Shown here: one piece after another, positions 1-55,550 of the stretch
Numbering within the stretch: position 1 is the first letter of the stretch
Layout of the letters: every line of letters begins with the position of its first letter
Sequence record: PQ202980
Length of the DNA stretch: 55,550 nt
Source of the DNA: Escherichia phage CSP1C
Reading direction: 5' to 3' (one strand)
Made by a program: the position numbers and the translations under genes
The notes under the pieces: model-generated
Databases searched by the model: none
What the model saw: the letters and a program-made list of their open reading frames with translations, nothing else
Told to the model about the DNA's origin: nothing

Positions 1-1416
1 ATGCGTTTCCGTAAGAATGTTGGCGTAGGGTACGGTAAATTCTGGAAGGGTATTATATTCGATCGTGAATATAAAAACCTTGATGACCTTGTAACCAAAT
101 CACAGCGTTGGTTTCCTGAATTTAAAGACGGTGCTAAATTCCTTAGTTCCAAGTCTGATTATAAATGGGTTTGGCCTACTGGGGAAGAATTGCTGTTCCG
201 TGTTGCTTGCAAAGAAAAGGATTATTGGTCTTATCATGGTCACGAATACCCGTTTATCGGATGGAACGAATTAACAAAGTATCCGGACGGGCGTTTGTTT
301 GAAGCAATGATGTCCTGTAACCGTTCATCCTTCCTACCCGAAGATAATCCAATCATCAATCCGGACGGTACTGTCACATATTTACCAGACATTCCTCTGG
401 AAGTATTTGCTACCAGTAACCCGTTTGGTGCGGGGCATAACTGGGTTAAGAAACGCTTCATTGACGCTGCACCGATGGGTAAGATACTCAGGAAAACTAC
501 GCGAGTGTTTAACCCGCGGACGCAGAAAGAGGAAGATGTGGTTACGACGCAATGCCATATCTTCGGATCTTACCGTGAGAACAAAAACCTGAGCCCGAAA
601 TATATTGCAGAGCTTATGTCCATCACAGACCCGAACAAACGCGCTGCATGGTTAGGCGGTAGCTGGGATATCACCTCCGGCGGTATGTTCGATGATCTGT
701 GGCGTAGCACTGTTCATAAAATACGCCCATTCCCAATCCCATCAAGCTGGAAGATTACACGTTCTTTCGACTGGGGTTCTTCAAAACCATTCTCCGTTGG
801 CTGGTGGGCTATTAGTGACGGTTCGGATGTTGTACGTGAAGATGGTACTACCTTCTCTACTGTTCGCGGTGACTTGTTCCGTATTAATGAATGGTACGGC
901 ACTAACGGTAAAACAAACGAAGGCCTACATTTGCTGGACTCAGAGATTGCAAGCGGTATACTGGAGCGGGAATTGGCCTGGGGTATACACGACCGTGTAG
1001 TTCCTGGACCTGCGGATAACTCTATTTGGGATTTGGAGAACAATAACTCTACCGCCGCAACAATGGCGAAGAAAATCCGTCTTAACGGCAAGCTGTATAA
1101 CGGTATCCATTGGAAGAGAAGTGATAAATCTGCTGGGTCGCGTAAACGCGGATGGCAGAAAATGCGTGAGTTTCTTAAAGCTGCATTGCGGGAAGATGCA
1201 AACGGTAAACCTTTGCCGGGACCACGTGAAAATCCAGCAATGTATGTTTTCGATAACTGCAATTATTTCTTTGAACTGGTTCCAAGTCTTCCGCGCGATG
1301 AAGTAGATCAGGACGACGTTGATACGGAATGTGAAGACCATATGGGCGATGAAGTACGTTATATGGTTCTGGATCAAGCTGTTTATACAGGTGTTGGTAA
1401 AACTATCGGTATTTAA
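1..1416 (+). CDS. terL: terminase large subunit, C-terminal portion (5' partial in window; N-terminus at 55434..55550)
   Basis: Long ORF in frame from position 1, immediately upstream of portal. Window ends exactly 39 codons after an ATG at 55434 whose product carries Walker A GTRGPGKT, in frame with position 1. Confidence 0.75.
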   Translation: MRFRKNVGVGYGKFWKGIIFDREYKNLDDLVTKSQRWFPEFKDGAKFLSSKSDYKWVWPTGEELLFRVACKEKDYWSYHGHEYPFIGWNELTKYPDGRLFEAMMSCNRSSFLPEDNPIINPDGTVTYLPDIPLEVFATSNPFGAGHNWVKKRFIDAAPMGKILRKTTRVFNPRTQKEEDVVTTQCHIFGSYRENKNLSPKYIAELMSITDPNKRAAWLGGSWDITSGGMFDDLWRSTVHKIRPFPIPSSWKITRSFDWGSSKPFSVGWWAISDGSDVVREDGTTFSTVRGDLFRINEWYGTNGKTNEGLHLLDSEIASGILERELAWGIHDRVVPGPADNSIWDLENNNSTAATMAKKIRLNGKLYNGIHWKRSDKSAGSRKRGWQKMREFLKAALREDANGKPLPGPRENPAMYVFDNCNYFFELVPSLPRDEVDQDDVDTECEDHMGDEVRYMVLDQAVYTGVGKTIGI

Positions 1417-1427
1417 CTGGAGGGTAT

Positions 1428-2924
1428 ATGGGTATTGATGCAACTCACCCGCTATATGACAAGTGGAAGGATGCATGGGTTAAGTGCAACGACTGCTATG
1501 AGGGTGAAGATAAAATTAAGGAAGAAGGTGTTAAATATCTACCACCTTTAGCTTCCATGATTATTGATGGGATGAATAATCCTAATGATTTGGGCTTTCA
1601 ACGTTGGCTCGCTTATCGTCTGCGTGCTAACTTCCCTGACGATTATTCAAGTGCTGTCACAAACAATTTAGGTCTGTTGCACCAGAAGCCTCCTACAATC
1701 CAGCTTCCCCCTGAAATGGAATACATGCGGGAGCTGTGTACTGCGGATGGTGAAGACATTATTGCTCTGCTACGTCGCATCAACGAAATGCAGTTAAAAA
1801 ATGGACGTTTGGGCCTGCTGCTGGACTTGCCAAAAGGTGAGGATGTAAATAACAGACCGTATATTAGCGTTTATGATGCTTTATCCATTATCAACTGGGA
1901 TGATGGTAAAGATGAATTAGGCAATATCAACTTGAACATGGTTGTTCTGGATGAAAGCGGGCCTGTACGTGTCAATCAGTTTGACTGGAAAGAAGAGAAG
2001 CGTTATCGCGTCCTGCAATTAGGCCCGATGGACACAGATGAAGTTGCAGGTGGAGCGGTCTACTCCCAGCATTTATTTATCAACAATACCAATTATGATG
2101 AAGGGCAAATGATTGCTCCTTATTATAAAGGTAATACGCTGGACGAAATACCTTTCCAGTTTGTTAATACGACAGATATTACACCAGCACCGGAAGCGCC
2201 TCCATTGTTGGGGCTAGCTAACATCTGCCTAAGCATGTACCGAAGCGACGCTGATTACCGTCAAAGTCTGCATATGCAGGGTCAGGACACGTTAGTTGTT
2301 GTTGGTGGCTTGGGTGAGAATGGAGATAAAGCCCCTCAGCGCATCGGTCCCGGAGCGGTCATTAACGTTGCTCTTGGGGGTGACGCTAAATATGTAGGCG
2401 TTAGCGGTGATGGTTTGTCCGAGCAACGCCTTGCATTGGCAGCGGATAAGCAGGAAGCTCAGATTAAAGCTGGGCAGATGGTAAACAACACCAAGAGCAC
2501 GCAGGAGTCAGGCGAAGCTATGAAAACGCGTATTGCTGCGCGTACCGCTAGCCTGATTCGAATTGCGTATACTGGTGCGGCAGGTTTGGAAAACTTGCTG
2601 AAGGTCTGCGCTAAATGGATGGGTGCTGATCCAGAGAAAGTTGTGGTTAAGCCTAATCTTGAATTTACCAAGAGCATGTTTAACGGTCAGGACTTTGTTC
2701 AAATTATTACTGCACGCAACCTTAAGGCCCCGATCAGCTTGCAGTCTATTCATGGCTGGCTTGTTGATCAGGGCTTGACCACACTAAGCTTTGAAGAAGA
2801 AATGGCAATTCTTGAAGAAGAGCTTAAGAAGTGGCCTCTGCCCGATGATGCTAAAGCTGATTTAAACGCAGAGCAGCAAGTAAACAAAGATCCTAAGGAA
2901 GACGACGCTTCCGATAAAGAATAG
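1428..2924 (+). CDS. portal protein
   Basis: 498 aa ORF directly after terL, SD GGAGGG upstream; size and position typical of portal. Confidence 0.75.
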   Translation: MGIDATHPLYDKWKDAWVKCNDCYEGEDKIKEEGVKYLPPLASMIIDGMNNPNDLGFQRWLAYRLRANFPDDYSSAVTNNLGLLHQKPPTIQLPPEMEYMRELCTADGEDIIALLRRINEMQLKNGRLGLLLDLPKGEDVNNRPYISVYDALSIINWDDGKDELGNINLNMVVLDESGPVRVNQFDWKEEKRYRVLQLGPMDTDEVAGGAVYSQHLFINNTNYDEGQMIAPYYKGNTLDEIPFQFVNTTDITPAPEAPPLLGLANICLSMYRSDADYRQSLHMQGQDTLVVVGGLGENGDKAPQRIGPGAVINVALGGDAKYVGVSGDGLSEQRLALAADKQEAQIKAGQMVNNTKSTQESGEAMKTRIAARTASLIRIAYTGAAGLENLLKVCAKWMGADPEKVVVKPNLEFTKSMFNGQDFVQIITARNLKAPISLQSIHGWLVDQGLTTLSFEEEMAILEEELKKWPLPDDAKADLNAEQQVNKDPKEDDASDKE

Positions 2925-3019
2925 TTGCAACTTCCAAATTGATTGGTTTATATTAACGAACACGGGGCTGGGACGGCTCAGCCCCAAAAACGTCACACGG
3001 GTGACAACGGAGATAAGAA

Positions 3020-3892
3020 ATGAAAAAGAGTTCTGTAGCTATTAATGTTGGTATGGCTTTAATTAATCCACGCGCTCGCGGTGAAGGTGATGTGGAACTG
3101 GAATACGAATATGCATCTGCGGAAGAGATTCCGGCAGAGTTTGCTGCTCTTTACGCAGAGCAGGGCGGTAAATACGTTCTTGCAAAAGTTAAAGGTGTAG
3201 CCCCTGCTGATAGCGTTCGTCGTCTGGAAAGTGCGTTAGCTAAAGAACGTAACGACCATCGTCAGGTGAAGCAACAGATTAGCGCACTTGGGCGTCCGGT
3301 TGAAGAAGTCCTTGCGGACCTTGATCGTATCCCTCAACTGGAAGCTGCCGCTAACGGTAAAGGTACTCCGGAAGACATCGAAAAGATGGTTAAAGCCCGT
3401 CTTGCTCCACTCGAGCGTCAATTGCAAACTGTAGCAGCTGAACGCGATTCCGTTAAACAGGAAATTGAAGGCTACCGCACTCGCGAAACTAAAGCGAAGA
3501 TTAAAGATGCAGTTATTGCCGCTGCTTCTGGTGCTAAATTGCGTCCATCCGCTATCGAAGACGCTGTAACTTATGCACAGTTGCAGATGACCGTCGACGA
3601 GAACGGCAATGTGGTTACGAAAGATGGGGCTGGTGTAACTCCTTACCTGACTCCGGCTGACTGGCTGAACGAAATCCTTCCGAAACGTCCGCACTGGGTT
3701 GAAGGATCTGCTGGTGGTGGTGCATCTGGTCCGGGCGCTGGTGGCCATCACGGTGAAGATCCATACAGCCACGACGGTTGGAACATCTCTAAGCAGATGA
3801 ACCTCTGGAAAACTAACCAATCTTTAGCTAAACGTTTAGCTGAAAAGAATGGCGTAGACCCGCTGAAGCCTGTACGTCCTGCTAAGAAATAA
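3020..3892 (+). CDS. putative scaffolding / head morphogenesis protein
   Basis: 290 aa, charged and helical with Gly-rich C-terminus, between portal and major capsid gene; SD GGAG. Confidence 0.4.
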   Translation: MKKSSVAINVGMALINPRARGEGDVELEYEYASAEEIPAEFAALYAEQGGKYVLAKVKGVAPADSVRRLESALAKERNDHRQVKQQISALGRPVEEVLADLDRIPQLEAAANGKGTPEDIEKMVKARLAPLERQLQTVAAERDSVKQEIEGYRTRETKAKIKDAVIAAASGAKLRPSAIEDAVTYAQLQMTVDENGNVVTKDGAGVTPYLTPADWLNEILPKRPHWVEGSAGGGASGPGAGGHHGEDPYSHDGWNISKQMNLWKTNQSLAKRLAEKNGVDPLKPVRPAKK

Positions 3893-4014
3893 GTTGACAT
3901 CCCGACGTCCCTGATGTTAAGTTTCAACACATCAGGGACACGGGTTCCTAAACAGCCTTCCACGGGGAAAGGCTACCAACAGTAAACAAATCAATCCTTT
4001 TCCTGGAGACAAGT

Positions 4015-5076
4015 ATGTCTAAATCTAAAATTATTCTACCATTTGGTCGTGGTGAAACTGACCTGACTCGTTTGAAGGATGTCATTGTCCCTGAGATCTT
4101 CACTGGTTATGTGCAGACGCAGACCGCTGAACTTTCTGCCCTGATCCAATCCGGTGCGGTTGTAATGGACGAGCGTTTATCTGCTAACCTTGCTGGTGCA
4201 GGTTTGACTTTTAACGAGCCGTTCTATAATGACCTGAAAGACGAAGACGAAGATATTGCGATCGATAAAGGTGCTCCGTCCAAACCGTCAAACATCACTA
4301 CCGGATCTGAAGTTCAGGTTCGTATGAGTCGCTCAAAATCCTGGGGTTCTGCGGATCTGGTATCTGCTTTGATTGGTAACGACCCAATGACCGCTATCGG
4401 TAATCGCGTGTCTGCGTGGTGGGTTCGCCGTCTGCAAGCTGCATACATTGCAACCTGGAAAGGTGTATTTGCTAATGCCAAGAAATCCCATTCGGACGAT
4501 CTGACGTTCGATATTTCCGGTTCTTCATTTGTAAACAACCAGACCAACTTTACCGCGTCTAACTTCATCAACGCAACTGCAACGATGGGTGATGCTGCTC
4601 GTGGTCTGACCATGATTATGGTACACTCTACCGTTCGTAATCGTATGCGTCAGCTGAACCTGATCGACTTCATTCCGGATGCTCGCGGTGAAACTCAGTT
4701 CGAGTATTATCAGGGTTTGCGTATTATTGAAGACGACTCCATGCCGCACGATCCGTCTACTGGTATCTTTGAAAGCTGGCTGTTCGGCCCGGGCGCGACT
4801 GCAATGGGTGCTGGTTCACCAAAAGTTCCGACCGCTGTGGTTCGTGACGAAGCTGCTAACAATGGCGCTGGTGAAGAAGTTCTTCACAACCGTGTTGAAT
4901 GGATTCTGCATCCGGTCGGTCATGCTTGGGCTGCTGCCCAAACTGCTAAAGGTGGTCCGTCTAACGCTGCTACCACTAACAACCTGGCCCATGAAGATTC
5001 CTGGCGTCGTGCGTTCCCTGAGCGCAAGCAGCTTAAAGTCGCACGCCTGATCACTCGTGAGTATCAGGGTTCCTAA
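4015..5076 (+). CDS. major capsid protein (HK97-fold type)
   Basis: 353 aa ORF with SD GGAG, followed by a strong terminator; position after portal/scaffold. Confidence 0.7.
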   Translation: MSKSKIILPFGRGETDLTRLKDVIVPEIFTGYVQTQTAELSALIQSGAVVMDERLSANLAGAGLTFNEPFYNDLKDEDEDIAIDKGAPSKPSNITTGSEVQVRMSRSKSWGSADLVSALIGNDPMTAIGNRVSAWWVRRLQAAYIATWKGVFANAKKSHSDDLTFDISGSSFVNNQTNFTASNFINATATMGDAARGLTMIMVHSTVRNRMRQLNLIDFIPDARGETQFEYYQGLRIIEDDSMPHDPSTGIFESWLFGPGATAMGAGSPKVPTAVVRDEAANNGAGEEVLHNRVEWILHPVGHAWAAAQTAKGGPSNAATTNNLAHEDSWRRAFPERKQLKVARLITREYQGS

Positions 5077-5107
5077 GGCTTCACTCAACGCCGCGCTGTA
5101 GTATTTT

Positions 5108-5133
5108 GGGGACATTTATGTCCCCTCTTTTTT
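5108..5133 (+). terminator. rho-independent terminator after major capsid gene
   Basis: GGGGACAT..ATGTCCCC stem followed by TCTTTTTT. Confidence 0.7.
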
Positions 5134-5145
5134 AGGAGAACAACC

Positions 5146-5469
5146 ATGCGTTATCAACGTTATGAACGACATGACTTGATGGAAAAATCGTTGCAGGTGG
5201 AGCCAATTTCGATTACTCTCGATCCTGCTAAGATTGACACCACAACTTCAGAAGTAAAGACGGTTACTGTTAAAATAAACTTTGTCCCAGGCGGAACTAC
5301 AAACAAAGCGTATAGCGCGTCAGTTGACGGTTCCTCTGCTACAATTAAAGACAACGGGGACGGTACAATTACCGTGACCACAACCGCAAGCAGTGGTACT
5401 TCAAACTTGACAGTAACGTCCAAGGCAAAGGATAGTGTTACTGGTACATGTGTTATTAATGTGACCTAA
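5146..5469 (+). CDS. Ig-like (Big_2-type) domain protein, possible capsid decoration protein
   Basis: 107 aa, Thr/Ser/Val-rich beta-strand pattern (TVTVKINF..GTITVTTTASSG..LTVTSKA) typical of bacterial Ig-like domains; SD AGGAGA. Confidence 0.5.
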   Translation: MRYQRYERHDLMEKSLQVEPISITLDPAKIDTTTSEVKTVTVKINFVPGGTTNKAYSASVDGSSATIKDNGDGTITVTTTASSGTSNLTVTSKAKDSVTGTCVINVT

Positions 5470-5486
5470 AAAATAAGGATTAAACA

Positions 5487-6140
5487 ATGAAGACATTAAT
5501 TGAAGCATTGTTAGAACTTGATCCGGATAACCCGAATCATTGGACTAGCGACGGTCTACCTAAAGTTGACGCTCTGCGTTTCGCTACTGCTAACCCGTCT
5601 TTAACCCGCGACGATATTACAACTGCTGCTCCGCTGTTTACCCGCGATAACCGCGTGCTGGAAGAGCCAGAGGCAGTGGAACCTGTTAAATCTGCTGATC
5701 CAGTTTTACATGAAGCTGTCAAACAGGAGAAAGCTCATGAAGAACAAAAGAAAGTCGCGGTTGCAACGATGCAAATCGAAGTTAAGATTAGCGAAGCACT
5801 GCGTGCTCTTCTGGAGCCGGAAAAAATCGGTGACACTTCCAGCCTAAGCGATGAAGAGCTAAAAGCGAAGCGTGAAAAGCTTAGCAATGTGGTTAAAGAG
5901 ATTGCCCACACTAAGCACGCGCTGGAGCTCGCTATTGCAGACGTTCAAGCGGATCTGGATAAGATTATCGTTGAGCAGGAAAGTCGTCGTCCTAAGTCCG
6001 GTCTTACTGCAACTCAGATGTATCTCGAGGCGCAGAAAAAACGTAAACCTGAAGACATGCTTTCTGACCATCGCTTCCAGAACCCTATTGACGATCCGGT
6101 TGCCCGTATGGTTGCACGTAATATGATGCGTCGAGGTTAA
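5487..6140 (+). CDS. hypothetical head-associated protein
   Basis: 217 aa ORF with SD AAGGA, located in head module. Confidence 0.45.
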   Translation: MKTLIEALLELDPDNPNHWTSDGLPKVDALRFATANPSLTRDDITTAAPLFTRDNRVLEEPEAVEPVKSADPVLHEAVKQEKAHEEQKKVAVATMQIEVKISEALRALLEPEKIGDTSSLSDEELKAKREKLSNVVKEIAHTKHALELAIADVQADLDKIIVEQESRRPKSGLTATQMYLEAQKKRKPEDMLSDHRFQNPIDDPVARMVARNMMRRG

Positions 6141-6278
6141 TCATGGAAATGAGCCATAGACAATATGTGTTGTGGCTCCTCCGACGTAATAGAAAACGGC
6201 GTCAAGAAGACGCCGTTTCTGTTCCTGAAGAAGAGCTCCCGCCACTTATCCCTACAACCATCGCAATGAGGAAGAAAG

Positions 6279-6785
6279 ATGGAGATTCCACTGATAGTTG
6301 AAGATGGTACTGGTGTACCGGACGCCAACAGTTATGTGACCATTGAACAAGTCCGCATGTATGCCGCAATGCGAGGTATTGTACTTCCAAGTGAAGATGA
6401 AGATCTAAAGACAAGGATCTTCGACGCTATGGATTTTGTGGAAGGGTACGGTCAACGGTTTAAGGGTTATAAAATGGACCCACAGCAACCGCTAAATTGG
6501 CCACGCTACGGGGTGTTTGTGGATGGGTTCGAGCTACCCCAAAGCCCCTTACCAAAGGCGCTTATAAACGCTGTTTGCCAGCTTACAGCGGACTCAGCTA
6601 CTGGTGGTCCTCTTAATGGGAAAACTACTGCATATGCAGTCAAAAGAACTAAAGTAGAAGGTCTTGAGATTGAATATGCAACTGGTAGCACAGCACAGTC
6701 AGGTCCAGCAAAAACATATGATAAAGCTATGACGTTTTTATCACCTTTGCTGGGTTATCAAATGGGTAACAGATTAATACGGTGA
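6279..6785 (+). CDS. putative head-tail adaptor / connector protein
   Basis: 168 aa ORF, SD GAGGAAG, position between head and tail genes. Confidence 0.4.
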   Translation: MEIPLIVEDGTGVPDANSYVTIEQVRMYAAMRGIVLPSEDEDLKTRIFDAMDFVEGYGQRFKGYKMDPQQPLNWPRYGVFVDGFELPQSPLPKALINAVCQLTADSATGGPLNGKTTAYAVKRTKVEGLEIEYATGSTAQSGPAKTYDKAMTFLSPLLGYQMGNRLIR

Positions 6786-6788
6786 TTT

Positions 6789-7169
6789 ATGAGCTTTCCT
6801 TATGAGCAGTTAGTTGAAGCTGCAAAGCAAATGATCAACGACGCTGGCGTGAACTGTACCCTTGTGGTCATGGAAAAAGGTGAAGGTCAAGATGAGTGGG
6901 ACGATCCTAGTGTTGAAAAACGTTACCCATTTATCGGAGCTTTTCTTTCTCCGAAGGAAAAAATGATCGGTGGGAGCCTTGTTGCTACTGGCGAATTGAA
7001 AGTCTTAACCTATCCGATGACTCCACCATTGACACGAGATAAAGCAATGACTGCACGCATTGAACGTATGTCTCCTGATGGTGAGTTGGAAGTATGGACA
7101 ATTAACGAGTTCGTTGATACAAGACCTGCTAATGTTTCTGTTCTTTATACTTTCAAGGTGACGCGATAA
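6789..7169 (+). CDS. putative head closure / connector protein
   Basis: 126 aa ORF tightly packed in the connector gene run. Confidence 0.4.
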   Translation: MSFPYEQLVEAAKQMINDAGVNCTLVVMEKGEGQDEWDDPSVEKRYPFIGAFLSPKEKMIGGSLVATGELKVLTYPMTPPLTRDKAMTARIERMSPDGELEVWTINEFVDTRPANVSVLYTFKVTR

Positions 7170-7576
7170 TGGGATTCGGGGCGGATATACGGCGTGCAAG
7201 TCAAAAGGTGCTTGTCCGGACTGGGGAGCAAGCCAAAAAGGTTGTTGTCAAGTTCACGGAGAATGTAATTCAGGATACTCCTGTTAAGACCGGACGTACA
7301 AAAGGCGGTTGGCGTTCATCCATTGGTGCACCATATGCGACGGAAACTATCCGCCTCGATCCTACTGGGGAATTAGCTAAAGCGGAAGCTAGGGTTATCG
7401 TAAGACAGTTGCCAGATGATAAAGACTGGACTTTCTACTTTAGCAACTTAACCCCGTATGCTCCGAAACTTGAATATCTTGGTTGGTCGCAGCAAGCGCC
7501 AAATGGCATGGTGCGTATTAACGTAGCGAAGCTACCAATGTTGATACGCCAAGCTATTGTAGAAGGAAAACTATAA
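7169..7576 (+). CDS. HK97 gp10-like neck / tail completion protein
   Basis: Motif DTPVKTGRTKGGW resembles the HK97 gp10 family signature; start overlaps upstream stop (TAATG). Confidence 0.5.
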   Translation: MGFGADIRRASQKVLVRTGEQAKKVVVKFTENVIQDTPVKTGRTKGGWRSSIGAPYATETIRLDPTGELAKAEARVIVRQLPDDKDWTFYFSNLTPYAPKLEYLGWSQQAPNGMVRINVAKLPMLIRQAIVEGKL

Positions 7577-8025
7577 TGCTGGGATACGATTTTATCAATG
7601 ACGCATTTAATAAGATGCTACGCGAAGCCGTTGGACCGGATATAGGTATAGCGTGGAAGAACAAGAAGTTTACACCTAAAGCGAATCAGATGTGGTTAAA
7701 GGCAATCAATGCACCTGCATCTACATACGCGGCAACGTTAGGTGACAACGGTCTGAATGAAATTCCAGGATTCTATCAAGTTACAGTGTACAGTCCGTTA
7801 AACACTGGAACGTCTAAACAGAATCAAATCTTGGATTCCATTCGGAAAAAGTTTAAACTGGGCTTGCGTATCCCGTGCCCGGATGACCACACGATACGAA
7901 TTGTCAGCTTAGACTTTTCGCAGGGTGGACAAACTTCGCTGAATGATTTTACCAGAGGCGGGGTTGAAGACAACTGGGACGTTAACTTTATTACAATCTA
8001 TTGGTCGGCTCGTGAGCCGAGGTAA
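7576..8025 (+). CDS. putative tail terminator protein
   Basis: 149 aa ORF immediately upstream of major tail protein; start overlaps previous stop. Confidence 0.4.
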   Translation: MLGYDFINDAFNKMLREAVGPDIGIAWKNKKFTPKANQMWLKAINAPASTYAATLGDNGLNEIPGFYQVTVYSPLNTGTSKQNQILDSIRKKFKLGLRIPCPDDHTIRIVSLDFSQGGQTSLNDFTRGGVEDNWDVNFITIYWSAREPR

Positions 8026-8039
8026 GAGAGGATCTAAAT

Positions 8040-8963
8040 ATGGCTACAGGTTCACGTTATTCGTGTTATTACGTCAAAGAAGATGTGAGCAACACAACTC
8101 CAGCAAGCGCGAAGTTTACCCCGTTTCGTGTAACGAGTTCCGGTCTGGATATTAACATTGCGACGCTGGAGTCTGAAGAACTGCGTGATGACGCAGAAAC
8201 CGCAGACTTCCGTCTTGGCGCTCGAAGCGTTGAAGGTACGGTAACAGGCGAAATGTCCTTCGGTACGTTTGACGACCTCATTGCGGCAGCACTGCGCGGT
8301 GAATGGCAGGACAACGTCCTTAAAGGTGGTATTGTTCGCCAGTCATTTACTTTTGTAGACTATAACGCAGATCTGCCATCAGGTAAATACACAATCTATC
8401 GCGGTTGTGAAGTTAACAGCATGACTTTCTCATTGTCTGCTGAAAACATGACCACAGTAGAGTTCGGCATTGTTGGTCGCTCGATGGAAATTGCTGAATC
8501 ACTTCCTGCTGGTGCTTCCATCAAAGCTCGTACAACTTCTTCACCGATGGACGGCTTCTCCGGTCGCTTGCTGGAAGGCGGTCAGGAAATTAGCGTTATT
8601 ACGGAAATCGGTCTTACCGTTGAAAACGATATCTCTCCGCGCTTCGTTGTTGGCTCGAAGTTCTCCATTGAACCGTCTGCTGGTCGCCGTGCTGTAACTG
8701 GTACAGCTAACGTTTACTTCCTGGATAACAAACTGCGTAAGAAGTATCTGGATGAAGTGGAAACTTCAATCAAGTTTGATCTGATTGACCCAAGCAATCC
8801 GCAACAAAAATACACTGTGGAAATCCCTCGCGTGAAATTCACAGAGGCTCCGCGTCCTATTGACGGTGAAGGCGATATCATGCTTAATATGGGCTACCGC
8901 GGATTGCTGGACCCAACAACCGCAAGTTCCATCAAAATTACCCGCGTTTTAGCGGCAGCATAA
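8040..8963 (+). CDS. major tail (tube) protein
   Basis: 307 aa ORF directly upstream of chaperone and tape measure genes. Confidence 0.6.
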   Translation: MATGSRYSCYYVKEDVSNTTPASAKFTPFRVTSSGLDINIATLESEELRDDAETADFRLGARSVEGTVTGEMSFGTFDDLIAAALRGEWQDNVLKGGIVRQSFTFVDYNADLPSGKYTIYRGCEVNSMTFSLSAENMTTVEFGIVGRSMEIAESLPAGASIKARTTSSPMDGFSGRLLEGGQEISVITEIGLTVENDISPRFVVGSKFSIEPSAGRRAVTGTANVYFLDNKLRKKYLDEVETSIKFDLIDPSNPQQKYTVEIPRVKFTEAPRPIDGEGDIMLNMGYRGLLDPTTASSIKITRVLAAA

Positions 8964-8972
8964 GGATAAGAA

Positions 8973-9380
8973 ATGACCGACACCAAAAAAGCCAAAGTTG
9001 CAGTAGCTAAAAGCTTCCGTGATTTTAAAACTGTGAGCCGGGCAAATGATCCGGCAAACACTAAGCCTATGAATGTGGTTATTCCTGGTGTAGGCGACAC
9101 TGGCGAAAAACTCTACATTCGTAGCCGTTACTGCACAGAGTATCGTGACGCAGAATTGAAAGCACAACGTCAACTGTTGGCACTTATGCAGGGTAAAGAC
9201 GGGGAAGTAACGGATGCTATGAAGGAAGACATCCTTACCCGTTCACTGTGTAATCTTGTAGCAGGTTGGACGTTTGACGAGCCTCCAACCGTTGACAACG
9301 TGTTTGAGTTCTTAACGGAGAACCCAACTGTCCGAGAAGACCTTAACGTATTTGCCGCTAAAGATAGTAATTTTTTCTAA
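8973..9380 (+). CDS. tail assembly chaperone (G-like)
   Basis: 135 aa ORF between major tail and tape measure; ends ...AAT TTT TTC TAA with slippery heptamer T_TTT_TTC. Confidence 0.6.
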   Translation: MTDTKKAKVAVAKSFRDFKTVSRANDPANTKPMNVVIPGVGDTGEKLYIRSRYCTEYRDAELKAQRQLLALMQGKDGEVTDAMKEDILTRSLCNLVAGWTFDEPPTVDNVFEFLTENPTVREDLNVFAAKDSNFF

Positions 9381-9778
9381 AAGCGCGCAGACAGTTAATT
9401 GATAAGAAGATCCTCCAATGGGAACTAAATAGTAAAGTCCCCGGCGGGGGATCTTCTTTATTATCGCAACTGCAAAAGGTTGAGGAACAGTCTGGTAAGA
9501 CGCCACCTAAGCTTAAAGAATATCGGGAAAAGGAAATACCGATTTGCTTCGAATATCTATCTACTTTATTTGATGATATCTACACTGGAGGAGATTTTAG
9601 TTATACAGAATTGCACAGCTATCAAGTGACAATGGGCTTACATCTTCAACCGTACGAATGCGAAATACTGCGGCAGCTATGGCTTGAAAAGCGCGTGTCA
9701 GAAGCTGAACAAAATGCTAAACTCATGGAAAGTCAAATGCAAAATCAAAATAAAGGTAGAAGAAAAAGGAGAAGATAA
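9371..9778 (+). CDS. tail assembly chaperone -1 frameshift extension (GT-like C-terminal part, no own start codon)
   Basis: Open -1 frame of about 135 codons with no ATG, starting at the slippery site and ending at TAA overlapping the tape-measure ATG (TAATG). Confidence 0.55.
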   Translation, partial: FFLKARRQLIDKKILQWELNSKVPGGGSSLLSQLQKVEEQSGKTPPKLKEYREKEIPICFEYLSTLFDDIYTGGDFSYTELHSYQVTMGLHLQPYECEILRQLWLEKRVSEAEQNAKLMESQMQNQNKGRRKRRR

Positions 9779-12700
9779 TGGCCGAAACCGCTTCGCTAGT
9801 AATCAGAGTTGACGCGAGAGGGATTAGTACCGCGGACTCTATGTTGCGGAACTTAGCGCGTACAGGTGACACAGCGGAGCGGTCTGCTCAACGTGTTACC
9901 TCCAGCTATAAAACATTGTCTAACACATCTAACGAACTTGCAACTGTCACAAGTCGTTTAGATGCTGCAATTGTAGGAATGATTAGCGTCGACACCATTA
10001 ACCGTGTTATTTCGCTATCGGACTCCTGGACCATCCTTACCAACAAACTTGAACTAGCTCGTATGGGTAATGAAACCGTTGCGGATTCCCAGCAACGCGT
10101 GTTTGATATTGCCCAGCGTTCGCGTACAAGCTTAGAAGCGACTGCAACTCTGTACTCCCGTCTCCAGCGTGCGATGAAGAATACTGGTATGACTGGTATG
10201 GAGCTTGGACGTATCACGGAAACAATCAACAAAGCAATGATCGTTTCTGGTGCAACATCCCATGAAGCAAGTGCTGCCCTTATTCAGTTTTCGCAAGCAA
10301 TGGCATCCGGTGTTCTGCGTGGGGATGAATTCCGTTCTGTTGCAGAACAAGCCCCGCGCTTAACTCAAATTATGTCCGATTCGTTAGGCGTTACCATTGG
10401 ACAATTGCGTGAACTGGCCTACAGCGGCAAGTTAACCGCAGATGTGGTTATCAAATCGTTGTCTGGTGCCGCGGATACAATTGATAAAGAATTCAGCCGC
10501 ACTATGCCAACGTTCAACCAGCAATGGACGGTTGCAACAAACAACTTGACTAAGTTTATGGGTGAATCCCAAAAGACTCAAGGTGCTGTTGCTGCATTGG
10601 GACAGACGTTTGTTGCTTTATCCGAAAACTTAGGAACGGTTGTAACGGTTGGTTCAGCTTTAGCCACAGTGATTACCGCCCGTATCATCACGGCAATGTT
10701 GGCCAAGACTAAAGCGTCTATAGCTGCTGCAAAAGCATCTCAGATGGAAGCTGCACAAACTGCGGCAACTACGGCGGTGATGCAAAGCTCTATTGGCGTT
10801 ACCGCACAGAAAGCGGCGGCGGATCGTGCTGCTTCGCTTGCATCTTTGCAGGTTGCACGCGGTGCGTTAGCGGTTGCTAAGGGTACGGCAGCGGAAGCAG
10901 GTGCTCGTCTTGCTCTTATTAATGCTACCCGTGCGCATTCCGCAGCAATTATGGCGGACGTACAAGCGCGGCAAGCACTCAATGCTGCGCTTAACGCAAC
11001 CGTACCAGCGGCAAGCCGGGCAGCTACAGCAATGAGCGTGCTGCGCGGGGCTATGGGGTTAATTGGTGGTCCTGTTGGTGTAGCAATGCTGGCAGCGGGT
11101 GCAATTTACTCCTATAAAGCGTCGCTGGAAGCTGGTCGTGCGGAAAACAATCAGTTTGCAGATAGTGTTGATAGTGTACGCGAAAAACTGATGCAAATGA
11201 CGGAAGCTCAGCTGGCAGCTAACGCTGTCAAAGCTAGAGCAATCCTTCCGGAACTTGAAGAGCAAATGAAGCGCGAGCAAACCGCTCTTAAATCTGCAAC
11301 GGAAACGCAGAAGTTCTATGAAGCACAATTGAAGCGTCGAGCTGCATCCGGTCGAGATACTGCTAGTGCGGAAAAGAACTTACAGATTGCTACGGATAAC
11401 GTCAAGCTAGCTGCTGAACGCGCGGAAGACGCACAACGTCGATATAACAATGTGCTTGAAATGACAAGCCCCGCTATCGAGAAGATAATCCCGTTAGCTC
11501 GTCAGCTTGCTGCTGATATGAAGGCTGTTCTTAACATCAAATCCGGTCCGCTTATTGACGAGAAAGTTCTTGATCGTTTTAAAACTCAGCTAGGTGACGT
11601 TAACCGTGAGATTGACGTTAACACTGTTAAGGGTGCTGGTAATGCTCGTCAATCTGCAATCCTTAGAGGTCTGTATCAAACACTAGGTAAAGATGCAGAC
11701 ACCTACGGAAGTCTGATTCGCAAAGTAGCTATGGGTCAGGACGTTAGCTCAGAGGCAACAAGCGAGTCCGCTAAAGAGCTTGTTAAATATGCTCAAGATT
11801 TAGCCCAAGCTCTTGGCAAAAACTACGATCTTGAAGAAGCAGAGAGAAACCGGACTAAAGCTACAAAAGACGCTATTAAGGCAGATCAACAAAACGCTAA
11901 GGTTATTGACGATTTACGAAACAAGCTTAACGAAGTAACCACAGGGGTTAAGGAAAACGCCAAAGCGAAAGCGCAAGCGGTAGCACTTAATAAGCTCAAT
12001 ACGTCTGCAACCGCCGTGGAAAAAGCGGAAGTTGTTAGACTTGCTGCTGCAATCTACGATGCAGAAGAAGCTCAAAAGAAACTGGACGAGCGTAAGAAGA
12101 ATCGTAAGTTTGCTCAGGGTCTGTTAGATGAAGGTATGACAGACTATGAAAAAATCGCGTACGAGCAAAATACAAAGATTGCAGAGCTTAATGCAAAACA
12201 GCGAGCTGATGATTTAGCTTACTATCAGCTTTACGAAGATGCTAAAACCCAAGTCCTGAAGAAAGCAAGCATGGAAAGGGAAAATCTGGATAAAGTTCTT
12301 ATGAACCGAATGATATCCTTTTCTCAGGAATCCTTAGGCATTATAATGGATGGACTGTCACAGGCTGTAAGCCAGCAGAACTTCTTTTATAAAGCTATGT
12401 TTGCAGCACAGAAAGCAATGCAAATCCCGTCAATCCTTGCCAACACGGAAACGGCAGCATCCGCGGCGCTTGCATGGGGTACACAGCAAGGCGGTGCTAC
12501 AATGGGCGCAACTATGGCGGCTATAGTGAAAACTATGGGTTATGCGTCAGCCGCTACTGTGGGTGGCTTAGCAATTGCTGGTATGGCTCACGACGGTATT
12601 GATAACGTTCCGCGTGAAGGTACATGGTTGCTGGATAAGGGTGAACGTGTACTTAATGCTCCGTCCAATGACAAGTTAAATCGCTTCCTGGATAGCCAAG

Positions 12701-12894
12701 CTTCACAACAAGGTGGCGTGAATATGTCCGGTGGTGTTAGCATTGTTCAGTATATCACGGTGCAAGGAAATGGCGATGCAGCACTCACACAAGCCATGCA
12801 AAAAGCAGCCCGTGATGGCGCTGAGCAGGGATATAATAAAGTTCTTAATGACTTTGCATCCCGAGGAACAATTCGTAGAACTGCAATGGGGTAA
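9778..12894 (+). CDS. tail tape measure protein
   Basis: 1038 aa, Ala/Gln-rich helical protein, SD AAGGAG, classical position. Confidence 0.85.
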   Translation: MAETASLVIRVDARGISTADSMLRNLARTGDTAERSAQRVTSSYKTLSNTSNELATVTSRLDAAIVGMISVDTINRVISLSDSWTILTNKLELARMGNETVADSQQRVFDIAQRSRTSLEATATLYSRLQRAMKNTGMTGMELGRITETINKAMIVSGATSHEASAALIQFSQAMASGVLRGDEFRSVAEQAPRLTQIMSDSLGVTIGQLRELAYSGKLTADVVIKSLSGAADTIDKEFSRTMPTFNQQWTVATNNLTKFMGESQKTQGAVAALGQTFVALSENLGTVVTVGSALATVITARIITAMLAKTKASIAAAKASQMEAAQTAATTAVMQSSIGVTAQKAAADRAASLASLQVARGALAVAKGTAAEAGARLALINATRAHSAAIMADVQARQALNAALNATVPAASRAATAMSVLRGAMGLIGGPVGVAMLAAGAIYSYKASLEAGRAENNQFADSVDSVREKLMQMTEAQLAANAVKARAILPELEEQMKREQTALKSATETQKFYEAQLKRRAASGRDTASAEKNLQIATDNVKLAAERAEDAQRRYNNVLEMTSPAIEKIIPLARQLAADMKAVLNIKSGPLIDEKVLDRFKTQLGDVNREIDVNTVKGAGNARQSAILRGLYQTLGKDADTYGSLIRKVAMGQDVSSEATSESAKELVKYAQDLAQALGKNYDLEEAERNRTKATKDAIKADQQNAKVIDDLRNKLNEVTTGVKENAKAKAQAVALNKLNTSATAVEKAEVVRLAAAIYDAEEAQKKLDERKKNRKFAQGLLDEGMTDYEKIAYEQNTKIAELNAKQRADDLAYYQLYEDAKTQVLKKASMERENLDKVLMNRMISFSQESLGIIMDGLSQAVSQQNFFYKAMFAAQKAMQIPSILANTETAASAALAWGTQQGGATMGATMAAIVKTMGYASAATVGGLAIAGMAHDGIDNVPREGTWLLDKGERVLNAPSNDKLNRFLDSQASQQGGVNMSGGVSIVQYITVQGNGDAALTQAMQKAARDGAEQGYNKVLNDFASRGTIRRTAMG

Positions 12895-12897
12895 TAT

Positions 12898-13482
12898 ATG
12901 CTCACTTGGCCCGAAGAAATTAGACCTTCCGAGATGGAATGGTATCTTGTTTCAAACTCTGTTGAATTTACAAGCCCCTTTAATGGGGCTTCACAAACTG
13001 TGTCCTATCCTGGGTCACGATGGGAAGCGACCTTAACATTTAGCAATTTAAATGACTGGCAATCCAGAAAGCTTGAATCAACGTTAGCTAAGCTTGACGG
13101 TAAAGCTGGTCGTATTATGCTTCAAGATTTTGGTCGTTGGGGACGAGCACCGATTGGATCACCTGTGGTTAATGGCGCAAACAATACAGGGACAACTTTA
13201 TCAACTAAAGGTTGGACACCTAACAGAAAGGTTTTATGGGAAGGGGATTACATCGCAGTAAATAATGAATTAAAATTAATAACCGAAGATGCTTGGAGCG
13301 ATTCTTCTGGTAACGTGATTTTAAATATTGCCCCAATGCTGAGGACCATTCCACCAAACGGGGCTAAAATTGAAACTCAAAAGCCACAAGGAGCTTTCCG
13401 TTTATCTGACAATACTAACGGAGTTAAGCGTCAACCAGCATTTAATAACTCATTTACTTTAAAATTCTCGGAGGCGTTCTAA
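12898..13482 (+). CDS. minor tail protein (M-like / distal tail)
   Basis: 194 aa ORF directly after tape measure. Confidence 0.5.
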   Translation: MLTWPEEIRPSEMEWYLVSNSVEFTSPFNGASQTVSYPGSRWEATLTFSNLNDWQSRKLESTLAKLDGKAGRIMLQDFGRWGRAPIGSPVVNGANNTGTTLSTKGWTPNRKVLWEGDYIAVNNELKLITEDAWSDSSGNVILNIAPMLRTIPPNGAKIETQKPQGAFRLSDNTNGVKRQPAFNNSFTLKFSEAF

Positions 13483-14066
13483 TGCTATTCAGTCCTTTCA
13501 GCGATACGCTTCTTAATGCAATGGAGCAGCCAAACGTTAGTTTGGTCCTTGCTGCGGAAATCGACTTTCCTTCTGGTGTAACGCGTGTACATACTGGGAC
13601 AGGTGTTGTTGTTATTAACGGTCAAACGTTCCTAGGCGTCGGCACACTTGGCGACGTAGGATCTGTAACGGAAGAAAACAGCACGAGTTCCAGCACAATG
13701 TCCATGGCGTTAAGCGGTCTGGACATGAGTCTTGTCGGGGAAACGTTAAACGAAGAAGTTATCGGGCGCAATGTTGTTTGTTATATTGCGGTAATGAACG
13801 ATCAAGGTAACGTTACCGCTGCCAATGTTTTATTTGAAGGTTTTATTACGGATACAGCGTTACAAGCAGGTCAACAGAATGCACTGAGTTATGTTATTTC
13901 CAACGTGTTTGAGCGTTGGTCACAAGGTTTACCGGATCGCTATACGGATGAAAGTCAACAGCGTTTATATCCGGGCGACCGTTTCTTTAGATATATTGCA
14001 CAAATGGCTGAACGTTCAATCTTTTGGGGGAGTAAAAAAGATGCGCCAGGGTTCTCCTATGAGTAA
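13482..14066 (+). CDS. minor tail protein (L-like)
   Basis: 194 aa ORF, SD GGAGG, start overlaps previous stop. Confidence 0.5.
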   Translation: MLFSPFSDTLLNAMEQPNVSLVLAAEIDFPSGVTRVHTGTGVVVINGQTFLGVGTLGDVGSVTEENSTSSSTMSMALSGLDMSLVGETLNEEVIGRNVVCYIAVMNDQGNVTAANVLFEGFITDTALQAGQQNALSYVISNVFERWSQGLPDRYTDESQQRLYPGDRFFRYIAQMAERSIFWGSKKDAPGFSYE

Positions 14067-14475
14067 GTTGCCAGGCTGGCAGACACGTTTATTAACCACA
14101 GTAAAGGAGTTGTCATCGACTCCTTTTTCTTGGGGTGAAAATGATTGCTGCACCTTCGCGGCAAAATGTGTTGATGCGCAATACGGAACAAATATCTACG
14201 AACAAGTCGCTGGAAAATATAGTACAGAGCTTGGAAGTAAAAAGTTCACTATTGAAAGAGTTGGAACCGCTTACCTTCCATTGTTATTGGATACATATCT
14301 GAGCGAACGCGTTGACAAGAACTATGCGCAAAGAGGCGATGTGGTTACATTTGAGGGAGCATTGGGCTTAACTGCTGGCATATTATGGACTGGATATGTA
14401 TGGGCTATGGGCCCGAACGGTGTGGAAACATTCCCGCTTAATAAGATCAAAATTACGGATATTTGGAGGGTCTAA
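14059..14475 (+). CDS. minor tail protein, putative NlpC/P60-like (K-like)
   Basis: Start ATG 14059 overlaps upstream stop; product begins MSKLPGWQ and contains WGENDCCTFAAKC with candidate catalytic Cys. The track's longer ORF from 13891 is rejected. Confidence 0.45.
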   Translation: MSKLPGWQTRLLTTVKELSSTPFSWGENDCCTFAAKCVDAQYGTNIYEQVAGKYSTELGSKKFTIERVGTAYLPLLLDTYLSERVDKNYAQRGDVVTFEGALGLTAGILWTGYVWAMGPNGVETFPLNKIKITDIWRV

Positions 14476-17400
14476 TGCCACCAGCAATAATTGGAGCAGC
14501 GATAGCTTTAGGTGCGTCGGCTGCTGCTGCGGCTAGTATTATTTCGGCTACTACCGCTCTCGTTATCGGTATTGCTGCAACTGCGGCAGGTGCTCTTTTA
14601 ACTAAGACACCAAATATGAACTTTGATGCTTACAAGGGGCAGCAAGAGCGTAAACAGGTTCTGCGTGCGGCTACAGCGTCACGCTCTGTTGTATATGGCA
14701 CGACCGTAGCGTCCGGACTATTAGCATTTGCGGAGGAAGAAGCTGGAGATCAAGATGAAGGTGAATGGATGCATCTTGTTGTTGTTCTTGCTAGTCATAA
14801 ATTGGAAGGTATTGAAACAATTTGGTTGGGTGATGACGGAATTGATTGGTTTGGTGAAAACGCTACTTGGGAGTTTCATAACGACCGTCAGACTGTTGAC
14901 CCATTCATGTTAAGACATTGTCCTTCCTGGAAGAATGATATGATTGGCAAGGGTATTGCATGGCTACGTTTAAGCTTAAAGTTTGATGCTGAAAAATTCC
15001 CATCTGGTTTGCCAAACGTCAAGGTGTTGAAAAAGGGACGTAGAGTCTATGACCCACGTTCCGGTCAAACTGTCTTTAGCGATAACGCTGCTCTTGTTAT
15101 TCTTGATTATTTCCGCACGTATTTGAAGCGCAAAGACGAGAATATTAACTGGGACCAATTCAAGGAAGCTGCTAACATCTGCGATGAGTTTGTTACTAAC
15201 GCAGATAACACTACGGAAAGACGCTACCGCATTAACGGTGAGTTTGAAGTGGATGAAGCACCTGCCAAAATCCTTGATGCTATGCTTGAAGCTTGCGGCG
15301 GGGAGCTTACCTATATTGGTGGTAAACACGGTCTGTTAGTTGGTGCTTATTACGGTCCAGCTACCATGACTCTGGATGAAAGCTGCATTGCTGGGGACAT
15401 TAAGATTATCCCTGAGACATCTTATAAAGAGCGCACCAATACCATTACAGGCACATTTGTTGACCCGAAGCAAACATACGCTGAAGCAGATTTCCCTCCA
15501 GTTGTGGTTAAGGAATGGGTGGAAAAAGATGGCGGCGAAATAACGCAAGACATGGATTTCCGCTTTGTTACAAGTGAATATCAAGCTCAACGTCTTGCTA
15601 ATATTATTTTACGTCGTAAGCGTGTTGGTCGAACAATTGAAGTGCCGTGTAACATGAAGGGGTATAAATTCCGCCCGGGCATGTATGTCAACGTGACAAT
15701 TTCAAATATTGGAATGAAAAATGTTGAGATGCGCGTCACTAAATGGTCATTCGATCCTAAAGGTGGGATTAATCTTGTCCTTCGTCAAGACTTCCTGGAA
15801 ATGTGGGACGACGCTATTGGTAAACCAATGGAGCGCCCGGATCTGGTAGACCTTCCGTCTGGTGCTATTGCTCAACCGCAAAACCTTCAGTATCAGGCAT
15901 TGCAGATTAGCGATGTTGTGCAGGGTGTTTTAACGTGGAGCAATATTGGACAGGTAGCGTATAACCGCGTAGCCGTGCGACAGGGAGGTACAACGGTTTG
16001 GACCGCACAAGTCCCTGGCCAAAATGTTCGCGTTACTGGGTTGCTGCGTGGCGCGTATACAGCGCATGTTCAAGCGGTAGCTTATAGCGGAGCAATATCG
16101 CCGGAAGCATATCTGGAATTCAATATTCAAGCACCACCTCCGCCAACTTCTATTGAAGTGCAACAGGGTTACTTTGCAATAACATTGATACCTAAATCCG
16201 CAGATATTGCAAACGTTAGCACGCAATATGATTTCTGGACGTCCGGTGAAACAAGATTGTCTTCCGTATCTACGGATATTGTGGAACGAGAAGCAACTCG
16301 TAAAGGTATGGGTACAACATGGACTTCAGAAGGCTTGAAGAATGACCACACTTATTACTGGTATGTTCGCACTATCAACGCTTTTGGATCGTCTGCATTT
16401 GTAGAAGTAGCTGCATTGTGCTTCACAACCGCTACAGACCTAATGCCACAGATTGATTCTGAGTTCAAGAAGACGGAGACTTATAAAGAGCTTACTGCTG
16501 AAATTACAGGTGTTAAAGACGGTGTTACCCAACTCAGCCAAACTGTAGTAGATACAGAAAAGCGTTTAAGTCAAAGTGTTAGCAACGTTCAGCAGAGTGT
16601 TATTACTTTGGACGGAGTTGTTCAGGATCAGGGTGTTACCATCAATGAGCAAGGGCAACTTATTGATGCACAGGGCCGATTGATTGATACGCAAGGTAAA
16701 ACTATTCAGCAAGTTAGCGCGACTGTACAGGAGACAAGTAAAGCAGTCGTAGATCTGGAAGGTAATGTTAACGCTCAATGGGGTGCTAAAGTACAGGTTG
16801 ACAGTAAAGGGCAAAAATACGTTGCTGGTATCCAGTTGGGTATGGAAGGTTCAGGCGGTGCTGTACAATCTTACTTCATGGTGAGCGCTAACAACTTTGC
16901 TATCTATAACCCGACAAACAGCGTAGCAGAACTGGCATTTGCTGTTAAGAACGGTCAAGTGTTCATGAAGGCTGCGTTTATTGAAAATGGTACTATTGAC
17001 AGCGCTAAAATTTCAAACCAAATTCAGTCAACCAACTACGCTAACAATAGCGCGGGTTGGATGATCAACAAGAACGGTAGCGCTCAGTTTAACAACGTGA
17101 CCATACGGGGTACGGTATACGCTAACAACGGATCTTTTACAGGAACAGTGAACGCAACAAGCGGTAAATTCACTGGTACTGTGGAAGCTACCAGTTTTGT
17201 GGGGGACGTTGCGAATATGTACACAGGATCTGACGTTAGCAGGTTAAAAGATGGCGTACTGGAAAAAACAATTACATACAACGATACATCTAACGCAGCG
17301 TACAGACGACACATCTGCGTTATGGCAAACGTTAAAGGTTTTGGTGGCTGCACAATAGCTATCGGAAGTTCAGAAAAATCCCTTTCTATGAGAGGCGACG

Positions 17401-17543
17401 AGCGCCTTGTTATGCATTCAGCGGCAATAACTACCAAGAGCGTTACAGTTAAAATTAAGGTATCCGCTCAAAATAGTAAGGGGGCTTATATAAATTCACC
17501 GACCGTCATTGTGTCGCGCGGTTCTGGTTCATTCTCAGGATAA
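14475..17543 (+). CDS. central tail fibre / host specificity protein (J-like)
   Basis: About 1020 aa ORF at the end of the tail module; ATG 14475 with SD GGAGGG (track start 14463 is TTG); hydrophobic Ala-rich N-terminus; followed by terminator. Confidence 0.7.
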   Translation: MPPAIIGAAIALGASAAAAASIISATTALVIGIAATAAGALLTKTPNMNFDAYKGQQERKQVLRAATASRSVVYGTTVASGLLAFAEEEAGDQDEGEWMHLVVVLASHKLEGIETIWLGDDGIDWFGENATWEFHNDRQTVDPFMLRHCPSWKNDMIGKGIAWLRLSLKFDAEKFPSGLPNVKVLKKGRRVYDPRSGQTVFSDNAALVILDYFRTYLKRKDENINWDQFKEAANICDEFVTNADNTTERRYRINGEFEVDEAPAKILDAMLEACGGELTYIGGKHGLLVGAYYGPATMTLDESCIAGDIKIIPETSYKERTNTITGTFVDPKQTYAEADFPPVVVKEWVEKDGGEITQDMDFRFVTSEYQAQRLANIILRRKRVGRTIEVPCNMKGYKFRPGMYVNVTISNIGMKNVEMRVTKWSFDPKGGINLVLRQDFLEMWDDAIGKPMERPDLVDLPSGAIAQPQNLQYQALQISDVVQGVLTWSNIGQVAYNRVAVRQGGTTVWTAQVPGQNVRVTGLLRGAYTAHVQAVAYSGAISPEAYLEFNIQAPPPPTSIEVQQGYFAITLIPKSADIANVSTQYDFWTSGETRLSSVSTDIVEREATRKGMGTTWTSEGLKNDHTYYWYVRTINAFGSSAFVEVAALCFTTATDLMPQIDSEFKKTETYKELTAEITGVKDGVTQLSQTVVDTEKRLSQSVSNVQQSVITLDGVVQDQGVTINEQGQLIDAQGRLIDTQGKTIQQVSATVQETSKAVVDLEGNVNAQWGAKVQVDSKGQKYVAGIQLGMEGSGGAVQSYFMVSANNFAIYNPTNSVAELAFAVKNGQVFMKAAFIENGTIDSAKISNQIQSTNYANNSAGWMINKNGSAQFNNVTIRGTVYANNGSFTGTVNATSGKFTGTVEATSFVGDVANMYTGSDVSRLKDGVLEKTITYNDTSNAAYRRHICVMANVKGFGGCTIAIGSSEKSLSMRGDERLVMHSAAITTKSVTVKIKVSAQNSKGAYINSPTVIVSRGSGSFSG

Positions 17544-17547
17544 AAAC

Positions 17548-17578
17548 AACCCCGCTTCGCGCGGGGGTTTCTTTTAGT
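17548..17578. terminator. bidirectional rho-independent terminator between tail fibre and lipoprotein genes
   Basis: CCCCGC ttcgc GCGGGG stem followed by GTTTCTTTT; convergent genes on both sides. Confidence 0.65.
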
Positions 17579-17807
17579 AGTTAGCTACACAGTTTGAAGG
17601 TGAACCAATTCGTCGGTATTCATGATCAATCTCATGGCACCATTGTCCAGTCATTGGAAGCTTTTCGGTATCATAAATTAAAGAACCGTTACCATCACGG
17701 TCTAACGGTTTTGGAATAACGCCGGAATTAGGTTTACCAGTATTCAGACCGTTACCACATGCAGCGAGGGATAAAGTTAATGCAAGCATAATTAAAGCGC
17801 GTTTCAT
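17574..17807 (-). CDS. small lipoprotein, candidate superinfection-exclusion protein
   Basis: ATG 17807 with SD AAGGAG; signal peptide MKRALIMLALTLSLAAC with lipobox LAAC; convergent with the fibre gene. Confidence 0.55.
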   Translation of the reverse strand: MKRALIMLALTLSLAACGNGLNTGKPNSGVIPKPLDRDGNGSLIYDTEKLPMTGQWCHEIDHEYRRIGSPSNCVANY

Positions 17808-17891
17808 TGGGAACTCCTTTTGTGTTGTTGTCAAGGTTCAATTCTAATATACTTGTTGTGTTGAGTAAGTCAAATAAATGTGGGAGATATT

Positions 17892-18062
17892 ATGGCAACT
17901 CGTTTACGTGGTACTTTAGTTGATGGTTTAAATAAACCAATTGTCAACGCTACAGTTGCGCTTTTAGCAAAAGGGAATAGCTTATTGGTATTGTCCGGCA
18001 GTGAAGCTATCTTTAAAACAAGTGCAACCGGAACAACCTGTAGAAGCTCGCGAACATATTAG
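17892..18062 (+). CDS. small ORF with transthyretin-like N-terminal signature (possible gene remnant)
   Basis: 56 aa starting MATRLRGTLVDGLNKPIVNATVAL; SD GGGAGA; another open frame continues to about 18165. Confidence 0.3.
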   Translation: MATRLRGTLVDGLNKPIVNATVALLAKGNSLLVLSGSEAIFKTSATGTTCRSSRTY

Positions 18063-18151
18063 TCCGTGGCCACCAATGATTGATCAGGAAGTTTTGCAGC
18101 CAAAGACCGCTCAAACGGTCCCTCAGAAACCGGAGCAGAAGGTAAAACCAA

Positions 18152-18436
18152 ATGACGAAGAATGAAGGTATTGATAAAGTTGTTGAAGGACTTTCTATTC
18201 GTGCTCATGTTATAGCAGATGAAGGTCATGATCAACTTACTATTATGAAATCCGCATTCAGCGATTTCAAGTCGCTTGGAAACTTAAGCGGGTTAATGAC
18301 TGTGGTGTCGACCGGAAAATTAACCCAGCAGCAAATCAGTCTAGCTCAGCGTATTGCTGTTAAAGTTATTGCGGTACTTGGGATGATTGAAGCTGAAAAG
18401 CCCAGTTCCAAGCAGGATAACGAAAGCGACCTTTAA
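18152..18436 (+). CDS. hypothetical protein
   Basis: 94 aa ORF with plausible SD. Confidence 0.45.
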   Translation: MTKNEGIDKVVEGLSIRAHVIADEGHDQLTIMKSAFSDFKSLGNLSGLMTVVSTGKLTQQQISLAQRIAVKVIAVLGMIEAEKPSSKQDNESDL

Positions 18437-18447
18437 GGAGGTCTACT

Positions 18448-18651
18448 ATGTGTGGTAATACTAACCGTTGCTGTTTAGGCAGTCCTGCAACACAAGCAGG
18501 TATACTTCAGGGGCAATTGGCTCAAGCAGCGTGTAATTGCAAGACGTTTCAACCAGTAGCGCCAACTCCGGTGTTTGTGAATGCTTTTGCACCGCCTGTT
18601 TTCAATACTTTTGGCGTATACCCATACGGTGCTTTCTTTCGTATATTCTAA
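18448..18651 (+). CDS. Cys-rich small protein
   Basis: 67 aa with 5 Cys and an aromatic/Pro-rich C-terminus; strong SD AAGGAGG; followed by terminator. Confidence 0.5.
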   Translation: MCGNTNRCCLGSPATQAGILQGQLAQAACNCKTFQPVAPTPVFVNAFAPPVFNTFGVYPYGAFFRIF

Positions 18652-18655
18652 GAAG

Positions 18656-18683
18656 AGAAAAGGGGCAAACGCCCCTTTCTTTA
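18656..18683. terminator. bidirectional rho-independent terminator
   Basis: AAAGGGGC aaac GCCCCTTT stem with flanking A/T runs between convergent genes. Confidence 0.65.
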
Positions 18684-18962
18684 ACGCTTATGAAAAGCTG
18701 ACAGGATTGCAAGTGTTACAGCACCCAATCCGACGACGGTAGCATAAGTGAGTTGATGTTGAACTTTAACAAAACCGTAATAGGTGCTAGGGATCTCCAC
18801 AATCCCAAACGCCATAGCAAAGCTGGTTCCAAGCAGTGCGACAGCAAGGGCGCGTAATAACGCCCTGCTCATTGCTGTGAAACCTTTCTCGTTACTGTCT
18901 CCGGTCATTATAACCACAATAATAAGAAACAGCGCAACAATTACTAGCAAGTATTCCATCAA
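18681..18962 (-). CDS. small membrane protein (2-3 predicted TM helices)
   Basis: 93 aa, hydrophobic stretches LLVIVALFLIIVVIM and AVALLGTSFAMAFGIV. Confidence 0.5.
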   Translation of the reverse strand: MMEYLLVIVALFLIIVVIMTGDSNEKGFTAMSRALLRALAVALLGTSFAMAFGIVEIPSTYYGFVKVQHQLTYATVVGLGAVTLAILSAFHKR

Positions 18963-19165
18963 CGTCTTCTCCTGTACATGTATTGATCATAAGTAGTTGC
19001 AATAATAGTGACTGGCCAGCAAGCGAGTATACATAGAAGACTTACAATCTTCTCCCAACGTTTCTTATAGGCTAGCGCATAATCATAGTTATTCCAACAA
19101 AAGAAATAAGTCATTGCTGCAATCACAGCACCAATAATGAAATAAATAACTACATATTCATTCAT
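18959..19165 (-). CDS. small membrane protein (2 predicted TM helices)
   Basis: 68 aa, hydrophobic helices, C-terminal RRRR; start overlaps downstream stop. Confidence 0.5.
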   Translation of the reverse strand: MNEYVVIYFIIGAVIAAMTYFFCWNNYDYALAYKKRWEKIVSLLCILACWPVTIIATTYDQYMYRRRR

Positions 19166-19353
19166 TTAGTAAACTCCCATTCTAAAGTATTACGATAGCT
19201 TGATGGTACATAACGCCCAGGGCGTGGATCAAAACTTTTCACTGAAAATTCCAGCGTTCCAGCGCTATATAGTTGTACTTTTTGCCCGTCCCACGGTCCA
19301 CCAATTAGCTTAAAAGTCTGTCTGTAACCTTTTGCTGCTCTAGCCATATTCAC
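19162..19353 (-). CDS. hypothetical protein
   Basis: 63 aa ORF in the same minus-strand run; overlapping start/stop. Confidence 0.4.
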   Translation of the reverse strand: MNMARAAKGYRQTFKLIGGPWDGQKVQLYSAGTLEFSVKSFDPRPGRYVPSSYRNTLEWEFTK

Positions 19354-19390
19354 TCCTTAAAATACCCGCGCGAACGCGGGTATTATTTTA

Positions 19391-19597
19391 TTACGCTTCC
19401 GGTGATTCCGGAGTTGGCTCATCTGGAACAACAATAACGTCGGCTAAAACCTTTAACGCTTCTTGTTGCTCAGCGGTCATATTATTCCAGTAATAGACGT
19501 GAATGTAAACTACTGGTTTGTCACCATGTTGCCACGGTTCGCGACTTACTACATCCACACCTAAATCGCTTGCTACGCTCTTTTCTTTACCAGCCAT
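19391..19597 (-). CDS. hypothetical protein
   Basis: 68 aa ORF; hairpin 19362-19385 downstream. Confidence 0.4.
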   Translation of the reverse strand: MAGKEKSVASDLGVDVVSREPWQHGDKPVVYIHVYYWNNMTAEQQEALKVLADVIVVPDEPTPESPEA

Positions 19598-19629
19598 GCT
19601 AATATACCCCTTTAAGGTTTTACACGCGG

Positions 19630-19923
19630 CTAGCCCCCAAAAGCACCCCTATGATCAAGGGTTCTAATGCGCTGCTCCAGCCAACGTGCGTTCTTTTCAA
19701 AATGTTTATTGGTACGCGCTGCTTTGCACGCATCAATAATACCTAACTCACATCCAAGCTGCGTTTGTCCCATCACGTAAGAATGAGTTAACATGCTGGA
19801 TACAAGGTCTTCACATTGTAACTTAATAGGATGGTCTTGGCATAGTTTCTTTGCTGCATCTTTTAAATCCACAGCTTGGACACCAGGCGCTATCAGCAAA
19901 GTTACGAGTAATAAACGTTTCAT
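19630..19923 (-). CDS. secreted/periplasmic Cys-containing protein
   Basis: N-terminal signal peptide MKRLLLVTLLIAPGVQA; 4 Cys in mature part. Confidence 0.5.
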   Translation of the reverse strand: MKRLLLVTLLIAPGVQAVDLKDAAKKLCQDHPIKLQCEDLVSSMLTHSYVMGQTQLGCELGIIDACKAARTNKHFEKNARWLEQRIRTLDHRGAFGG

Positions 19924-20207
19924 TATGCTTTCCCTTTACGACATAAGGCTTGAAGTTCCAGAAGCGCATCAATGTCTTCCTGTGGAGTTACACCAACGTG
20001 AATTGGATATTTAGCGCGACATTCGTAGCCAACTTCAACAGTGTGGTTAATGTAGCCGTAAACACATCCACCAATAACAATGAAGATAAGCGCAACAATC
20101 ATTGTAAGGTATTTACCTTGTTTGCGTTCTTCATTTTGTTTATTAAGCTGACGGTTAAGTTCCGCCGCGTCAATTTTACCTTTATTGTAATCGTCTACTA
20201 AGCTCAT
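19923..20207 (-). CDS. membrane-anchored protein (single TM)
   Basis: ATG 20207 with SD GGAG (track start 20279 rejected); TM helice LTMIVALFIVIGGCVYGYI. Confidence 0.45.
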   Translation of the reverse strand: MSLVDDYNKGKIDAAELNRQLNKQNEERKQGKYLTMIVALIFIVIGGCVYGYINHTVEVGYECRAKYPIHVGVTPQEDIDALLELQALCRKGKA

Positions 20208-20232
20208 TTTGCATCTCCTCTTGTTGTATGCA

Positions 20233-20261
20233 TATATTAAAACAGACCCGCGAAGGGTCTG
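20233..20261 (-). terminator. terminator-like hairpin after polymerase gene
   Basis: CAGACCC gcgaa GGGTCTG stem followed on the minus strand by TTTTAATAT. Confidence 0.45.
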
Positions 20262-20271
20262 CAAGTAGAAT

Positions 20272-22257
20272 TTAGGCATATCCCATGTCTTCGAGATACT
20301 TCTCTGCTTTAGCTATATAAGCATCATAATCTATGTCGTCCGGTATTTTATCCGGTAGCGTCATGATTGGGACACCTCCCGCGCTACCAGCTACACGGTT
20401 GCCCGAGTTAGCATAGATTATTTCGGGAGTTTCTTCATTGGTGCTTAAATACCAGCGTACAACCTTACCCAAAAATTCGCCATTCCATACCGCGCCGCCT
20501 TTCACCGCACGTAGGATAATGAATTTTCTAATATCGTTGCAATTGCGTATAGTACGAGAAACAGGCGTACCGTGGGCCAAACATTCACATACAGCTTCCA
20601 TAATAATTTCACCAGTACAGTTCTTTTGAAGCCCTGTTTTCGCGAACCAGCCTTTACGTTTAATTTCAACATTTCCTTCCTCATCAGGTTCTTTTACTGC
20701 AACATAGTTATTGACGTTAGCACTGTACAGCTTGTCATAGTAGTTGGATTCCATTTCAAAGCCTGTCACAGACTCCCACCACTTGATCATGTTATCAACG
20801 AAGTCCTGCATGTGGTCAGGATACTTAACCACAATACCATCCGTGTTAGCTGAAATTACTTTAACACCGTTCAGCTCAAACGCTTCAATGAGCATTAACA
20901 GCGATAGCTGTCCGGTGATAGTTACCTGTATCAATAATTGCGGCGCGTACAATACAGACCACATTGAACCCAATTTACCGAACGATCCGTTGATTACGAT
21001 CTTCAGCGTGTTGGCTGTGTTCTTGTCCCCTGAGTGCTTAGCCGCAATACGACGGTCTACAATGCTTTTATAAACACGAAGGAACGCTGGTCCCAACTGT
21101 TCGGGGTATAAGCCCTGATTAAGAATAATTGAAGGGTAATAGGACGTTACGTCAATGTCCCGCTTCTTAATACCGGGCTCTTTACCGTGACCAGCACACT
21201 CTTCGGAGCTATGCAAACCGCCAATACCCATACGGTACACACCGTCCGCAATCTTGATTTCAAGGCCTGTTAACGCTGGGGGCAAGCTAACGCCACCGTT
21301 ATCGCTAACAACAAAGCGGCAGTCCCGAACAATATCCAAAACACTATTCATCAGAGGTGTTTGAAAACGAATAAAGTCCGGTATGTTATACGCATACTTT
21401 GTTCCAGGATAAACTTGTGGACGCTGGGGACGCACACCAGTTAACGCTTGAATTTCGTGTTTAATTACGTCTTCTGCAATCTGCGCATCAGAACGTGAAC
21501 GCAGATCCACACCGTATTCTTGCGACATAATTTCACGAAGGTGCAAAGGCTCTTGCAATGCAATAAAACATTCTTCCGTCTGTACAAGGTCGTTAATACA
21601 GTACCAGCGTACAATCAACATCTGGTCCTGCGTCAACATTGTATTTGGCTTGAACGGTAAATCCTGCATACGGCGAGTATGTACACGTCCGCCATATTGT
21701 TTCAAACCACCGGACCCAGGCAGCACTTCCATAATATCAATGTGGTTAACGTTCTGCATACGCTTAAGGCGGTAACTCTTCAACACATCAGAAGGACGCC
21801 AGTCTTCAACGATTATCTTATCGGTTGCATCTTTAAGCTGAGCATTAGAGCAGCCGTTAAGCGCAAGCGTAGCAATTGGCATATCGTACCCGTTACCGTT
21901 AAAGCTTACGATAAGGAAGTTTGTCATTATCCAGTTAAGTAACAAGCAATTCAAACTACAACCGTGATACATTTCGAAGTAGACAACTTTCTTAGTCCGT
22001 ACTCCGCGAAACGCGATTAAGAAATAGTTTGGATAACATTCAATATCGTATACAAGCGGTTCGCGGTTAATCCATGCTTGAATAAGTTCGTCCTGCGTAT
22101 ACAGGTTGTATTGGAAGTTCCGCGCTTCCTCTAAGTTTGGCAGATAATCCGGACGTTCCCAAGTGCGCTCCGGCGGTAAACGCTTAACCTTTTCTTTCTT
22201 TGCTTTTGGCTCAGGCGGTAAGTCCTGCCAAAAGAAACCAATAGCATCTGTCCGCAT
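20272..22257 (-). CDS. DNA polymerase, family B
   Basis: Motifs DVTSYYPSIIL (motif A type), KIVINGSFGKLGS (motif B type), ISANTDGIVV (motif C type); ATG 22257 overlaps upstream stop. Confidence 0.8.
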   Translation of the reverse strand: MRTDAIGFFWQDLPPEPKAKKEKVKRLPPERTWERPDYLPNLEEARNFQYNLYTQDELIQAWINREPLVYDIECYPNYFLIAFRGVRTKKVVYFEMYHGCSLNCLLLNWIMTNFLIVSFNGNGYDMPIATLALNGCSNAQLKDATDKIIVEDWRPSDVLKSYRLKRMQNVNHIDIMEVLPGSGGLKQYGGRVHTRRMQDLPFKPNTMLTQDQMLIVRWYCINDLVQTEECFIALQEPLHLREIMSQEYGVDLRSRSDAQIAEDVIKHEIQALTGVRPQRPQVYPGTKYAYNIPDFIRFQTPLMNSVLDIVRDCRFVVSDNGGVSLPPALTGLEIKIADGVYRMGIGGLHSSEECAGHGKEPGIKKRDIDVTSYYPSIILNQGLYPEQLGPAFLRVYKSIVDRRIAAKHSGDKNTANTLKIVINGSFGKLGSMWSVLYAPQLLIQVTITGQLSLLMLIEAFELNGVKVISANTDGIVVKYPDHMQDFVDNMIKWWESVTGFEMESNYYDKLYSANVNNYVAVKEPDEEGNVEIKRKGWFAKTGLQKNCTGEIIMEAVCECLAHGTPVSRTIRNCNDIRKFIILRAVKGGAVWNGEFLGKVVRWYLSTNEETPEIIYANSGNRVAGSAGGVPIMTLPDKIPDDIDYDAYIAKAEKYLEDMGYA

Positions 22258-23210
22258 TAGACACGTTCTCCAATTAATACACCGCGAAGATTTTCCCCAA
22301 AGAATGCGCAAGGTTGCGGATATAAACTAAAGTCCGCAGTCTTAACCACATTTTCAAGCAATAGCAGGATATCAATATTGTACACTCCCGTTATTGTTCG
22401 GTCCTGTAATACGAAGCTTGCGCCTTCTGCATCGTCATAATGAGTACGCGCCAGACCGTTTTCAATATATACACGCGGTCGGTCTTCTGCGAACGGTTTA
22501 ATTTTATGTAAGCCTTCAAAAAGACCTGGATCAACAGGATGTGCATTGCATTGAACATTTAAAATACGACGTATATCGGGCCACTCTGCATCAATAAGCT
22601 GTGTGCGCAACCAGCGACCTTCCGGATAATGAAACGTTACGTTATTTTTACTGACCTGAATATGTGTCGGGTTAGCTTTAATACGCAGTATTTCTTTAAT
22701 TGCAACGGAAGGTATTATGCAATCGATAGGGAACTGATTACCAAACCAGTATTCCGCAATAGTGACGTTATTTGTAGCAAAAAGACTACCGTTATTAATC
22801 AGGATACCGCAAGCCCACGGACGGGAAGCATCGGACCCAACAAATGGAGCAACGGACTTTACACCATGCACGAAGCGAGCACCGTCTATTTCGTACAAAT
22901 CACCTTCAGGGAATACGTGAGGCGTTTCCTTGTCAATGCAGCGTATAGCAACACGAAACGGTCCGGACTTGATATTAAGTTTACCGTTAGCCATCATTGT
23001 TAACTGTACGGTTTCGTCACAGTTTGAAATAGCTTTAATCATAGGCCCAGCTTCGGGCTTGCAATCAATATCCAGCTCGATAGGGCTACCCAGTGCAATA
23101 ACACCGTTAAAGCCTTGAACCTGTCCGTCACGGATAAGAAAGCTAGTAAGCCCTTCTACCAGTTCCTTTTTAGCGACGGAGCCTTGAACAAATTTAAGAG
23201 CGTCTAACAT
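22257..23210 (-). CDS. DNA polymerase sliding clamp-like protein (DnaN-like)
   Basis: 317 aa; segment LIDAEWPDIRRIL resembles the beta-clamp LVDGRFPDYRRVL region; immediately upstream of and coupled to the polymerase gene. Confidence 0.55.
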   Translation of the reverse strand: MLDALKFVQGSVAKKELVEGLTSFLIRDGQVQGFNGVIALGSPIELDIDCKPEAGPMIKAISNCDETVQLTMMANGKLNIKSGPFRVAIRCIDKETPHVFPEGDLYEIDGARFVHGVKSVAPFVGSDASRPWACGILINNGSLFATNNVTIAEYWFGNQFPIDCIIPSVAIKEILRIKANPTHIQVSKNNVTFHYPEGRWLRTQLIDAEWPDIRRILNVQCNAHPVDPGLFEGLHKIKPFAEDRPRVYIENGLARTHYDDAEGASFVLQDRTITGVYNIDILLLLENVVKTADFSLYPQPCAFFGENLRGVLIGERV

Positions 23211-23437
23211 TAGCGATCCTCGATTGCTCTAATTGTGGTTAAATCTAATTCACAGGTTGGAGGGTATCCATAAAGTCCCATTTGTTTTCCTTGTGCATTA
23301 AACCATGTGCCTGACGGATCCTGCCACTGCTTAGGTGTCTTGTGGAGAAATACTACTCTGTTTTCACCGTAATAATTAATTCTTACGCCTGTGTGAGTAT
23401 ATTTACGTTTACCTTTTGGTCTTCTTAAGTTAGCCAT
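23210..23437 (-). CDS. hypothetical small basic protein
   Basis: 75 aa; ATG 23437 overlaps dpdA stop, its own stop overlaps the clamp ATG. Confidence 0.45.
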   Translation of the reverse strand: MANLRRPKGKRKYTHTGVRINYYGENRVVFLHKTPKQWQDPSGTWFNAQGKQMGLYGYPPTCELDLTTIRAIEDR

Positions 23438-24357
23438 CAAAATAACTCCATTACACGATCACGGAATGTGCCGTCATGGGTAGCGTTAATGTTTGCAGCA
23501 ATTACACCATACGCCCATAAGTTGAAGGCAGCACGTGATTCATAGATTGTTGATAAACGTTCGTAAGTGAAACCGTTTTGCTCAAGGTATTTAAGGACAG
23601 CGTCTTGTTCAATTTCAGTTAATGTTGACACATGTTTACCAAAATGATGGCGGTCCGGTGACTTATCTGATACGCGCATTGGTCCCCACGGAGGAGTAAC
23701 CACACTTCCAAACGCTGCCGCTTGAATCCAGGAGGATGAGTCGCAGCTATACCACGGGTAACGCTCCATAATGGTCGTAGACGTAATACCAAATGCATGA
23801 AGCTTAATCTTAGGGCGACCGCTACCATCGCAAATGTATTTGTCCCACATGCGGTCCAGCCAAGTCTTAAGCGTGTCCGTTGAACGCCCTACCATGCCCC
23901 CAATGGTGATATATTCGTAGTTCTTCATGTAGTATTCAAGATAGCGGAAGTCCTCACCAAAGTGAAAGCATGGTAACGGTTTGGCGCCTCGTGCTTCCAT
24001 TTCAAGCTGGTTACGGTAGGTTTGCAGTGGGTCCCCGATACCATCAAGTACCGATGCCATTACCGCACCATCTTCTACCCGCAGAATATCTTTGTTGCGC
24101 TTGATGTACTCGCAGTATTCAACAATATCAATATGAGCACCCAAAGAGTGCGCAGAGAATGCACCGGAGTCGAGAAACACTTTAGCCCCGTCCGCACGCA
24201 TTTGATCAACATACTTCTGACGCCCAACGTAGTGGTATGATTCCAAAATATGGGGCAGATTGCGCGTGATATTTTTCTCATGCTCCGACAGCTTTTCATA
24301 ACGCTGCTGTCCAGGCATATATCCGTTTGTGTAAACTGCTGCCATAAAAACGTTCAT
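23437..24357 (-). CDS. dpdA: DpdA-like tRNA-guanine transglycosylase homologue (7-deazaguanine DNA insertion)
   Basis: 306 aa; TGT-like protein sitting beside folE/queD/queC/queE. Confidence 0.65.
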   Translation of the reverse strand: MNVFMAAVYTNGYMPGQQRYEKLSEHEKNITRNLPHILESYHYVGRQKYVDQMRADGAKVFLDSGAFSAHSLGAHIDIVEYCEYIKRNKDILRVEDGAVMASVLDGIGDPLQTYRNQLEMEARGAKPLPCFHFGEDFRYLEYYMKNYEYITIGGMVGRSTDTLKTWLDRMWDKYICDGSGRPKIKLHAFGITSTTIMERYPWYSCDSSSWIQAAAFGSVVTPPWGPMRVSDKSPDRHHFGKHVSTLTEIEQDAVLKYLEQNGFTYERLSTIYESRAAFNLWAYGVIAANINATHDGTFRDRVMELF

Positions 24358-24360
24358 GAC

Positions 24361-24567
24361 TTACTCCACGTTGTTTAAAGCTACTACTTCAATGAGATAA
24401 TTTTCTTTCTTAAAGCATTGCTCGCTTAAGATTTGTTCAACTCTAACATGTAGATCCGCATGAATTTGTTTTGCGTTACTGCTTTCAGCAATACCGTCCA
24501 TACATAACAGAACTCTGAAAGTACCTTTTTCTACAGCTCGAACGTTGAAAAAGTATTGTCTTACCAT
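24361..24567 (-). CDS. hypothetical small protein
   Basis: 68 aa from ATG 24567 with SD GGAGG; between folE terminator and dpdA. Confidence 0.4.
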   Translation of the reverse strand: MVRQYFFNVRAVEKGTFRVLLCMDGIAESSNAKQIHADLHVRVEQILSEQCFKKENYLIEVVALNNVE

Positions 24568-24582
24568 ATTTCCTCCAATGAC

Positions 24583-24620
24583 TAAAAAGCCCATACCAGT
24601 ATTATGACCGATATGGGCTT
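24583..24620 (-). terminator. rho-independent terminator after folE
   Basis: 9 bp stem AAGCCCATA / TATGGGCTT followed on the minus strand by TTTTT. Confidence 0.55.
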
Positions 24621-24638
24621 GATCTGTAAAGCTATCTA

Positions 24639-25226
24639 TTATTTACAAGCTTCAAGGAACTCCCGGCGCCATTCTTTACCAATATCGCTACCATGCTCCA
24701 GTTCTGTAGCGCCCCGGAACGCTTTGGTAATAGTAGAGCTACCACATACCTGCTTAACTCCGCGCGACTCCATGCACATATGTTTGGCGTCAATATAAAC
24801 GCATACAGCTTTCGGATTTAGGTGCTCCACAATAGCATCCGCAATCTGGTTAGTAAGTCTTTCCTGTACTTGTAAGCGACGTGAAAAAGCATCCACCACG
24901 CGAGACAGCTTACTAAGACCGACAATGCGACCGTTGGGGACGTAGCCAACCACAGCACGCCCAATAATAGGGGCCATGTGATGCTCGCAATGACTGTATA
25001 CAGGAATATCGCGGACAATGACCATTTCATTCGAACCTTCCGCACCATCTTCAAAGGTTTTAAACAATCCAGCGATATTTACATCGTAACCACCGAACCA
25101 TGTAGCATAAGCTTTAGCTACACGTGACGGAGTTTCTTGTAAGCCTTGACGCAGAGTAGGTGAAGCATGGTCTTCAATATTAAACAACAGGGACATCACA
25201 GCGTTTTCAACAGCTTTAATATTCAT
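24639..25226 (-). CDS. folE: GTP cyclohydrolase I
   Basis: 195 aa with hallmark HCEHHMAP motif and overall FolE-like sequence. Confidence 0.85.
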   Translation of the reverse strand: MNIKAVENAVMSLLFNIEDHASPTLRQGLQETPSRVAKAYATWFGGYDVNIAGLFKTFEDGAEGSNEMVIVRDIPVYSHCEHHMAPIIGRAVVGYVPNGRIVGLSKLSRVVDAFSRRLQVQERLTNQIADAIVEHLNPKAVCVYIDAKHMCMESRGVKQVCGSSTITKAFRGATELEHGSDIGKEWRREFLEACK

Positions 25227-25261
25227 GGTTTGCAGTTTCCTTGTTTGTTAATGTGGTCATA

Positions 25262-25795
25262 TTACAGGCTATAGTTTACGTGACATTTCGAAGTTTCTTC
25301 GATGGTGCATTCTACAAGTTGAACACCATGTTCGTCAAGCAGTTGCGGCCCAATTACGTTAACCATATATGCAGCTAAATTTTCCGCAGTCGGGTTGAAC
25401 GGTAAAGACACCAGCGAGTTGTCAAAGTCCCTTACATCTTGACCCGTAGTTTCGTCACAAAGTTCACAATCAACCTGAAGAGCTTTAATCAAAGGATCTT
25501 CTTCCCAATGCAGGAACTTATGATCCCAATTATCTTCCAACCACTGGCAGAGTGTAGTTTTAACCACACTAAAGTCAATCACGCGCCCGACGCGGTCCAG
25601 CTTAGCGCGCTCTTTTACTTCAACGTTAACAAGACCTCCGCCCATTTCAATTGGTACTTCTTTGACTGTTTCTTTCGGTGCAACCTTAAAGTGAAACTTA
25701 TAGTTGTGACCGTGAAGGTGACGGCACTTGCTTTCATGACCAACAACACGATGCCCAGCGCAAATTTCATGTGAACGAATTACTGTATAGCTCAT
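25262..25795 (-). CDS. queD: 6-carboxy-5,6,7,8-tetrahydropterin synthase
   Basis: N-terminal CAGHRV..HGHNY motif characteristic of the PTPS/QueD family; longer than bacterial QueD. Confidence 0.8.
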   Translation of the reverse strand: MSYTVIRSHEICAGHRVVGHESKCRHLHGHNYKFHFKVAPKETVKEVPIEMGGGLVNVEVKERAKLDRVGRVIDFSVVKTTLCQWLEDNWDHKFLHWEEDPLIKALQVDCELCDETTGQDVRDFDNSLVSLPFNPTAENLAAYMVNVIGPQLLDEHGVQLVECTIEETSKCHVNYSL

Positions 25796-26382
25796 TTTAA
25801 TACCTCTTTAGACTGTTCAATTTCTAATGCACGCTGTGCGGATGCAATAATATCTTTCAAATCTTCTACCAGACTTTTATGACCACGTTCGCCCGGCTGC
25901 AACGCCTTTTTAATCAAATGTTGTAAAGCTGGGTTAGTTGTTTTCCAAGCTTCCAAGACATCATACACGTCCACGATGCATTTTACAACATTGCCGTTTT
26001 CATCTTTACCATAAATAATTTTCTGATATTTATTCATGGGAATTTTAGATGGTTCATATTTGGTAAAAACTGCACCATTAAATGTATTACTTATGCTTAT
26101 TCCAGAAGAAGGTTGATGGTACACTCCGGAGCGAGTGTTTTCGCTGGCTTGTTTGACGTAATCATCCGCAACGATATATCGCCAGGCTATAATATCTTGA
26201 ACTTTATAAGGGCTATATTCATCCATAGCTGAACGCCCTTCTATAGCCCAATCCCATCCATGTAATAAATTCTTAACGTGTGTGCCGTTGCGCAAACGAA
26301 CTTCAAACTTCTCATTACGAAGAAAAATAGGCATTCCTTTACCGTCGTGTTGGTGCCAAATTTTATTAAGATTATCTTTCAT
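25792..26382 (-). CDS. hypothetical protein embedded in 7-deazaguanine cluster
   Basis: About 196 aa; ATG 26382 couples to upstream stop, own stop overlaps queD ATG; no recognisable catalytic motif. Confidence 0.5.
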   Translation of the reverse strand: MKDNLNKIWHQHDGKGMPIFLRNEKFEVRLRNGTHVKNLLHGWDWAIEGRSAMDEYSPYKVQDIIAWRYIVADDYVKQASENTRSGVYHQPSSGISISNTFNGAVFTKYEPSKIPMNKYQKIIYGKDENGNVVKCIVDVYDVLEAWKTTNPALQHLIKKALQPGERGHKSLVEDLKDIIASAQRALEIEQSKEVLK

Positions 26383-26383
26383 T

Positions 26384-26863
26384 TTACGCTCTCGCTGTAC
26401 GTGAATGAACTTCGTAAACAACCCAAAGGATGGCAGATGCTGTGAACTTGCTTAAGCTCATTGCTACCATTGATCCCGGATTAACAATACCTATAATACT
26501 TAAGAACACAATGGAGTCAATCGGTACAGCTACCAAAGAGCTAATAAATACACGTTGATGAAACGGCTTCTTAGTAATCGTGTATACCGCATAGTCCGCA
26601 AACTCACTGAGGGCAAAAGACGCAACTGATGCAACTACAACAGCAGGATCCCCAAATACCCAGCTAAGGATACAACCGACAATCATTGCAGGGATAACAC
26701 CTTTACCTGCGTTACGCTGTGCATAGTCGCGCAACACAAAGATAATACCTACAAAGAAAGCCATCATTGGGACTACGCCAAGCGGCGTGTTAAGCATTGG
26801 AAGGTAGGAAAAGCCCAGGTTTACGAATGTAATTGCAGCCAGATAAGCAACGATAAATTTCAT
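26384..26863 (-). CDS. putative queuosine-precursor transporter (YhhQ/DUF165-like) membrane protein
   Basis: 159 aa polytopic membrane protein from ATG 26863 (SD GGAGAA); location inside the preQ0 gene cluster. Confidence 0.5.
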   Translation of the reverse strand: MKFIVAYLAAITFVNLGFSYLPMLNTPLGVVPMMAFFVGIIFVLRDYAQRNAGKGVIPAMIVGCILSWVFGDPAVVVASVASFALSEFADYAVYTITKKPFHQRVFISSLVAVPIDSIVFLSIIGIVNPGSMVAMSLSKFTASAILWVVYEVHSRTARA

Positions 26864-26983
26864 ACTTTTGTTCTCCAGTTTTAACAGCGTTATTCGCTGG
26901 TTGTTGGGTTTAAAAGCTTTAGTAGTATAGTTGGGTTCCCGCACCCTAAACAATGCGCTAGCGGTGCGGTTTTCGCGGTAAGA

Positions 26984-27691
26984 TCAAGCTTTGCTAATAA
27001 ATTCGCTGTACCCTTTAGCACGCAGTTTGCACGCAGGGCATTCACCGCAACCATAGCCCCAGTCATGCAGAGTGCGACGGACGCCGTTATAACACGTATG
27101 GGACTGCTCAATTACTGTGGTTAAGAAGCCAACCTTATCCGCCAGCTCAAACGTTTCTGCTTTATTTAAACGCATAAGCGGGGTAACAAAATGAATATCT
27201 GTTTCATATCCAACGTTTAACGTAGCTTCAAGAAGATCAACAAACTGCTGGCGACAATCCGGATAACCGCTATAGTCTGTTTCACAAACGCCTGTAACCA
27301 CATATCGGGCTCCAACTTTCTGCGCGTAGGCGTGCGCGGTAGTCAGGAAAAGAGCATTACGGTTTGGCACAAAGCTAGCCGGAAGGTTTTTGTGCTGTTC
27401 GTGATGTTCGTTAACATCACCTTCGTTCCCGATTAAAGCGCTATTACCAATCTGTTTCAAAGCAGGTAATTCAAAGACAACAAATGGGACATCGTGCTCT
27501 TTACAGATCTGTTCAGCGCAAGCCAATTCCACAGTGTGACGTTGACCGTATGCAAAACCAATAGCGTAAACCTTATCATAGTTATTAAGTGCAAGACCTA
27601 AACAGGTCACGCTGTCCTGGCCGCCAGACAGGACGACAACGGCGGAGTTATGATTTTTTACAGGGAATACCAGTTTATCTAATTTATTCAT
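26984..27691 (-). CDS. queC: 7-cyano-7-deazaguanine synthase
   Basis: PP-loop VVVLSGGQDS and C-terminal Zn-binding Cys cluster CYNG..CGECPAC; ATG 27691. Confidence 0.85.
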   Translation of the reverse strand: MNKLDKLVFPVKNHNSAVVVLSGGQDSVTCLGLALNNYDKVYAIGFAYGQRHTVELACAEQICKEHDVPFVVFELPALKQIGNSALIGNEGDVNEHHEQHKNLPASFVPNRNALFLTTAHAYAQKVGARYVVTGVCETDYSGYPDCRQQFVDLLEATLNVGYETDIHFVTPLMRLNKAETFELADKVGFLTTVIEQSHTCYNGVRRTLHDWGYGCGECPACKLRAKGYSEFISKA

Positions 27692-27692
27692 T

Positions 27693-27881
27693 TTAGAAAC
27701 CTTTAAGGCTAATATTAAGATTAACGACCACTTGTTCAACTACATCATCAGATGTCATCTGACGCTTATGAATTTCAAGCTCCGAATGTATGTTCTTGGA
27801 TGCAGCACGACAGATAGCGTCATTCAGCTCGTCTTGTAAACGTTGCATCTTCTGCATAAGAATCACAGTCTCTTCATTCAT
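27693..27881 (-). CDS. hypothetical small protein (paralogue of 27874..28086)
   Basis: 62 aa, SD AAGGTG; shares ELN.AI..A....EL.I pattern with neighbouring gene. Confidence 0.4.
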   Translation of the reverse strand: MNEETVILMQKMQRLQDELNDAICRAASKNIHSELEIHKRQMTSDDVVEQVVVNLNISLKGF

Positions 27882-28086
27882 CTTCTACACCTTTAATATC
27901 ACAAGGATTGATTGTTACAGTTGACATCACAATTGGATGATTGCGTGCCCCGATTGTACTAACGTGATTAATATCTAATTCTACATGCACTCCCTGCATG
28001 GTAGCGTGAGCAATTGCAGAATTAAGTTTTTCTACCAGCTCAGTGATCATTTCCTGATGCTGTTTCGCTTCTTCCAAAGTGATCAT
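27874..28086 (-). CDS. hypothetical small protein (paralogue of 27693..27881)
   Basis: 70 aa, SD GAAGGTG; alternative ATG at 28050. Confidence 0.4.
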   Translation of the reverse strand: MITLEEAKQHQEMITELVEKLNSAIAHATMQGVHVELDINHVSTIGARNHPIVMSTVTINPCDIKGVEDE

Positions 28087-28342
28087 TTCTTTTCACCTTC
28101 ACTAATGTTTGTTTATAATCCATACCTTCAAGGTCAACTTCTGCCATTTCACAAAAGTTATCATCTTCCCAGTATGATGTCCATTTAGTTTGACTGTCCA
28201 TCAACGTTGGCTCATACTCGAATCCGTAAACTGTACCGTCTTGATCCGTAGCCAGCCACCGTACCCATTCAGGGACATCAAGCTTATTGCCAAAGTATTC
28301 AACTTCTTTAGTATGAACAACCTGACTTAATACACGCATCAT
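28040..28342 (-). CDS. hypothetical protein, member of 3-copy paralogous family
   Basis: 100 aa; VPEWVRWLATDQDGTVYGFEYEPT and EVDLEGMDYKQTL shared with ORFs at 49334 and 50172. Confidence 0.45.
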   Translation of the reverse strand: MMRVLSQVVHTKEVEYFGNKLDVPEWVRWLATDQDGTVYGFEYEPTLMDSQTKWTSYWEDDNFCEMAEVDLEGMDYKQTLVKVKRNDHFGRSETASGNDH

Positions 28343-29046
28343 TCCACCCCGATATATTTGTGAACCTGAAGCTGCAACGTGTACCCGTGTTTCATACAGC
28401 TTTTGACAACCGCTTGGATGTTACTGTGGTTAAGGTCTTCATCCTGCTCGTCCATTGGCTGTAAATATATCTTACCCTTGAACCCCTTCGGAGGTCTAGC
28501 GATAAATGGTGTAGCTTGATGATCTAATGCTTGAAGAGGCAAACCATCTTCCACGTTTACACAGCACGCTTTAAGTACATATTTAAATGCATTAGCGCGG
28601 TACAGCACAGAAGGATGAATCTTTGAGGTCTTGGGGCTACATACAATGACAGGTAGCTGGGAAAAGTCCTTCGGTAAAGGCATAGACCCATTAGTTTCAA
28701 TCTGTACCAAATACCCGCGCGATAACAGTTGTTCGACAAAAGGGTTAATTTGCTGACGGAACGGTTCACCACCAGTGATAACCACAAGTGAGGTGCTATT
28801 GCCTGATTCCAGCTTACGGCTTTCGATTAAACGCATGATATCAACAATGTGGTAAAGAGAACGACCTACAGTATAATCAGTATCACAGCCCGGACATTGC
28901 AGGTTACACCCAGCAAGTCGCACAAATACAGCAGGCTGGCCGCAGAATGGACCTTCACCCTGAATGGTAGAGAATACCGAATGCACGTCTAAATACATAT
29001 CGTTTTCTTTAGAACGAGACTCGGGAGCTTGTTGATTAATATTCAT
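28339..29046 (-). CDS. queE: 7-carboxy-7-deazaguanine synthase (radical SAM)
   Basis: Cys motif CNLQCPGCDTDY and VVITGGEP typical of QueE. Confidence 0.85.
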   Translation of the reverse strand: MNINQQAPESRSKENDMYLDVHSVFSTIQGEGPFCGQPAVFVRLAGCNLQCPGCDTDYTVGRSLYHIVDIMRLIESRKLESGNSTSLVVITGGEPFRQQINPFVEQLLSRGYLVQIETNGSMPLPKDFSQLPVIVCSPKTSKIHPSVLYRANAFKYVLKACCVNVEDGLPLQALDHQATPFIARPPKGFKGKIYLQPMDEQDEDLNHSNIQAVVKSCMKHGYTLQLQVHKYIGVE

Positions 29047-29061
29047 CTTAAATCCTCTAGT

Positions 29062-29090
29062 GAAAAAGAAAGCGCCTCATTGGGCGCTTT
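29062..29090 (-). terminator. rho-independent terminator
   Basis: AAAGCGCC tcattg GGCGCTTT stem followed on the minus strand by TTTCTTTTTC. Confidence 0.6.
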
Positions 29091-29115
29091 CATTATAACG
29101 TGATATGTTTTGATA

Positions 29116-29919
29116 TTACAAGCCGTTCAGGGCTTCCGGTACTGGTACAGGTACGCGACCAGTCACACCATTAAATTTCTTCCAGCGTGCATACTGGGTT
29201 TTAACGGTATCTTCGTTCAAACCATGGCGACCAGCCAGGTTCAGAACATAAGAGATCGGAGCAGGCTGACCCAGCGTAGCGCTAATCTGGTCCATCAGAG
29301 CCCAGGCACGACCGCAGGAAGTTTCCGGTTGTGGACGACGAACACCGTTCTGTTCCGGCATACGATTAGCTTCTTTTTCTTTCTCGCGGAGCTCTTTAGC
29401 GCGTGCTTTTTCCGCTTCTTTTTCTGCCTGTTTTGCAGCACGGATCTTGTCTTTGAAGCCTTTAATAGTAGCTTCCAGACCATCCACCAGACCCTGGGCA
29501 GAAGTTACAGCACCGGACAGGTCTTCACCTTTAGACTTCTTAACGACAGCTTTCAGCTCTTTCAGAGCTTCTTTAATGGTCTTCAGGTTTGCAGATCCCT
29601 GAGTTTCTGCTTCCGTGATTTGTTCAACAGTGCTTTCGTCGGTGACGGTAGCTAAAGAGTTTTTCAGGATTTCAGCAGCGTTAGCAATCGCATTAAATTT
29701 GTTTTCCGCTTCAGTGCGGATTTCAGCTTGTTTCTTTTCAGCGGCAGCTTTTTTCTCTGCTTCTTTTTTCTCTTTTGCTACGCGTGCAGCTTCAGCGGCA
29801 GCGGCTTTCTTAGCTTCTGTATCATTCACAGTAGCTTCTTTCTTTGCAGGTTTAGCAGATTTTGCAGCGGCAGCAGCGGCAGCAGCGGCAGCGGCTTTTT
29901 TATCTTCAATGTTGCTCAT
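29116..29919 (-). CDS. Ala/Lys-rich low-complexity protein with conserved C-terminal domain (histone-like / DNA-binding candidate)
   Basis: ATG 29919 (track start 29928 is GTG); polyAla run plus KKAAAEK repeats; C-terminal TVKTQYARWKKFNG domain shared with ORF 45820..46434. Confidence 0.5.
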   Translation of the reverse strand: MSNIEDKKAAAAAAAAAAAKSAKPAKKEATVNDTEAKKAAAAEAARVAKEKKEAEKKAAAEKKQAEIRTEAENKFNAIANAAEILKNSLATVTDESTVEQITEAETQGSANLKTIKEALKELKAVVKKSKGEDLSGAVTSAQGLVDGLEATIKGFKDKIRAAKQAEKEAEKARAKELREKEKEANRMPEQNGVRRPQPETSCGRAWALMDQISATLGQPAPISYVLNLAGRHGLNEDTVKTQYARWKKFNGVTGRVPVPVPEALNGL

Positions 29920-30046
29920 TCTCTTCACTCCGAATTGTTATGGGTTCGTTTGTTACCAACGGGGTTAAATGTACCAAAGGATTTTGTGACACGCAACCCC
30001 TTATCCGAACATTTTTAAAAATATTTTTGATCAAGCTTAGAACTTA

Positions 30047-30541
30047 TTAGCTCTTTGCCCCTCTGCCCGGCGTCCATGCAGCTTGCAATGCGGGTCGCTC
30101 ACAAATGACCCTGGCACCGGAAATAATACCACCCTCCCGTTCAGCATCGTATTTGACACGGGCAGGTTTCCAAAGTCCTTCATCCATTGACGGAACGTAT
30201 TGCCCAATTTGAGGTGAGCAAAAGCCTTGGATATCGTATTCCACACAGAATTCGGCTTGTGCGCTGATTTGGGCGTGATCCAGGATTGTTTCTGGAAGTT
30301 GCGTAAAGTAATCAAACAAAATGCGCTCAACGATTTCCCGTTCATAAGGTGCAGCTCCTAAGTTTTCTGTCAAGTTAATATAAAGCATTTGAAGATCAAC
30401 ATCTTCAAGATTGTGTAAATCGTCTACTGGTGTTACCAGTGTTGACTCAGGGCAACAAATAATTCCAAGTTGGTGTAGTGTCAGCCAATTGGGATGCTTT
30501 GCCAAGAGTTCAAATTTATCTGTGTCAATTAGGACGTACAT
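30047..30541 (-). CDS. hypothetical protein
   Basis: 164 aa ORF downstream of helicase. Confidence 0.45.
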   Translation of the reverse strand: MYVLIDTDKFELLAKHPNWLTLHQLGIICCPESTLVTPVDDLHNLEDVDLQMLYINLTENLGAAPYEREIVERILFDYFTQLPETILDHAQISAQAEFCVEYDIQGFCSPQIGQYVPSMDEGLWKPARVKYDAEREGGIISGARVICERPALQAAWTPGRGAKS

Positions 30542-30600
30542 TGCAATCCCCTATAAATAAGTAATGCCCCAATAGTAGGGGCATTAGATGTTGAAGTCAA

Positions 30601-32577
30601 TTAGAACGGAACGTAATCCGGATCATCTACTTGTACAGGGTTAACCACATTGTTCACCGTTATGCCTTGCGTATTCTGTGAAACAATATCATCCCAGCTC
30701 ACATCATCATTATAGCTTGGACCTTCTGTTGTTCCATCCTGCCCGTATACTTTAACTTGAATAGCTTCGTCGTCCTGTGGAGCTTCAAACTTACCGAAAC
30801 ACGTACCATCATAATCGTAGTTCAATATCTCAGGCCATTTCTTATTGGTATGAACTTTGATGTATTTCGGTGTTTTAAGCATTGCAGCAACATCAAGAGC
30901 TTCTTCAATAGTTTGTGGTAAAGGAAGATGCGTCCTTTTCTTCCACCATGCAACCGCTTTACGACCTGCCCAGTCACCATGAAGTAGAGCTACCCATTCG
31001 CTGAATATTTTACTACCGCAATAATAAGTCACCTTCATTGTTGGAGGTTTGGAGCTGTCATTGCGTTTAGTGTGCTTCGCATAAGTAACATGCGTAACTT
31101 TAAAGTCTTCAACTACAGGAATGTCCTGCTTAATCAATGCTTCGGTACTTGCTGCCTTTTTAAGTTTGGTTTGGAACTTAAACTCATGACCGCAAAATCC
31201 TTCTTTAACATAATCCGTTCCACGTAGTCTGAATCCCTTCAAATATAATTGTTGAACTTGTTCCTGTGTAACGCTGTCCATAGGAATTGGTGCAAAGCCA
31301 CCGCAATAGCGAGCAGATGCATGATTATACGACCCGCACACATCGCATTCTTTAACCGGAGCAGTACCAGCACCTTTTTCGCCCGGGCGCTTGGGTTTAA
31401 CAGGGTCGTTAATAGGTCCCAAACGGCGCGTATTACCGCTGAAATCCAGTACAAGGCAGTTCTGCTTAGGACTTGCTGCAATAGCTTGCAAGCGACCTTC
31501 CTGCGTGGAAAGATCAAAGCCCTCCGCATATACCGGACGCGTACCGCGACCCAACATCTGAACCCATAGCACCGCCGAGGCAGTTGGGCGAAGCATGATA
31601 ATCAGATCAAGCATTGGATGGTCGAAACCTGTGGTTAAGACGTTGTTGTTTGTCAGCGCTCGAAACTCTCCACGCTTGAACTTTTCAATAATTTCATCAC
31701 GCTCTTTTGCATCAAGCTTTGAGTGAATACATCCGCAACTAATACCCATATCGTTCAGCATATCACACGCATCTTTAGCGTGTTCAATACCAGAACAAAA
31801 TATAAGCCAGCTTTGACGGTCTTCACCACATTCAATGGCTTCCTCAAGTGCGCGGAGTGTTGCGTCGTCGCGGTTTACCGCACTTTGTAGCTCACTCTGG
31901 ATAAACTCACCGCCGCGTTTCCCTACACCATTGAGGTCTAGTTCCATCTTTGTACGCTTTGGCACAACCGGAAGCAAATAGCCTTGCTCCAGGAACCAGT
32001 TAAAGGCTTCAGGGGTAGTTGCATCAAACGTTACTTTATCAAATAAAGCATCATCGTCTTTGTTTTCCTTAACAATTGAACCGTAACCCAGTCGGTAAGG
32101 TGTAGCAGTAAGACCGATAATTTTTAAATACGGGTTAACTTCACGCAATGCTGCAAAGAACTTCTTATACATTGTTGCATCACGCGGACTAATAAGGTGC
32201 GCTTCATCCACAAAGATTAGATCAACCTTGCCGAACTTTTTAGGATGCTTAGCAACAGATGCAATCCCCGCAAATGTGATAAGATTATAGACTTCTTTAC
32301 GCTTCAAACCTGCGCTGTAAATACCTGCTGGCGCTTCAGGCCAGACTTTCATTAATTTATCATAGTTTTGTGCAATTAACTCTTTGACGTGAGTTAACAT
32401 CATTACGCGCTGGTTTGGATACCATTTATAAAGCAGATCGAGGAACCCCGCGATAACGAGCGATTTTCCTGTCCCTGTTGGTAACAGGATCAAAGGGTTC
32501 CCCGCGTTACCCTTTTCAGCATCAAAATAGCGGAATACGCTATAAACTGCTTCCTGTTGATAATCGCGGAGCTGCAT
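30601..32577 (-). CDS. SF2 DEAH-type DNA helicase
   Basis: Walker A PTGTGKSL and DEAH box FVDEAHL; ATG 32577 (track start is TTG); C-terminal Cys-rich region. Confidence 0.8.
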   Translation of the reverse strand: MQLRDYQQEAVYSVFRYFDAEKGNAGNPLILLPTGTGKSLVIAGFLDLLYKWYPNQRVMMLTHVKELIAQNYDKLMKVWPEAPAGIYSAGLKRKEVYNLITFAGIASVAKHPKKFGKVDLIFVDEAHLISPRDATMYKKFFAALREVNPYLKIIGLTATPYRLGYGSIVKENKDDDALFDKVTFDATTPEAFNWFLEQGYLLPVVPKRTKMELDLNGVGKRGGEFIQSELQSAVNRDDATLRALEEAIECGEDRQSWLIFCSGIEHAKDACDMLNDMGISCGCIHSKLDAKERDEIIEKFKRGEFRALTNNNVLTTGFDHPMLDLIIMLRPTASAVLWVQMLGRGTRPVYAEGFDLSTQEGRLQAIAASPKQNCLVLDFSGNTRRLGPINDPVKPKRPGEKGAGTAPVKECDVCGSYNHASARYCGGFAPIPMDSVTQEQVQQLYLKGFRLRGTDYVKEGFCGHEFKFQTKLKKAASTEALIKQDIPVVEDFKVTHVTYAKHTKRNDSSKPPTMKVTYYCGSKIFSEWVALLHGDWAGRKAVAWWKKRTHLPLPQTIEEALDVAAMLKTPKYIKVHTNKKWPEILNYDYDGTCFGKFEAPQDDEAIQVKVYGQDGTTEGPSYNDDVSWDDIVSQNTQGITVNNVVNPVQVDDPDYVPF

Positions 32578-32579
32578 AA

Positions 32580-33488
32580 TCAATCTTTCCCGTAATAGTT
32601 AGCCACTTGATAGTTTTGACAACCAACTTTTTGACCCTGCGTATCTACTGCAACGGAATGGAAATTGCAATACCATGTTCCATCATCTTTTGGCTCAAGA
32701 AATTGACATGTGCGACAGTTTACTTCCGGCATAGTTTTACGCCAGCACAATGAGGCGTGATCGCACCATTTGCATTCGAAGAAGGTAGAGTCTTTGAATG
32801 CACGGTCAGGAATATCCGTAGCAATAGCAATCTGCACACCACGATCAATATACATGTCCGCAGTGACCGGATCAAATGGAATAATTTCTGCGTAAACTTC
32901 ATCATCGTTCTTGTTTACAGCAAGATATAACGCTGCGCCAAGTCCTAGCTTTCGCATGTACACGTTCATCTGTACATAGTGCTCAGGTTTAGCTTCTTTG
33001 ACACCTTTAGCTTTCAGTTTCTTGAAAGACTTATCGTTGTGGGTCTTCATTTCAGTAAGCACAGGCATCCCAGGCTGAACGTCCGGACAACCTATAACCA
33101 CACCATCGCAGGAACCGCCAAAGTGTCCGCCAGCTTCGCTAATACGGAACTGGTGTCCGTTTTCATCCTGCTGGTAGACCTGCATACCTGCCGCAAGAAG
33201 CATAGCAATGAAACGCGCTTCTTCCAGATGTCCGCGGTTAAATAGGCGGAGCTGGCGTCCATCGAACTCTTTACGAGTAGCCCAGCGATACCCGTAGAAC
33301 AGCTTGCGAGCACATTGTTGTCCAATAAGGGAAGCACCTAAGTGACTGCGGTTGCCGCTTTCGGGGCGATATGCGTCTTCAATTGTGGGAATGACTACGC
33401 CAAGATATTTACGGTAAGTCCCACCCTGATCTTTTTGCACACCGTCATTGATTGCTTGAAGTGTTTTTTCTGCAATATAAATAGCCAT
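32580..33488 (-). CDS. PD-(D/E)xK nuclease with C-terminal Cys cluster (Cas4/RecB-like exonuclease)
   Basis: DGVV...LTEMKTH D/E-K arrangement plus four C-terminal Cys (CKWCDHASLC, CRTC). Confidence 0.55.
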   Translation of the reverse strand: MAIYIAEKTLQAINDGVQKDQGGTYRKYLGVVIPTIEDAYRPESGNRSHLGASLIGQQCARKLFYGYRWATRKEFDGRQLRLFNRGHLEEARFIAMLLAAGMQVYQQDENGHQFRISEAGGHFGGSCDGVVIGCPDVQPGMPVLTEMKTHNDKSFKKLKAKGVKEAKPEHYVQMNVYMRKLGLGAALYLAVNKNDDEVYAEIIPFDPVTADMYIDRGVQIAIATDIPDRAFKDSTFFECKWCDHASLCWRKTMPEVNCRTCQFLEPKDDGTWYCNFHSVAVDTQGQKVGCQNYQVANYYGKD

Positions 33489-33499
33489 TGGAGTACCTT

Positions 33500-33527
33500 A
33501 GAAAAATAAGCCGTCTTTCGACGGCTT
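33500..33527 (-). terminator. rho-independent terminator
   Basis: AAGCCGT ctttcg ACGGCTT stem followed on the minus strand by TTATTTTTC. Confidence 0.55.
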
Positions 33528-33552
33528 AGGGACACTACAGAGGGAGGTTAAC

Positions 33553-34422
33553 TTACTGCTGCCACGGCGGGACTGCTGCTTGTGCCGGATGCGGTTCAGC
33601 TTGCTGCTGTGGCTGCGCTTGCTGCTGCGGTGCTGCTGCCTGACCCGGCTGTGCTACCTGCTGCGCCCATGGCTGCTGAGCTGCTTCCGGCGCTACTGGC
33701 TGTTGTACCGGAGCTTGCTGAACTGGCTGCTGCGGCGCTGCGTTTTGAGCAGGATTATCCCACGGCTGCGGTGCGGCATTCTGCCACGGTTGAGCTGCTG
33801 CGCCCTGCTGCGGTGCTGGTTGCTGAACAGGCTGCTGTTGCTGTACCGGAGCTTGCTGCTGTACAGGTGCTTGCTGTTGCTGAGCAAACGGGTTAGCTGC
33901 TGGCTGCTGCGGCGCTGCGCCCGGGAAAGTTGGCTGCTGTGCTGGCGCACCTGCACCGAACGGGTTAGCTACTGCTGGAGCGCCCATTGATGGAGCCTCT
34001 GCTGCTTTTTCTGCATACTTAACCGGATCGTTGATGTTAGCGTAACCGTTCGGCTCGTTGCTGTCTTCATAACCTTCCTGAGAACGAACTTTCAGACGCA
34101 GGTTCAGCGGAATGTTATGCAGTTGAGCAGGAGTATCCCAGCGAATTACACCTACTGCGTGGGAAAGTGCGCCCAGTTGCTCATAAGCGATACGCACAGT
34201 ATCTTCATTGTCGTTGATGACGTTGTAGCGAGCGAAGATTTTACGACCTTTAGCAAAACCGTCAATGATGCTAAACGTTACCTGGATCGCCATACCGCCA
34301 TTTTTGGTCGGTTTAAATTCAGATGCTTCAATTACTGCTTTATACCAACCTTTCGGCAATGCGCCGTAAGAAGGTGCTTGATAGCTGCTCGCGTCAAAGT
34401 GGAAATTAGTTGGCATAGTCAT
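33553..34422 (-). CDS. SSB-like (DUF669-type) protein with Q/P/A-rich C-terminal tail
   Basis: Globular N-terminal ~150 aa, then ~140 aa low-complexity tail with repeated PW motifs; adjacent and coupled to Sak4-like ATPase. Confidence 0.5.
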   Translation of the reverse strand: MTMPTNFHFDASSYQAPSYGALPKGWYKAVIEASEFKPTKNGGMAIQVTFSIIDGFAKGRKIFARYNVINDNEDTVRIAYEQLGALSHAVGVIRWDTPAQLHNIPLNLRLKVRSQEGYEDSNEPNGYANINDPVKYAEKAAEAPSMGAPAVANPFGAGAPAQQPTFPGAAPQQPAANPFAQQQQAPVQQQAPVQQQQPVQQPAPQQGAAAQPWQNAAPQPWDNPAQNAAPQQPVQQAPVQQPVAPEAAQQPWAQQVAQPGQAAAPQQQAQPQQQAEPHPAQAAVPPWQQ

Positions 34423-35150
34423 TAGTTGATACCTTTCATTTTGTTGATAACAGAACCTAAGTGTGGGACTTCAACCGCATCTAAACGTCCCGAACGATCC
34501 TTAGCGATTGTATTAAAGTCCGGTTGAGTTTGCAAGTAACGATATGAGTTACCTTGCTGATCCTTATTTACATTCAGACGAAACACTTCGTCGAAGAAGT
34601 AAGGGAGCATTTGCCCCAATTTGGACCCAGGCATAGATGGAGCATACGCGGTAACACCGGAGACTTCATCTTTGTCTTTGCCCATTTTAGCAGACATATA
34701 AACATGTTTGCCAGGAATATCGCGAAATTTACGGATCAGATCTTGCATCTTTTCAAGCAAAGTACCATAAGCTTGACGAGGATCTTTTGTTCCTTTTTTC
34801 GCATTGTTTAAACATTGTTCAGCAATTTCGCTCAAGCTGTCAAGCGCAATAGAATCGAAATACTGCTGGTTAGCTGGAGTTATACACCACTGATAAGCAG
34901 CTTCAACGTCCTCCAGACATTTAACTTCAATAACTGGGATATCATAAACGATCGGCAATCCCATGTTACCATAAACGCGATTAAGGTTTTCCGCTGCAAT
35001 AGATAACAGACCGGACTCTGCGCTGATCAAAATTGGTTTAGGTAGTGTGGCTACAAGGCTGGTTTTACCCATACCCGCTTCACCGTAAACCAGAATTTTA
35101 ACGCCTGTGTCTTGCACTACTTGTGAAGACATTTTAATTTCAATGGCCAT
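34422..35150 (-). CDS. Sak4-like RecA-fold ATPase (single-strand annealing / recombination)
   Basis: Walker A GEAGMGKTS near N-terminus, ~240 aa, typical pairing with a DUF669/SSB-like gene. Confidence 0.65.
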   Translation of the reverse strand: MAIEIKMSSQVVQDTGVKILVYGEAGMGKTSLVATLPKPILISAESGLLSIAAENLNRVYGNMGLPIVYDIPVIEVKCLEDVEAAYQWCITPANQQYFDSIALDSLSEIAEQCLNNAKKGTKDPRQAYGTLLEKMQDLIRKFRDIPGKHVYMSAKMGKDKDEVSGVTAYAPSMPGSKLGQMLPYFFDEVFRLNVNKDQQGNSYRYLQTQPDFNTIAKDRSGRLDAVEVPHLGSVINKMKGIN

Positions 35151-35215
35151 TTAACGCCTCTCTTTTAAGTTCGTGCTCATTGTAACGTAATATACTTTGA
35201 ACCCTCAATTACTTT

Positions 35216-36130
35216 TTAATCTAATGCCTGATCACTTTCATCGCGGAAATGCATAAAGTTAGCAAAACGCGGTTTATCTTTAACGCCATGAGGAAAGTGT
35301 TTATATGAAATAGTCCGACCTTTAATCTTGTCAGGGTTATTCCAATAATAAATCTTATCCTCTTGCGTTAGTTTACCAGGACTAACGTTGATTGTATTGC
35401 CAGTCTTAACGTCTTTACAAACAAGCGTCCCAATCATACCGTTAGGAACTTTATTTTCCTGATGTGAAGATCGTGTAGTCCTTCCCAGCTCGTTAACGGT
35501 AGCTTCATTAAGATTAGTTTCACCCTCAATAATATCGAGGACAATAGCGTCTTCCTGAATAAAGCGTTTAATACGAAGATATCCACCTTCGCGAACTGTA
35601 CCTCGCCCATGCTTATAAGGCTTTTCAGGATCGCGGATAATAATACCTTCATAACCCATATCAAGCCAGATGTTTTCCCAGTAGAGCAACTCTTGCAAAG
35701 ACTTAACCACATACATTGGCACAACTTGCAGATCGAGCAGTTCACCTTTCGCGTGCTGTGTGGTTATAAAATCTTTCATCATGTTGTAGCGTGCTTCATA
35801 GCCCATCTCTGCAACACTTTCAGCACACAGATCAAAAATGTGCCATTTCAGGAACGGTTCGCCTTCAATTGTGTTTACCGCACTGGTTGTTTTACGGCAC
35901 AGGTCGGGATCTGTTTCAACTCCGGCCGCAAGCTCACCGTCATAGCCCATGTACTGTGGACCACTGAAAATCGCGCTTGTATGGCGGTTTTTAAACAGCT
36001 TTAAGCTGCGCCCTACTATCTGCCCGTCCGGATTTAAACCGCGCACACCGTCGATTTTAGGCAGTATGCAGCACGGAAACTTAATCTTTTCTTCAACCGC
36101 GTCAGTTGCTAAATGTGGTTTAAAAGACAT
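35216..36130 (-). CDS. ATP-dependent DNA ligase
   Basis: Adenylation motif KIDGVRG near N-terminus; ~300 aa. Confidence 0.75.
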   Translation of the reverse strand: MSFKPHLATDAVEEKIKFPCCILPKIDGVRGLNPDGQIVGRSLKLFKNRHTSAIFSGPQYMGYDGELAAGVETDPDLCRKTTSAVNTIEGEPFLKWHIFDLCAESVAEMGYEARYNMMKDFITTQHAKGELLDLQVVPMYVVKSLQELLYWENIWLDMGYEGIIIRDPEKPYKHGRGTVREGGYLRIKRFIQEDAIVLDIIEGETNLNEATVNELGRTTRSSHQENKVPNGMIGTLVCKDVKTGNTINVSPGKLTQEDKIYYWNNPDKIKGRTISYKHFPHGVKDKPRFANFMHFRDESDQALD

Positions 36131-36131
36131 A

Positions 36132-36755
36132 CTACAACCTCATCCAAGTTTGATAGTCAGCTTCTGTATAATGCTGTTCACGCTCACGTTTAGTAAGCAT
36201 ATCAGCTTTCTCCTTCATACGGGTATTACGACGTAAATGCCCGCTACCCTTTTTAGGTCTGTTTTCCTTTTTCTTTGCTTCGGAAATAAGCTCTTTGCAT
36301 TCCTGCAAACGGATCTTGCTTCTTTCCAATCGCATAGCAGAACGCGCACGTTCATCACAAAATCTTTGAGCTTTGCTACGCTGGTCCTGATTACTTGTAT
36401 GACCTTTAACGTGGCGAAACTCAATAGTAAGGTTATATTTACGAAGTTGATCGTTCAACCATTTGAAAGCTGTACCTTCCTGTTCGCTTTTCCAGCTTGC
36501 CTCTTTATACACTTTAATAGCTGTTGAACAATCTGTTTGCACAATTAAATGATCACCCAATTGAATTAAATTAGCTTTCAATCCTTCCCAAATAACATTA
36601 CAGATTGCCATTGTTTCAGCTGCATTGTTATCCGGAGCACCGCGTAATGGGCCACCATTAGCATTATTTCCACGGTTACAGACTACCCATCCACCATATC
36701 CTGCGGCTTTTGTATTTGGGCAAAAACTTGCATCAGAAATAATTGTTACTCTCAT
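36132..36755 (-). CDS. ribonuclease H
   Basis: ISDASF...GYGGW...ETMAI...TDC...HVKGH pattern of RNase H catalytic residues. Confidence 0.65.
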   Translation of the reverse strand: MRVTIISDASFCPNTKAAGYGGWVVCNRGNNANGGPLRGAPDNNAAETMAICNVIWEGLKANLIQLGDHLIVQTDCSTAIKVYKEASWKSEQEGTAFKWLNDQLRKYNLTIEFRHVKGHTSNQDQRSKAQRFCDERARSAMRLERSKIRLQECKELISEAKKKENRPKKGSGHLRRNTRMKEKADMLTKREREQHYTEADYQTWMRL

Positions 36756-36799
36756 TGTTTTTCCTTAATAAACAGGGGGTCGAAAGACCCCCTTGTAAG

Positions 36800-37030
36800 T
36801 TATGCAGGAATAGATTCTTCCGGTTCTTCAGGGATCACGATTTCAATCTCTTCTTCATTTTGGAAGGTTAGACGGAAACCATCTCCTGGGCGCCCGAAAG
36901 CAAAGGTAAGGGCTATCGTATTATCCTGCTCGTAATGACAGATACTTTCTACTTTCATTTCGTTACCGTAAAAGTCACGGTAAATCATTCCAGGAAGCGC
37001 ATCGGTCGCTTTGATCTTTCTTACAGCCAT
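36800..37030 (-). CDS. hypothetical acidic small protein
   Basis: 76 aa ORF followed by terminator-like hairpin (36766-36793). Confidence 0.4.
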   Translation of the reverse strand: MAVRKIKATDALPGMIYRDFYGNEMKVESICHYEQDNTIALTFAFGRPGDGFRLTFQNEEEIEIVIPEEPEESIPA

Positions 37031-37041
37031 TATTCCCCCGT

Positions 37042-37833
37042 TTACAGTTTGTCTTTGAACTCTTCGATATATTGCTCGATCGGATACTGCTTGCGCTTGA
37101 AACGATCAAACAAGATTTTAGCAGATTCTACGTCTTCGTCGCTCTCTTTACTTGCGCCCGGTGCCATAAAATCACGCCATGTAAAACCGTTCAGATTATG
37201 CATCTTAGCGATGTGTTTATTGTAACGACTTTCCCAGTCCACACGCGGACCTTCCATCTTGCGTAAACCGCGCCCAAGCACCTGTACATATAAATCTTTC
37301 TGACGTTGTACAGCTTCGCCATTATAAGGTCCGGTTTTAAACTCAACAACACTACCGTTAAGATCTGCACCATCCGCAAAGTTGTGTAGCATAGTTTCAA
37401 TAACGTCATTCAATGTTGGAACCGTCACTTTGCCCTGGGCAATACCTGCCAAATAACCGACATTTTCTTCACCGTACAACTCGATCAGTTCTTTCTTGGT
37501 CGCTTCTGCTTCTTTGTTTGCGGACAAAGCCAACATCTGTTGTTCGAACATGTGTTCCTGTTCCAGGAAGTGAGCATAGCGCTCTTCGTCCACTTTGCAC
37601 ACAATCCATTTATATTCAACATCCTTGCTGAAGTCCGGATACTGATCCACTTCTACTACTTCCGTAGTAAAGAACTTGCCGTTATATTGAATAACAACAG
37701 TATCGCCCGGTTGTAGTTCGTCGCTTTCCAGGGCACGGTAGGTATAAAGACGACCACCTGCTTCAAACTTAACTTTGACAGTTACAACACCTTTTAACAG
37801 GGTATGATAAGCTTTCTGAAATTCTTTACGCAT
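37042..37833 (-). CDS. hypothetical protein
   Basis: 263 aa ORF in replication module. Confidence 0.45.
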   Translation of the reverse strand: MRKEFQKAYHTLLKGVVTVKVKFEAGGRLYTYRALESDELQPGDTVVIQYNGKFFTTEVVEVDQYPDFSKDVEYKWIVCKVDEERYAHFLEQEHMFEQQMLALSANKEAEATKKELIELYGEENVGYLAGIAQGKVTVPTLNDVIETMLHNFADGADLNGSVVEFKTGPYNGEAVQRQKDLYVQVLGRGLRKMEGPRVDWESRYNKHIAKMHNLNGFTWRDFMAPGASKESDEDVESAKILFDRFKRKQYPIEQYIEEFKDKL

Positions 37834-37874
37834 TTTAGTTTCCTCTTGGGCGGATTGACCGCCCGTTAATGTGG

Positions 37875-38285
37875 TTAAGCTTTATTTGGAACGATTTCCA
37901 GTGACGCAGATCCAACTTTAGATTCAACGCACTGGTTGAAGACTGCGGCTTGCTCCGCTGTAAGTTTACGCCAAGCCGCAACTTTCAATACAGGTTTATT
38001 TTCCACAAGCTGATCAACGTTAACACCAACTTTAATCAGATCGCCCAGGATTCCGTTAAGGCTTGGAAGATCAATCTTACGATCAATCTTGTGGGTCATT
38101 TTCATAACCCCGCCAGTAATTTCAACTTTATTAGTCCCCTCAGACGGCGCTGGGAAATAGGACTTAATAATCTTATCACGGAGTGCTCGCTCGCGAGCTT
38201 GCAGCTTCTGCAATTCCGCTTTAGTTTTATACCACTCAATTACATCTGCTTCTGTTGCTTGTACTGCTTTATCTGCGTCGAACAT
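37875..38285 (-). CDS. hypothetical protein
   Basis: 136 aa from ATG 38285 with SD GAGGA. Confidence 0.45.
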   Translation of the reverse strand: MFDADKAVQATEADVIEWYKTKAELQKLQARERALRDKIIKSYFPAPSEGTNKVEITGGVMKMTHKIDRKIDLPSLNGILGDLIKVGVNVDQLVENKPVLKVAAWRKLTAEQAAVFNQCVESKVGSASLEIVPNKA

Positions 38286-38348
38286 TTTTCTGTCCTCTGT
38301 TGTGTTTCGATGTATGTATAATAGCACATCCATGTGCTTAGGCAAGAC

Positions 38349-38939
38349 TTATTTTTTATCTAAATGACGTGAAGTCATGATCGGATGCGTAGCAGCTTCT
38401 TCCTCTGCTGTAACCACATTGGCAGATGTACCAGTTGACCCGAAACCATTAGCACCGCGCTCAGTGATCTTGAGCTCGTCTACTTCTACCAGTTGCACGC
38501 AAGGCACCTTAATAAGCATAGCTTGCGCGACACGACTACCGTGCTCAACAATGAAGCCTTCTTCATTATCAATGGTAAGCTTAATCTTAACTTCCCCAGT
38601 GTAATCGCTGTCAATAACGCCCACGCAGTTAGCTAGTCGCACGTCATTTTTAAATCCGTGCCCGCTGCGGGAATAGATCATAAGCGCGTAGCCTTCAGGG
38701 ATATCAAATGCTAATCCTGTGCGAATAACTTCACTTTCTCTGAAGTACACCTGATTATACCCATCCGCACGTAGATCCGCGTGCAGGTCAAAGCAAGCTG
38801 CCCCGGCAGTAGCGAACGCTGGTAGAATTGCGGTGTCTGTTAAGCGCTTCACACCGACCGGAATTGTGCTTAATGATGTGGCAAATTTTTCAACATCAAT
38901 TGCAAAAGAATTTTTTGTGATATTTAATACGTCAGTCAT
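38349..38939 (-). CDS. dut: dUTP diphosphatase
   Basis: Motifs GVIDSDYTGEV and RGANGFGSTG typical of trimeric dUTPases. Confidence 0.8.
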   Translation of the reverse strand: MTDVLNITKNSFAIDVEKFATSLSTIPVGVKRLTDTAILPAFATAGAACFDLHADLRADGYNQVYFRESEVIRTGLAFDIPEGYALMIYSRSGHGFKNDVRLANCVGVIDSDYTGEVKIKLTIDNEEGFIVEHGSRVAQAMLIKVPCVQLVEVDELKITERGANGFGSTGTSANVVTAEEEAATHPIMTSRHLDKK

Positions 38940-38948
38940 AATTTCACC

Positions 38949-39416
38949 TTATTGAATTGAACCGCGATCAATTAACCATTGTTTCGCGTGAGCTTTAAAA
39001 ATAATGCGATAGTCATCAAGACTAATCTCCGCGCGGATGGAATCTTTAACTTCGTACCACTGCCACTCACCATTGCTAAAGACAACTGGATTGAGTGGTA
39101 GAACAACCTTCCATCCTTTACGTTCTATTTTATACATCAGAACTGGATATCTGCCAATCTCTTTAGCGGATTGAACAGTCTGCTTCCACCATGTGTTCAC
39201 CTGTGGCGTAGCATGGTTTTTTACTTCAACCGCATGGTGGCATGTATTGCTAATATCGCAACCACCGACCGCACTTTGATTCTGGTTACGCTGAGCAATA
39301 GGTTTCTCCGGTAACTGCATCCCCAGCTCTGCGTAGATTTCGGCATAAATTGCATTAAAGAAATCGCATACTTCCCGCTCACCGCGTTGACCTTTAGCGC
39401 GAATATTTACTGCCAT
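38949..39416 (-). CDS. putative PD-(D/E)xK Holliday-junction resolvase-like nuclease
   Basis: ATG 39416 with SD GGAG; N-terminal AKGQRGERE followed by D...EVK arrangement. Confidence 0.45.
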   Translation of the reverse strand: MAVNIRAKGQRGEREVCDFFNAIYAEIYAELGMQLPEKPIAQRNQNQSAVGGCDISNTCHHAVEVKNHATPQVNTWWKQTVQSAKEIGRYPVLMYKIERKGWKVVLPLNPVVFSNGEWQWYEVKDSIRAEISLDDYRIIFKAHAKQWLIDRGSIQ

Positions 39417-39489
39417 GTTTGTCTCCATAACTTTAATGTAAAACACTTCATAAAGAATTTTATATTGAAGTTCTGTTGATCTCAAGGAA

Positions 39490-39520
39490 CAAAAAAGCCC
39501 AGGCATAAGGATTCCTGGGC
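39490..39520 (-). terminator. rho-independent terminator
   Basis: GCCCAGG cataaggatt CCTGGGC stem followed on the minus strand by TTTTTT. Confidence 0.65.
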
Positions 39521-39833
39521 TCTCTTGATTGTCGGATAGCTTACTTTGACTGCCGTCTTCGTCTATCCTGGCCTACTTGTACAGCCTCGCCAAAGGCTGG
39601 TGACGGTTTGGTACATCTGGCGCCGTCGAGTTAAACATCGTTCACGTCGTTCAGTAAGTTGCGGGTTTATCCTGTCCGCTCCAGGAAGCCCAGCGAAAGT
39701 AGTTGCTGTAAGGAGGTACAGCTACCGCTTTCAAGGGCTTGAGTTAAGCATCGTTCACTAAGTTAATGTTGTTAAATTGTTAAACCTCGTTAACTGTGGT
39801 TATCTTAAAGGATGCAGTCTTGAATGGCAAGCT

Positions 39834-40148
39834 TCAATTTTGCGCGGTTCCCTTTGCCGCTTTTGGTGCTAAAGTACCATCATTTAACATCAACTCAAAA
39901 CCTGTTACTTGATCGGTTGGAACAATAGGGTAATTCATGATAGCCATGTGGATACGACACCCTCCATCACATTCGTCAATGTATTCACTACCCCAATAGT
40001 ATAAATGACCATCTCTTCGAATATCCATTGCTGTAGGGAAATCTACAAGAATTCTTTTGATTTCTTTTCGTCCTTCTTTATGCAGATTAGTTTCAATACG
40101 GATAAGCTCCGCATAAATTGCTTCACAGATAGTATTTACAATACTCAT
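39834..40148 (-). CDS. hypothetical protein
   Basis: 104 aa ORF; start overlaps upstream gene stop. Confidence 0.45.
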   Translation of the reverse strand: MSIVNTICEAIYAELIRIETNLHKEGRKEIKRILVDFPTAMDIRRDGHLYYWGSEYIDECDGGCRIHMAIMNYPIVPTDQVTGFELMLNDGTLAPKAAKGTAQN

Positions 40149-40552
40149 TTTTCATTCCTTACAATTTCATTAGCTTCGTTCCACATAATTTCCCCGTACT
40201 TGTCAATGCAAGATCGAGCAAAATACCCATCACCATAGCAGAAATTCATCATGCTGCGATACTTACCCTTACCCTGAATGCGACGAGCATCGTCCAGACA
40301 CTTAGCGGACGGCATTCTTTTACCCGAGGCAGCTTTTTGGACCTTTTCTTCCGTGGCAGCTTTTTGGTCTTTTATTTTACCGTTCATAAAGCGATAGCCG
40401 TTTTTTCTAGCAACGGAACGGGCTTCATCTTCAGTAATCATAAATACTGTATGATACCCTGGCTCCAGAATTTCCGTCTCGGTTACGCAACCATAACCGA
40501 CTTTCATATGAAGATGACCAATATTCATTTCAAAGTAATGTAAGTATTTCAT
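40145..40552 (-). CDS. hypothetical protein
   Basis: 135 aa from ATG 40552 with SD GAGGTG. Confidence 0.45.
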   Translation of the reverse strand: MKYLHYFEMNIGHLHMKVGYGCVTETEILEPGYHTVFMITEDEARSVARKNGYRFMNGKIKDQKAATEEKVQKAASGKRMPSAKCLDDARRIQGKGKYRSMMNFCYGDGYFARSCIDKYGEIMWNEANEIVRNEK

Positions 40553-40793
40553 TTTACACCTCATAATATATACATAAACCAGAAATAACCAGCTACGAAA
40601 ATGATTCCAGCGAATAATTTTAAGATCTCGAACATTGTTCCCTCCGTTAACTTTATGCTGTAAGTATAGCAGGACTTGAGATGTATGCAACAACTTTAGA
40701 CTTGAAATGCATCTATAAAATAGCACGATTTGCCTTTACATCTGATCAGTCTAACTGTACTATTAACTCATAAGCAAAACGGAGGATTACAAA

Positions 40794-41018
40794 ATGGTCA
40801 TGCTGAATAAAGTATATAGCACAATGGGCGCGGATTATAAAGTTGTACGTCACCCGCGTACTGGCAAATTTGAAGCATATATCCGTCCAATGGGTGAAGG
40901 TTGGATGTATTACGGTACTTATGACGACGCTGAGCAAGCTTATGAAGAAGCGGAAAGTGCAGCGGAAGCATCCGAAATTATGGCAAGGTACGACGTCGAT
41001 GATTACTATCTCAACTAA
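40794..41018 (+). CDS. AP2-like DNA-binding domain protein
   Basis: YKVVRHPRTGKFEAYIRPMGEGWMYYGTYDDAEQA matches the AP2 pattern; SD GGAGG; lone + strand gene inside minus block. Confidence 0.5.
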   Translation: MVMLNKVYSTMGADYKVVRHPRTGKFEAYIRPMGEGWMYYGTYDDAEQAYEEAESAAEASEIMARYDVDDYYLN

Positions 41019-41050
41019 CAATAAAGGGCCGAAAGGCCCTTTATTTATTT
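41018..41050. terminator. bidirectional rho-independent terminator
   Basis: AAGGGCC gaaa GGCCCTT stem with flanking T-tracts on both strands; convergent genes. Confidence 0.7.
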
Positions 41051-43381
41051 GCTTAAGTCTTTGAAAACACTCTCAATTGACTCGTCTATATACCATCCCA
41101 ACCCCCTGAAATTACGCTTCAATGCATCCTCACGCGTAACCGGAACAAGCGCGCCCATGTCTACAAGTTGTTTGATAGTGAGGTCTGTTGCAGTACCTGC
41201 TCCCATCCTGTGATTCTTGAATGCTGCTAACCCGTAGGTTCTGCGTGTGATAGTTGCCTTCGGAATAATACCGTCAACTCGCAGCTCCTTACGATCACAT
41301 GCAATTTTACCGCCAAGATAATCTTTGCAGACCTGACAGATAGCCTTCACACGCGTTTCATCATCACCGCCAATAGTACCTTTTTCCCATGCATTGATCA
41401 TGATGTCCTGTCCATGCGTAACAAAATCTACCGCCCATTGCATGTGATTGGGCTGAACGACAGGATTGATCCAGTTTTCCCCAACTGCTAACAGGGATGC
41501 AAGACGCAGAGCTTTAAGGTGCGCACGGTTCCACGGCTGACGGATAGCTTCGTCTTTAGTTGCGTTAATGTGTTCATCACACAGCAAGTTAAACTCCCGT
41601 TCAATCCTTTCCGCTTCAGGGCTTAACTGGACGGTAACGGTCTGGAACTTCGCCATTGTCACTAACGTGTGGTTAACAAGATGGCACACCATGTCCTTTA
41701 ATTGCTGTGGCATTGTGATTTCAGGATTTTCGTTTGCAGGAACACGATCCCCTTCATATTGCACAATGTGGAAACGGGACAAGAAACCGTCTTCCATCAT
41801 TTCACGTGTTAACGCTTCAAAGAATGTGTCCGGTGTTGTTTCGCCCAGTATGCTGAACGCCACCCCTTCCATTGTCTTGGTATTATTAGCCTTATCAGAA
41901 TACCCAATACCGCCAACAACATCCATCGCACCAGATTTTTGATACACATCTGTAATAGTTTGCTTCAGGGTATAGTTTGCAGTGCCAGGTTGAGCCGTTG
42001 CCATACCTTTAATGGTTTTACCAAACTCACCGTTAATATTCACAAACGAAGTATGATCCGCAAAACTTTTACGCAAGGCAGGACCGGAAGCATAGTTAGT
42101 CATGTCTACAAATTCATGCACTTGCGGTAATTGCTCGCCTACTTGCTTGCAGATATAGCTGGGCCCGGCGTGAAGCATTTCTTTGCCCACACCTGATCGG
42201 GCAATGAGCACAAAGTAACCGTTCAGCCCTGTGTTGGTGATAGTATTCCACACCTTGCCGCATACGCCTGACAAGAATGCTAACGATGCAGTGATTGCAA
42301 TTTCTTTCACCGGACGCTGCGATGCTTTGTAGATATACTTCGCAAGCTCACCAGCAAGTCCCGGCGGCCATTCAATAGCTGTTGCATCAATGGACGTGCT
42401 TTCTGCAACTACTATTTCACCGGACGGGCTGACTGTGGTTACAGGCATTTCCGTTACCTGCTGCATTGCACTGTGTGCGGCTTGCATACGAGCAGCGTAA
42501 TCCCGCGCCAGCGCCGCTACGTTTTCCTGGGCAATGCGCTCACGCTCCATGCGACCGCGGCACATACGCAAACAACGGTCAATATGAACATTGTTCTTAT
42601 TAGCCTTCTCACGTTTACCCAGTGCACTGTAACGGAACAGACGACGACATTGCTCATTACTTTCTGTGTAGAATGCATACATAGAGATAAGAGCAAGGTC
42701 TGCTTCAGACTGGGACGGGAATCCCATTTCAACCCATTCACCATTGAATAGGCGTGCATACTTATCGCCGTTGTCTGCTTCAAGCGCACGCTGGTGAATG
42801 GTTGCATCGTCTTCTACCGGATCTTTTTCTACCAGTTCAATTTCATATGTCTTGCGCTGAAGATCAATTTCATTCACAAGCATAGTAAGGTAATGATCAC
42901 GTTCGGCAACTGGTTTATTGTAGACAGGATTGCCCGTGCAGATAATAAAACGCTCCTGACTATAAACCTCGACACCATCACGTCGGCGACCTTTACCGAT
43001 CTTCCCTCTTAACCACAGGTGGACGCCCAAGCCTGAGCGACTTACTTCGGTGTAAGTATCGAACGCGGTCATGATCTGTTCGAAGCGGCGCAACTGTTCC
43101 GGCGTCGTGTGCTTCTTGGGATCAGGTTCATTGGTAGCGTTCTTCACATCCAGGTCGATGCAGGTGAACGGGTCTTGCGCAGTAAGCACGAAGCCAATAT
43201 AAGGTTTATTGAAATGAGCGGCGCAACCTTTGGCAGCTTCAAACGTCATAAGCATATCCGGATCGGTAACGTCCGCCGCCATCAAACGTCCAATATCGTT
43301 GTCCCATACAAGCGGCTTTTTATCCGCATCGGCGACCGCCCATTGGGGGAAAGCTTTAATTTCAGCGGGAAACAGTTCCAT
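41045..43381 (-). CDS. DNA primase (primase-polymerase-type N-terminal domain) with C-terminal P-loop NTPase domain
   Basis: 778 aa; size and position in replication module; putative P-loop around ARSGVGKE. Domain assignment by eye only. Confidence 0.55.
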   Translation of the reverse strand: MELFPAEIKAFPQWAVADADKKPLVWDNDIGRLMAADVTDPDMLMTFEAAKGCAAHFNKPYIGFVLTAQDPFTCIDLDVKNATNEPDPKKHTTPEQLRRFEQIMTAFDTYTEVSRSGLGVHLWLRGKIGKGRRRDGVEVYSQERFIICTGNPVYNKPVAERDHYLTMLVNEIDLQRKTYEIELVEKDPVEDDATIHQRALEADNGDKYARLFNGEWVEMGFPSQSEADLALISMYAFYTESNEQCRRLFRYSALGKREKANKNNVHIDRCLRMCRGRMERERIAQENVAALARDYAARMQAAHSAMQQVTEMPVTTVSPSGEIVVAESTSIDATAIEWPPGLAGELAKYIYKASQRPVKEIAITASLAFLSGVCGKVWNTITNTGLNGYFVLIARSGVGKEMLHAGPSYICKQVGEQLPQVHEFVDMTNYASGPALRKSFADHTSFVNINGEFGKTIKGMATAQPGTANYTLKQTITDVYQKSGAMDVVGGIGYSDKANNTKTMEGVAFSILGETTPDTFFEALTREMMEDGFLSRFHIVQYEGDRVPANENPEITMPQQLKDMVCHLVNHTLVTMAKFQTVTVQLSPEAERIEREFNLLCDEHINATKDEAIRQPWNRAHLKALRLASLLAVGENWINPVVQPNHMQWAVDFVTHGQDIMINAWEKGTIGGDDETRVKAICQVCKDYLGGKIACDRKELRVDGIIPKATITRRTYGLAAFKNHRMGAGTATDLTIKQLVDMGALVPVTREDALKRNFRGLGWYIDESIESVFKDLSK

Positions 43382-43387
43382 ATTTAA

Positions 43388-43591
43388 TTAAGACCTCCGA
43401 CGCTTATCGCCTTGCATCTTTTCCAGGACGGGTTCTGCTAATGAACGTTTATAGATGTACACGCTACCGATTTTAATAGCGCCGGGAATGCATTCGCGCA
43501 TTCTGGAGAGCTTAAATTTTGAAATACCGAACCGGTTTTCAATTTCGGTAGTTGTTATATAGTTGTGATTAAATTCTTCGACGTGGGTCAT
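43388..43591 (-). CDS. HTH DNA-binding protein (excisionase/AlpA-like HTH_17)
   Basis: ITTTEIENRFGISKFKLSRM...IKIGSVYIYKRSL matches the Xis/AlpA-type helix-turn-helix pattern; SD AAGGAGG. Confidence 0.55.
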   Translation of the reverse strand: MTHVEEFNHNYITTTEIENRFGISKFKLSRMRECIPGAIKIGSVYIYKRSLAEPVLEKMQGDKRRRS

Positions 43592-43652
43592 AGCTCCTCC
43601 TTTGTCCGCACACTATACACAGATAAGAGGAGCCATTGCAATGCGTTTTGCG

Positions 43653-44399
43653 TTACAGGATATGGGGGCAATAATATTTATCCATAACAAACTGAAAAAC
43701 TTCTTCAGGTGTGCGGTCATTACGAAGTTCAATCATATGATTGTCCAGCCATTGCAAACTCTCCTCAGCCTTATCTCTATTATTAAAGTGCAATAGCGCT
43801 GAAGGTGTATCGCCATGAGGTATAACTTCAAGTCTAAATACACCTGTTTCCAGATGAGTTATGTTGCAAGTCGGCCAAACGCCACGGTTTTCCCATATAG
43901 AAGGCGCATCCTCAAACCTGCATGAGCTATACCATTTATTGCGAAGAGATGTGATCTCCTTACTTGTTAACGGGGCACCCTTAACCCTTTCATGCTCCTC
44001 CAGCCAGGCTTTAAATTTTGGGTTAGGTTTGCGCCCGGGCTTCCCACCTTTCGCCTTTGCGCTTTCTTTAAACGCTTGCTCATACGGGTCTGATCCCTTG
44101 CCCATGTGGTAATTGAATTTGCCCGTATAGCTGCGAAGCTCTTTGGCATCCAGCTCACGCCCCAACTTATCGCTCACCCATGTAAGGAAAGCCTCCCGCT
44201 CTGCATCCAGCTTACCAGCTTTCGGTCTTACAGATTTTTTAACTGGCTGCTCCACATCCTCGTTGAAGTAATCTTCTACCATAGCAAGCGCCTGTGATTT
44301 GGTTGGTGCGCCACGCAACCGTGAGCACGCTTGCACAACCCAAGCCGCGAAGCACATATCTTTAACCACAGTGTTGGAGGTAATAATTTCTTCACTCAT
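43653..44399 (-). CDS. hypothetical protein
   Basis: About 248 aa from ATG 44399 with SD AGGTGGA. Confidence 0.45.
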   Translation of the reverse strand: MSEEIITSNTVVKDMCFAAWVVQACSRLRGAPTKSQALAMVEDYFNEDVEQPVKKSVRPKAGKLDAEREAFLTWVSDKLGRELDAKELRSYTGKFNYHMGKGSDPYEQAFKESAKAKGGKPGRKPNPKFKAWLEEHERVKGAPLTSKEITSLRNKWYSSCRFEDAPSIWENRGVWPTCNITHLETGVFRLEVIPHGDTPSALLHFNNRDKAEESLQWLDNHMIELRNDRTPEEVFQFVMDKYYCPHIL

Positions 44400-44441
44400 A
44401 ATCCACCTATACGCGTAGAAAGAAAGGTAATCATATAACAA

Positions 44442-45105
44442 AGTTTTTGTAATCGCAAAACCTTCGCAAAACTTTGTCTTTCCTGCATTATATTAAACGA
44501 TAGTGCTAGTGGCCAGCATAGTGGCATCACCTCTTATAGTGCGCCGTTACTGGCTTCGCTATAGTGTGCCACTATACGCTCACTATACACTAATAACTAA
44601 TTTTATTTTGTTTAGTGGTAATAAAGTTTTGGGTTTTTGGGGGGGACCCCTATATATCCCGGGAAAAACAAAGAAATAGTAGTAGTAGTGAAAAACATAG
44701 TGAAATGCCACTATCCTCACTATCACTACCAATTTAATGTAATTCATGGGGGTGTCTATGTACCAAAAACCTAAAACTTTCAGTCAACAGGCTAAAAACG
44801 GATAGAAACTAAAAGTTAATAAGTAATAACATAAATATATATAAAATAAGGATTTATTAGTAATGTATATAGTACCTATTGATATTATTTGAATGTTTTT
44901 GGGTCATTGTTAAAAAGTCCCAAAACTCGCAAAACCTGAACGGATGCAGATCAAAAATGAGAAATCAAGTGCTTTTGAGGGAAATTTATTGAACTATTGT
45001 GATCGGAAGGTATATCAAGCTATAATGCGCTTAATCGCGGGATATTGGAGGAGGACTTTATTGCGCGGTTAACCGGACCAGTAGGAGGGCTGGCCCGGAA
45101 GTAGT
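44442..45105. promoter_or_regulatory. AT-rich repeat-dense non-coding region (candidate operator cluster / origin)
   Basis: About 660 bp without credible ORF; at least 6 CACTATA/TATAGTG heptamers, 3 copies of TCGCAAAAC, (AGT)4, a G7 run and a TATAAT-like box. Confidence 0.5.
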
Positions 45106-45432
45106 TTAGAGTTGTACAGGTGTGAAGTGGGCTAGCGTATCGTCGGACATAATACCCGACAGTTTTTCGCTTATCCAGTCGGACCAAATGCTATCCGGTT
45201 CCTGGCGGTGCACAAACCAGATTTCGGATGTGCCTTCTTTGCGCATCGGTTGCACTTCTGCAAGGAACTTGTCCTGCATAAGGCGGGTGAAGCAGACGCT
45301 GGTCATTGGAACCGGCTTTTCGTCTTTATTGTAATAAGGGAATAATATTTTATTTCCGAAGTCGGCAACTTCATAAACCGTTCCTTTACGAAGGCCTCTG
45401 ATGTCAGTGTAAGAGCGAATGAACTTTTTCAT
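45106..45432 (-). CDS. hypothetical protein
   Basis: 108 aa ORF. Confidence 0.45.
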   Translation of the reverse strand: MKKFIRSYTDIRGLRKGTVYEVADFGNKILFPYYNKDEKPVPMTSVCFTRLMQDKFLAEVQPMRKEGTSEIWFVHRQEPDSIWSDWISEKLSGIMSDDTLAHFTPVQL

Positions 45433-45434
45433 AT

Positions 45435-45611
45435 TTATTTCCTTACGAACACAGAGCCGACGAATAATGTTGACTGAGTGGCAGCTTGCTCGATTAATTC
45501 GCCAACAAGCTGGGACTGGTTTAGAGGTTTGAGGCCTTCTTTGGCGCGTGCTTCATTTACACGACGTTGAAGGTCTTTTAAGTATTGAGTTGCGAAGCTA
45601 TCTAATTGCAT
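45435..45611 (-). CDS. hypothetical small protein (58 aa, below ORF-track cutoff)
   Basis: ATG 45611 with SD AAGGA; tightly packed with neighbours. Confidence 0.35.
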   Translation of the reverse strand: MQLDSFATQYLKDLQRRVNEARAKEGLKPLNQSQLVGELIEQAATQSTLFVGSVFVRK

Positions 45612-45659
45612 CTTCTTATCCTTAGGGCTCCTGCAGAAGCCCGTCAGTGTGGTTATAGA

Positions 45660-45809
45660 TTATAGCGCTGCAAACATAAGCAGACGAATATTAACTGAAG
45701 TTTGGCTATTAAAGTCTTGACATTCTTTGATAATCTCTTCTTCACTTTTACCACTAAGTTTAGAATATTCTGTGATTGCTTGTTTTAATACAGAATCAAA
45801 ATTGTTCAT
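45660..45809 (-). CDS. hypothetical small protein (49 aa, below ORF-track cutoff)
   Basis: ATG 45809 with strong SD AAGGAGG at optimal spacing. Confidence 0.4.
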   Translation of the reverse strand: MNNFDSVLKQAITEYSKLSGKSEEEIIKECQDFNSQTSVNIRLLMFAAL

Positions 45810-45819
45810 TTTATCCTCC

Positions 45820-46434
45820 TTATGCGTCCAGGCCGTTATATTTGCGCCAGGCGTAGAACTGAATGGCTACCGTCGTCCCGTTGTAAGAAGGCATTGCAGC
45901 TTTCATCTCTTTCAGTTCCGGCGTGCGGCCCAGTTCCTTCAGAAGCTTGTCACCCATTGCCCACACTTCGGCAGTTTTTCCTTTCAGAGGCTTGCGAGCG
46001 CCATTTTTGAAATCACAGCGAGCAGCTTTTACATCTTGTTTTGGCGCGGCAGCTTTTGGCTCTTCAATTTTAATTTCAGAAACCGGCTTGGCAGCTTTTT
46101 CGTGTTTCATATCTTTCTCTTCCTCCTGCTCCAAAGCTTCGAGGCAGCTTTTGACGATTTCCGGATTTACCATCGGGCGCAGTACCGAGACGCTAGCAGC
46201 TGGCGCGGCGGTCGGTGCTGGGACTTTCTGCTCGGGCTTTTGAGCTTTTTCGTGATCGCGCAGCACCTGAAGGACTTCCTTTTCGACGATGTAAAAACCG
46301 ATATCGTCCTGATGGATTAACTGTTCGTGTGCGTCGCGTGCAACCTGACCCCAGCGAGTTTTAAGGGCGCGGCGTGCATTGGTCTTCATGGTGTAACGCA
46401 TTTTGTCCTGTTCGCGGTGAGTTACTTTAGACAT
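45820..46434 (-). CDS. hypothetical protein with Lys/Ala-rich linker and conserved C-terminal domain (paralogue of 29116..29919 C-terminus)
   Basis: ATG 46434 with SD AAAGGAG; C-terminal TVAIQFYAWRKYNG matches TVKTQYARWKKFNG. Confidence 0.5.
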   Translation of the reverse strand: MSKVTHREQDKMRYTMKTNARRALKTRWGQVARDAHEQLIHQDDIGFYIVEKEVLQVLRDHEKAQKPEQKVPAPTAAPAASVSVLRPMVNPEIVKSCLEALEQEEEKDMKHEKAAKPVSEIKIEEPKAAAPKQDVKAARCDFKNGARKPLKGKTAEVWAMGDKLLKELGRTPELKEMKAAMPSYNGTTVAIQFYAWRKYNGLDA

Positions 46435-46507
46435 GGTATAGCTCCTTTCGTTAAAGTTAGTTTGCTTATTATTGCCTACCGTGATAGTAGGCAAGGTATA
46501 AGAAAAC

Positions 46508-46756
46508 TTATTGCACGATTGCTACGAAATCGGCGGTTGCGATATCCATGCTTGCGAAAGCAACGATGCTATAGTCGGTGTCGTTTTCGGCGTTAAACGC
46601 TTTGAGGAACTGCTGTACCGCTGCTTTATGGTTAAGCGTTACGTCGATAGCATAGTCCCAGCTATAGACTTTGCGCTTGCCAAAACCTTTAACTGCAATG
46701 CGCGCGCCTTTGGTGTTAGTTGGTGCCAAAAATTTGGTGATGATAGAAGTAGCCAT
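46508..46756 (-). CDS. hypothetical protein
   Basis: 82 aa ORF preceded by a palindromic promoter-like element. Confidence 0.45.
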   Translation of the reverse strand: MATSIITKFLAPTNTKGARIAVKGFGKRKVYSWDYAIDVTLNHKAAVQQFLKAFNAENDTDYSIVAFASMDIATADFVAIVQ

Positions 46757-46829
46757 GATGTATATCCTCGTTTTGTTTAAGTTGACTTATTATTGCCCAG
46801 TCAGATCAACTAGGCAAGATATAAATCAC

Positions 46830-46979
46830 TTAATTTGTAATTTTATCTACACAGTAGTCAGCATCAAATTCCGCCGGACTAATGCCCAATTTGTCAATTG
46901 CAGCCGCTTCAGCTTCAACGAAATTGTTGGCTTCAATGAACGCGACGATAACACCGTATTTATTAATAACTTCGTACAT
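46830..46979 (-). CDS. hypothetical small protein (49 aa)
   Basis: ATG 46979; product MYEVINKYGVIVAFIEANNFVEAEAAAIDK resembles the adjacent small ORF. Confidence 0.35.
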   Translation of the reverse strand: MYEVINKYGVIVAFIEANNFVEAEAAAIDKLGISPAEFDADYCVDKITN

Positions 46980-46982
46980 GGT

Positions 46983-47138
46983 CTAGCCCTTAATTTGTAC
47001 CAAATCGTATTCCTTGTAAATTTCGCTAATGTACATATCGAACTGGCCCATTAAGAAGATTTCGGCCTCCTCCCAGCTTGGAGCAGATACATAACCAGCT
47101 ATTTTACCGGACGCGAGTTCCACTAATTTAAATTCCAT
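46983..47138 (-). CDS. hypothetical small protein (51 aa)
   Basis: ATG 47138 with SD AAGGGT; product MEFKLVELASGKIAGYVSAPSWEEAEIFLMG. Confidence 0.4.
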   Translation of the reverse strand: MEFKLVELASGKIAGYVSAPSWEEAEIFLMGQFDMYISEIYKEYDLVQIKG

Positions 47139-47350
47139 GATGCAACCCTTAATGTGGTTAAGCAGTATTGCTTTGTTGAAGTAATAATAGCCTTGCATCG
47201 TGATATTGAATAGGCCAAAAGTGCTATTTTGATATTGTTTTGCATCTAGTGAAAATTATGCTTGCCCTGCATGTTTAGCACAAACGGCCTAATTAACATC
47301 ACATCATCTGGAGTATTCGCGCGGGCGCACACATGCTTATAAGGTGGTGC

Positions 47351-47466
47351 CGGATCGACCAGGTGGGAGCGGTGCACAGGATCGACCAGGGGCATCCGGC
47401 GCCCTGCGTGCGCGGAGCCTACCAGGTGGAAGCAGCTCCTGCGTGTGCCGGAAATACCAGGGGCGC
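47351..47466. repeat. GC-rich degenerate direct repeats containing ACCAGG(T)GG (4 copies)
   Basis: ACCAGG cores at 47358, 47385, 47421 and 47456, each in a related 15-20 nt context, inside an otherwise AT-rich intergenic region. Confidence 0.55.
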
Positions 47467-47516
47467 GCGAGCCCATGCACTTTACAAAATATTTTTATAA
47501 AAAGTGCAAAAAGGTG

Positions 47517-47560
47517 TAGACACATGATCGGTCTAGCACTACTATATACACATACCGCAA
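47517..47560 (+). promoter_or_regulatory. promoter/operator-like element TAGACACATGATCGGTCTAG
   Basis: Palindromic AGAC-N-GTCT element with GATC core about 60 nt upstream of the ATG at 47597; near-identical copy at 48357. Confidence 0.45.
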
Positions 47561-47596
47561 GGGTACTACAAATTAACTAATTCACGGGGGTACAAA

Positions 47597-47860
47597 ATGG
47601 TCCGCATCCTGGAACGTTATAAAAACGAAGCTACTGGCGCTATTGCATTCAAACGTATGTTAGTAAAACAAATCGACGGTTTATACCGTGTTGTTAAAGA
47701 AGTCGATTACGGCAACGGCGCAGGGGTGAGCACCACTATCGTCCCGGGCATTAAAGCGTATAAAACTTTAAAAGGTGCCGAGAAAGCCTTAGCCGCCTGG
47801 AAACCTGCTCGTTATCAAATGTCTCGTGTCGAAGGGCTTATGCAGGAAGGTAAAATCTAA
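47597..47860 (+). CDS. hypothetical protein
   Basis: 87 aa, first gene of the + strand block. Confidence 0.5.
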   Translation: MVRILERYKNEATGAIAFKRMLVKQIDGLYRVVKEVDYGNGAGVSTTIVPGIKAYKTLKGAEKALAAWKPARYQMSRVEGLMQEGKI

Positions 47861-47925
47861 GTTTGTTTATACAATGGGCATTAATACAGTGCCCATTAAG
47901 CTAACTAATCATATCGAGGTGTATT

Positions 47926-48210
47926 ATGTCCATCGTTACTATGTCGTTCTTCGACCATTGCAATAACGAAAAACAAATTATTGTTAACCTGCAAAAAGGG
48001 CTGGTTATCGCACGCAATGCTAACCGCCAATGCATCGCGCTAACCGATTTTGCTTTCCGCCTTAACGTGGACAACACCACCGCCAAAAATATCGTTCACG
48101 ATACAGCGATGGAAGCCGCTCATGCTGCGAAGGATAAAGGTATCCGCGCAGCACGCGAAATCATGCACAAAGCGCTCGGCATCACGTTCTTCGTTGGCAT
48201 TAAGGGGTAA
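47926..48210 (+). CDS. hypothetical protein
   Basis: 94 aa ORF. Confidence 0.45.
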   Translation: MSIVTMSFFDHCNNEKQIIVNLQKGLVIARNANRQCIALTDFAFRLNVDNTTAKNIVHDTAMEAAHAAKDKGIRAAREIMHKALGITFFVGIKG

Positions 48211-48215
48211 CTACT

Positions 48216-48359
48216 ATGGCACGCAAATACTCGCTTACACGCGCACAGCACGCGTTATTATTGCAGGTTATGCGCATGAAGTACGAAAAGACTACATGGG
48301 CGCAAGCCATGCAGACAGGGCGCGAGTTCTACGCGCAATTAATAGCACAAAATGCCTAG
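48216..48359 (+). CDS. hypothetical small protein (47 aa)
   Basis: ATG 48216 six nt after the upstream stop; product MARKYSLTRAQHALLLQVMRMKYEK. Confidence 0.35.
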   Translation: MARKYSLTRAQHALLLQVMRMKYEKTTWAQAMQTGREFYAQLIAQNA

Positions 48360-48400
48360 ACAACATGATCGGTCTGGTGGATACTACACACATCAACCAA
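48357..48400 (+). promoter_or_regulatory. second copy of TAGACA-CATGATCGGTCT promoter/operator-like element
   Basis: TAGACAACATGATCGGTCTGG about 60 nt upstream of the ATG at 48418. Confidence 0.45.
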
Positions 48401-48417
48401 ACAACGGGGTAAACAAA

Positions 48418-48657
48418 ATGCGTAGTTTCAAATGTGTAAGCGTAAACGATAATGCTAAGGCTAGTGCTAAGGGTCTGTTCACAGTAGGTAAAGTGTATGA
48501 CTTCAACATGGAAAGTTATATACACATAACCCTCACGGGCGTAATGTTCGGCGACGTTGGTGCTGTACGCTGCGATTTAAACAAGTACACGGAAAAGGAA
48601 TATGCTCTTATCAGCCGCTACACGGGCGAGCCGTTAGCTGTGTTCCATGCAGCTTAA
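48418..48657 (+). CDS. hypothetical protein
   Basis: 79 aa from ATG 48418; the track's upstream extension is rejected. Confidence 0.45.
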   Translation: MRSFKCVSVNDNAKASAKGLFTVGKVYDFNMESYIHITLTGVMFGDVGAVRCDLNKYTEKEYALISRYTGEPLAVFHAA

Positions 48658-48729
48658 GCTATAACGCACACAGCGCCACGCTAGCGAGCTAATGTACATA
48701 GGCAATGGTAATGCATTAGCTCGGGCGAA

Positions 48730-48920
48730 ACAGGCGCACAGCGTCGCGCACAGCTCGCACAGCGCACACCGACCCACGCAGGCCCAGCCGCGCGACCCGA
48801 CCCATCCTTTTCCAGGTACTTGGAGCGCCGGGGCGTGCCCTGTCCATCCTGATAGTAAGTGCTTGTCTAAATCTCACCCATCACATAGCCTATCCACCTA
48901 CATCCATGACCCCACCTACC
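48730..48920. repeat. GC-rich short tandem repeats (CGCACAGC x3; CCACCTAC x2)
   Basis: gcgcacagcgtcgcgcacagctcgcacagcgcacacc and ccacctacatccatgaccccacctacc within a 430 bp gene-free interval. Confidence 0.5.
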
Positions 48921-49091
48921 TTCTTTTTGAATATATTGCGCTCATCCTTTCTAAATATATGGATTTTGGTAGTAAATTCTGAGTCGTCAACGTATAATTC
49001 GTCTTGTAGCTGCTCCATAGCTACCATCTTTAAGCGGATGCAACCAATTTCTATCAATTCTTACCAGTTTTACAGCATCAAGGAGGTATTT

Positions 49092-49343
49092 ATGTGCGAC
49101 TCCAGTGCAAGCACCACGACAAACTCCTCCAGCAATGTGGTTACAGAGGTAAATGCAATGCGATTAGGTCCATATCGCGGCTATTATGGTCGTGCTGCAT
49201 GGAATGACGCTACTCAACGTTTTGAAGGCTGGATTATCTGCCCGGAACGTGTTAAATTTCACTCCGTAAAAGAGAAAAATATCGTTCTTAATTTTCAAAA
49301 ATGTGTCACTAAATATGTAGAGGAGCAAGAAGAATGCGTGTAG
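49092..49343 (+). CDS. hypothetical protein
   Basis: 83 aa from ATG 49092 with strong SD AAGGAGG. Confidence 0.45.
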   Translation: MCDSSASTTTNSSSNVVTEVNAMRLGPYRGYYGRAAWNDATQRFEGWIICPERVKFHSVKEKNIVLNFQKCVTKYVEEQEECV

Positions 49344-49585
49344 GGGAGGGTGAAAAGGTTGTTAACTATTTCGGGACTCAGGTTATAGTACCTGCCTGGG
49401 TTAATTGGCTCGCGGTTGATAAATGTGAAGAGCTCTATGCTTACGAAAACGAGCCTTATATAGACGAATGCGACGATTACGACAAATGGTATGAGGATAC
49501 GGGTAAATCCATCTTTATTGGCGAGTTTCCTTTCGAAGAAGGTTGTTGGGTAAATTCTTTAGTTAATGTTAGTTCGGAGGCTTAA
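49334..49585 (+). CDS. hypothetical protein, member of 3-copy paralogous family
   Basis: VPAWVNWLAVDKCEELYAYENEPY matches ORFs 50172 and 28040. Confidence 0.45.
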   Translation: MRVGEGEKVVNYFGTQVIVPAWVNWLAVDKCEELYAYENEPYIDECDDYDKWYEDTGKSIFIGEFPFEEGCWVNSLVNVSSEA

Positions 49586-49876
49586 ATGCGTGTAGAAGAG
49601 ATTGTTGAAGGTAAAGAGTATCGTTTACTGACCGATATTGGTGGTGTTGGGTATACTCCTGATGATGCAGCTTGTTTTAACGTCCTTCCGCAAGGCGCTA
49701 TCGTAACAGTTAACAAGGTTGTTACCGATTTATACAGCGTTCATGACGGCAGATGGCCACATGCAGTTATTGTTACCTTCGGTAAAGATGGATATGTGGA
49801 TCTTGACGGCGAAGATGACGCTTACGAAGTTGCTTATACCGGTCTTGTAAGCCCCAATTTCCTGGAGGAAGTGTAA
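49586..49876 (+). CDS. hypothetical protein
   Basis: 96 aa ORF. Confidence 0.45.
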   Translation: MRVEEIVEGKEYRLLTDIGGVGYTPDDAACFNVLPQGAIVTVNKVVTDLYSVHDGRWPHAVIVTFGKDGYVDLDGEDDAYEVAYTGLVSPNFLEEV

Positions 49877-49926
49877 TTATCAATCTATAATGGGCTCTAC
49901 GGAGCCCTTAATTATCTGGAGGAGAT

Positions 49927-50169
49927 GTGTTTCCGCGGAATGGTTTAAAGTGGACTGCAAGGGATCTTGCTTTGCTAAAGGTTAACGCTGGAAAGATATC
50001 GGCGGAAGAAATAGCTTACTACCTTAGAAGAGACGTTGAATCTGTACATATCAAAGCAAGTAGGCTAAAGTTGTCCTTAGTAACAAACAGATGCAAGCGC
50101 GGGCACGAACGGGTGTACCGCAAAGGGCGCTGGCGCTGCAATGAATGCCGTAAACTTAAAGGATACTGA
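49927..50169 (+). CDS. putative small DNA-binding protein (HTH-like plus C-terminal Cys/His zinc-ribbon-like motif)
   Basis: 80 aa; C-terminal CKRGHERVYRKGRWRCNEC. Confidence 0.35.
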   Translation: MFPRNGLKWTARDLALLKVNAGKISAEEIAYYLRRDVESVHIKASRLKLSLVTNRCKRGHERVYRKGRWRCNECRKLKGY

Positions 50170-50171
50170 CT

Positions 50172-50468
50172 ATGTTATATTTAGGAATGGACGAAACTGG
50201 ACACGCAATTCCTTCTGTTAACAAAGAAACGCAAGTATTTACAGACTATTACGGGTCTGCTATCCCTGTAGAGCCCTGGGCTAACTTTATCGCTGTAGAT
50301 GCAGACGGTAAAGTACATTGTTATGATGCAAAACCTTCTTGCTATGAATCTGGTAAGCAATGGATGCTTGGCGTATACGGTTTGCATGTGCGCTACTGCG
50401 GTGAAGTTGACCTTGAAGGTGTGGACTGGCGCGATACGCTAAGGGAGATTAAACATGTCCGCGGCTGA
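50172..50468 (+). CDS. hypothetical protein, member of 3-copy paralogous family
   Basis: VEPWANFIAVDADGKVHCYDAKPS and EVDLEGVDWRDTL shared with ORFs 49334 and 28040. Confidence 0.45.
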   Translation: MLYLGMDETGHAIPSVNKETQVFTDYYGSAIPVEPWANFIAVDADGKVHCYDAKPSCYESGKQWMLGVYGLHVRYCGEVDLEGVDWRDTLREIKHVRG

Positions 50469-50544
50469 AGTTACGACATTTATAATAGCTTTTGTAATTG
50501 CTTTATTTCTTCTAGCTAAGTTAGATTTATTTATGGGGTGACTT

Positions 50545-50736
50545 ATGCAAAGACTGTCAGATGATCGTGTTGCTAAGCTTGCGGAATATGACTGTGCAAG
50601 CAATGACGAAGTTATGTCGTTGGCACAAGAAGTAAAGGAACTTCGAGCTGTAGCAAAGGACTTCCTGCGTCGTAATAAATATGGTCCTTTGTTCTATCGT
50701 GATTTGTATAACCGTTTTAAGGAGATTGTGAAATGA
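50545..50736 (+). CDS. hypothetical protein
   Basis: 63 aa ORF. Confidence 0.4.
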   Translation: MQRLSDDRVAKLAEYDCASNDEVMSLAQEVKELRAVAKDFLRRNKYGPLFYRDLYNRFKEIVK

Positions 50737-51002
50737 TTACCGCTCAAGAAGCTCGTGAATTAAGTGATAAGCTGGATATTAGCGAAGATATTGAATTTAT
50801 CAGTGATAGCATTCGCGTAGCTGCTACAAAGGGATACAATAAAGTATCACTTGTAACTAAATACGGGGCTGTTGGCAATCCTGACACTCAAGACCCAACC
50901 ATTATGAAGATTGCTAAATGGTTAGCTGATTCTGGTTTTACTGTCCTATACTATCCTTCAATGGACCAACGGGATAACGAGCGTACTGAGGTGGCCTGGT
51001 GA
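50733..51002 (+). CDS. hypothetical protein
   Basis: 89 aa ORF overlapping upstream stop. Confidence 0.4.
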   Translation: MITAQEARELSDKLDISEDIEFISDSIRVAATKGYNKVSLVTKYGAVGNPDTQDPTIMKIAKWLADSGFTVLYYPSMDQRDNERTEVAW

Positions 51003-51069
51003 TTGAAGAAAATATCAAATATTGGAAAGGTTTTATTGACGAAATGCTGAAACCATTGGAGAAGAAATA

Positions 51070-51462
51070 ATGCTATTAGTCGTCACCGGAGGGCGTAATT
51101 TTAAACATGTAGAGTATATTTATGCTCAACTTGATAAGTTGCATACGCAAAGAAGGATAACCACACTTCGCCACGGTGACGCTTCCGGTGTTGACCGGAT
51201 TTGCGCACATTGGGCAGAGCGCAACGGTATTAAGACAGAAGCGTTCCCTGCGCCGTGGGGCAATCTTTCCTTACCAAATACCAAGATACGGTATAACGCC
51301 AGAGGTGCTTATAATGCACAAGCGGGCGCTTACCGTAATCAATTAATGCTGGATACTGATCCTAGACCAGATCACGCTATTGTGTTTCCGGGCGGAGCTG
51401 GTACTATGGATATGTACAGACGGATTAAAGCATCCGGTATCCCTTACACATTAGCGGAGTAA
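51070..51462 (+). CDS. SLOG/DUF2493-like Rossmann-fold protein (predicted nucleotide-binding)
   Basis: Gly-rich motifs VVTGGRNF, HGDASGVDRI and FPGGAGTMDM in LOG/DprA-like order; SD GGAGAAG. Confidence 0.45.
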   Translation: MLLVVTGGRNFKHVEYIYAQLDKLHTQRRITTLRHGDASGVDRICAHWAERNGIKTEAFPAPWGNLSLPNTKIRYNARGAYNAQAGAYRNQLMLDTDPRPDHAIVFPGGAGTMDMYRRIKASGIPYTLAE

Positions 51463-51465
51463 ATA

Positions 51466-51936
51466 ATGGCTGACGTTAAAACTATTGTTGATGCAATGGA
51501 CGAATCCAAAGACTGCCAACTGAAGAAGTCGTTTGAAGTAAAACAGGTTACAGAGACTCAGTTAATAGCAAGATTCGCACGTCATTGCGGCTTGGGGCGC
51601 GGGAAAGACTGGAACGGGCTTATTGTTATGCCTACATCACAGATCCTTGTCTATGTCCGTAATGTTGTAGAAGATGTTCTGCGTCTTCAGGTTGAAATCG
51701 GTGATGTAGAAATTAACATGACCGCGAGCTCTACCATTGTGGTTAAATGGCAGACGGGCGAGACACTTCGTTTAGAAGCGTGCCATTGCGCTAAGAGCTT
51801 GCATCACCTACGCGGTTGTCACTACCAGTTTGTTGGCTTTGTGCATCTACAAGGGTTAAGCGGGCGTACGGCGATGGTAGCGCGTTTGCTGCTGCGTCCT
51901 TATAATAACGAGCCGGAAGTCATATACGAGGCATAA
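51466..51936 (+). CDS. hypothetical protein with Cys/His cluster
   Basis: 156 aa; ACHCAKSLHHLRGCH suggests metal binding. Confidence 0.4.
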   Translation: MADVKTIVDAMDESKDCQLKKSFEVKQVTETQLIARFARHCGLGRGKDWNGLIVMPTSQILVYVRNVVEDVLRLQVEIGDVEINMTASSTIVVKWQTGETLRLEACHCAKSLHHLRGCHYQFVGFVHLQGLSGRTAMVARLLLRPYNNEPEVIYEA

Positions 51937-51937
51937 G

Positions 51938-52360
51938 ATGATTAAACATGTCAAACAGCCAACTTTAAATACATGCGTTTCTGCGTGTTTGGCAATGATC
52001 CTTAATAGACCTGTAGAAGAAGTAATTGCGGAATTTCATGATCGATATTACAACAACTGGGAAATAACAATTTCCGAATATTTAGTACAAAACAATGTTG
52101 ACCACATCTGTTCTGTGGGCGGTGGGCGTGAGACTATATACATGGGTGGTTTGTTTTTGTGCACTGTCCCAAGTCTCAATGTTCCTGGAGCACTGCATCA
52201 GGTTGTGATCGATACAACTAATCACAAGTTTATTGTACATGACCCAATTAAAGGTTGGGAAGGTAAAAAGTTCTACGTTGGCCCGGATCAAGATCCTGAA
52301 CAGCCAGGAGCATTTATCATTCATACTTGGGTTAAAGACGTTGAGATTGTGCTTAATTAA
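51938..52360 (+). CDS. papain-fold cysteine peptidase, C39-like
   Basis: N-terminal KQPTLNTCVSACLAMIL matches the C39 Q-x5-C..ACLAMI signature; downstream HQVVID and IVHDP give candidate His/Asp. Confidence 0.5.
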   Translation: MIKHVKQPTLNTCVSACLAMILNRPVEEVIAEFHDRYYNNWEITISEYLVQNNVDHICSVGGGRETIYMGGLFLCTVPSLNVPGALHQVVIDTTNHKFIVHDPIKGWEGKKFYVGPDQDPEQPGAFIIHTWVKDVEIVLN

Positions 52361-52422
52361 AAACCTTGCTATCAGATAACCCTTCATTGTATTGTGTACC
52401 CATCGAATAAGAGGGGTACACA

Positions 52423-52608
52423 ATGACCAAACTATACGCCGGATTGTTTTTATTTGCGACGTTAATGTTCGCTGGGCTTTATACCTATACAGTAGTCGAA
52501 CAACCTTCCACGGTTATCCGAATCTTTGCAAGTACAGGGCTTTGTATCTGTCTTATTCTATTTGTTTTATGCATTGTTATTATCCAAGACCAAAGGAAAA
52601 TTAAATGA
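52423..52608 (+). CDS. small membrane protein (2 TM)
   Basis: 61 aa with two hydrophobic helices; stop overlaps next ATG (ATGA). Confidence 0.45.
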   Translation: MTKLYAGLFLFATLMFAGLYTYTVVEQPSTVIRIFASTGLCICLILFVLCIVIIQDQRKIK

Positions 52609-53069
52609 CCACAATTGCGTTTGATGGAAAAGTATTAGCTGCGGACCGTGGAGTTATGCGCGGGGAAGTTGTGACTGCATATAAGAAAGTTCACAGCGTA
52701 AATGGGCATCGTGGACGGTTTTTACTGGGTCTGTGCGGCCTTACAGCATTCACCGATCAAGTGCTGCGTTATTTTAATAGCGCTGAACCTGTTAAGTTCC
52801 CAGATATTAAAGTTTACAGCAAAGATGATGATTACGGGCAAACTTGCGGTCTTGCGGTTACTCCGGAAGGTACTTGCCATTTTATTTACAATGATGGTAC
52901 GTTGAGCGAGCCTATGCTGGACGGCTGGGGGTCGGATGGTAGCGGTTGTGTGTTTGCTGCGGGAGCTCTGGCTGCTGGTGCAAGCGCACGCGAAGCTATC
53001 GAGCTAGCAATCAAGCATACCACATGTGCATTTCTTGGCGTTGATACAATATCGTTTGAGGGTTTTTAA
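52605..53069 (+). CDS. Ntn-hydrolase, proteasome beta / HslV-like peptidase
   Basis: N-terminus MTTIAFDGKVLAADRG (Thr directly after Met) and later GSDGSG motif fit the proteasome/HslV fold. Confidence 0.5.
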   Translation: MTTIAFDGKVLAADRGVMRGEVVTAYKKVHSVNGHRGRFLLGLCGLTAFTDQVLRYFNSAEPVKFPDIKVYSKDDDYGQTCGLAVTPEGTCHFIYNDGTLSEPMLDGWGSDGSGCVFAAGALAAGASAREAIELAIKHTTCAFLGVDTISFEGF

Positions 53070-53330
53070 ATGACTACATTCAGTCACCTGATCCCACCTG
53101 CTTATCACAGCAAGGTAGTTGACCACGGGACGCATGTTGTAATTGGTGGCGAAATCTTTATCACAGATAACGAGGAAATCGCCATTGCAATTATTGACAG
53201 CACTCAGCATGACTTTATGGTTATCCTGCAACACGAACCCGATAACTTCACTTTTTACTCCAGCTACGGGGTCGATAAAGGTGGAAAAAGCCTTGTTAGC
53301 TGGTACATTAGCGAGTGGTTTGACGGGTAA
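53070..53330 (+). CDS. hypothetical protein
   Basis: 86 aa; ATG directly after upstream stop, SD GAGGG. Confidence 0.45.
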   Translation: MTTFSHLIPPAYHSKVVDHGTHVVIGGEIFITDNEEIAIAIIDSTQHDFMVILQHEPDNFTFYSSYGVDKGGKSLVSWYISEWFDG

Positions 53331-53412
53331 TCTCCTTAGATCAATTCTCCTTGCGCCGTATCAAGTTTCTCTGTTACCCTTGAGTGGTTCATGTCAAGCG
53401 GAGGAACTCGAT

Positions 53413-53850
53413 ATGGCACTTCAACCTCGTGGTATTCGTAATAACAATCCAGGCAATATTCGCTGGGGTGACAATTGGCAGGGCTTAGTTCCTGCTGATA
53501 AGCGGACCGATAAATCTTTTGCTCAATTCACGCAACCGATTTACGGCATCCGCGCTCTGGCGAAAGTCCTGACCAACTACACCAAACGTGAAGGCTTACC
53601 CAATGTGGGTAAGAAAAACATCGACACTGTACGTGAAATTATCTCTCGCTGGGCTCCGCCTAACGAAAACGATACGGAAGCGTATATTCGTTCTGTTGCC
53701 AAAGCAATTGGTGTTGAACCTAACGATCCAATCAATGTCTTCGACAAGACGATAATGTCAGGTTTGGTAAAAGCAATCATTCGTCATGAAAATGGCATGA
53801 TGCCTTACACGGACGACGTAATCAACCGCGCTATTGCAATGGTAATTTAA
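53413..53850 (+). CDS. putative endolysin / cell-wall hydrolase (family unassigned)
   Basis: 145 aa from ATG 53413 (SD GGAGGA) with N-terminal RNNNPGNIRWGDNWQG motif; assignment is positional (immediately upstream of holin and spanins). Confidence 0.4.
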   Translation: MALQPRGIRNNNPGNIRWGDNWQGLVPADKRTDKSFAQFTQPIYGIRALAKVLTNYTKREGLPNVGKKNIDTVREIISRWAPPNENDTEAYIRSVAKAIGVEPNDPINVFDKTIMSGLVKAIIRHENGMMPYTDDVINRAIAMVI

Positions 53851-53855
53851 CTGAT

Positions 53856-53877
53856 GGGGCGTCAGCCCCTTTTTATT
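53856..53877 (+). terminator. terminator/attenuator-like hairpin between endolysin-like gene and holin
   Basis: GGGGC gtca GCCCC followed by TTTTTATT. Confidence 0.5.
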
Positions 53878-53886
53878 GGAGGGAAC

Positions 53887-54231
53887 ATGTTCAACTCATC
53901 AAACGAACATTGGGCAGTTCTAGCGGGGTTTGCTCTGATTTCCCTCATTGGGGGAGCTCTCGGTTACGTCATGCGTACGATTGACGCTGGTAAGAAGGTA
54001 CGGATAAGCATTGCATGTCTTGAAGGTTTATCCGCCGCGTTCTTTGGCGTTATAATGTACGCGATCTACAGGGAGTTTAATATCAGCCTTTGGTTCGCTT
54101 TTGGCCTTGCTGGCCTATTCGCTTGGGCGGGTTCACGTGCTACGCTAAAAGCTCTAAAGTCGCTTCTAGCATCGCGGACAGGGATCAAACTCGACTCAGA
54201 GGACTGCAAACATGAAAATGATTCTAAATAA
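53887..54231 (+). CDS. holin (3 predicted TM helices)
   Basis: 114 aa from ATG 53887 with SD GGAGGG; three hydrophobic helices and charged C-terminus. Confidence 0.6.
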   Translation: MFNSSNEHWAVLAGFALISLIGGALGYVMRTIDAGKKVRISIACLEGLSAAFFGVIMYAIYREFNISLWFAFGLAGLFAWAGSRATLKALKSLLASRTGIKLDSEDCKHENDSK

Positions 54232-54688
54232 CTTCTTCAGTTTTATAAAAGCTAAACCGCGTCTATTTATCGAGTACCTGATGATTGGCGCGGTGGTGTT
54301 TCTATGCGGAGTGGCCGCTTACCTGTGGTCACAAAACGAGCTTAACAAATCAAATTTAAGCTTGGCTGAAGAACGTTTAACCGTTGTGGAGAAGGACAAT
54401 GCTAAGCTGAGCGAAGCTGTTGTATTTCTTGCTGCACAAAGGGAGAAAGATACGGACTCTTTCAAGAAACTAACTTCTGCAATTCAGGACGAACAACATA
54501 ACCACAAGTTGCTTCAGGACAAGTTGCAGACACTGGAGAAAAGCAATGCCGACGTCAAAGCTTATCTTAACGAGCGTATTCCTGATGATTTGCGCAGGTT
54601 GCTCGACGCAGACTCAACCTCCCCCAGCTCCACAGATAGTGAAGGTAAGACTACCCGCGCATCTACTGGTGGAATGTCGGGAAGTTGA
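54212..54688 (+). CDS. i-spanin (Rz-like)
   Basis: N-terminal TM helix then coiled-coil-rich periplasmic domain; overlaps the o-spanin gene. Confidence 0.6.
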   Translation: MKMILNNFFSFIKAKPRLFIEYLMIGAVVFLCGVAAYLWSQNELNKSNLSLAEERLTVVEKDNAKLSEAVVFLAAQREKDTDSFKKLTSAIQDEQHNHKLLQDKLQTLEKSNADVKAYLNERIPDDLRRLLDADSTSPSSTDSEGKTTRASTGGMSGS

Positions 54689-54851
54689 GAAAATTCCTTT
54701 GGTTTACACAAGAGATATTATCCGACGTTTACAGGATACAGAAACTGCTCTGACTGAATGTAAGCTAAGGGTTAAGGAAATCATACGCTATGAAGCTGAA
54801 AATGTTTCGCTTGATTTTGTAGGATCAAGCAATTATATTCAGCCTAAATAG
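54546..54851 (+). CDS. o-spanin (Rz1-like outer-membrane lipoprotein), partly embedded in the i-spanin gene
   Basis: Signal peptide ending LMICAGC followed by Pro-rich QTQPPPAPQ; starts in the +1 frame inside the i-spanin gene. Confidence 0.55.
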   Translation: MPTSKLILTSVFLMICAGCSTQTQPPPAPQIVKVRLPAHLLVECREVEKIPLVYTRDIIRRLQDTETALTECKLRVKEIIRYEAENVSLDFVGSSNYIQPK

Positions 54852-54871
54852 CAATAAGAAGGGGAGCTTCC

Positions 54872-55429
54872 ATGAACGGGGCAAGTCAAGAGCAATATGA
54901 TCGTGACTGGACGAACTATATCCAGTATGCAAATAGCTTGTCCGCTGACGAGATGGCAATACGTGACAAAGTTGTTGCTGAGTATATGTTCGACTACAAT
55001 TGGACTAACGCTTGCATGAGATGCGGGTTCAATGCTATGTTTGCACAGGAGCTTGGCCAACGCTTTGCCACGGACTGTTACGTTCGATGGAAGCTCAAGG
55101 AGATTGAAAGATCCCGTGTTCAACGTACTTCTGAGCAAGCTAACATTGAAGCAGACCTAGAGCGTCAGCATATCATTGAAGCATTAAAACGTGAAGCTCA
55201 TTATACAGGACCGGGATCTTCTCAAGCTGCTAGAGTAGCCGCATTGGGCAAGCTTGCACAAATTTATGATTTGGATGCTCCCAAGAAGGCTAAAATTGAT
55301 GTTACTAACAGAGGCGGCGTAATGATAGTCCCTGCTGTAGCAAATATTGACGAATGGGAAAAAACTGCATCCGAGTCTCAACAACGACTAGTTAAAGAGA
55401 CTGAAGATGGAGCTAAACCGACAACCTGA
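54872..55429 (+). CDS. terS: terminase small subunit
   Basis: 185 aa ORF with SD AAGGGGAG directly upstream of the terL N-terminus; assignment positional. Confidence 0.5.
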   Translation: MNGASQEQYDRDWTNYIQYANSLSADEMAIRDKVVAEYMFDYNWTNACMRCGFNAMFAQELGQRFATDCYVRWKLKEIERSRVQRTSEQANIEADLERQHIIEALKREAHYTGPGSSQAARVAALGKLAQIYDLDAPKKAKIDVTNRGGVMIVPAVANIDEWEKTASESQQRLVKETEDGAKPTT

Positions 55430-55433
55430 TAAC

Positions 55434-55550
55434 ATGCCGCGAGTAGTCTGGAAGCCACATCCAGGTTCACAGACGCTCGCTTTATCCTGCCCTGCTGATA
55501 CCATTTTATACCACGGTACTCGCGGTCCTGGAAAGACGGACTGCCAGCTT
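55434..55550 (+). CDS. terL: terminase large subunit, N-terminal 39 codons (3' partial; continues at position 1)
   Basis: ATG 55434; product MPRVVWKPHPGSQTLALSCPADTILYHGTRGPGKTDCQL with Walker A; reading frame ends exactly at window end. Confidence 0.6.
   Translation, partial: MPRVVWKPHPGSQTLALSCPADTILYHGTRGPGKTDCQL

Follow-up and report, generated by a model that had tools for sequence, protein, structure and literature searches.

A candidate clamp-docking tail on DpdA and the overlapping dpdA, clamp, and polymerase genes of Escherichia phage CSP1C

Related systems

In the bacterial Dpd system, whose TGT-superfamily DNA transglycosylase chemistry is the same as that of phage DpdA, DpdA acts together with DpdB, a ParB-like ATPase. 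The closest phage counterpart of the locus considered here is the deazaguanine module of the Seuratvirus genus (Queuovirinae), folE-queD-queE-queC-yhhQ-dpdA; the present module has the same gene order and CDS boundaries, and its genes are no different. In phage CAjan, dPreQ0 at GA and GGC motifs needs DpdA (PMC7544227).

The window is the whole 55,550-nucleotide stretch of Escherichia phage CSP1C DNA (sequence record PQ202980) that was analyzed, and the features of interest are listed in Table 1. The dpdA, orf75, clamp, and polymerase genes show 93.5% DNA identity with CAjan, a match that leaves the small ORF upstream of dpdA outside, and Cronobacter phage CSP1 is 100% identical over the whole 4.3-kb query. 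The CDS boundaries of all four genes match the GenBank annotation of both phages.

Among the proteins that bind the bacterial beta sliding clamp are E. coli Pol II and UmuC, whose peptides (QLGLF and QLNLF) end in Leu-Phe and lie terminally on a flexible segment; Pol IV, the alpha and delta subunits of Pol III, MutS, and Hda are further clients. The consensus is QL[S/D]LF, usually C-terminal, with Leu-Phe inserting into subsite 1 (PMC3716654). The literature searched yielded no report of a transglycosylase-class clamp client and no statement on a clamp-binding-type tail of DpdA or on the significance of the stop/start overlaps discussed below.

Gene content of the locus

This region would lie at the 3′ end of an extended same-strand operon in a CAjan-like Seuratvirus, queE…folE–orf–dpdA–orf75–clamp–polB–terminator. 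Its DpdA is 100% identical to that of Bas24/SeppeHuegi, and other Seuratvirus DpdAs share at least 99% identity with it; the AlphaFold2 model (pLDDT 94.1) has a TGT-superfamily fold, and a DpdA is present in the PDB as 7UI4 (PMC12137116). D63 and D206 are the catalytic residues predicted for DpdA (PMC7544227), and in our homolog alignment D206 is invariant and D63 nearly so.

The clamp model (AlphaFold2; pLDDT 92.8, pTM 0.86) matches bacterial DnaN over its full length in Foldseek (TM 0.82–0.85, E 4e-20), and hhalign aligns the protein with E. coli DnaN at a probability of 86.7%. It is like bacterial DnaN in its fold and pocket segments (WPDIRRIL and GVLIGERV are kept), with both elements that form the peptide pocket in E. 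coli retained (the F/W-P-D-x-R-R-V/I-L segment and the C-terminal strand), but it is phage-encoded and shorter (317 vs. 366 aa). The polymerase has sequence matches in the PDB to family-B polymerases (1s5j, 5mdn, and E. coli Pol II) and carries the family-B motifs DIE (residue 71), DVTSYYPS (369), KIVINGSFG (~419), and NTDG (471); its start is most likely the ATG at 22257, with GGAG 10 nt upstream, rather than the TTG at 22311 given by the ORF finder.

The 75-aa ORF shares no homology with the small ORFs that occupy this place in other genera and is a putative lineage-specific filler, and family searches matched no family to the small ORF 5′ of dpdA. The same-strand genes from queE through the polymerase gene include none that is ParB/DpdB-like; that the conserved neighbor is a sliding clamp, not ParB/DpdB, suggests a different helper for engaging DNA.

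Table 1. Coordinates of genes and sequence features at the dpdA–clamp–polymerase locus
Feature	Position	Strand	Detail
dpdA, 306-aa DNA guanine transglycosylase, preQ0-inserting	23437..24357	-	PHROG 887, E 2e-96
75-aa ORF, function unassigned	23210..23437	-	PHROG 38388 is the only family match
Beta-type (DnaN-like) sliding clamp, 317 aa	22257..23210	-	PHROG 947, E 5e-82
Family-B DNA polymerase with 3′-5′ exonuclease, 661 aa	20272..22257	-	PHROG 1252, E 9e-229
TGATG, dpdA TGA (23439..23437) sharing A with ATG of 75-aa ORF	23435..23439	-	Re-translation
TAATG, TAA of 75-aa ORF sharing A with clamp ATG	23208..23212	-	Re-translation
TAATG, clamp TAA sharing A with polymerase ATG	22255..22259	-	Re-translation
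Shine-Dalgarno GGAG of 75-aa ORF	23446..23449	-	Within Met-Glu codons of DpdA tail; anti-SD duplex -5.9 kcal/mol
Shine-Dalgarno GAGG before clamp start	23218..23221	-	
Shine-Dalgarno GGAG before polymerase start	22268..22271	-	
Candidate beta-clamp-binding motif V-M-E-L-F-COOH, final five dpdA codons	23440..23454	-	Disordered tail
Second candidate clamp-binding peptide D-A-I-G-F-F-W, polymerase residues 4-10	22228..22248	-	Followed by Pro/Lys-rich linker
Intrinsic terminator-like hairpin and T-run just past polymerase stop	20242..20262	-	8 pairs, 5 G-C
Small ORF 5′ of dpdA, 68-77 aa	24361..24594	-	Stop 3 nt before dpdA ATG
Upstream preQ0 pathway genes queE, queC, yhhQ-like, queD, folE, and small ORFs	24639..29046	-	Same strand

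Gene overlaps and expression

An earlier note on this DNA had read the junctions from dpdA to the polymerase gene as a chain of ATGA/TAATG-type overlaps and proposed stoichiometric co-expression of the base-exchange enzyme with the replisome by translational coupling. Re-translation confirmed all three minus-strand overlaps (TGATG, TAATG, and TAATG), each of 1 base; the 4-nt ATGA type is not among them. Such 1-base overlaps are a usual form of compact gene packing in this genome, in which 11 of the 85 same-strand neighbor pairs overlap by 1 nt, five by 4 nt, and 23 by any length (1- or 1-/4-nt overlaps make up 13–19% of junctions). Shuffling the list of gaps gave three or more consecutive 1-nt overlaps in 12% of shuffles (P≈0.12), and in 36% when 1- and 4-nt overlaps were pooled; within this genome alone the run of three does not exceed chance. 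We also compared 13 phage lineages by Fisher tests that treat them as independent despite their relatedness: the dpdA 3′ junction is a 1-nt overlap in 9/13 lineages vs. 19/128 other same-locus junctions (p=6e-5), and the clamp 3′ junction is a 1- or 4-nt overlap in 10/13 vs. 30/128 others (p=2e-4). Across lineages, the tight packing behind dpdA and behind the clamp gene exceeds chance, with kinship uncorrected.

Each downstream start has its own Shine-Dalgarno site, placed in the 3′ end of the preceding gene, with an anti-SD strength of -5.9 to -6.4 kcal/mol (genome median -6.35), and the junction RNAs are not more structured than shuffled sequence (z -0.54 to +0.59). Both the junction types and the embedded Shine-Dalgarno sites are those of coupled operons. 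Unlike in obligately coupled operons, no ribosome-binding site is sequestered or missing, and no polar effect of an upstream frameshift is seen: CAjan ΔdpdA, from which 317 bp were removed with a shift of frame, reaches high titer (PMC7544227), and in its reading frames ribosomes would stop 36 or 309 nt ahead of the next start.

No convincing promoter or terminator was found within the four-gene run (32 promoter-like matches vs. 26±5 in shuffles), and the only terminator found is the strong one right after the polymerase gene, whose hairpin and T-run (20242..20262) are probably the operon end. Since the genes also lie head to tail, co-transcription of all four is likely. This part of the proposal is supported.

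It is quite improbable, however, that the overlap chain enforces coupling in such a way that all four proteins (DpdA, small protein, clamp, and polymerase) are made in roughly stoichiometric amounts, with the base-exchange enzyme matched to the replisome. Three 1-nt overlaps in succession, the apparently uninterrupted transcription unit, and the 1- or 4-nt overlaps after dpdA and the clamp gene in about 10 of 13 lineages (about 23% elsewhere) speak for such an arrangement. Against it, every start has an independent, median-strength Shine-Dalgarno site that is not occluded by RNA structure, the overlaps are ordinary for this genome, and the frameshifted CAjan mutant is viable. Moreover, relatives interpose unrelated ORFs in varying number (the close relatives WildeMaa and phiG7 have extra ORFs in the chain), and PaMx25, JenK1, and MMDA13 have gaps of 8–51 nt in place of overlaps. 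There is no evident reason why a catalytic enzyme, a dimeric ring, and a polymerase should be needed at 1:1, and in bacterial operons the synthesis rates of overlapping genes are often several-fold apart. Stoichiometric co-expression via translational coupling is thus weakly supported.

Conservation of the gene neighborhood

The order dpdA, zero to three unrelated small ORFs, clamp, zero to two ORFs, polymerase recurs in Nonagvirus, Iggyvirus, Nipunavirus, Vidquintavirus, and Amoyvirus as well as in phages of Vibrio, Stenotrophomonas, Shewanella, Aminobacter, Sphingomonas, and Synechococcus. What separates dpdA from the clamp gene is filler ORFs that change from genus to genus and are not homologous to one another. 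The dpdA-to-dnaN link holds as well in the Gram-positive phages Flasso and Dp-1, where the clamp gene adjoins Cas4 and there is no adjacent polymerase, and in metagenomic phages with a UDG-PolA enzyme in place of PolB. The neighborhood persists down to 31% DpdA identity as the intervening genes turn over. The dpdA genes of Rosebush and phiSM adjoin ParB-like genes; for Rosebush, the 4.4 kb read contains no clamp gene, and phiSM has one ~2.5 kb downstream.

Adjacency of dpdA and clamp genes could merely reflect shared membership in a replication module, which is a caveat for any idea of docking.

The C-terminal tail of DpdA

The DpdA tail, …Q-x-x-L-F-COOH, looks like the bacterial beta-clamp-binding consensus and is a candidate docking motif. 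An [LFM]F C-terminus, here LF, ends 115/120 close DpdA homologs, and in 13/13 phage DpdAs compared LF is terminal or at most two residues from the end (Dp-1 DpdA ends in QRRLF). Among 150 diverse cluster representatives 45 end in [LFM]F, vs. 0.76% expected; Gln is at -5 in 24 and at -4 in 11 of these (35/45), and Phe is at -9 in 24. The same ending occurs in 0/120 clamp homologs and 0/120 polymerase homologs. Residues 294–306 are coil in the AlphaFold2 model, the last six with pLDDT ~53, and the motif lies past the last helix. DpdAs resemble known clamp clients in that Gln usually stands 3–4 residues before Leu-Phe, but the VMELF tail of this phage is without the consensus Gln.

The Leu and Phe codons of the motif differ synonymously between phages, and Dp-1, Flasso, Erebus, JenK1, and L024 retain the motif without an overlapping downstream Shine-Dalgarno site. 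In the Queuovirinae its Q-E codons (CAGGAG) also provide the next gene's Shine-Dalgarno site, and so the motif was possibly shaped partly at the RNA level. Its association with the clamp neighborhood is strong one way only: a clamp gene is nearby for about 20 of 20 DpdAs with the motif, and several longer DpdA representatives beside clamp genes do not end in LF. An LF-type peptide lies ~70 residues before the end of these proteins; the motif is thus not always terminal and might have a structural role.

The longer proteins bear on the possibility that there is no special link at all, the genes simply sharing a compact, vertically inherited early/middle DNA-metabolism module and LF serving folding, oligomerization, or another partner or DNA contact. 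Their internal LF peptide is attached to a stretch with weak similarity to the DpdA N-terminus, which would fit a structural contact of the two chain ends. Many of the compared phages also come from a single broad group (Queuovirinae and allies), replication is normal in ΔdpdA phages and DpdA missense escapers, and the Iggy paper merely remarks that deazaguanine genes adjoin polymerase genes (PMC10484667). We nevertheless consider this unlikely, as the neighborhood extends to 31% DpdA identity, to Gram-positive phages, and to another polymerase family, and the motif fits a well-defined clamp-binding consensus in both residues and position, on a low-confidence tail that is not packed in the model. 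The motif is also absent in both DpdAs checked that are not immediately beside a clamp gene (Rosebush and phiSM).

The N-terminal peptide of the polymerase

The polymerase has a conserved peptide of its own: D-x-x-G-[FLMI]-F-W occupies residues 4–10 in 118/120 homologs and is present in 12/12 polymerases compared across lineages. Together with the flexible linker it suggests that the polymerase may also use the clamp. This conservation, and the usual overlap at the clamp-to-polymerase junction, speak against a clamp that is mainly a sliding platform for DpdA and repair enzymes and not a polymerase processivity factor. We consider that reading very improbable, and likewise a tail that targets the host beta clamp, although the evidence fits host- and phage-clamp binding alike. 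Such roles would agree with a clamp gene tied more closely to the dpdA before it than to any one type of polymerase gene after it (it is found with PolB, with UDG-PolA fusions, or beside Cas4 in Flasso and Dp-1), with the host-type consensus of the DpdA motif, and with the lack of a recognized phage clamp loader among the seven replication-module proteins checked, a point that also weighs against the docking proposed below.

A proposed link between DpdA and replication

The locus is probably best explained as an ordinary co-transcribed operon with no fixed 1:1 output, whose functional link would be the docking of DpdA on the phage clamp. Ribosome hand-over probably helps expression, with the downstream genes presumably independent of dpdA translation, and dpdA most likely stays beside the clamp gene for a physical reason. 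The flexible (Q)-x-x-L-F-COOH tail of DpdA would dock in the hydrophobic cleft of the DnaN-like clamp, and the N-terminal D-x-x-G-F-F-W would serve the polymerase likewise. Clamps on freshly replicated phage DNA could then recruit and slide DpdA, and the clamp-held enzyme would put preQ0 in place of guanine at its targets, which in CAjan are the motifs GA and GGC.

Eukaryotic DNMT1 is recruited to PCNA through a PIP box, likewise a DNA-modifying enzyme tethered to a replication clamp so that new DNA is marked soon after synthesis. The likeness is by analogy only, as clamp family (PCNA), motif (PIP box), chemistry (methyl transfer vs. base exchange), and organism all differ. Compared with known beta-clamp clients, the candidate here is a DNA base-exchange transglycosylase, and its interaction is predicted.

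The evidence for a link between DpdA and the replisome is mostly at the protein level, in the clamp-binding-like tail and not in the start/stop overlaps, which are ordinary for a compact, already-annotated genome. The clamp-docking-like tail is the new point, and with it a functional tie of DpdA to the replication machinery is plausible.

Organization of the dpdA–polymerase gene chain

The four genes dpdA, the 75-amino-acid ORF (orf75), the clamp-like gene and the polymerase gene follow one another without intervening bases on the minus strand, and their coordinates are collected in the table. The earlier note described their junctions as a chain of ATGA/TAATG-type overlaps; on re-reading, the chain holds as three overlaps of one base each (TGATG, TAATG and TAATG), and there is no 4-nt ATGA junction. 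Its labels of dpdA, sliding clamp and family B polymerase are right by PHROG, fold and motif evidence (below). An ORF finder gives an alternative TTG start at 22311 for the polymerase, upstream of the ATG at 22257; a GGAG precedes the latter by 10 nt and GenBank also places the start there, and the deposited CDS boundaries of phages CSP1 and CAjan have identical one-base overlaps. Cronobacter phage CSP1 (KY982929.1) matches the chain region at 100% identity, and some 30 Seuratvirus phages, CAjan among them, match it at 93–96%. The genes are already known, with their order and function, the genus is known, and the overlaps themselves are routine.

Features of the gene chain (window coordinates)
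Feature	Position	Strand	Remark
dpdA	24357..23437	minus	306 aa
75-aa ORF (orf75)	23437..23210	minus	between dpdA and clamp gene
Clamp-like gene	23210..22257	minus	317 aa
Polymerase gene	22257..20272	minus	661 aa
TGATG, dpdA stop/orf75 start	23439..23435	minus	1-base overlap
TAATG, orf75 stop/clamp start	23212..23208	minus	1-base overlap
TAATG, clamp stop/polymerase start	22259..22255	minus	1-base overlap
DAIGFFW, polymerase residues 4–10	22228–22248	minus	candidate N-terminal clamp-binding peptide

We also note that the window is a circularly permuted reverse complement of the CSP1 record from which record positions 1610–6267 (about 4.66 kb), including the "putative tail fiber" gene CSP1_010, are missing. 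The window positions concerned are 18022–18035 and 19629/19630, and at the deletion junction 14 nt are common to both flanks.

Proteins encoded by the chain

Pfam and PDB searches by sequence gave no match for DpdA, and its identity rests on PHROGs (PHROG 887, E 2e-96), on its fold and on near-identical characterized phages. It matches the Bas24/SeppeHuegi protein at 100% identity, and in 29 phage records the DpdA matches it at 99% or more. The AlphaFold2 model (pLDDT 94.1) has the TIM-barrel fold of tRNA-guanine transglycosylases (TGTs), and its best PDB structural matches are archaeosine TGT and bacterial and eukaryotic TGTs (E 1e-7 to 1e-4). In CAjan DpdA, Asp206 is the predicted nucleophile and Asp63 is also predicted to be catalytic; deletion of dpdA from CAjan abolishes all preQ0 modification, which normally occurs at GA and GGC motifs (PMC7544227). 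In an alignment of 45 DpdA sequences D206 is invariant and D63 at least 90% conserved, and the contexts FLDSGA and SCDSSS of these putative catalytic residues are both present in the window's protein. The preQ0 genes folE, queD, queC and queE lie upstream of dpdA on the same strand. The dpdA product is a predicted DNA-modifying member of the TGT superfamily. The same Pfam and PDB sequence searches with the 75-amino-acid ORF gave no match.

Some DpdA homologs have unusual architectures. Six of them (P0245, P0248, P0264, P0267, P0284 and P0311) carry insertions of about 310–325 amino acids exactly at DpdA position 204/205, adjoining the catalytic Asp206, and that of P0248 has a weak LAGLIDADG_3 match (E 0.0018); by sequence these insertions are probably inteins. 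Homolog P0279, a predicted protein of 3009 amino acids, has DpdA residues 31–62 in 49 tandem copies; it is an artefact of assembly or else an unusual array of repeats.

The clamp belongs to PHROG 947 (E 5e-82), a divergent phage family, and in Pfam it matches DNA_pol3_beta_2 alone, below the gathering score (22.3 bits against a cut-off of 27). Its AlphaFold2 monomer model (pLDDT 92.8, pTM 0.86) nevertheless aligns over its full length with DnaN of E. coli, P. aeruginosa and others in Foldseek (TM 0.82–0.85, E ~4e-20), and hhalign pairs residues 1–317 with residues 10–366 of E. coli DnaN at a probability of 86.7%, so that the three-domain DnaN fold is present over the whole clamp length. At about 15–20% identity the mapping of individual residues is approximate, and with this proviso W210-P211-D-I-R-R215-I216-L aligns with E. 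coli F241-P242-D-Y-R-R246-V247-L, the C-terminal strand GVLIGERV with YVVMPMRL, and FAT146NN with VAT172DG. We take the equivalents of the WPDIRRIL and GVLIGERV segments to line the peptide cleft of DnaN, which lies between domains II and III.

No clamp loader was recognized among the seven replication-module proteins checked (window 29116–44468), four of which carry functional labels (SSB-like, Sak4-like, Cas4 exonuclease and helicase) and three of which belong to families of unknown function only. A metagenomic relative (locus L029, 10247–10917) encodes a DNA_pol3_delta2/AAA+ protein. The Cas4-domain exonuclease CSP1_075 (window 32580–33488, minus strand) has an internal QLRLF at residue 79 that fits the clamp-binding consensus perfectly, and in phages Dp-1 and Flasso a cas4-like gene lies directly after dnaN.

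The polymerase is a member of PHROG 1252, also a divergent lineage, and its one Pfam match, DNA_pol_B_exo2, is below threshold (14.4 bits against a cut-off of 24). A phmmer search of the PDB finds the S. solfataricus polymerase 1s5j (E 1.9e-5), 5mdn and E. coli Pol II, with the matches lying around motifs B and C. Compared with the family B consensus (motif A Dx2SLYPS, motif B Kx3NSxYG, motif C DTDS, Exo I DxE), the protein has DVTSYYPS at residue 369, KIVINGSFG at about 419, NTDG at 471 and an Exo I motif DIE at 71. A conserved peptide, D-x-x-G-[FLMI]-F-W, occupies residues 4–10 in 118 of 120 homologs, with a Pro/Lys-rich linker after it; some relatives have ALGLF, which resembles the QLGLF of E. 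coli Pol II. Judged by its sequence, the N-terminal DAIGFFW looks like a clamp-binding peptide.

Overlaps, translation and transcription

Short overlaps are common in this genome. Among the 85 same-strand junctions of the CSP1 annotation, 11 have a 1-nt and 5 a 4-nt overlap, 23 overlap to any extent and 45 have a gap of at most 10 nt. A run of three or more 1-nt overlaps arises in 12% of shuffles of the gap list, which is not significant, and within this genome the chain is no more than chance. Across lineages the result is different. We compared the chain with the dpdA surroundings read in 12 additional lineages (JenK1, Iggy, PaMx25, Vid5, MMDA13, R7M, CA8, a Stenotrophomonas phage, S0112, Erebus, Ssp-JY38 and Flasso). 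The dpdA 3′ junction is a 1-nt overlap in 9 of these 13 lineages, against 19 of 128 other junctions in the same loci (Fisher p=6e-5), and the clamp 3′ junction is a 1- or 4-nt overlap in 10 of 13, against 30 of 128 (p=2e-4). By these tests, which take no account of phage relatedness, the overlaps exceed chance.

The overlaps had been proposed to give stoichiometric co-expression of DpdA with the replisome, and of this proposal the co-transcription part is likely to stand. A single strong terminator was found on the minus strand of this region, at 20262..20242, directly after the polymerase stop. A sigma-70 promoter scan gave 32 matches against 26±5 in shuffled sequence, with none inside the chain above 9/12; since this is the shuffle level, the scan can neither claim nor exclude internal promoters. 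Further upstream, on the minus strand just before queE, a terminator-like hairpin (29091..29068) is directly preceded by the best promoter-like match in its region (29121..29092, 10/12), and the deazaguanine operon may have a boundary and restart here (window 29068–29121).

The evidence is against the stronger part of the proposal, tight translational coupling with fixed stoichiometry. Stop and start codons do overlap at all three junctions, as coupling calls for, but the ribosome-binding sites are not absent, weak or sequestered. A GGAG or GAGG of its own precedes every downstream start by 7–10 nt, with anti-Shine–Dalgarno duplex energies of −5.9 to −6.4 kcal/mol, compared with a genome median of −6.35 and a median of −1.5 at random positions. 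Folding of the 81-nt junction segments revealed no RNA structure that would occlude these sites (z −0.54 to +0.59 against shuffles). Indirect evidence comes from CAjan, whose ΔdpdA mutant has lost 317 bp (59,670→59,353) and still gives high titre (PMC7544227). A loss of 317 bp shifts the frame, and in simulation the new stop would come 36 or 309 nt ahead of the following start.

The gene after dpdA varies from lineage to lineage. Between dpdA and the clamp gene there are 0 to 3 ORFs, which are non-homologous across genera, and gaps of 8–51 nt occur in JenK1, PaMx25 and MMDA13. The ORF at the orf75 position was considered as a conserved partner and rejected, as all-against-all BLASTP of the interposed ORFs of 13 phages revealed only two unrelated pairs and otherwise no homology. 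Two close Seuratvirus relatives have additional genes, one small ORF within the chain in WildeMaa (L019, 3139–3375) and two ORFs between clamp and polymerase in phiG7 (L020, 2168–2760). The extra small ORFs each carry their own stop/start overlap, and the junctions thus behave like insertion points for small genes. Between the clamp and polymerase genes, the distant phages Iggy (L005, 6609–6974) and CA8 (L010, 6618–6971) have a DUF2493 ("GTP-binding domain") gene; the two are homologous (45% identical), and each overlaps the clamp stop by 1 nt.

Conservation of the dpdA–clamp neighborhood

The order dpdA then clamp is kept even where DpdA identity falls to 31%, in Bacillus phage Flasso. It is found in Streptococcus phage Dp-1, whose annotation puts a terminator and a promoter between the two genes, and also in metagenomic phages that have a UDG-PolA enzyme in place of PolB. 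For phage Iggy it has been reported that the deazaguanine genes adjoin the polymerase genes, with nothing further noted (PMC10484667).

In Rosebush (L017, 1–1946) and phiSM (L018, 3396–4570), DpdA has no C-terminal Leu-Phe and its gene lies directly beside a ParB-like gene; phiSM still has a clamp gene about 2.5 kb downstream. These ParB-like neighbors are reminiscent of bacterial DpdB, which suggests two alternative helper strategies for DpdA, one ParB-like and the other the clamp.

The DpdA C-terminus as a candidate clamp-binding motif

Leu-Phe stands at the C-terminus, or within two residues of it, in all 13 DpdAs compared, with tails such as RVMELF, IQELF, QMELF, QMGLF, EQRLF, DPVLF and QGKLF, and Dp-1 gp7 ends in QRRLF. 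It is the C-terminus of 115 of the 120 closest DpdA homologs. More widely, 45 of 150 representatives, one per 50%-identity cluster, end in [LFM]F (30%, compared with 0.76% expected by composition), and no such ending was found in 120 clamp homologs or 120 polymerase homologs. Of these 45, 24 have Q at position −5 and 11 have it at −4, and 24 have F at −9. This gives a family-wide pattern, F-x3-Q-x-x-L-F-COOH, that fits the clamp-binding consensus. In bacteria this consensus, QL[S/D]LF, is mostly C-terminal and places its Leu-Phe in subsite 1 of the clamp (PMC3716654). Exact consensus-type members among the DpdAs are QMELF, QMGLF and QRRLF; the window's own VMELF keeps the Leu-Phe and lacks the Gln. 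The final helix of the DpdA model stops at residue 293, beyond which residues 294–306 are coil, with a pLDDT of about 53 for the last six, so the motif is the extreme C-terminus of a segment predicted to be disordered.

Part of this conservation may act at the RNA level, since the CAG-GAG that encodes Gln-Glu in Queuovirinae (ATG-GAG in CSP1) is also the Shine–Dalgarno sequence of the next gene. Against such a constraint, the Leu and Phe codons vary synonymously among phages, and the motif is kept where there is no overlapping element (Dp-1, Flasso, Erebus, JenK1 and locus L024). Conservation of the motif goes beyond both chance and nucleotide-level constraint.

A clean two-way correlation between tail and clamp neighbor was considered and fails in one direction, in that the longer, tail-less DpdAs P0316, P0292, P0334 and P0364 precede clamp genes. 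In these four, a peptide of QMVSLF, NMDLF, GDLL or MRPLF type lies some 70 residues from the C-terminus and is followed by a stretch with weak resemblance to the DpdA N-terminus, and P0357, a fifth DpdA without the terminal motif, has GFSLF. We note that P0316, P0292, P0334, P0357, P0361 and P0286 (L026–L028) form a subfamily that starts at the equivalent of DpdA residue ~58. This subfamily has about 70 extra C-terminal residues with a weak match to the DpdA N-terminal segment; an HMM of the tails matches the DpdA N-terminus at HMM positions 25–53 (E 0.05–1). These alignments are suggestive, and only that, of a circularly permuted TIM barrel in which the Leu-Phe peptide would lie in the joining linker.

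A possible role of the clamp in DNA modification

We think it somewhat probable that a compact co-transcribed operon together with docking of DpdA on the clamp accounts for these observations as a whole. The operon part is well supported. For the docking part, that DpdA is an unrecognized sliding-clamp client whose C-terminal (Q)xxLF tail fits the cleft of the phage DnaN-like clamp, tail conservation and the structural models leave the chances evenly balanced. Ribosomes may be handed over from gene to gene, with the output set by each gene's own ribosome-binding site. The clamp cleft would receive the flexible tail of DpdA and, beside DpdA or alternating with it, the N-terminal DxxGFFW of the polymerase. 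Clamps left on newly made DNA would then recruit DpdA, and the exchange of guanine for preQ0 would be carried out by a clamp-riding enzyme.

In the paper library searched, we found none that links DpdA with a sliding clamp. On this reading dpdA probably stays beside the clamp gene because its product works on the clamp. Docking, if true, would explain why the two genes are adjacent in distant phages irrespective of the polymerase family, and why tail-less DpdAs such as those of Rosebush and phiSM have a ParB/DpdB-like helper beside them.

The overlaps point to the question of how a base-exchange enzyme reaches and alters about a quarter to a third of the guanines of a phage genome fast enough to guard it against restriction; almost all GA and GGC sites are modified in CAjan. 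If docking is real, DpdA would be an addition to the known class of clamp clients, and if it is tethered to the clamp, DNA hypermodification would join the processes that the clamp coordinates. Such a tether would also provide a means to engineer or inhibit deazaguanine modification, of relevance to phage therapy and to defence systems that sense modified DNA.

Follow-up and report, generated by a model that had tools for sequence, protein, structure and literature searches.

A very probable Seuratvirus 7-deazaguanine DNA-modification module in Escherichia phage CSP1C

The question raised by this locus is whether a set of preQ0 biosynthesis genes lying together with a transglycosylase gene serves to modify the phage DNA, and which base would result. 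The window is the whole stretch analyzed, 55,550 nt (one strand) from Escherichia phage CSP1C, record PQ202980, and all coordinates are window positions. The first-pass annotation had placed folE, queD, queE, queC and dpdA at 23437-29046, and HMM and PHROG matches located all five there, on the minus strand. The stop codon of dpdA and the start codon of queE are the exact limits of this span, which contains 11 ORFs, all intact and all on the minus strand, in the order queE, three small ORFs, queC, the YhhQ-like gene, a 196-aa ORF, queD, folE, a 68-aa ORF and dpdA. The genes named earlier were correct, but the list had overlooked the YhhQ/VUT-like protein at 26384-26863. Five passenger ORFs (085, 088, 082, 081 and 080) are unassigned. 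The features are as follows.

23437..24357, minus strand: dpdA, putative DNA-guanine transglycosylase inserting preQ0 into DNA (306 aa)
24361..24567, minus strand: CSP1_088, small ORF (68 aa, or 77 aa if started at the upstream ATG at 24594)
24639..25226, minus strand: folE, GTP cyclohydrolase I (195 aa), which opens the pathway from GTP
25262..25795, minus strand: queD, 6-carboxytetrahydropterin synthase (177 aa)
25792..26382, minus strand: CSP1_085, 196-aa passenger
26384..26863, minus strand: yhhQ-like gene, VUT-family membrane protein (159 aa)
26984..27691, minus strand: queC, single-domain preQ0 (7-cyano-7-deazaguanine) synthase without a Gat fusion (235 aa)
27693..27881, minus strand: CSP1_082, 62-aa ORF
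27874..28086, minus strand: CSP1_081, 70-aa ORF
28040..28339, minus strand: CSP1_080, 99-aa ORF, variably present in the cluster
28339..29046, minus strand: queE, radical-SAM 7-carboxy-7-deazaguanine synthase (235 aa)
29068..29121, minus strand: terminator-like hairpin (29091-29068) and promoter-like site (29121-29092)

The cluster was identical at 5610 of 5610 nt to that of Cronobacter phage CSP1 (KY982929.1), whose record carries prior annotation of the cluster genes; the cluster was therefore already known. Aligned over 83-97% of its length, it was 89-95% identical to the DNA of Seurat, CAjan and the BASEL Seuratvirus phages, and the flanking polymerase, clamp and helicase proteins were 97-99% identical to those of SeppeHuegi. 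Nucleotide similarity and synteny with classified members place the phage in the genus Seuratvirus (Queuovirinae). The GenBank record of CSP1 has no genus assignment; the recorded host of CSP1 is Cronobacter sakazakii and that of CAjan is E. coli. Immediately upstream of queE, a consensus scan found a hairpin with a 9-pair stem, 6 of the pairs being GC, and a T run after it, beside a promoter-like site (TTGTAA-18-TATAAT). Together they are a possible, if weak, candidate for a transcription unit boundary, the totals of hairpin- and promoter-like sites in the region showing no excess over shuffled sequence.

The preQ0 pathway is complete, as had been claimed, with FolE, QueD, QueE and QueC all supported by family-level HMM matches whose E-values lie far outside chance. 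The motifs cited earlier were all present; those given by residue were located by regular expression. FolE matched PF01227 (E 3e-61, 206 bits vs. a cut-off of 27) and TIGR00063 (186 bits vs. 181.6), carries HCEHH at residue 79 and is 86.7% identical to CAjan FolE. It also matched QueF weakly, below cut-off; the T-fold is common to FolE and QueF. QueD matched PF01242 (E 2e-22, 80 bits vs. 22.4) and fell below the NCBIfam equivalog cut-offs; it has CRHLHGH (CxxxHGH) at residue 24 and 72.4% identity to CAjan QueD. The top NCBIfam matches of QueE were five QueE models (E 6e-28 to 3e-20), all under their equivalog cut-offs (97.7 vs. 200), and PHROG 2076 matched with E 3e-68. The motifs CNLQCPGC (CX3CX2C) and GGEP were found at residues 47 and 92, and the protein is 98.3% identical to CAjan QueE.

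QueC, 95.7% identical to its CAjan counterpart, matched PF06508 (E 1e-74, 251 bits vs. 22) and TIGR00364 (242 bits vs. 150). SGGQDS is present at residue 22, and a C-terminal four-cysteine (Zn) cluster, C-x14-C-x2-C-x2-C, was read off the translation. The protein aligned to positions 130-351 of the 418 in PHROG 1550, the extra N-terminal positions of which are probably the Gat domain of fused homologues. The first-pass annotation had recognized no queF, arcS or Gat-QueC fusion, and a scan of 27 window proteins likewise turned up no member of the QueF, ArcS or Gat families. QueC, at 235 aa, is a single domain that matched PF06508 only, so the Gat-QueC fusion, ArcS or QueF-L amidotransferase of Nonagvirus-type dG+ synthesis is not found here.

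DpdA matched PHROG 887, labelled 'queuine tRNA-ribosyltransferase', with E 2e-96. It is identical to CAjan DpdA at 305 of 306 residues (99.7%), the sole difference being P182A, and 100% identical to DpdA of the BASEL phage SeppeHuegi. This closeness to a validated phage enzyme places it in the Queuovirinae-type DpdA family, which was found in 236 phage records. No Pfam family, TGT included, matched even at E 10, no PDB sequence matched by phmmer or profile search, and the bacterial DpdA model NF041059 gave 17 bits, below its cut-off of 200. The earlier claim of a TGT-like dpdA depended on the fold, and a TGT-like (beta/alpha)8 barrel was found in the core of the structure model. The mean pLDDT of the model was moderate (65) and the C-terminal 100 residues were poorly predicted; the fold assignment stands on the core, about residues 40-206. 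DpdA is thus inside the TGT fold superfamily and outside the sequence families of bacterial DpdA (NF041059) and Pfam TGT.

The catalytic aspartates and the preQ0/guanine pocket of CAjan DpdA comprise D63, S64, F67, D105, H132, G153, G154, F189 and D206 (PMC7544227). All nine are the same at the same positions in the window protein and are invariant across 35 homologues of 69-75% identity. By analogy with CAjan DpdA, the only one for which preQ0 insertion into DNA has been demonstrated by genetics and LC-MS/MS (PMC6884629), the enzyme would act on DNA and not on tRNA. The GenBank label of CSP1_089, 'queuosine tRNA-ribosyltransferase', should become DpdA, DNA transglycosylase.

The YhhQ-like protein gave direct HMM matches that were both below cut-off, to Vut_1/PF02592 (E 4.5e-5, 24.3 bits vs. 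27.2) and TIGR00697 (E 3e-4, 20.5 bits vs. 50.95). Most of its homologues have precomputed PF02592 assignments, and they link it to the cellular 'queuosine precursor transporter' with E 1e-13 to 1e-9. The hydropathy plot has several hydrophobic segments of membrane-spanning length. At 159 aa the protein is shorter than its cellular homologues (187-201 aa), and it is 98.7% identical to CAjan YhhQ; modification in CAjan does not require that protein (PMC7544227). It is a putative preQ0 importer for salvage.

The CAjan cluster, dpdA-folE-queD-yhhQ-queC-queE, has the same gene order and orientation as that of the window, and in both it lies between polymerase/clamp genes and a helicase gene. The two differ in that CSP1 has the extra ORF 080 beside queE and lacks a 107-aa CAjan ORF beside queD, and the small ORFs between dpdA and folE are unrelated. 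SeppeHuegi (Bas24, a BASEL Seuratvirus) likewise shares the gene order, with QueE, QueC, YhhQ, 085, 082 and 081 97-99% identical, whereas its FolE (83%) and QueD (71%) are mosaic and its ORF 080 is a 15-aa remnant. The SeppeHuegi record annotates a 7-deazaguanosine inserting enzyme, a dPreQ0 synthase and a preQ0 transporter. The archaeosine cluster of Nonagvirus (9g, ChristophMerian) occupies the same genomic position beside polymerase and clamp genes, and its DpdA, FolE, QueD and QueE are 69%, 76%, 73% and 64% identical to those of the window. However, ChristophMerian encodes Gat-QueC as a fusion protein of 471 aa, to which dG+ synthesis has been attributed (PMC8594841); its QueC part is only 29% identical to the window QueC, and a yhhQ homologue was not found in the Nonagvirus locus examined. 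The bacterial Dpd system (DpdA/DpdB/DpdC of Salmonella Montevideo; DpdA structure 7UI4) has a DpdA of 413 aa with 17% identity to that of the window; DpdB- and DpdC-like families were not found among the scanned window proteins.

The experimental record is that of the relatives; a literature search, including the supplements of PMC6884629, found no chemical or genetic data on CSP1 itself. [quoted passage not shown] Knockout of CAjan dpdA left no 7-deazaguanine and allowed full digestion by restriction enzymes (PMC6884629). Protection was lost in the folE and queC knockouts and kept in the yhhQ knockout, and the modification motifs were mapped with nanopore data to GA and GGC (PMC7544227). The BASEL phages of the genus Seuratvirus show notable resistance in vivo to restriction-modification systems of both type I and type II (PMC8594841).

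It is very probable, then, that the locus is the 7-deazaguanine DNA-modification module of Seuratvirus, subfamily Queuovirinae. The base identity, target motifs, post-replicative timing and restriction protection are predicted here by analogy with CAjan and other relatives. During infection, the phage would take GTP to preQ0 (7-cyano-7-deazaguanine) in four steps: FolE would convert GTP to dihydroneopterin triphosphate, QueD would yield 6-carboxytetrahydropterin, the radical-SAM enzyme QueE 7-carboxy-7-deazaguanine, and QueC preQ0. The YhhQ-like protein may bring in extracellular preQ0 too. DpdA, with its TGT fold, would then act on double-stranded phage DNA once it has been replicated, exchanging guanine for preQ0 by way of a covalent intermediate on aspartate, with D206 as the nucleophile and D63 as the general base, and probably targeting GA and GGC motifs. 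These contexts include 28.3% of guanines in the window, or 63 per 10^3 nt, consistent with the 44-71 per 10^3 nt measured for CAjan. Given a single-domain QueC that lacks a Gat fusion, and with QueF and ArcS not found, the expected base is dPreQ0. The same base had been proposed before, and it is further supported by a DpdA one residue from that of CAjan, whose virion DNA carries it.

It was considered whether one of ORFs 085, 088, 082, 081 and 080 makes a further derivative, such that the inserted base is dG+, dADG, dPreQ1 or an undescribed compound instead of dPreQ0. Five cluster ORFs are without assigned function, 088 and 080 are not common to the CAjan cluster, and the published LC-MS assays covered a fixed list of known derivatives. 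CSP1_088 had no match in Pfam, PHROG or NCBIfam, nor any BLASTP match to the CAjan ORF at the same position. CSP1_085 matched PHROG 23361 (E 5e-100) and no Pfam family, and is 55% identical to the CAjan ORF at its position. Its C-terminal domain of about 55 aa is widely shared; the last 78 aa matched 755 phage records, mostly of Salmonella, Escherichia and Acinetobacter phages. CSP1_082 and CSP1_081 are 85% and 96% identical to the corresponding CAjan ORFs; 082 is a weak paralogue of 081, and in the Seuratvirus genomes compared the pair has queE on one side and queC on the other. PHROG 26258, which CSP1_081 matched with E 3e-50, is labelled 'radical SAM domain-containing protein', but the protein has 70 aa, one cysteine and no CxxxCxxC motif. 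CSP1_080 matched PHROG 1972 (E 7e-24); its family is present in 222 phage records, including an unlinked CAjan locus, and a homologue adjoins queE in Nonagvirus ChristophMerian, although none was found at the cluster position in CAjan and SeppeHuegi.

A further derivative is nevertheless very unlikely. QueC is single-domain, the Gat, ArcS and QueF families were absent from the scanned proteins, and ORFs 088, 082, 081 and 080 (62-99 aa) matched no enzyme family. The genus distributions of the 085 C-terminal domain (755 records) and the 080 family (222) are unlike that of DpdA (236). In CAjan, dPreQ0 by itself accounts for roughly as many guanines as occur in GA and GGC contexts, and the yhhQ deletion (550 bp from 31,850) left modification unchanged; as we read the published coordinates, the 085 homologue loses its 5' end in this deletion as well. 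As judged from sequence, the passengers appear to be small phage families common also in phages outside the DpdA set, which makes a hidden tailoring step, the reservation in the first-pass annotation, unlikely. More broadly, there is only a slim chance that 085, the 082/081 pair, 080 or the CSP1-specific 088 acts on the pathway as a tailoring enzyme, a specificity or processivity factor for DpdA, or a regulator; if one did, the derivative or the motif pattern of CSP1 DNA would differ from that of CAjan.

It was also considered whether the cluster modifies tRNA, as an auxiliary metabolic module raising queuosine in host or phage tRNA and so tuning translation. The GenBank and PHROG names are those of a tRNA-ribosyltransferase, and the fold is common to tRNA-guanine transglycosylases and DpdA. 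This is extremely improbable, however, given that knockout of the CAjan gene for the near-identical DpdA abolishes dPreQ0 in DNA (PMC6884629). Moreover, the phage encodes no tRNA genes, the QueF, QueA and QueG families needed for queuosine were not found in the scanned proteins, and DpdA, at 306 aa, is far below the size of ArcTGT (577 aa) and bacterial TGT (about 370 aa). That the module is inactive or cryptic in this genome has a negligible likelihood. A 4.66-kb deletion distinguishes the window from the CSP1 record, and the window may represent a laboratory variant or a different assembly, but the deletion lies outside the cluster, which retains its eleven intact ORFs, its complete identity to CSP1 and its catalytic residues and motifs.

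The DNA-modification module is a Queuovirinae signature, ordinary in this phage group, and a near-identical relative has been characterized genetically and chemically. The Seuratvirus version, which replaces about one quarter to one third of DNA guanines with 7-cyano-7-deazaguanine and so makes the DNA a poor substrate for host restriction enzymes, is among the best-characterized examples, with publications on its chemistry, on knockouts and sequence motifs, and on restriction-modification phenotypes in vivo. The locus brings no new biology and its practical value is modest. It is established that phages counter restriction enzymes by modifying their DNA with 7-deazaguanines, a modification reported also to counter Cas9 in vitro (PMC10484667). 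In CSP1, dPreQ0 would be a barrier to many restriction enzymes of types I and II; the DNA is predicted to resist those with GA or GGC in their sites, such as EcoRV and HaeIII, and to degrade nanopore base-calling.

The first-pass annotation placed folE, queD, queE, queC and dpdA together at 23437-29046, and this was borne out by HMM and PHROG matches. Every gene of the cluster lies on the minus strand, and the following were assigned:

23437-24357, minus strand: dpdA (PHROG 887, E 2e-96)
24639-25226, minus strand: folE (PF01227, E 3e-61; TIGR00063 above cut-off)
25262-25795, minus strand: queD (PF01242, E 2e-22)
26384-26863, minus strand: YhhQ/VUT-like membrane protein, 159 aa (HMM matches just under cut-offs; homologues; hydropathy)
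26984-27691, minus strand: queC (PF06508, E 1e-74; TIGR00364 above cut-off)
28339-29046, minus strand: queE (best matches to five QueE-type radical-SAM models, E 6e-28 to 3e-20; PHROG 2076, E 3e-68)

The claimed span runs exactly from the dpdA stop to the queE start, and the observation was therefore confirmed. All the motifs named at first reading were found in the enzymes (HCEHH, CRHLHGH, CNLQCPGC, GGEP and SGGQDS), including the four-cysteine cluster at the C-terminus of QueC. The YhhQ/VUT-like gene had been overlooked. Homologues of its product carry PF02592 and link up with cellular 'queuosine precursor transporter' proteins, and the hydropathy profile showed several hydrophobic stretches of membrane-spanning length. 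No tRNA genes were found.

Sequence methods were weak for DpdA. Comparison of DpdA and the small ORFs with Pfam at E up to 10 gave nothing meaningful, DpdA scored 17 bits on the bacterial DpdA model (cut-off 200), and neither the single sequence nor a 35-sequence profile matched any PDB chain at E up to 10. The fold was therefore tested by structure prediction, built on the 35-sequence alignment. The mean pLDDT was 65; the core, residues 41-200, was well predicted and the C-terminal third poorly. The TGT-like fold proposed for the dpdA candidate was recovered in the predicted structure, the next-best matches, mostly generic TIM barrels, scoring 9.5 or less, and Foldseek concurred. The protein is identical to the DpdA of Escherichia phage CAjan, a Seuratvirus, at 305 of 306 residues, the sole change being P182A. 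Kot et al. (PMC7544227) assigned CAjan D63, S64, F67, D105, H132, G153, G154, F189 and D206 to the preQ0/guanine pocket and catalysis. All nine are kept in the window protein and are invariant across homologues of about 70% identity. In the record of Cronobacter phage CSP1 this gene (CSP1_089, 23437-24357) still bears the outdated GenBank label 'putative queuosine tRNA-ribosyltransferase'; its product is the DNA transglycosylase DpdA. Directly downstream lies a 75-aa ORF, CSP1_090 (23210-23437), whose start codon shares one base with the dpdA stop. Its protein shows 100% identity with the one in CAjan, which exceeds the conservation of most cluster genes, and family searches gave no match.

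The 5,610 bases of the cluster are 100% identical to positions 50806-56415 of the CSP1 record (KY982929.1), in which CSP1_079 to CSP1_089 are already labelled QueE, QueC, 6-carboxytetrahydropterin synthase, FolE and 'putative queuosine tRNA-ribosyltransferase'. Taken as a whole, the window corresponds to the reverse complement of CSP1, circularly permuted so that it begins at the start codon of the terminase large subunit. Outside the cluster it differs from the record by 4.66 kb of missing sequence, three mismatches and two single gaps. The missing stretch (CSP1 positions 1610-6267) takes in CSP1_008 and CSP1_009 completely, part of CSP1_007 and most of CSP1_010, a 1026-aa 'putative tail fiber protein'. 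The deletion falls within 17880-18062, with a junction at 18022-18035 where both flanks overlap by 14 bp and a truncated 60-aa ORF remains. Hence the window is either a variant of CSP1 with a tail-fibre deletion or a different assembly of this phage, re-oriented to begin at terL. The GenBank record gives no genus for CSP1, though the cluster and flanking replication genes resemble Seuratvirus. Full-text literature searches gave no publication on this phage, and supplementary text searched from PMC6884629 does not mention it.

The cluster DNA is matched at 89-95% identity by about 30 Seuratvirus genomes, Seurat, CAjan and several BASEL phages among them. The clusters of CAjan and the BASEL phage SeppeHuegi run in the same gene order and orientation and lie at the same place in the genome, between the polymerase/clamp genes and the helicase gene, and the CSP1 proteins are 72-99.7% identical to those of CAjan. 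The differences from these two clusters are minor and mosaic. Compared with CAjan, CSP1 has an extra ORF, 080, and lacks a copy of a 107-aa ORF; its small ORF between dpdA and folE is unrelated to the one in CAjan, and its FolE, QueD and 085 proteins are more divergent members. DpdA, FolE, QueD and QueE are 64-76% identical to those of the genus Nonagvirus. With the bacterial Dpd system the fold alone is in common.

The possibility was considered that the base is not dPreQ0 but a derivative of it. The absence of queF, arcS and a Gat-QueC fusion, on which the expectation of dPreQ0 had been based, was upheld: the QueF, ArcS and Gat families were not found among the 27 proteins scanned, and QueC is a single-domain protein of 235 aa that covers only positions 130-351 of the 418-position PHROG 1550 profile. 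FolE gave a weak QueF match under the cut-off; the FolE and QueF families have the T-fold in common. A search for tailoring enzymes hidden elsewhere in the window, by Pfam on ten further hypothetical proteins, returned no families but those of replication and recombination (clamp-like, DUF669, AAA_24, PD-(D/E)XK nuclease and DUF7173). The Nonagvirus Gat-QueC, of 471 aa (positions 3405-4820 of the Nonagvirus locus compared), is reported to make dG+ (PMC8594841). Identity between the Seuratvirus QueC (26984-27691) and the QueC portion of this fusion is only 29%, against the 64-76% of the other four enzymes, so that it appears to belong to a different QueC lineage and not to be a truncated fusion; the two genera thus seem to hold separate lineages, neither a simple fusion nor a truncation of the other. 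A reading of the small ORFs 082 and 081 as what is left of a Gat domain was rejected, since tblastn matched neither of them to the Gat-QueC locus of Nonagvirus and the QueC lineages differ.

The passenger ORFs do not appear dedicated to the 7-deazaguanine pathway. The C-terminal domain of 085 (196 aa) was found in 755 phage records, mainly of Salmonella, Escherichia and Acinetobacter phages, a genus distribution unlike that of DpdA (236 records). This domain, the last ~55 aa (in the C-terminal part, about 25792-26025, of 25792-26382), is highly conserved, widely shared among phages and not in Pfam; it is up to 79% identical in proteins with unrelated N-termini, and the Nonagvirus cluster also has a copy, in a protein of 252 aa. 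The published CAjan yhhQ deletion, of 550 bp from position 31,850, left modification unaffected (PMC7544227). Judged from the table coordinates rather than from any statement of the authors, it would also take the 5' end of the gene homologous to 085 (31513-32082, minus strand). The family of ORF 080, itself 99 aa, has 222 records, including an unlinked CAjan locus. In CSP1 (28040-28339) and phiG7 080 adjoins queE, as does a 40%-identical homologue in the Nonagvirus phage ChristophMerian; SeppeHuegi has a 15-aa remnant, and CAjan lacks 080 there and has a homologue at about 54.9 kb. The 088, 082 and 081 proteins (62-70 aa) matched no enzyme family. Between queC and queE (27693-28086), 082 (62 aa) and 081 (70 aa) show weak paralogy, with 10/26 identical residues and a pairwise E of 6e-5, and resemble a tandem duplication. 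In PHROG and in CAjan, 081 is called a 'radical SAM domain-containing protein'; since it contains a single cysteine and lacks a CxxxCxxC motif, this seems to be a misannotation.

Rfam was employed on the whole window, with special attention to the 120-nt intergenic stretch ahead of the yhhQ-like gene, and no preQ1 riboswitch or other structured RNA was found at gathering thresholds; within 23000-29500 matches were at chance level (E no lower than 0.16). On the minus strand at 29068-29121, in the interval from gene 078 to queE, a promoter-like site (TTGTAA-18-TATAAT) adjoins a strong terminator-like hairpin, whose 9-pair stem has 6 GC pairs and is followed by a T run. Together they may mark the start of the cluster transcription unit. 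A weak sraL match here (E 0.16) is probably due to chance.

The gene identities, motifs and fold, together with the near-identity to characterised proteins, are direct observations on this cluster, and its mechanism would be carried over from the near-identical proteins of the relatives. In CAjan DNA, LC-MS/MS detected no 7-deazaguanine other than dPreQ0, which stood at 70,628 per 10^6 nt or about 32% of guanines, and without dpdA the base was wholly gone and the DNA fully digestible (PMC6884629). Deletion of folE or queC decreased dPreQ0 about 12-fold and abolished protection, deletion of yhhQ had no effect, and nanopore sequencing located the modification in GA and GGC motifs (PMC7544227). 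In the window these contexts hold 28.3% of guanines, or 63 per 10^3 nt, in agreement with the CAjan measurements. The window has 15 EcoRV and 59 HaeIII sites, at which the modification would prevent cutting; AanI and BcuI, enzymes of the CAjan study whose sites have no G in either context, would cut. In vivo, the BASEL Seuratvirus phages show notable resistance to restriction-modification of types I and II but are sensitive to type III (PMC8594841). By homology, the base, target motifs, timing and restriction protection in CSP1 would be the same. The initial reading was thus correct, and the cluster is a known, annotated system, experimentally characterised in near-identical relatives; for CSP1, on which the searches gave no publication, the DNA chemistry is a confident prediction.

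Follow-up and report, generated by a model that had tools for sequence, protein, structure and literature searches.

The gene and its operon

The window analysed here is the whole 55,550-nt stretch of Escherichia phage CSP1C (PQ202980). The open reading frame at 25792–26382, on the minus strand like all of the genes around it, is 100% identical to CSP1_085 of Cronobacter phage CSP1 (KY982929), a CDS labelled "hypothetical protein", and we use that name for it. The region from 25200 to 27000 has 100% identity to the same Cronobacter phage and 84–96% identity to Seuratvirus-type coliphages (Seurat, slur01, Greed and the BASEL phages); the phage is of Seuratvirus type. From the ORF list, the homologues and the annotation, CSP1_085 is a complete CDS of 196 codons that runs from the ATG at 26382–26380 to the TGA at 25794–25792 (the stop codon is included in the coordinates), and its 196-aa product belongs to phrog_23361.

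The gene is part of a 7-deazaguanine operon. In transcription order queE comes first (28339–29046), followed by three small ORFs, queC (26984–27691; PF06508 match), the gene for a yhhQ-type preQ0 transporter (26384–26863, with the start taken from the CSP1_084 annotation), CSP1_085, queD (25262–25795; PF01242 match with E 1.8e-22), folE (24639–25226; PF01227 match), one small ORF and dpdA (23437–24357), which we recognized from 100%-identical annotated homologues. Genes for a sliding clamp and a family-B DNA polymerase come next. QueE matches Radical_SAM and YhhQ matches Vut_1/TIGR00697, both under the curated cut-offs.

Both junctions of CSP1_085 are tight. At the upstream junction (26380–26393), a Shine-Dalgarno-like GAGAG at 26393–26389 lies within the 3' end of yhhQ, 6 nt 5' of the CSP1_085 ATG, and the yhhQ stop TAA (26386–26384) is separated from that ATG by one base. 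At the downstream junction (25792–25795), the queD ATG (25795–25793) overlaps the CSP1_085 TGA (25794–25792) in the sequence ATGA. We found no minus-strand terminator-like sites from yhhQ to queD (25795 to 26863 scanned), and a promoter and terminator scan within the operon gave nothing over background. This is the arrangement that we look for in translational coupling: a gap of at most 1 nt or an overlap on both sides, a single strand and no terminator. Because of the 1-nt gap, the ATGA overlap and the lack of an internal terminator, CSP1_085 is very likely co-transcribed and translationally coupled with yhhQ and queD. The initial annotation had described the same two junctions, which the sequence bears out as TAA-A-ATG and ATGA, and had called co-expression with the pathway almost certain; we would say very likely. 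In CAjan, L006 and L007, an extra ORF of 89–107 aa sits between the CSP1_085 orthologue and queD.

The ORF list extends the frame of CSP1_085 to a TTG at 26421. In an alignment of 21 family members every homologue begins with MKDNL at the ATG, so we take the ATG as the real start. There are about 60 full-length homologues, on phage contigs of ~60 kb. Comparing CSP1 with CAjan, the C-terminal domain has 25 synonymous and 9 nonsynonymous codon differences (66 codons), and comparing CSP1 with L005, the N-terminal domain has 7 synonymous and 0 nonsynonymous differences (36 codons). CSP1_085 is a real gene, expressed-looking and under purifying selection, and the conservation and codon differences rule out a spurious ORF. 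One natural Seuratvirus contig (ERR10744237) has a 1-nt deletion that splits the gene into a 59-aa N-terminal fragment and a 125-aa ORF with the linker and the C-terminal domain. This split and the ORF insertion before queD fit a modular, non-essential gene.

A protein in three parts

From the alignment of the 21 family members we divided CSP1_085 into three parts. The N-terminal domain (N-domain, aa 1–75; 26158–26382, minus strand) has the pattern MKDNLNKIWHxHDGKGMP...FEV...W.W...DV.AWRYI and is predicted by AlphaFold to be a small beta-rich fold with a pLDDT of about 70–80. The linker that follows (aa 76–115; 26038–26157, minus strand) is predicted to be disordered, with a pLDDT below 50; among orthologues it occurs in at least three unrelated sequence types and has in-frame indels. 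The conserved C-terminal domain (C-domain, aa 116–196; 25795–26037, minus strand), also delimited from alignments, has the pattern NKY..I...VDVYDVL.AW.VTNPALQHLIKKALQPG.RGHK....DL.DI..SA.RA.ELE. It is modelled with a pLDDT of 84–94 as a beta-hairpin (120–126, 132–138) followed by helices at 139–145, 151–161 and 171–195. The usable AF2 model is the second one, made from a mixed alignment of 76 sequences, as the first, from the shallow 21-sequence alignment, had a pLDDT of 56 and was too poor to use.

Among 47 diverse C-domains, ten residues are invariant (Y119, D138, Y140, H155, K158, K159, G164, R166, K169 and S181), and those conserved in at least 90% include K118, P151, G167, H168, D174, R184 and A185. 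The net charge of the domain is about +1, and on this ground we rejected the idea that it is a DNA-binding domain.

Searches with CSP1_085 against Pfam, NCBIfam and PDB sequences, as a single sequence and as a profile, gave nothing significant. Matches to calpain, GroES and NYN were at chance level (the NYN match in Pfam was sub-threshold, with E 0.074). PDB sequence and fold searches found no solved structure resembling the model. The best family match is phrog_23361 itself (E 4.2e-100), where residues 1–196 align to profile positions 1–181 of 181. Five other families (phrog_2452, 35158, 13223, 18443 and 17613) match CSP1_085 over the C-domain only, at their C-terminal ends. All six are without known function, so the PHROG families give no mechanism; the sole label is "ATPase" for phrog_17613, which Pfam did not bear out in the one member tested, Pq0 gp39.

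We also compared CSP1_085 with the enzyme families of the pathway in Pfam and NCBIfam and found no significant match, in agreement with the initial annotation, which could not assign the ORF to a queuosine or archaeosine enzyme. It had proposed structure prediction and a fold search as a way to a function; these gave no likeness to pathway enzymes, and, as a weak hint, returned three matches to gp1.7-type models in BFVD. Taken together, an N-domain specific to the lineage is joined by a disordered linker to a C-domain of ~75 aa, the protein's conserved functional unit.

Distribution of the two domains

The two domains have very different distributions. When 1.84 billion cluster representatives were searched with phmmer, only one (P0049) matched CSP1_085 over its full length, and P0198, a 59-aa fragment, matched the N-domain. 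The remaining top-150 matches cover only residues ~116 or 135 to 190, at 50–80% identity. At E<=1e-3 the C-domain was found in 2,153 protein clusters (clustered at 50% identity). In a local HMM search of 97 loci, the N-domain was confined to Seuratviruses. A 78-aa N-domain query alone gave one candidate, a count that reflects a word-index limit, since ~60 full-length homologues exist.

In 254 C-domain matches among the retrieved proteins, the domain is placed at the C-terminus in 200, at the N-terminus in 24, internally in 6, and stands alone in 24, as proteins of 68–90 aa. In our Pfam and PHROG scans, the regions fused to it have almost no Pfam domains, and no PHROG recurs among them; one Aeromonas phage protein joins it to a BRCT domain. 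With tblastn against 50,697 phage records, 716 (about 1.4%) have a match to CSP1_085, and only 34 have a match with at least 80% coverage. All 34 are Seuratvirus-type, and the gene is kept in the operon in these. The bulk of the 716 records are Jerseyvirus-like Salmonella phages, T1-like coliphages, and phages of Vibrio, Aeromonas, Edwardsiella, Klebsiella and Acinetobacter.

We then looked at the neighbours of the C-domain genes (103 genes at 77 loci without deazaguanine genes nearby). The Pfam families matched are Dam, NinB, RusA, NinG, DnaB, 5'-3' exonuclease, MazG and ThyX, as well as PolA, RdgC, SSB, SNF2, clamp, UvsX and YqaJ, with each family matched by one or two of the 103 genes. C-domain neighbourhoods are typically replication, recombination and nin-type early modules.

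To see how the C-domain relates to deazaguanine clusters, we used 80 viral-contig loci retrieved with a C-domain profile. In 77 of them there is no dpdA, folE, queC, queD, queE or yhhQ within 10 kb, and the other three are the Seuratvirus loci. The C-domain is a mobile, promiscuous phage module that is widespread in phages without the deazaguanine pathway. From the side of the pathway, DpdA is present in 236 phage records, compared with 716 for the C-domain. We examined four other genera whose DpdA is 67–72% identical, represented by Iggyvirus (Iggy), Nipunavirus DoCa3, Vidquintavirus Vid5 and Craquatrovirus PSTCR4. Their deazaguanine clusters are compact and have no ORF of ~190 aa, and an HMM search found neither the N-domain nor the C-domain within 20 kb of dpdA in any of the four (41 kb searched, best E 0.03). 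The co-occurrence across dpdA-encoding phages that the initial annotation had proposed as a check is thus missing from 77 of the 80 loci and from all four genera.

There is one exception outside the Seuratviruses. A C-domain protein of Nonagvirus lies inside the deazaguanine cluster in 18 records, phage 9g included. Counting these and the 34 Seuratvirus records, the C-domain is in the cluster in about 52 of the 716 records that bear the domain and about 52 of the 236 records with dpdA, and all of these come from two sister genera. That Nonagviruses independently keep such a protein in their cluster could point to a functional link as well as to common ancestry. The initial annotation had named a lack of conservation with deazaguanine clusters in other phages as an outcome that would speak against its proposal, and this is largely what we see, with Nonagvirus as the part that does not follow.

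The CAjan orthologue and the ΔyhhQ strain

The orthologue of CSP1_085 in phage CAjan is gp40, which is 55% identical to it along the full length. In Kot et al. (2020), gp40 is one of six unassigned genes in the 12-gene CAjan cluster (PMC7544227), and neither their paper nor that of Hutinet et al. (2019) assigns a role to a gene of the CSP1_085 type (PMC7544227, PMC6884629). Hutinet et al. found by LC-MS/MS that CAjan DNA carries dPreQ0 only (PMC6884629), with dADG, dG+, dPreQ1 and dQ each below 6 per 10^6 nt (PMC6884629; PMC7544227). With dPreQ0 as the only modification, there is no product left for a tailoring enzyme.

A CAjan mutant bears on the question further. Table 1 of Kot et al. describes CAjan "ΔyhhQ" as a 550 bp deletion at position 31,850 (PMC7544227). 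This position falls in gp40 (31513–32082), outside yhhQ (32084–32563). One of the matches in our homology search, P0061, is an in-frame fusion of YhhQ residues 1–54 to gp40 residues 78–189, and it is encoded on the Logan assemblies of SRR14312197-200, which we take to be the CAjan ΔyhhQ runs. The contigs of these runs have 100% identity to CAjan flanking a 550-bp deletion at about 31,851–32,400. Because the Table 1 coordinate, the P0061 fusion and the deletion in the assemblies agree, we infer that the published ΔyhhQ phage has also lost the gp40 start codon and N-domain (aa 1–77). The mutant resists restriction digestion, and its modified G positions are at 36.0% versus 34.9% for the wild type (PMC7544227). 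Native gp40 and its N-domain would thus be dispensable for dPreQ0 modification and for laboratory growth. This is limited to the N-domain and the native protein because the fusion keeps the linker and the C-domain. The second lesion and the YhhQ::gp40 fusion, read here from coordinates and assemblies, matter to anyone who interprets or reuses the strain.

Possible relation to T7 gp1.7

The order of motifs in the C-domain resembles that of DUF3310, the domain conserved at the C-terminus of the T7 gp1.7 nucleotide kinase. We looked for this relation at the level of sequence and of structure. The DUF3310 model PF11753 ("SaV-like"; gathering score 24 bits) did not match CSP1_085 or any of 139 family members, while T7 gp1.7, our positive control, scored 81.5 bits. 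With hhalign, neither T7 gp1.7 by itself nor the near-invariant T7 family gave a positive result. The loci examined here contained no diverse DUF3310 members. An alignment of 11 diverse DUF3310 sequences, which took in seven members fetched from phage records, gave a weak hhalign signal (P = 0.007, probability 5.5%) that pairs RGHK...DL with GKK...eDL and, at low stringency, KY with HY.

A Foldseek search of BFVD returned members of the family itself first, and then three gp1.7-type "nucleotide kinase" models: Klebsiella phage P560 (E 3.9e-3, prob 0.99), ctqEG8 (E 1.5e-2, prob 0.98) and ctGkF2 (E 0.16, prob 0.75). Our fold and structure searches found no solved DUF3310 structure for comparison. 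We do not file the C-domain as DUF3310 because the sequence-level tests are negative or weak, even with diverse members included. A gp1.7/DUF3310-type fold, suggested weakly by the predicted models, is a lead and not a classification.

What CSP1_085 may do

The reading that we lean towards, by a small measure, is that CSP1_085 is a generic modular accessory protein and not an enzyme of the pathway. It would be neither a biosynthetic nor a tailoring enzyme of 7-deazaguanine, and it would sit in the operon because the cluster lies in a replication module and the junction tolerates accessory ORFs. Points against this are the tight operon coupling, the retention of the gene in 34 of 34 Seuratvirus-type records and the C-domain protein inside the Nonagvirus cluster. 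A tailoring role is very unlikely because CAjan DNA has only dPreQ0 and the ΔyhhQ phage, without the gp40 N-domain, is modified like the wild type. That CSP1_085 is a new enzyme altering preQ0 or dPreQ0 chemically, in line with the candidate tailoring function of the initial annotation, we consider hardly credible: only the genomic position and the lack of an annotation speak for it, while there is no match to an enzyme family and the distribution is unrelated to the pathway. The same proposal in its wider form, as a candidate tailoring or accessory function, sits badly with an N-domain found only in Seuratviruses, a C-domain mostly found outside pathway phages and the dPreQ0-only DNA of CAjan.

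A non-tailoring factor that helps the pathway, for instance in guanine-nucleotide salvage for the GTP used by FolE or as a helper of DpdA or YhhQ, is improbable. The translational coupling, the position conserved in Seuratviruses, the 18 Nonagvirus records with a C-domain protein between queE and gat-queC and the fold hint towards a dGMP/dTMP kinase all argue for it. Against these stand the lack of either domain in the clusters of four further genera whose DpdA is a close relative, the many C-domain phages that do not have the pathway, an N-domain that appears dispensable for modification in CAjan, a frameshift that splits the gene in at least one natural contig and the extra ORF that can insert before queD. 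Any such role, slight as its chances are, would be possible only through the C-domain. A more specific form is a long shot: the C-domain may be a minimal gp1.7-type nucleotide kinase, unrecognised by Pfam, that Seuratviruses and Nonagviruses recruited for recycling of guanine or (d)GMP. The guanine or (d)GMP would come from the guanine-preQ0 swap by DpdA or from breakdown of host DNA, and the guanine nucleotides would be returned to GTP, the substrate of FolE.

Returning to the generic modular protein that we prefer, we hold its most likely mechanism with reserve. By analogy, the C-domain may be a small, probably oligomeric, gp1.7/DUF3310-type unit that binds or acts on nucleotides or phosphoryl groups, which we consider possible and would not yet expect. 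Its site would be made up of the invariant residues Y, D, Y, H, KK, G-R-G-H-K and S, and the variable N-domain and linker would fit it to a partner specific to the lineage. As a rival to the preferred reading, and held with the same reserve, CSP1_085 may be an adaptor for host takeover or counter-defence, in which the C-domain binds a conserved component of the host or replisome and the N-terminal regions are interchangeable effectors or specificity modules. This is suggested by a C-domain that is 70–80% identical across phages of Salmonella, Escherichia, Vibrio, Aeromonas and Pseudomonas, by partner regions that are unrelated and mostly without a Pfam match, by the predicted disordered linker and by the location of C-domain genes in early or replication modules. 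DUF3310 proteins such as the lactococcal SaV are toxic early proteins, which would also suit an adaptor. So would the sensing of T7 gp1.7, a possible relative, by the Avs5 defence system (PMC11897194). The stand-alone versions speak against an adaptor because a domain that exists as a protein of 68 aa has a function of its own. With thirteen polar residues that are invariant or nearly so in ~75 aa, the domain resembles a ligand or catalytic site more than a plain docking surface, and its net charge is not typical of a DNA-binding domain. The density of these residues and the 68-aa versions argue for a unit that binds a ligand or catalyses a reaction by itself; the variable partners on disordered linkers equally fit an adaptor docking on a conserved host or replisome target.

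What is new here is the C-domain family and the reinterpreted CAjan ΔyhhQ strain; there is nothing new in deazaguanine chemistry. One of the six unassigned genes in the 12-gene CAjan-type cluster comes off the list of plausible pathway enzymes, and an abundant, strongly conserved phage domain of ~75 aa, without a Pfam model or a solved structure, has been delineated. If the C-domain proves to be a gp1.7-like kinase or a host-targeting module, several hundred "hypothetical proteins" of replication modules would gain an annotation. If the recycling reading is true, CSP1_085 would be a real accessory of the pathway, and the family would be a novel class of phage nucleotide kinases of very small size.

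Comparison with known systems

CSP1_085 shares an operon, and likely its expression, with the known phage 7-deazaguanine proteins, but resembles none of them in sequence or fold (FolE, QueD, QueE, QueC/Gat-QueC, QueF-L, DpdA1-4, DpdL/M/N and YhhQ). Its closest counterpart in another deazaguanine cluster is the 252-aa Nonagvirus protein (JenP2 AKA60989.1 and the 9g homologue; phrog_18443), which has the same C-domain (49% identity over 82 aa, E 6e-18) and is also in the cluster, between queE and gat-queC. It differs from CSP1_085 in its unrelated 165-aa N-terminal region and in its position in the operon.

The other system to compare is T7 gp1.7, which phosphorylates dGMP and dTMP (cited in PMC11897194). 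As in CSP1_085, a variable N-terminal part is followed by a nearly invariant C-terminal region, of 70 aa in gp1.7. DUF3310 and the C-domain are both small C-terminal helical domains of about 60–75 aa, and both are encoded in early or DNA-metabolism regions of phages. They have a common order of motifs: [HK]Y, an acidic helix, a basic K-x-x-[LR]-x-G-x-K loop, and DL-x-[KD] at the start of the last helix. They differ in the motif before the KY/KK dipeptide, where the C-domain has His in place of the DUF3310 Asn (QH versus GN), and in the extra beta-hairpin of the C-domain.

Deletion and possible frameshift alleles of the CSP1_085 homologue

The 'ΔyhhQ' mutant of phage CAjan carries a deletion of 550 bp (Kot et al. 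2020), which we found at about 31,851-32,400 of NC_028776 in four retrieved loci (L098-L101, from SRR14312197-200); the orthologous positions in the window are about 26150-26700. The CAjan orthologue of CSP1_085, gp40, is hit by this deletion as well and loses aa 1-77 together with its start codon. The result is an in-frame fusion of 166 aa, YhhQ(1-54)::gp40(78-189), which is present among the retrieved homologues as P0061.

A second altered version was seen in ERR10744237, on a 57.8-kb Seuratvirus contig (L102), where the homologue at 2501-3045 is broken by a 1-nt deletion within a run of CCCAAACC. This leaves two ORFs, one a 59-aa fragment of the N-domain and the other a 125-aa ORF with the linker and the C-domain. 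The split version occurs on two contigs and reflects either a frameshift that exists in nature or a mistake in the assembly.

Neighboring genes in and beside the deazaguanine cluster

The junction between CSP1_085 and queD (window 25792-25795) is an insertion hot spot. An additional ORF of 89-107 aa lies here in CAjan and in two other homologue loci (L006 and L007); the CAjan one, gp39 (L085:3194-3517), had no Pfam match. CSP1 and slur01 have no extra ORF at this point. The product of queD itself (25262-25795, minus strand) is 177 aa, and its match to Pfam PTPS is split in two, with the better part spanning aa 57-175.

Upstream of queE is a gene (29116-29928, minus strand) annotated as a 'transcriptional activator FtrA domain-containing protein'. 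Its product is rich in Ala, Lys and Glu, with 11 alanines in a run. Positions 29121-29068 contain a promoter-like site together with a terminator-like hairpin.

Four small ORFs of the cluster, all on the minus strand and partially overlapping, are annotated in CSP1 as hypothetical proteins (24361-24567, 27693-27881, 27874-28086 and 28040-28342). Small ORFs also occupy the corresponding places in CAjan (gp36, gp43 and gp44). Because gp44 is only 70 aa, its annotation as a 'radical SAM domain-containing protein' looks doubtful.

The C-domain in other proteins

Aeromonas phage AhMtk13b encodes a 469-aa 'putative DNA ligase' (L086:2923-4329), in which the C-domain lies close to the N-terminal end and a BRCT domain spans aa 394-453. 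No ligase adenylation domain was matched in Pfam, so this label is probably wrong.

Within Nonagvirus deazaguanine clusters, the gene for a 252-aa protein (phrog_18443, in 18 phage records) sits between queE and gat-queC, at L002:4491-5249 in JenP2 and 6627-7385 in 9g. This protein shares its C-terminal domain with CSP1_085, whereas its 165-aa N-terminal region is unrelated.

Follow-up and report, generated by a model that had tools for sequence, protein, structure and literature searches.

A small VUT-family membrane protein in the preQ0 gene cluster of phage CSP1C as a putative transporter of 7-deazaguanine bases

Why does a phage that encodes the enzymes for preQ0 synthesis carry, in the midst of their genes, a gene for a small membrane protein, and could this protein import the kind of base that its neighbours make? 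The question is raised by the genome of Escherichia phage CSP1C (sequence record PQ202980), of which a stretch of 55,550 nucleotides was analysed, referred to here as the window. An initial annotation had described the gene product as a YhhQ/DUF165-like polytopic transporter and proposed that the phage may import the precursor in addition to synthesising it. The features of the window that bear on this proposal are the following.

28339..29046, minus strand: queE (CSP1_079), 7-carboxy-7-deazaguanine synthase, radical SAM; Pfam Radical_SAM and Fer4_12
26984..27691, minus strand: queC (CSP1_083), 7-cyano-7-deazaguanine synthase, the upstream neighbour; Pfam QueC, E 9.6e-75
26939..26969, no strand: inverted repeat CCGCACC...GGTGCGG with a 7-bp GC-rich stem, in the 120-nt spacer between queC and the transporter gene
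26871..26876, minus strand: Shine-Dalgarno GGAGAA, 7 nt before the ATG at 26863, read from the sequence
26384..26863, minus strand: CDS (CSP1_084), 159-aa membrane protein of the VUT/DUF165 superfamily; ortholog of CAjan gp41 'yhhQ'
25792..26382, minus strand: ORF of unknown function (CSP1_085), 196 aa, coupled to CSP1_084; phrog_23361, E 5e-100
25262..25795, minus strand: queD (CSP1_086), 6-carboxytetrahydropterin synthase; Pfam PTPS, E 1.8e-22
24639..25226, minus strand: folE (CSP1_087), GTP cyclohydrolase I; Pfam GTP_cyclohydroI, E 2.8e-61
23437..24357, minus strand: dpdA (CSP1_089), DNA guanine transglycosylase that would presumably use the imported base; phrog_887, E 2.3e-96

The gene and its place in the preQ0 cluster

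The coordinates given for the gene in the initial annotation are exact: CSP1_084 occupies 26384..26863 on the minus strand, measures 480 nt including its TAA stop and encodes 159 aa with the N-terminus MKFIVAYLAAITFVNLGF... Its position in the preQ0 cluster is likewise as described, with queC upstream and an ORF without assigned function (25792..26382) downstream. Along the direction of transcription the order is queE, three small ORFs, queC, the 120-nt spacer, CSP1_084, the 25792..26382 ORF, queD, folE, a small ORF and dpdA, and all cluster neighbours of CSP1_084 lie on the same strand. The 5.7-kb cluster is 100% identical to that of Cronobacter phage CSP1 (KY982929.1), where the transporter ORF is labelled 'hypothetical protein'; CSP1 is close kin of CAjan and Seurat, two phages of the genus Seuratvirus in the subfamily Queuovirinae. 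The start codon is the methionine of the MKF motif, which is the start in all homologues, and an alternative TTG start at 26953 (189 aa) finds no support. Its Shine-Dalgarno sequence is also kept in CAjan and in loci L008-L010. At the other end the junction reads TAAAATG, with a single base between the stop of CSP1_084 and the ATG of the next ORF, and CSP1_084 and the downstream ORF are therefore translationally coupled, judging from this spacing.

CSP1_084 is a real gene under strong selection, far beyond a chance ORF. Its DNA is 91-98% identical to that of four Seuratvirus orthologs and the changes are nearly all synonymous, with dN/dS values of 0.011-0.030; 41 synonymous and two non-synonymous differences separate it from the CAjan gene (dN/dS 0.011). 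The PHROG profile phrog_4899 matches the protein end to end (E 4e-48), 118 relatives are found in a collection of 5.8 billion proteins, and a search with the family profile retrieves 2012 clusters at 50% identity at E <= 1e-3, 135 of them at E <= 1e-30. Most of the matches to this profile are 150-195 aa long.

The spacer between queC and CSP1_084 contains the inverted repeat at 26939..26969. No U tract follows it on the coding strand, and TTTT follows on the opposite strand. The repeat is identical in close relatives, and canonical terminator hairpins occupy the same position in the distant loci L011, L014 and L017, which suggests, as far as such hairpins can be read from sequence, an attenuated read-through into the membrane-protein gene. 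The fold of the 120-nt spacer is not unusual (z-score only -0.88). A scan for sigma-70 promoters and terminators across 25700-27900 gives counts equal to the shuffle expectation, with the spacer empty. Control by preQ1 riboswitches is frequent in the COG1738/YhhQ family and not obligatory. An Rfam scan of 26700-27150 returns no match at E <= 10, preQ1 riboswitches included, and this null result, together with the z-score, speaks against any known RNA element in the spacer, a preQ1 riboswitch among them. Nor does Rfam detect a preQ1 riboswitch at gathering score in nine bacterial loci, or any in 20 viral loci.

Several neighbours deserve comment in their own right. CSP1_085 (196 aa) has no Pfam or PDB match, and its C-terminal 80-90 residues form a domain that recurs across 716 phage records, most of which are siphoviruses of Salmonella and Escherichia that have no deazaguanine genes; on both counts it was set aside as a candidate component of the deazaguanine pathway. 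The interval between queE and queC (27693-28342, minus strand) holds three small overlapping ORFs without assigned function (CSP1_080-082, 62-100 aa); their conserved counterparts in CAjan are gp43 and gp44, of which one is labelled 'radical SAM domain-containing'. The DpdA of the window (23437-24357) has no Pfam match at E <= 1 despite its assignment to phrog_887 ('queuine tRNA-ribosyltransferase'); the Pfam TGT model misses the DNA transglycosylase family to which it belongs.

A short subfamily of the VUT superfamily

The search against DUF165/Vut profiles, which the initial annotation had put forward as the test that could refute its assignment, does find a similarity, a weak one. Pfam PF02592 (Vut_1) matches CSP1_084 with E 1.9e-5 and 25.5 bits, just under the gathering cut-off of 27.2, and the match is confined to the second half of the model (positions 58-140 of a 152-position profile). 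The same profile matches all 39 aligned relatives at E <= 0.01 (best 2.2e-11), and several of them score above the cut-off, for example P0221 (46.3 bits) and P0163 (42.7 bits). phmmer links CSP1_084 directly to bacterial Vut_1 proteins of 187-193 aa (E 1e-13), and hhalign aligns the family profile with E. coli YhhQ over 103 columns (E 2.5e-5, 75% probability). In the latter alignment the invariant family residues D46, D90, S108, D116 and F120 correspond to YhhQ D57, D125, S145, D153 and F157, and the intramembrane Asp, Glu, Lys and Asn residues that align with YhhQ are invariant across phage and bacterial members alike. Judging from these profile comparisons, CSP1_084 is homologous to the VUT/DUF165 superfamily (Pfam PF02592, TC 2.A.88), and the assignment is secure at the family level.

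Orthology to YhhQ is another matter. The NCBIfam equivalog model for queuosine precursor transporters, TIGR00697, scores E. coli YhhQ at 229.6 bits and CSP1_084 at 21.7, below its cut-off of 50.95; eight relatives tested against it reach 17.9-38.1 bits, all below the cut-off, including the nearest bacterial ones (187-193 aa). The model of the E. coli-type YhhQ, NF008406 (cut-off 252 bits), gives no match to CSP1_084 at E <= 1 and 16-21 bits for its relatives, and when CSP1_084 is compared with E. coli YhhQ by pairwise BLASTP the similarity does not reach significance (E 1.3). Weak scores below the equivalog cut-off combined with homology at the family level thus indicate a separate VUT subfamily, and the label 'YhhQ/DUF165-like' stands for the superfamily and fails for YhhQ orthology. 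By these sequence criteria CSP1_084 belongs to a distinct, short (about 150-195 aa) and phage-enriched subfamily, phrog_4899, that is distant from E. coli YhhQ.

The two proteins share membership of the Vut_1 superfamily, six membrane segments, a predicted cytoplasmic C-terminus, three intramembrane aspartates, one serine and one phenylalanine in register, and a link to 7-deazaguanine metabolism. They differ in length (221 aa in YhhQ, 159 aa in CSP1_084), and only the TM4-TM5 region of CSP1_084 scores against the models. The N-terminus and the C-terminal part are both longer in YhhQ, and ~20 residues are inserted there between TM3 and TM4, so that its extra residues relative to the CSP1_084 family fall in loops and termini (hhalign). 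E. coli YhhQ is an experimentally supported importer that is required for preQ0/preQ1 salvage (PMC5372724), whereas CSP1_084 is a putative one, by sequence. Members of COG1738 differ moreover in substrate (preQ0, preQ1 or queuine) and specificity subgroups have been proposed (PMC5372724), so homology does not fix the specificity of CSP1_084.

The description of CSP1_084 as a polytopic membrane protein holds up well. Six hydrophobic segments are apparent (about 3-21, 28-44, 56-71, 73-95, 105-128 and 131-150), and the positive charges cluster at 45-54, 98-104 and 153-158, a pattern that fits a six-TM topology with both termini inside. An AF2 model has helices at 2-20, 33-70, 73-96, 101-124 and 129-158, where DSSP fuses the predicted TM2, loop 2 and TM3, and the topology of the model is uncertain in that part. 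Its best structural matches are all ECF S-components; the structures compared were YkoE (5edl), BtuM (8ovv), RibU (3p5n), FolT (5d0y/4z7f), ThiT (3rlb) and BioY (4dve). A search of viral protein structures in BFVD yields only three relevant matches, one of them labelled 'putative vitamin uptake transporter', and no PDB chain is matched in a sequence search with the family profile. As modelled, CSP1_084 adopts a complete six-helix fold resembling that of ECF S-components. It differs from the latter in sequence (only 4-16% identity), in its putative substrate, a purine analogue and not a vitamin, and in having no partner EcfT/EcfA genes. The initial annotation had taken the short length as a reason for caution, a concern that loses its force, since the modelled fold is complete and solved S-components themselves measure 155-197 aa. 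CSP1_084 is a complete small carrier, neither a truncated YhhQ nor a YhhQ ortholog. QueT and QrtT, ECF S-components that are predicted to handle preQ1 or queuosine precursors (PMC5372724), have the substrate class and the fold class in common with it; they are other families, often under preQ1 riboswitches, and neither matches CSP1_084 in Pfam or NCBIfam scans.

Linkage to dpdA in viral and bacterial loci

The best functional evidence, and the weightiest, is gene context, which links the carrier family to 7-deazaguanine DNA modification. The survey covered 80 IMG/VR loci that encode relatives of CSP1_084 (41-99% identity), each fetched with +/-10 kb of flanking DNA, and the ORFs of these loci were searched with profiles iterated from the DpdA, FolE, QueD, QueE and QueC of the window. 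A dpdA or DpdA-like gene is located at most 10 kb from the VUT gene in 71 of the 80 loci and adjoins it in 54. The loci, and the 45 clusters into which they fall at 90% identity, divide as follows.

phrog_887 dpdA next downstream, no FolE, QueD, QueE or QueC within +/-10 kb: 46/80 loci, 23/45 clusters
phrog_15826 'DpdA-like' gene next downstream: 8/80 loci, 3/45 clusters
dpdA at a distance of up to 10 kb, the full set of four synthesis genes, found in the window too, being present in 16 of these loci: 17/80 loci, 12/45 clusters
no dpdA detected, many of these being short contigs: 9/80 loci, 7/45 clusters

The adjacent dpdA genes of the first group belong to the same PHROG as the DpdA of the window; they encode about 230 aa and lie on the same strand as the VUT gene (among loci L008-L087, for example, L064 437-1665, L077 6432-7871 and L026 9878-11392). 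The second group (for example L059 3181-3816, L062 3748-4380, L065 10351-11079 and L032 1752-2426) involves a family that PHROGs lists under 'unknown function' and that is called 'DpdA-like' in the record of Arthrobacter phage Aoka (gp40, L006 8820-9446). Profile comparison relates phrog_15826 distantly to DpdA (hhalign E 7.8e-6, 84% probability), including a DNGAFS-type motif. Isolated phages display comparable arrangements: dpdA adjoins the transporter gene in Vibrio phage PS25B.1, a DpdA-like gene lies two genes from the carrier gene in Arthrobacter phage Aoka, and a distance of ~6 kb separates the carrier gene from queE and queC in two further phages, Vibrio phage 1.207.B and Rhizobium phage RHph_Y55. 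A search for a conserved third partner of the VUT-dpdA pair found none, the neighbours being generic (nuclease, repressor, lysozyme).

A published survey reported no correlation of phage YhhQ homologs with any phage group (PMC6884629). The dpdA adjacency seen in viral metagenomes is far tighter than this remark suggests, and the 54 adjacent pairs among 80 loci would accordingly be new. It is possible, and we put this forward tentatively as somewhat less probable than its opposite, that the short VUT subfamily phrog_4899 and DpdA constitute an 'import-and-insert' module in which two genes suffice for DNA hypermodification. If so, many uncultured phages would modify their DNA wholly from scavenged 7-deazaguanine bases, without biosynthesis genes of their own, and the importer of Seuratviruses such as CSP1 would recapture preQ0 that has leaked, or been freed by the lysis of neighbouring cells.

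The short VUT subfamily is also encoded in bacterial assemblies (GTDB contigs, L091-L170), mostly metagenome-assembled genomes of Alphaproteobacteria (Aestuariivirga, Hyphomicrobiales, Rhodospirillales) and Desulfovibrionaceae. Most of these copies adjoin housekeeping genes such as ndk, OmpA-family genes, era and yggS (for example L159 7995-8483, L139 7467-7976 and L131 6598-8237), and around these housekeeping-context copies neither Q or dpd genes nor a preQ1 riboswitch is seen. Among the nearest cellular relatives, queC stands directly upstream of the VUT gene in L089 (5274-6576, overlapping) and in the alphaproteobacterial L098 and L102, the same order as in the phage. Apparent tandem arrays of VUT genes in bacterial loci turned out to be spurious, produced when stop-to-stop ORFs of GC-rich DNA were grouped by single linkage, and there is one VUT gene per locus.

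Proposed role and competing explanations

CSP1_084 is very probably a small-molecule carrier of the VUT family. On balance, and with less assurance, we take it to be a stand-alone importer of 7-deazaguanine bases for DpdA, with an auxiliary function in CSP1; from homology and context we infer the substrate, the direction of transport and the independence of an ECF module. The protein would insert into the inner membrane of the host, its two termini facing the cytoplasm, and would need no ECF ATPase module, a mode of action also proposed for YhhQ. It would take up the free 7-deazaguanine base, preQ0 or possibly preQ1, from the periplasm, and the phage DpdA would then exchange the imported base for guanine in phage DNA. 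CSP1 and other Seuratviruses also make preQ0 de novo through FolE, QueD, QueE and QueC, and the carrier would serve them as an auxiliary branch for salvage or recapture. In phages with a carrier gene next to dpdA and no synthesis genes nearby, the carrier would be the supply route.

The suggestion that a phage imports the precursor beside making it is already the published, putative annotation of two orthologs. CAjan gp41 (YP_009196835.1), which is 98.7% identical to CSP1_084 at the amino-acid level, has been described as 'yhhQ, putative preQ0 transporter' (PMC7544227), and the ortholog in Enterobacter phage EC151 was called a preQ0 transporter and proposed to raise host preQ0 (PMC8310023). 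The transporter label is found on many GenBank relatives as well. CAjan gp41 and the other Seuratvirus orthologs (Seurat, Greed, Skure, BASEL) are one and the same gene as CSP1_084, with 98.7-100% identity, 159 aa and a position in the queC-queD interval. CAjan differs in that gp40 and gp39 together fill the interval from the transporter gene to queD, which in CSP1 holds the single 196-aa ORF, and in naming its gene 'yhhQ' where the CSP1 counterpart is only a 'hypothetical protein'. What is added here is the recognition of a subfamily apart from YhhQ, by the measure of the equivalog model, of a full-size S-component-like protein, and of the tight adjacency to dpdA. The annotation of CSP1_084 can be upgraded from 'hypothetical protein' to 'VUT/DUF165-family putative 7-deazaguanine (preQ0) transporter', with the explicit caution that the new name is based on gene context and a remote homology and does not imply YhhQ orthology.

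To date the only published knockout concerns CAjan, whose yhhQ was deleted by CRISPR-Cas9; the mutant matched the wild type in restriction resistance and nanopore modification signal, and dPreQ0 levels were unchanged (PMC7544227). This outcome is uninformative on transport because the phage retained its de novo synthesis and the MG1655 host its own yhhQ. For the 'delta-yhhQ' mutant the deletion is placed at position 31,850 and the genome is given as shorter by 550 bp (Table 1, PMC7544227), and in the CAjan genome (NC_028776.1, L003) gp40 occupies 31513-32082 and gp41 32084-32563. Taken together, the tabulated position and size and these gene coordinates suggest that the 5' part of the downstream ORF would have been lost too: the lesion, 31850-32400, may be a double one, in which yhhQ would lack its 3' two-thirds and the ORF downstream its 5' 40%, and it corresponds to about 26050-26600 of the window. 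If the carrier does feed DpdA, the experiment needs to be repeated in a background null for both synthesis and the host transporter. Anti-restriction hypermodification would in that case be acquirable as a two-gene cassette dependent on environmental preQ0, and the evasion of host defences by phages would be tied to how members of a microbial community exchange queuosine precursors.

The strongest competitor is a VUT carrier with another substrate (queuine, another purine or a vitamin-like compound), or one that works as an exporter of surplus preQ0, released guanine or a toxic intermediate. The heterogeneity of the COG1738/VUT family with its proposed specificity subgroups is in keeping with this, as are the failure of the subfamily in the queuosine-precursor-transporter equivalog model, the lack of Q-related neighbours or a riboswitch at most bacterial chromosomal copies, and the unchanged dPreQ0 levels upon deletion of the CAjan gene. 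Such a carrier would, however, leave the repeated tight adjacency to dpdA in phages without synthesis genes hard to explain, and the adjacency to queC in the phage and in three bacterial loci argues in the same direction. To our knowledge, moreover, solitary S-component-like proteins are uptake systems, which speaks against export. We consider another substrate or direction unlikely.

A role outside transport is considerably less probable still. Small phage membrane proteins often act in superinfection exclusion, in lysis timing or as membrane anchors, in this instance for the modification enzymes, and CSP1_084 could be suspected of the same given that the CAjan mutant has no modification phenotype and that CSP1_085, to which the gene is coupled in translation, has no assigned function. 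Yet its intramembrane Asp, Glu, Lys and Asn residues are invariant in phage and bacterial members and align with YhhQ, the model has the fold of an S-component, bacteria keep members of the same family as single-copy housekeeping genes, and CSP1 has a separate lysis cassette elsewhere in its genome. The least credible option, a true ECF S-component that needs the EcfT/EcfA/EcfA' module of the host, can appeal to the structural matches, all of them ECF S-components, and to the RegPrecise annotation of COG1738 as an ECF substrate component (quoted in PMC5372724), but founders on E. coli K-12, which has no ECF core components (PMC5372724) although CAjan, Seurat and the BASEL phages, all nearly identical, grow on it, on the lack of clustering between yhhQ and ECF genes (PMC5372724), and on the CSP1 genome and the conserved neighbours of the viral loci, where no ABC or ECF components are annotated. 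An E. coli K-12 without the ECF core and a CSP1 without annotated ABC/ECF genes imply that the putative carrier must act without an ECF module.

Some relatives of the carrier are longer. P0124 (339 aa) and P0126 (332 aa) possess a C-terminal extension of ~180 aa, which may be a fusion or a merge introduced by gene calling. A fusion ('Rosetta stone') search of the longer relatives found no deazaguanine domain in the extensions. The extension of P0126 has a weak match to HD/YfbR-like 5'-deoxynucleotidases, and P0171 contains an RseA_N domain. In Vibrio phage 1.207.B (L004 8001-9470) an HD-domain gene is situated two genes downstream of the VUT gene.

Follow-up and report, generated by a model that had tools for sequence, protein, structure and literature searches.

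Which of the genes between positions 32,580 and 35,150 of Escherichia phage CSP1C are coupled to one another, and what might they do together? The stretch of DNA analysed, referred to here as the window, comprises 55,550 nucleotides (sequence record PQ202980), and an earlier note on it had described a Cas4/RecB-like nuclease, an SSB-like protein and a Sak4-like ATPase as a coupled three-gene recombination unit with a DEAH helicase downstream. All three open reading frames are carried by the minus strand at exactly the coordinates first stated, and their proposed identities were borne out by Pfam, PHROG, fold and motif evidence; a DEAH-box SF2 helicase was indeed found downstream, at 30601-32577. 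In the direction of transcription the order is Sak4, DUF669 SSB, nuclease, RadD-like helicase. The window is 100% identical to Cronobacter phage CSP1, a Seuratvirus-like phage, and the locus comprises that phage's genes for recombination and replication restart, ordinary in kind; annotation of the module is already present in RefSeq relatives, which the present analysis mainly confirms. It is probable that the four genes constitute a single module for recombination or recombination-dependent replication, arranged as two translationally coupled pairs within one operon.

35216..36130, minus strand: ATP-dependent DNA ligase, immediately upstream of the Sak4 gene (context)
34422..35150, minus strand: Sak4-like core-only RecA-type ATPase, 242 aa (PF13479, phrog_124)
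33553..34422, minus strand: DUF669 protein, predicted to bind single-stranded DNA, 289 aa (PF05037, SSB PHROGs)
33507..33528, minus strand: intrinsic-terminator-like hairpin TAAGCCGTC-GAAA-GACGGCTTA followed by TTTTTC, in the SSB-nuclease spacer
32580..33488, minus strand: Cas4-like PD-(D/E)xK exonuclease, 302 aa (phrog_1990, fold, motifs)
30601..32577, minus strand: RadD-like SF2 DEAH helicase/translocase, 658 aa (ResIII and Helicase_C)
30562..30586, minus strand: terminator-like hairpin just 3' of the helicase stop

Sak4-like ATPase and DUF669 SSB

The Sak4-like protein matched PF13479 (AAA_24) across residues 16-220 with an E-value of 1.2e-27 (97.4 bits, cutoff 27) and phrog_124, 'Sak4-like', at 1.8e-59. 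With 242 aa and no additional domain it has the expected size of about 240 aa, and over its full length it shares 28% identity (E 2e-30) with ORF032 of phage PA73, a Sak4 protein that anneals in vivo (PMC2896510). The SSB matched PF05037 (DUF669) at 6.6e-14 (52.6 bits, cutoff 21) as well as SSB PHROGs. When the full-length protein served as query, PF05037 was carried by 120 of the 120 homologues listed; residues 1-140 as query yielded one match only. Residues 20-135, approximately, are predicted to adopt an OB fold; the 154 residues that follow form a disordered tail rich in Q, A and P.

35061-35084: Walker A GEAGMGKT of the Sak4-like ATPase (residues 23-30)
34836-34850: Walker B IALDS of the Sak4-like ATPase (residues 101-105)
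33760-33768: conserved QPW of the SSB
33562-33570: conserved C-terminal PPW of the SSB

An acidic C-terminal tip of the DDDIPF or NDYPPF type is absent from the SSB, which terminates in ...AAVPPWQQ. The last 15 residues of its relatives hold between 0 and 3 acidic residues, and the conserved PPW replaces the tip. Binding of single-stranded DNA is known from the homologue in HK620 (PMC5928155) and, by analogy, is predicted for the present protein.

Cas4-like nuclease

The nuclease matched phrog_1990, 'Cas4-domain exonuclease', at 1.4e-117 and was found to have a RecB-like PD-(D/E)xK fold, with the following motifs.

33306-33320: contains C59 (Cas4/AddB-type Cys set)
33102-33119: contains D128
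33045-33053: E146-M-K148
32958-32972: Q173..Y177
32745-32774: CX2CX5C, comprising C239, C242 and C248 (Cas4/AddB-type Cys set)
32619-32717: second Cys4 module, C258/C261/C274/C290

Among 150 cluster representatives, 36-56% identical to the nuclease, D128, K148 and Q173 were each conserved in all 150, E146 in 148 and Y177 in 141, while C59, C239, C242 and C248 were each kept in at least 147. The fold and the conserved Cys residues on which the earlier note had made its assignment depend were thus both found. The 4-Cys cluster it described exists (C59, C239-X2-C242-X5-C248), but the conserved Cys residues number eight rather than four, the Cas4 set being joined by the second C4 module.

Sequence models were of little help. 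Pfam and NCBIfam scans of the nuclease gave no match at an E-value of 0.01 or better, and the protein fell below the models for Cas_Cas4 (PF01930) and PDDEXK_1 (PF12705); two distant members of the family exceeded the PDDEXK_1 cutoff of 22, scoring 26.3 and 25.5 bits. Searches of Pfam, NCBIfam and PDB sequences, using either the single sequence or a 29-sequence profile, returned nothing significant, and the top matches, ankyrin repeats and eS27, were rejected as noise. The Cys-rich C-terminal fragment gave only insignificant matches, to Zn_ribbon_RPB9 (E 0.16) and LRV_FeS (E 0.31). The Cas4 relationship therefore rests on fold, motifs, PHROGs and relatives. No CRISPR-cas context was found within the window, the gene being set in a lytic phage replication operon, and the nuclease is 'Cas4-like' only, of the MGE/solo type. 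In the Cas4 protein SSO0001, 5'-3' exonuclease activity is combined with an AddB-like Fe-S staple of four Cys residues, and Zn can stand in for Fe-S among relatives (PMC3466216); by analogy, the same polarity and either metal may be expected here.

RadD-like helicase

32461-32475: Walker A GTGKS
32197-32208: DEAH (residues 124-127)
31336-31347: CxxC
30604-30630: acidic C-terminal tip VDDPDYVPF

The helicase matched the NCBIfam model for RadD/YejH at 1.6e-78, its 264 bits lying below the equivalog cutoff of 720 and the alignment covering only model positions 1-358 of 573. Residues 3-348 matched the structure of Escherichia coli RadD (PDB 6jde) at 9.3e-55, the next PDB match being at 2e-13; no family matched the C-terminal half. 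As in RadD, the homologous SF2 motor core, about 345 residues in length, is followed by a Cys-rich segment. The two proteins differ in that the C-terminal half of the phage helicase is unrelated by sequence and in that the phage helicase itself has a C-terminus resembling an SSB tip. DDDIPF, the tip of bacterial SSB, terminates most of the orthologous helicases, and the phage SSB terminates with the conserved PPW.

In a single, weak pairwise alignment, Arg21, Arg49 and Arg145 of the SSB-Ct pocket of RadD, as defined in PMC10238739, correspond to Asp19, Asn and Lys. Self-docking of the helicase tip in an SSB pocket of the RadD type appears less plausible, given that two of these three Arg positions are unconserved. 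A terminator is annotated in RefSeq Seurat at the place equivalent to the hairpin at 30562..30586, which is likely to be the end of the nuclease-helicase unit.

Gene junctions and the spacer hairpin

The Sak4 stop and the SSB start overlap by 1 nt (TAATG), and the TGA of the nuclease is followed after 2 nt by the ATG of the helicase. A 64-nt spacer separates the SSB stop (33553) from the nuclease ATG (33488). Of the tight linkage previously described for the trio, the Sak4/SSB overlap stands; the SSB and nuclease genes are set apart. The spacer holds the intrinsic-terminator-like hairpin, with a 9-bp GC-rich stem, a GAAA loop and a minimum free energy of -19.7 kcal/mol (z -2.05). The run of T residues ends about 18 nt before the nuclease ATG, which leaves no space for a promoter.

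A hairpin and T-run 3' of the SSB stop was detected in 45 of 63 related loci, as against 1.8% of random windows, and was rare or absent after the sak4 stop (1/58), the nuclease stop (0/79) and the ligase stop (0/46). Its position is conserved and its sequence is not, 36 distinct hairpins being recorded; PA73, SE4 and RHph_N17 also have a hairpin after the SSB gene. Median gaps in related loci were 1 nt for Sak4-SSB, 3 nt for nuclease-helicase and 72 nt for SSB-nuclease. Both within-pair junctions remain at 0-3 nt in relatives, while a gap of 10 nt or less between SSB and nuclease occurred in none of the 63 loci, and foreign genes (dCMP deaminase, DUF165 and others) have been inserted at this junction. 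The coupled unit of three genes proposed earlier was consequently not upheld: the SSB-nuclease junction is never tight and usually holds a hairpin, and the arrangement of the junctions indicates translational coupling of Sak4 with SSB and of nuclease with helicase. The spacer hairpin is a putative terminator.

Conservation of gene order

All 50 IMG/VR loci whose upstream flank exceeded 2.5 kb had the order AAA_24, DUF669, nuclease, helicase, a degree of conservation beyond chance. The order persists in loci with an AAA_24 gene of another clade, and recurs in Septimatrevirus (PA73), Loughboroughvirus (SE4) and Kleczkowskavirus (RHph_N17), whose nucleases are 32-37% identical to that of the window. 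Where related loci extend far enough, most have the ligase gene upstream. Such strict synteny across distant phage genera supports the suggestion that the nuclease is a partner of Sak4. The idea is not new, since the homologous exonuclease of PA73 and KL1 had already been paired with Sak4 by Lopes 2010 (PMC2896510) and Lynch 2012 (PMC3483164).

Comparison with known systems

Phage HK620, like the present locus, has a core-only AAA_24 ATPase, Sak4 (HkaL), beside HkaK, a DUF669 SSB whose tail is disordered. HkaK is a genuine SSB, and biochemical work in 2018 demonstrated that the Sak4 annealase is recruited and stimulated through its C-terminal residues (Hutinet et al. 2018, PMC5928155). The same study places an ssb gene next to about 80% of sak4 genes. 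Unlike here, the further partner in HK620 is Abc2, a RecBCD hijacker, rather than a nuclease and helicase of the phage's own. The SSB ends also differ, being acidic in HK620 (NDYPPF) and non-acidic here (PPWQQ), where an acidic tip of the DYVPF type is found on the helicase.

ORF029-032 of PA73 represent the same four families in the same order: Sak4, DUF669, an 8-Cys Cas4-like exonuclease and an SF2 helicase. PA73 differs in that its proteins are only 28-32% identical to the present ones, some 510 nt separate the SSB and nuclease genes, and the helicase has no acidic C-terminal tip. For KL1 gp30-33 and BcepGomr gp43-45 the comparison covered the exonuclease and Sak4 homologies given in PMC3483164.

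The system departs from Lambda Red (Exo/Beta) and RecET in its annealase, which is a RecA-derived ATPase and not Rad52-like, and in the Cys-metal modules of its nuclease. Coupling of exonuclease and annealase genes of the Red/RecET type was not found: the nuclease gene is instead joined to the helicase gene, and the SSB gene and terminator-like hairpin stand between nuclease and Sak4. An AddB/Cas4-type nuclease with a four-Cys 'staple' combined with a DNA motor resembles AddAB, AdnAB and Dna2, of which AdnAB and Dna2 were among the fold matches of the nuclease. The motor here, however, is a separate RadD-like SF2 polypeptide rather than a fused SF1 helicase, and Chi-type regulation is not evident. 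The CRISPR Cas4 proteins SSO0001 and Pcal_0546 share the RecB-like fold, the D...ExK...QxxxY motifs and the pattern of one N-terminal Cys plus a C-terminal CX2CX5C (PMC3466216). The present nuclease differs from them by the lack of CRISPR context and of a Pfam Cas_Cas4 match, and by the addition of an N-terminal helical extension of about 45 residues and the conserved C-terminal Cys4 mini-domain.

Proposed mechanism and alternative explanations

Sak4 and the DUF669 SSB would form an annealing pair, in which 3' single strands are covered by the SSB, whose disordered tail brings in the ATP-dependent, RecA-core-only annealase. Recruitment through the tail is shown for HK620 and may be proposed here by analogy; the non-acidic PPWQQ tip, differing from NDYPPF, would argue against recruitment in the HK620 manner. 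The second pair would unite a Cas4-like metal-cluster exonuclease with a RadD-like SF2 motor, most likely for resection or branch processing. Cas4-like nucleases have repeatedly teamed with helicases (PMC5704561), and the two proteins may form a complex. Acting at DNA ends or forks, much as AddAB or Dna2 do, the pair would remove the 5' strand and leave 3' single strands for annealing by the first pair. Leaky intrinsic termination 3' of the SSB gene probably keeps expression of Sak4 and SSB high and that of nuclease and helicase low. With the products sealed by the neighbouring ligase, the outcome would be concatemers, restarted forks and repaired genomes.

A more specific form of this proposal can be put forward tentatively, namely that nuclease and motor are a two-subunit resection machine in which the extra Cys4 is a second metal centre and the helicase tip mimics an SSB C-terminus. 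If so, the second centre would be either a Zn site or another Fe-S cluster, the DDDIPF-type tip would dock the machine on host proteins of the SSB interactome or on Sak4, and the SSB-tail interaction code would have been re-wired, the phage SSB having traded its acidic tip for PPW.

It is unlikely that the locus is centred on replication, with the DUF669 protein as a general replicative SSB, Sak4 as an initiation or fork-restart factor and the nuclease-helicase pair as a Dna2-like flap or fork processor whose main task is not end resection for annealing. Primer removal and sealing are already covered by a separate RNase H and the ligase, and the relationship to RadD, which accelerates RecA strand exchange (PMC8887467), together with the Sak4 annealing data, favours recombination intermediates over Okazaki processing. 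The two explanations are nonetheless compatible, since recombination-dependent replication requires both functions.

Degradation of host DNA or counter-defence by the nuclease and helicase, such as a steering of CRISPR spacer acquisition like that by Campylobacter phages or competition with RecBCD, appears very improbable as an alternative to recombination. A link between Cas4-like proteins of phages and the acquisition of host spacers has been reported (PMC4283603, as cited in PMC5704561), and the hairpin would set the pair transcriptionally apart from Sak4/SSB; yet the nuclease adjoins AAA_24/DUF669 in every locus examined, in hosts with or without relevant CRISPR types, its family falls outside Pfam Cas_Cas4 and the window holds no CRISPR context. 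That the genes are neighbours merely through block inheritance of a replication operon, with no specific functional coupling, is equally hard to credit: unrelated genes and a terminator-like hairpin are tolerated between SSB and nuclease, but the order is kept between genera, at protein identities as low as about 32% and where the AAA_24 gene has been replaced by one of another clade, and this retention, with the within-pair junctions of 0-3 nt, points to selection rather than inertia.

Implications

For the module of two pairs, the practical value is modest and lies in a clearer parts list for Sak4-system recombineering; Sak4-family proteins have shown low recombineering activity when tested. 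The unit to be cloned is the two pairs (Sak4 with SSB, nuclease with helicase) rather than three genes, and the expression ratio between them is probably set by the native hairpin. The PPW and QPW of the SSB and the DDDIPF-type tip of the helicase are candidate interaction handles. The nuclease family is large, with more than 4000 cluster representatives and an invariant second Cys4 module, and is missed entirely by current Pfam and NCBIfam models. Anti-phage systems target Sak4-type recombinases (PMC11846896), so knowledge of their partners aids the reading of escape mutants.

Minor observations

A protein of 653 aa (P0166) was considered as a Rosetta-stone fusion of nuclease and helicase. 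It joins nuclease residues 1-195 to the helicase from about residue 100, with neither Cys module nor the Walker A of the helicase present; it was judged to be a deletion or misassembly and was given no weight as a fusion. An Rfam scan of 30000-37000 matched no family. Two plus-strand open reading frames, 33580-33990 and 33582-33896, were discarded as artefacts that mirror the low-complexity, CAG-rich SSB tail. Upstream of sak4, at 35208-35179, lies a sigma-70-like site (9/12), at most a candidate promoter; comparable sites were found in only 13 of 55 related loci versus 6% of controls.

Gene identities and junctions

The DNA between positions 30000 and 37000 was 100% identical, in reverse complement, to Cronobacter phage CSP1 (KY982929.1). 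Its identity to approximately 30 Escherichia phages that belong to Seuratvirus (Queuovirinae), among them Seurat and CAjan, was 93-97%. Three ORFs, encoding a Sak4-like ATPase, an SSB-like protein and a Cas4-like nuclease, were found at exactly the coordinates assigned to them in the earlier note, and family scans of each product bore out these identities. The DEAH helicase placed downstream was also confirmed (ResIII and Helicase_C domains, DEAH at residues 124-127).

Features of the module
34422-35150, minus strand: Sak4
33553-34422, minus strand: DUF669 SSB
33760-33768, minus strand: SSB tail motif QPW, residues 219-221
33562-33570, minus strand: SSB tail motif PPW, residues 285-287, 2 residues from the C-terminus
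33528-33507, minus strand: terminator-like hairpin, TAAGCCGTC-GAAA-GACGGCTTA then TTTTTC
32580-33488, minus strand: Cas4-like nuclease
30601-32577, minus strand: helicase
30604-30630, minus strand: helicase C-terminal tip VDDPDYVPF, last 9 codons

The module is real and correctly named, and its earlier interpretation is essentially right. The description of the trio as overlapping or near-overlapping holds for Sak4 and SSB, whose junction, read from the sequence, is TAATG (a 1-nt overlap), whereas SSB and nuclease are 64 nt apart. The nuclease/helicase junction reads TGA-TT-ATG, a 2-nt gap if the helicase starts at the ATG given in GenBank; a TTG at 32583 would give a 4-nt overlap. Given these lengths, overlap or near-overlap does not run through the whole trio, which should rather be redrawn as two coupled pairs, Sak4 with SSB and nuclease with helicase.

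Gene order and spacing in related loci

Relatives of the nuclease (47-99% identity) were compared across 80 IMG/VR loci. Synteny was strict: of the loci, 50 had more than 2.5 kb of upstream sequence, and every one of these showed the order AAA_24, DUF669, nuclease, helicase, usually with a ligase just upstream. This order is shared by phages from three distant genera, PA73 (Septimatrevirus), SE4 (Loughboroughvirus) and RHph_N17 (Kleczkowskavirus), each with a DUF669 protein. Spacing defined two tight gene pairs. The SSB-nuclease junction reaches 2 kb in relatives and is a place of insertion for unrelated genes, among them a dCMP deaminase in SE4 and a DUF165 gene in RHph_N17.

Table. Intergenic distances in related loci (approximate; starts projected from alignments)
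Sak4 to SSB: median gap 1 nt; 10 nt or less in 35/58
SSB to nuclease: median gap 72 nt; 10 nt or less in 0/63
Nuclease to helicase: median gap 3 nt; 10 nt or less in 62/77

A conserved hairpin between the pairs

In most related loci a GC-rich hairpin with a T-run behind it separates the two pairs; the hairpin begins a median of 14 nt past the SSB stop codon and is conserved in position but not in sequence. PA73, SE4 and RHph_N17 also carry such a hairpin.

Table. Occurrence of a hairpin with T-run
After SSB stop: 45/63 loci, with 36 different hairpin sequences
After sak4 stop: 1/58
After nuclease stop: 0/79
After ligase stop: 0/46
After helicase stop: 6/70
Random 100-nt windows: 57/3200 (1.8%)

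The nuclease ATG follows the T-run by approximately 18 nt, a distance into which no promoter fits, so expression of nuclease and helicase must depend on read-through. The most plausible role of the hairpin is either to act as a leaky terminator or attenuator or to stabilise the 3' end of the Sak4-SSB message.

Cas4-like nuclease

The nuclease matched phrog_1990 ('Cas4-domain exonuclease') at 1.4e-117, with no match to the window's protein among Pfam models, NCBIfam models or PDB sequences; two distant family members exceed the PDDEXK_1 threshold. The family is large, with 4900 clusters at E ≤1e-3 in the 90% library, 4122 representatives at 50% clustering (1829 of these at E ≤1e-30) and matches in 420 phage records. 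An AlphaFold2 model made from 29 homologues was confident (mean pLDDT 87.3, pTM 0.85), and its top Foldseek matches in the PDB were Cas4 SSO0001, LHK-exonuclease, Cas4 Pcal_0546 and lambda exonuclease, each at probability 1.0, placing the protein among PD-(D/E)xK folds.

Residue conservation was counted over the top 150 representatives, whose identity to the query is 36-56%. D128, K148 and Q173 were each conserved in 150/150, E146 in 148/150 and Y177 in 141/150. The four-cysteine cluster reported in the earlier note is real, C59, C239, C242 and C248 each being kept in 147-149/150, and its pattern of one N-terminal Cys plus CX2CX5C is that of the Cas4/AddB 'staple' (Zhang et al., PMC3466216). 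Thus neither condition named in the earlier note as refuting, absence of a PD-(D/E)xK fold or lack of Cys conservation, applies. The protein is Cas4-like and not a CRISPR Cas4. One metagenomic family member, P0166 (653 aa), was considered as a natural nuclease-helicase fusion and rejected: it is an in-frame chimera of nuclease residues 1-195 and helicase from approximately residue 100, has neither Cys module nor the Walker A of the helicase, and is probably a deletion or misassembly.

Sak4 and SSB

Sak4 (242 residues, without an extra domain; Walker A GEAGMGKT, Walker B IALDS) matched AAA_24 (PF13479, 1.2e-27) and phrog_124 'Sak4-like' (1.8e-59). It aligned over its whole length with PA73 ORF032 (28% identity, E 2e-30), which was shown to promote oligonucleotide annealing weakly in vivo (Lopes et al., PMC2896510). 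The window's Sak4 clade was carried by 31/50 loci and a second AAA_24 clade (PF13479 5e-30, phrog_124 1.6e-27) by 19/50; the latter has diverged so far that a profile made from the window's clade missed it entirely (17/50 loci). Proteins of the second clade (~280 aa, motifs GxEKxGKTT and WDLLLHSPKN) fill the Sak4 slot, just upstream of DUF669, in about a third of related loci, including L030, L031, L032, L035, L037, L041, L052, L058, L062, L071 and L072.

SSB matched DUF669 (PF05037, 6.6e-14) and several 'SSB' PHROGs. Independent work predicted that DUF669 is a divergent SSB with an OB fold (PMC4889955). HkaK, the DUF669 protein of HK620, has been verified as an SSB by experiment, and its last six residues, NDYPPF, are needed to recruit Sak4 and mediate stimulation of Sak4 annealing (PMC5928155). 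The tails of HK620 SSB and E. coli SSB are acidic, whereas the 154-residue tail here (Q 45, A 40, P 31) is non-acidic. Among 40 homologues (41-94% identity), W221, P286 and W287 never varied, and Q219, P220 and P285 were each kept in at least 90%. P(P/A)W lay 10 residues or less from the C-terminus in 53/63 related loci, and the motif recurs in PA73 (APWGQR), SE4 (PAPWEE) and RHph_N17 (PAWAQQ).

Helicase

By far the best matches of the helicase were to E. coli RadD/YejH, at 1.6e-78 for the NCBIfam model, short of its equivalog cutoff, and 9.3e-55 over residues 3-348 for PDB 6jde, the next PDB match being 2e-13. RadD speeds RecA strand exchange (PMC8887467) and binds the SSB C-terminus (PMC10238739). 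The tip of the phage helicase, VDDPDYVPF, itself resembles NDYPPF of HK620 SSB. An acidic-x-(I/V/L)-P-F tip ends 59/70 complete orthologous helicases, alongside either Sak4 clade, and many of these tips are literally DDDIPF or D(F/M)DDDIPF, that is, the E. coli SSB tip. The acidic tip was not found on the helicases of PA73, SE4 and RHph_N17, which are more distant relatives. Of the arginines in the pocket by which RadD holds the SSB tip, R21 aligns with D, R49 with N and R145 with K in the phage protein; with two of three arginines not conserved, the phage helicase therefore looks, from its sequence, as if it presented an SSB-like tip rather than reading one. Candidate partners are host proteins of the SSB interactome, Sak4 or the polymerase. 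For the last, T7 gp4 and gp2.5, with their acidic tails, offer a parallel.

Proposed function and prior descriptions

A DUF669 SSB has been shown elsewhere to recruit and stimulate the Sak4 annealase, Cas4-type nucleases to resect 5'-3' and RadD to aid RecA-type strand exchange. Nuclease and helicase may jointly carry out resection or branch processing and would supply 3' single strands to SSB and Sak4, with the hairpin setting stoichiometry and the ligase sealing products. A replication-centred alternative, a Dna2-like fork processor with a replicative SSB, overlaps this recombination reading and is computationally inseparable from it.

The homologous exonuclease and Sak4 of PA73, KL1 and BcepGomr have been proposed as 'a conserved recombination system' (PMC3483164; PMC2896510), and Sak4-SSB cooperation is published (PMC5928155). 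RefSeq names the Seurat genes 'Sak4-like ssDNA annealing protein', 'hypothetical protein' (SSB), 'Cas4-domain exonuclease' and 'DNA helicase'. The finding as stated in the earlier note is therefore already known, and the module is ordinary and annotated already. In CSP1 the Sak4 gene is annotated 'putative DNA repair and recombination protein', SSB and nuclease both 'hypothetical protein' and the helicase 'putative helicase-like protein'. Within the limits of the searchable literature, the two-pair architecture with its conserved attenuator-like hairpin, the SSB and helicase tail motifs and a second Cys4 module of the nuclease (C258, C261, C274, C290) may be undescribed; the tail motifs and second cluster are modest leads.

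Neighbouring genes

The module sits within a minus-strand replication operon, flanked on one side by RNase H and ligase genes. Directly downstream is a 7-deazaguanine DNA-modification cluster, followed by clamp and PolB genes.

~23400-29050, minus strand: queC, queD, queE, folE and TGT/DpdA-like genes (CSP1 annotation mapped onto the window)
30047-30541, minus strand: 164-aa protein of unknown function, phrog_7864 at 5e-61, with no Pfam match
38949-39506, minus strand: second nuclease candidate of the same operon

The phrog_7864 protein comes after the helicase, past a terminator-like hairpin at 30586-30562, and at least 12 related loci have it downstream of their helicase as well. The 38949-39506 product matched Pfam PDDEXK_15 ('phage putative PDDEXK endonuclease', 2e-13), in conflict with its naming as a RusA-like Holliday-junction resolvase by PHROGs and RefSeq.
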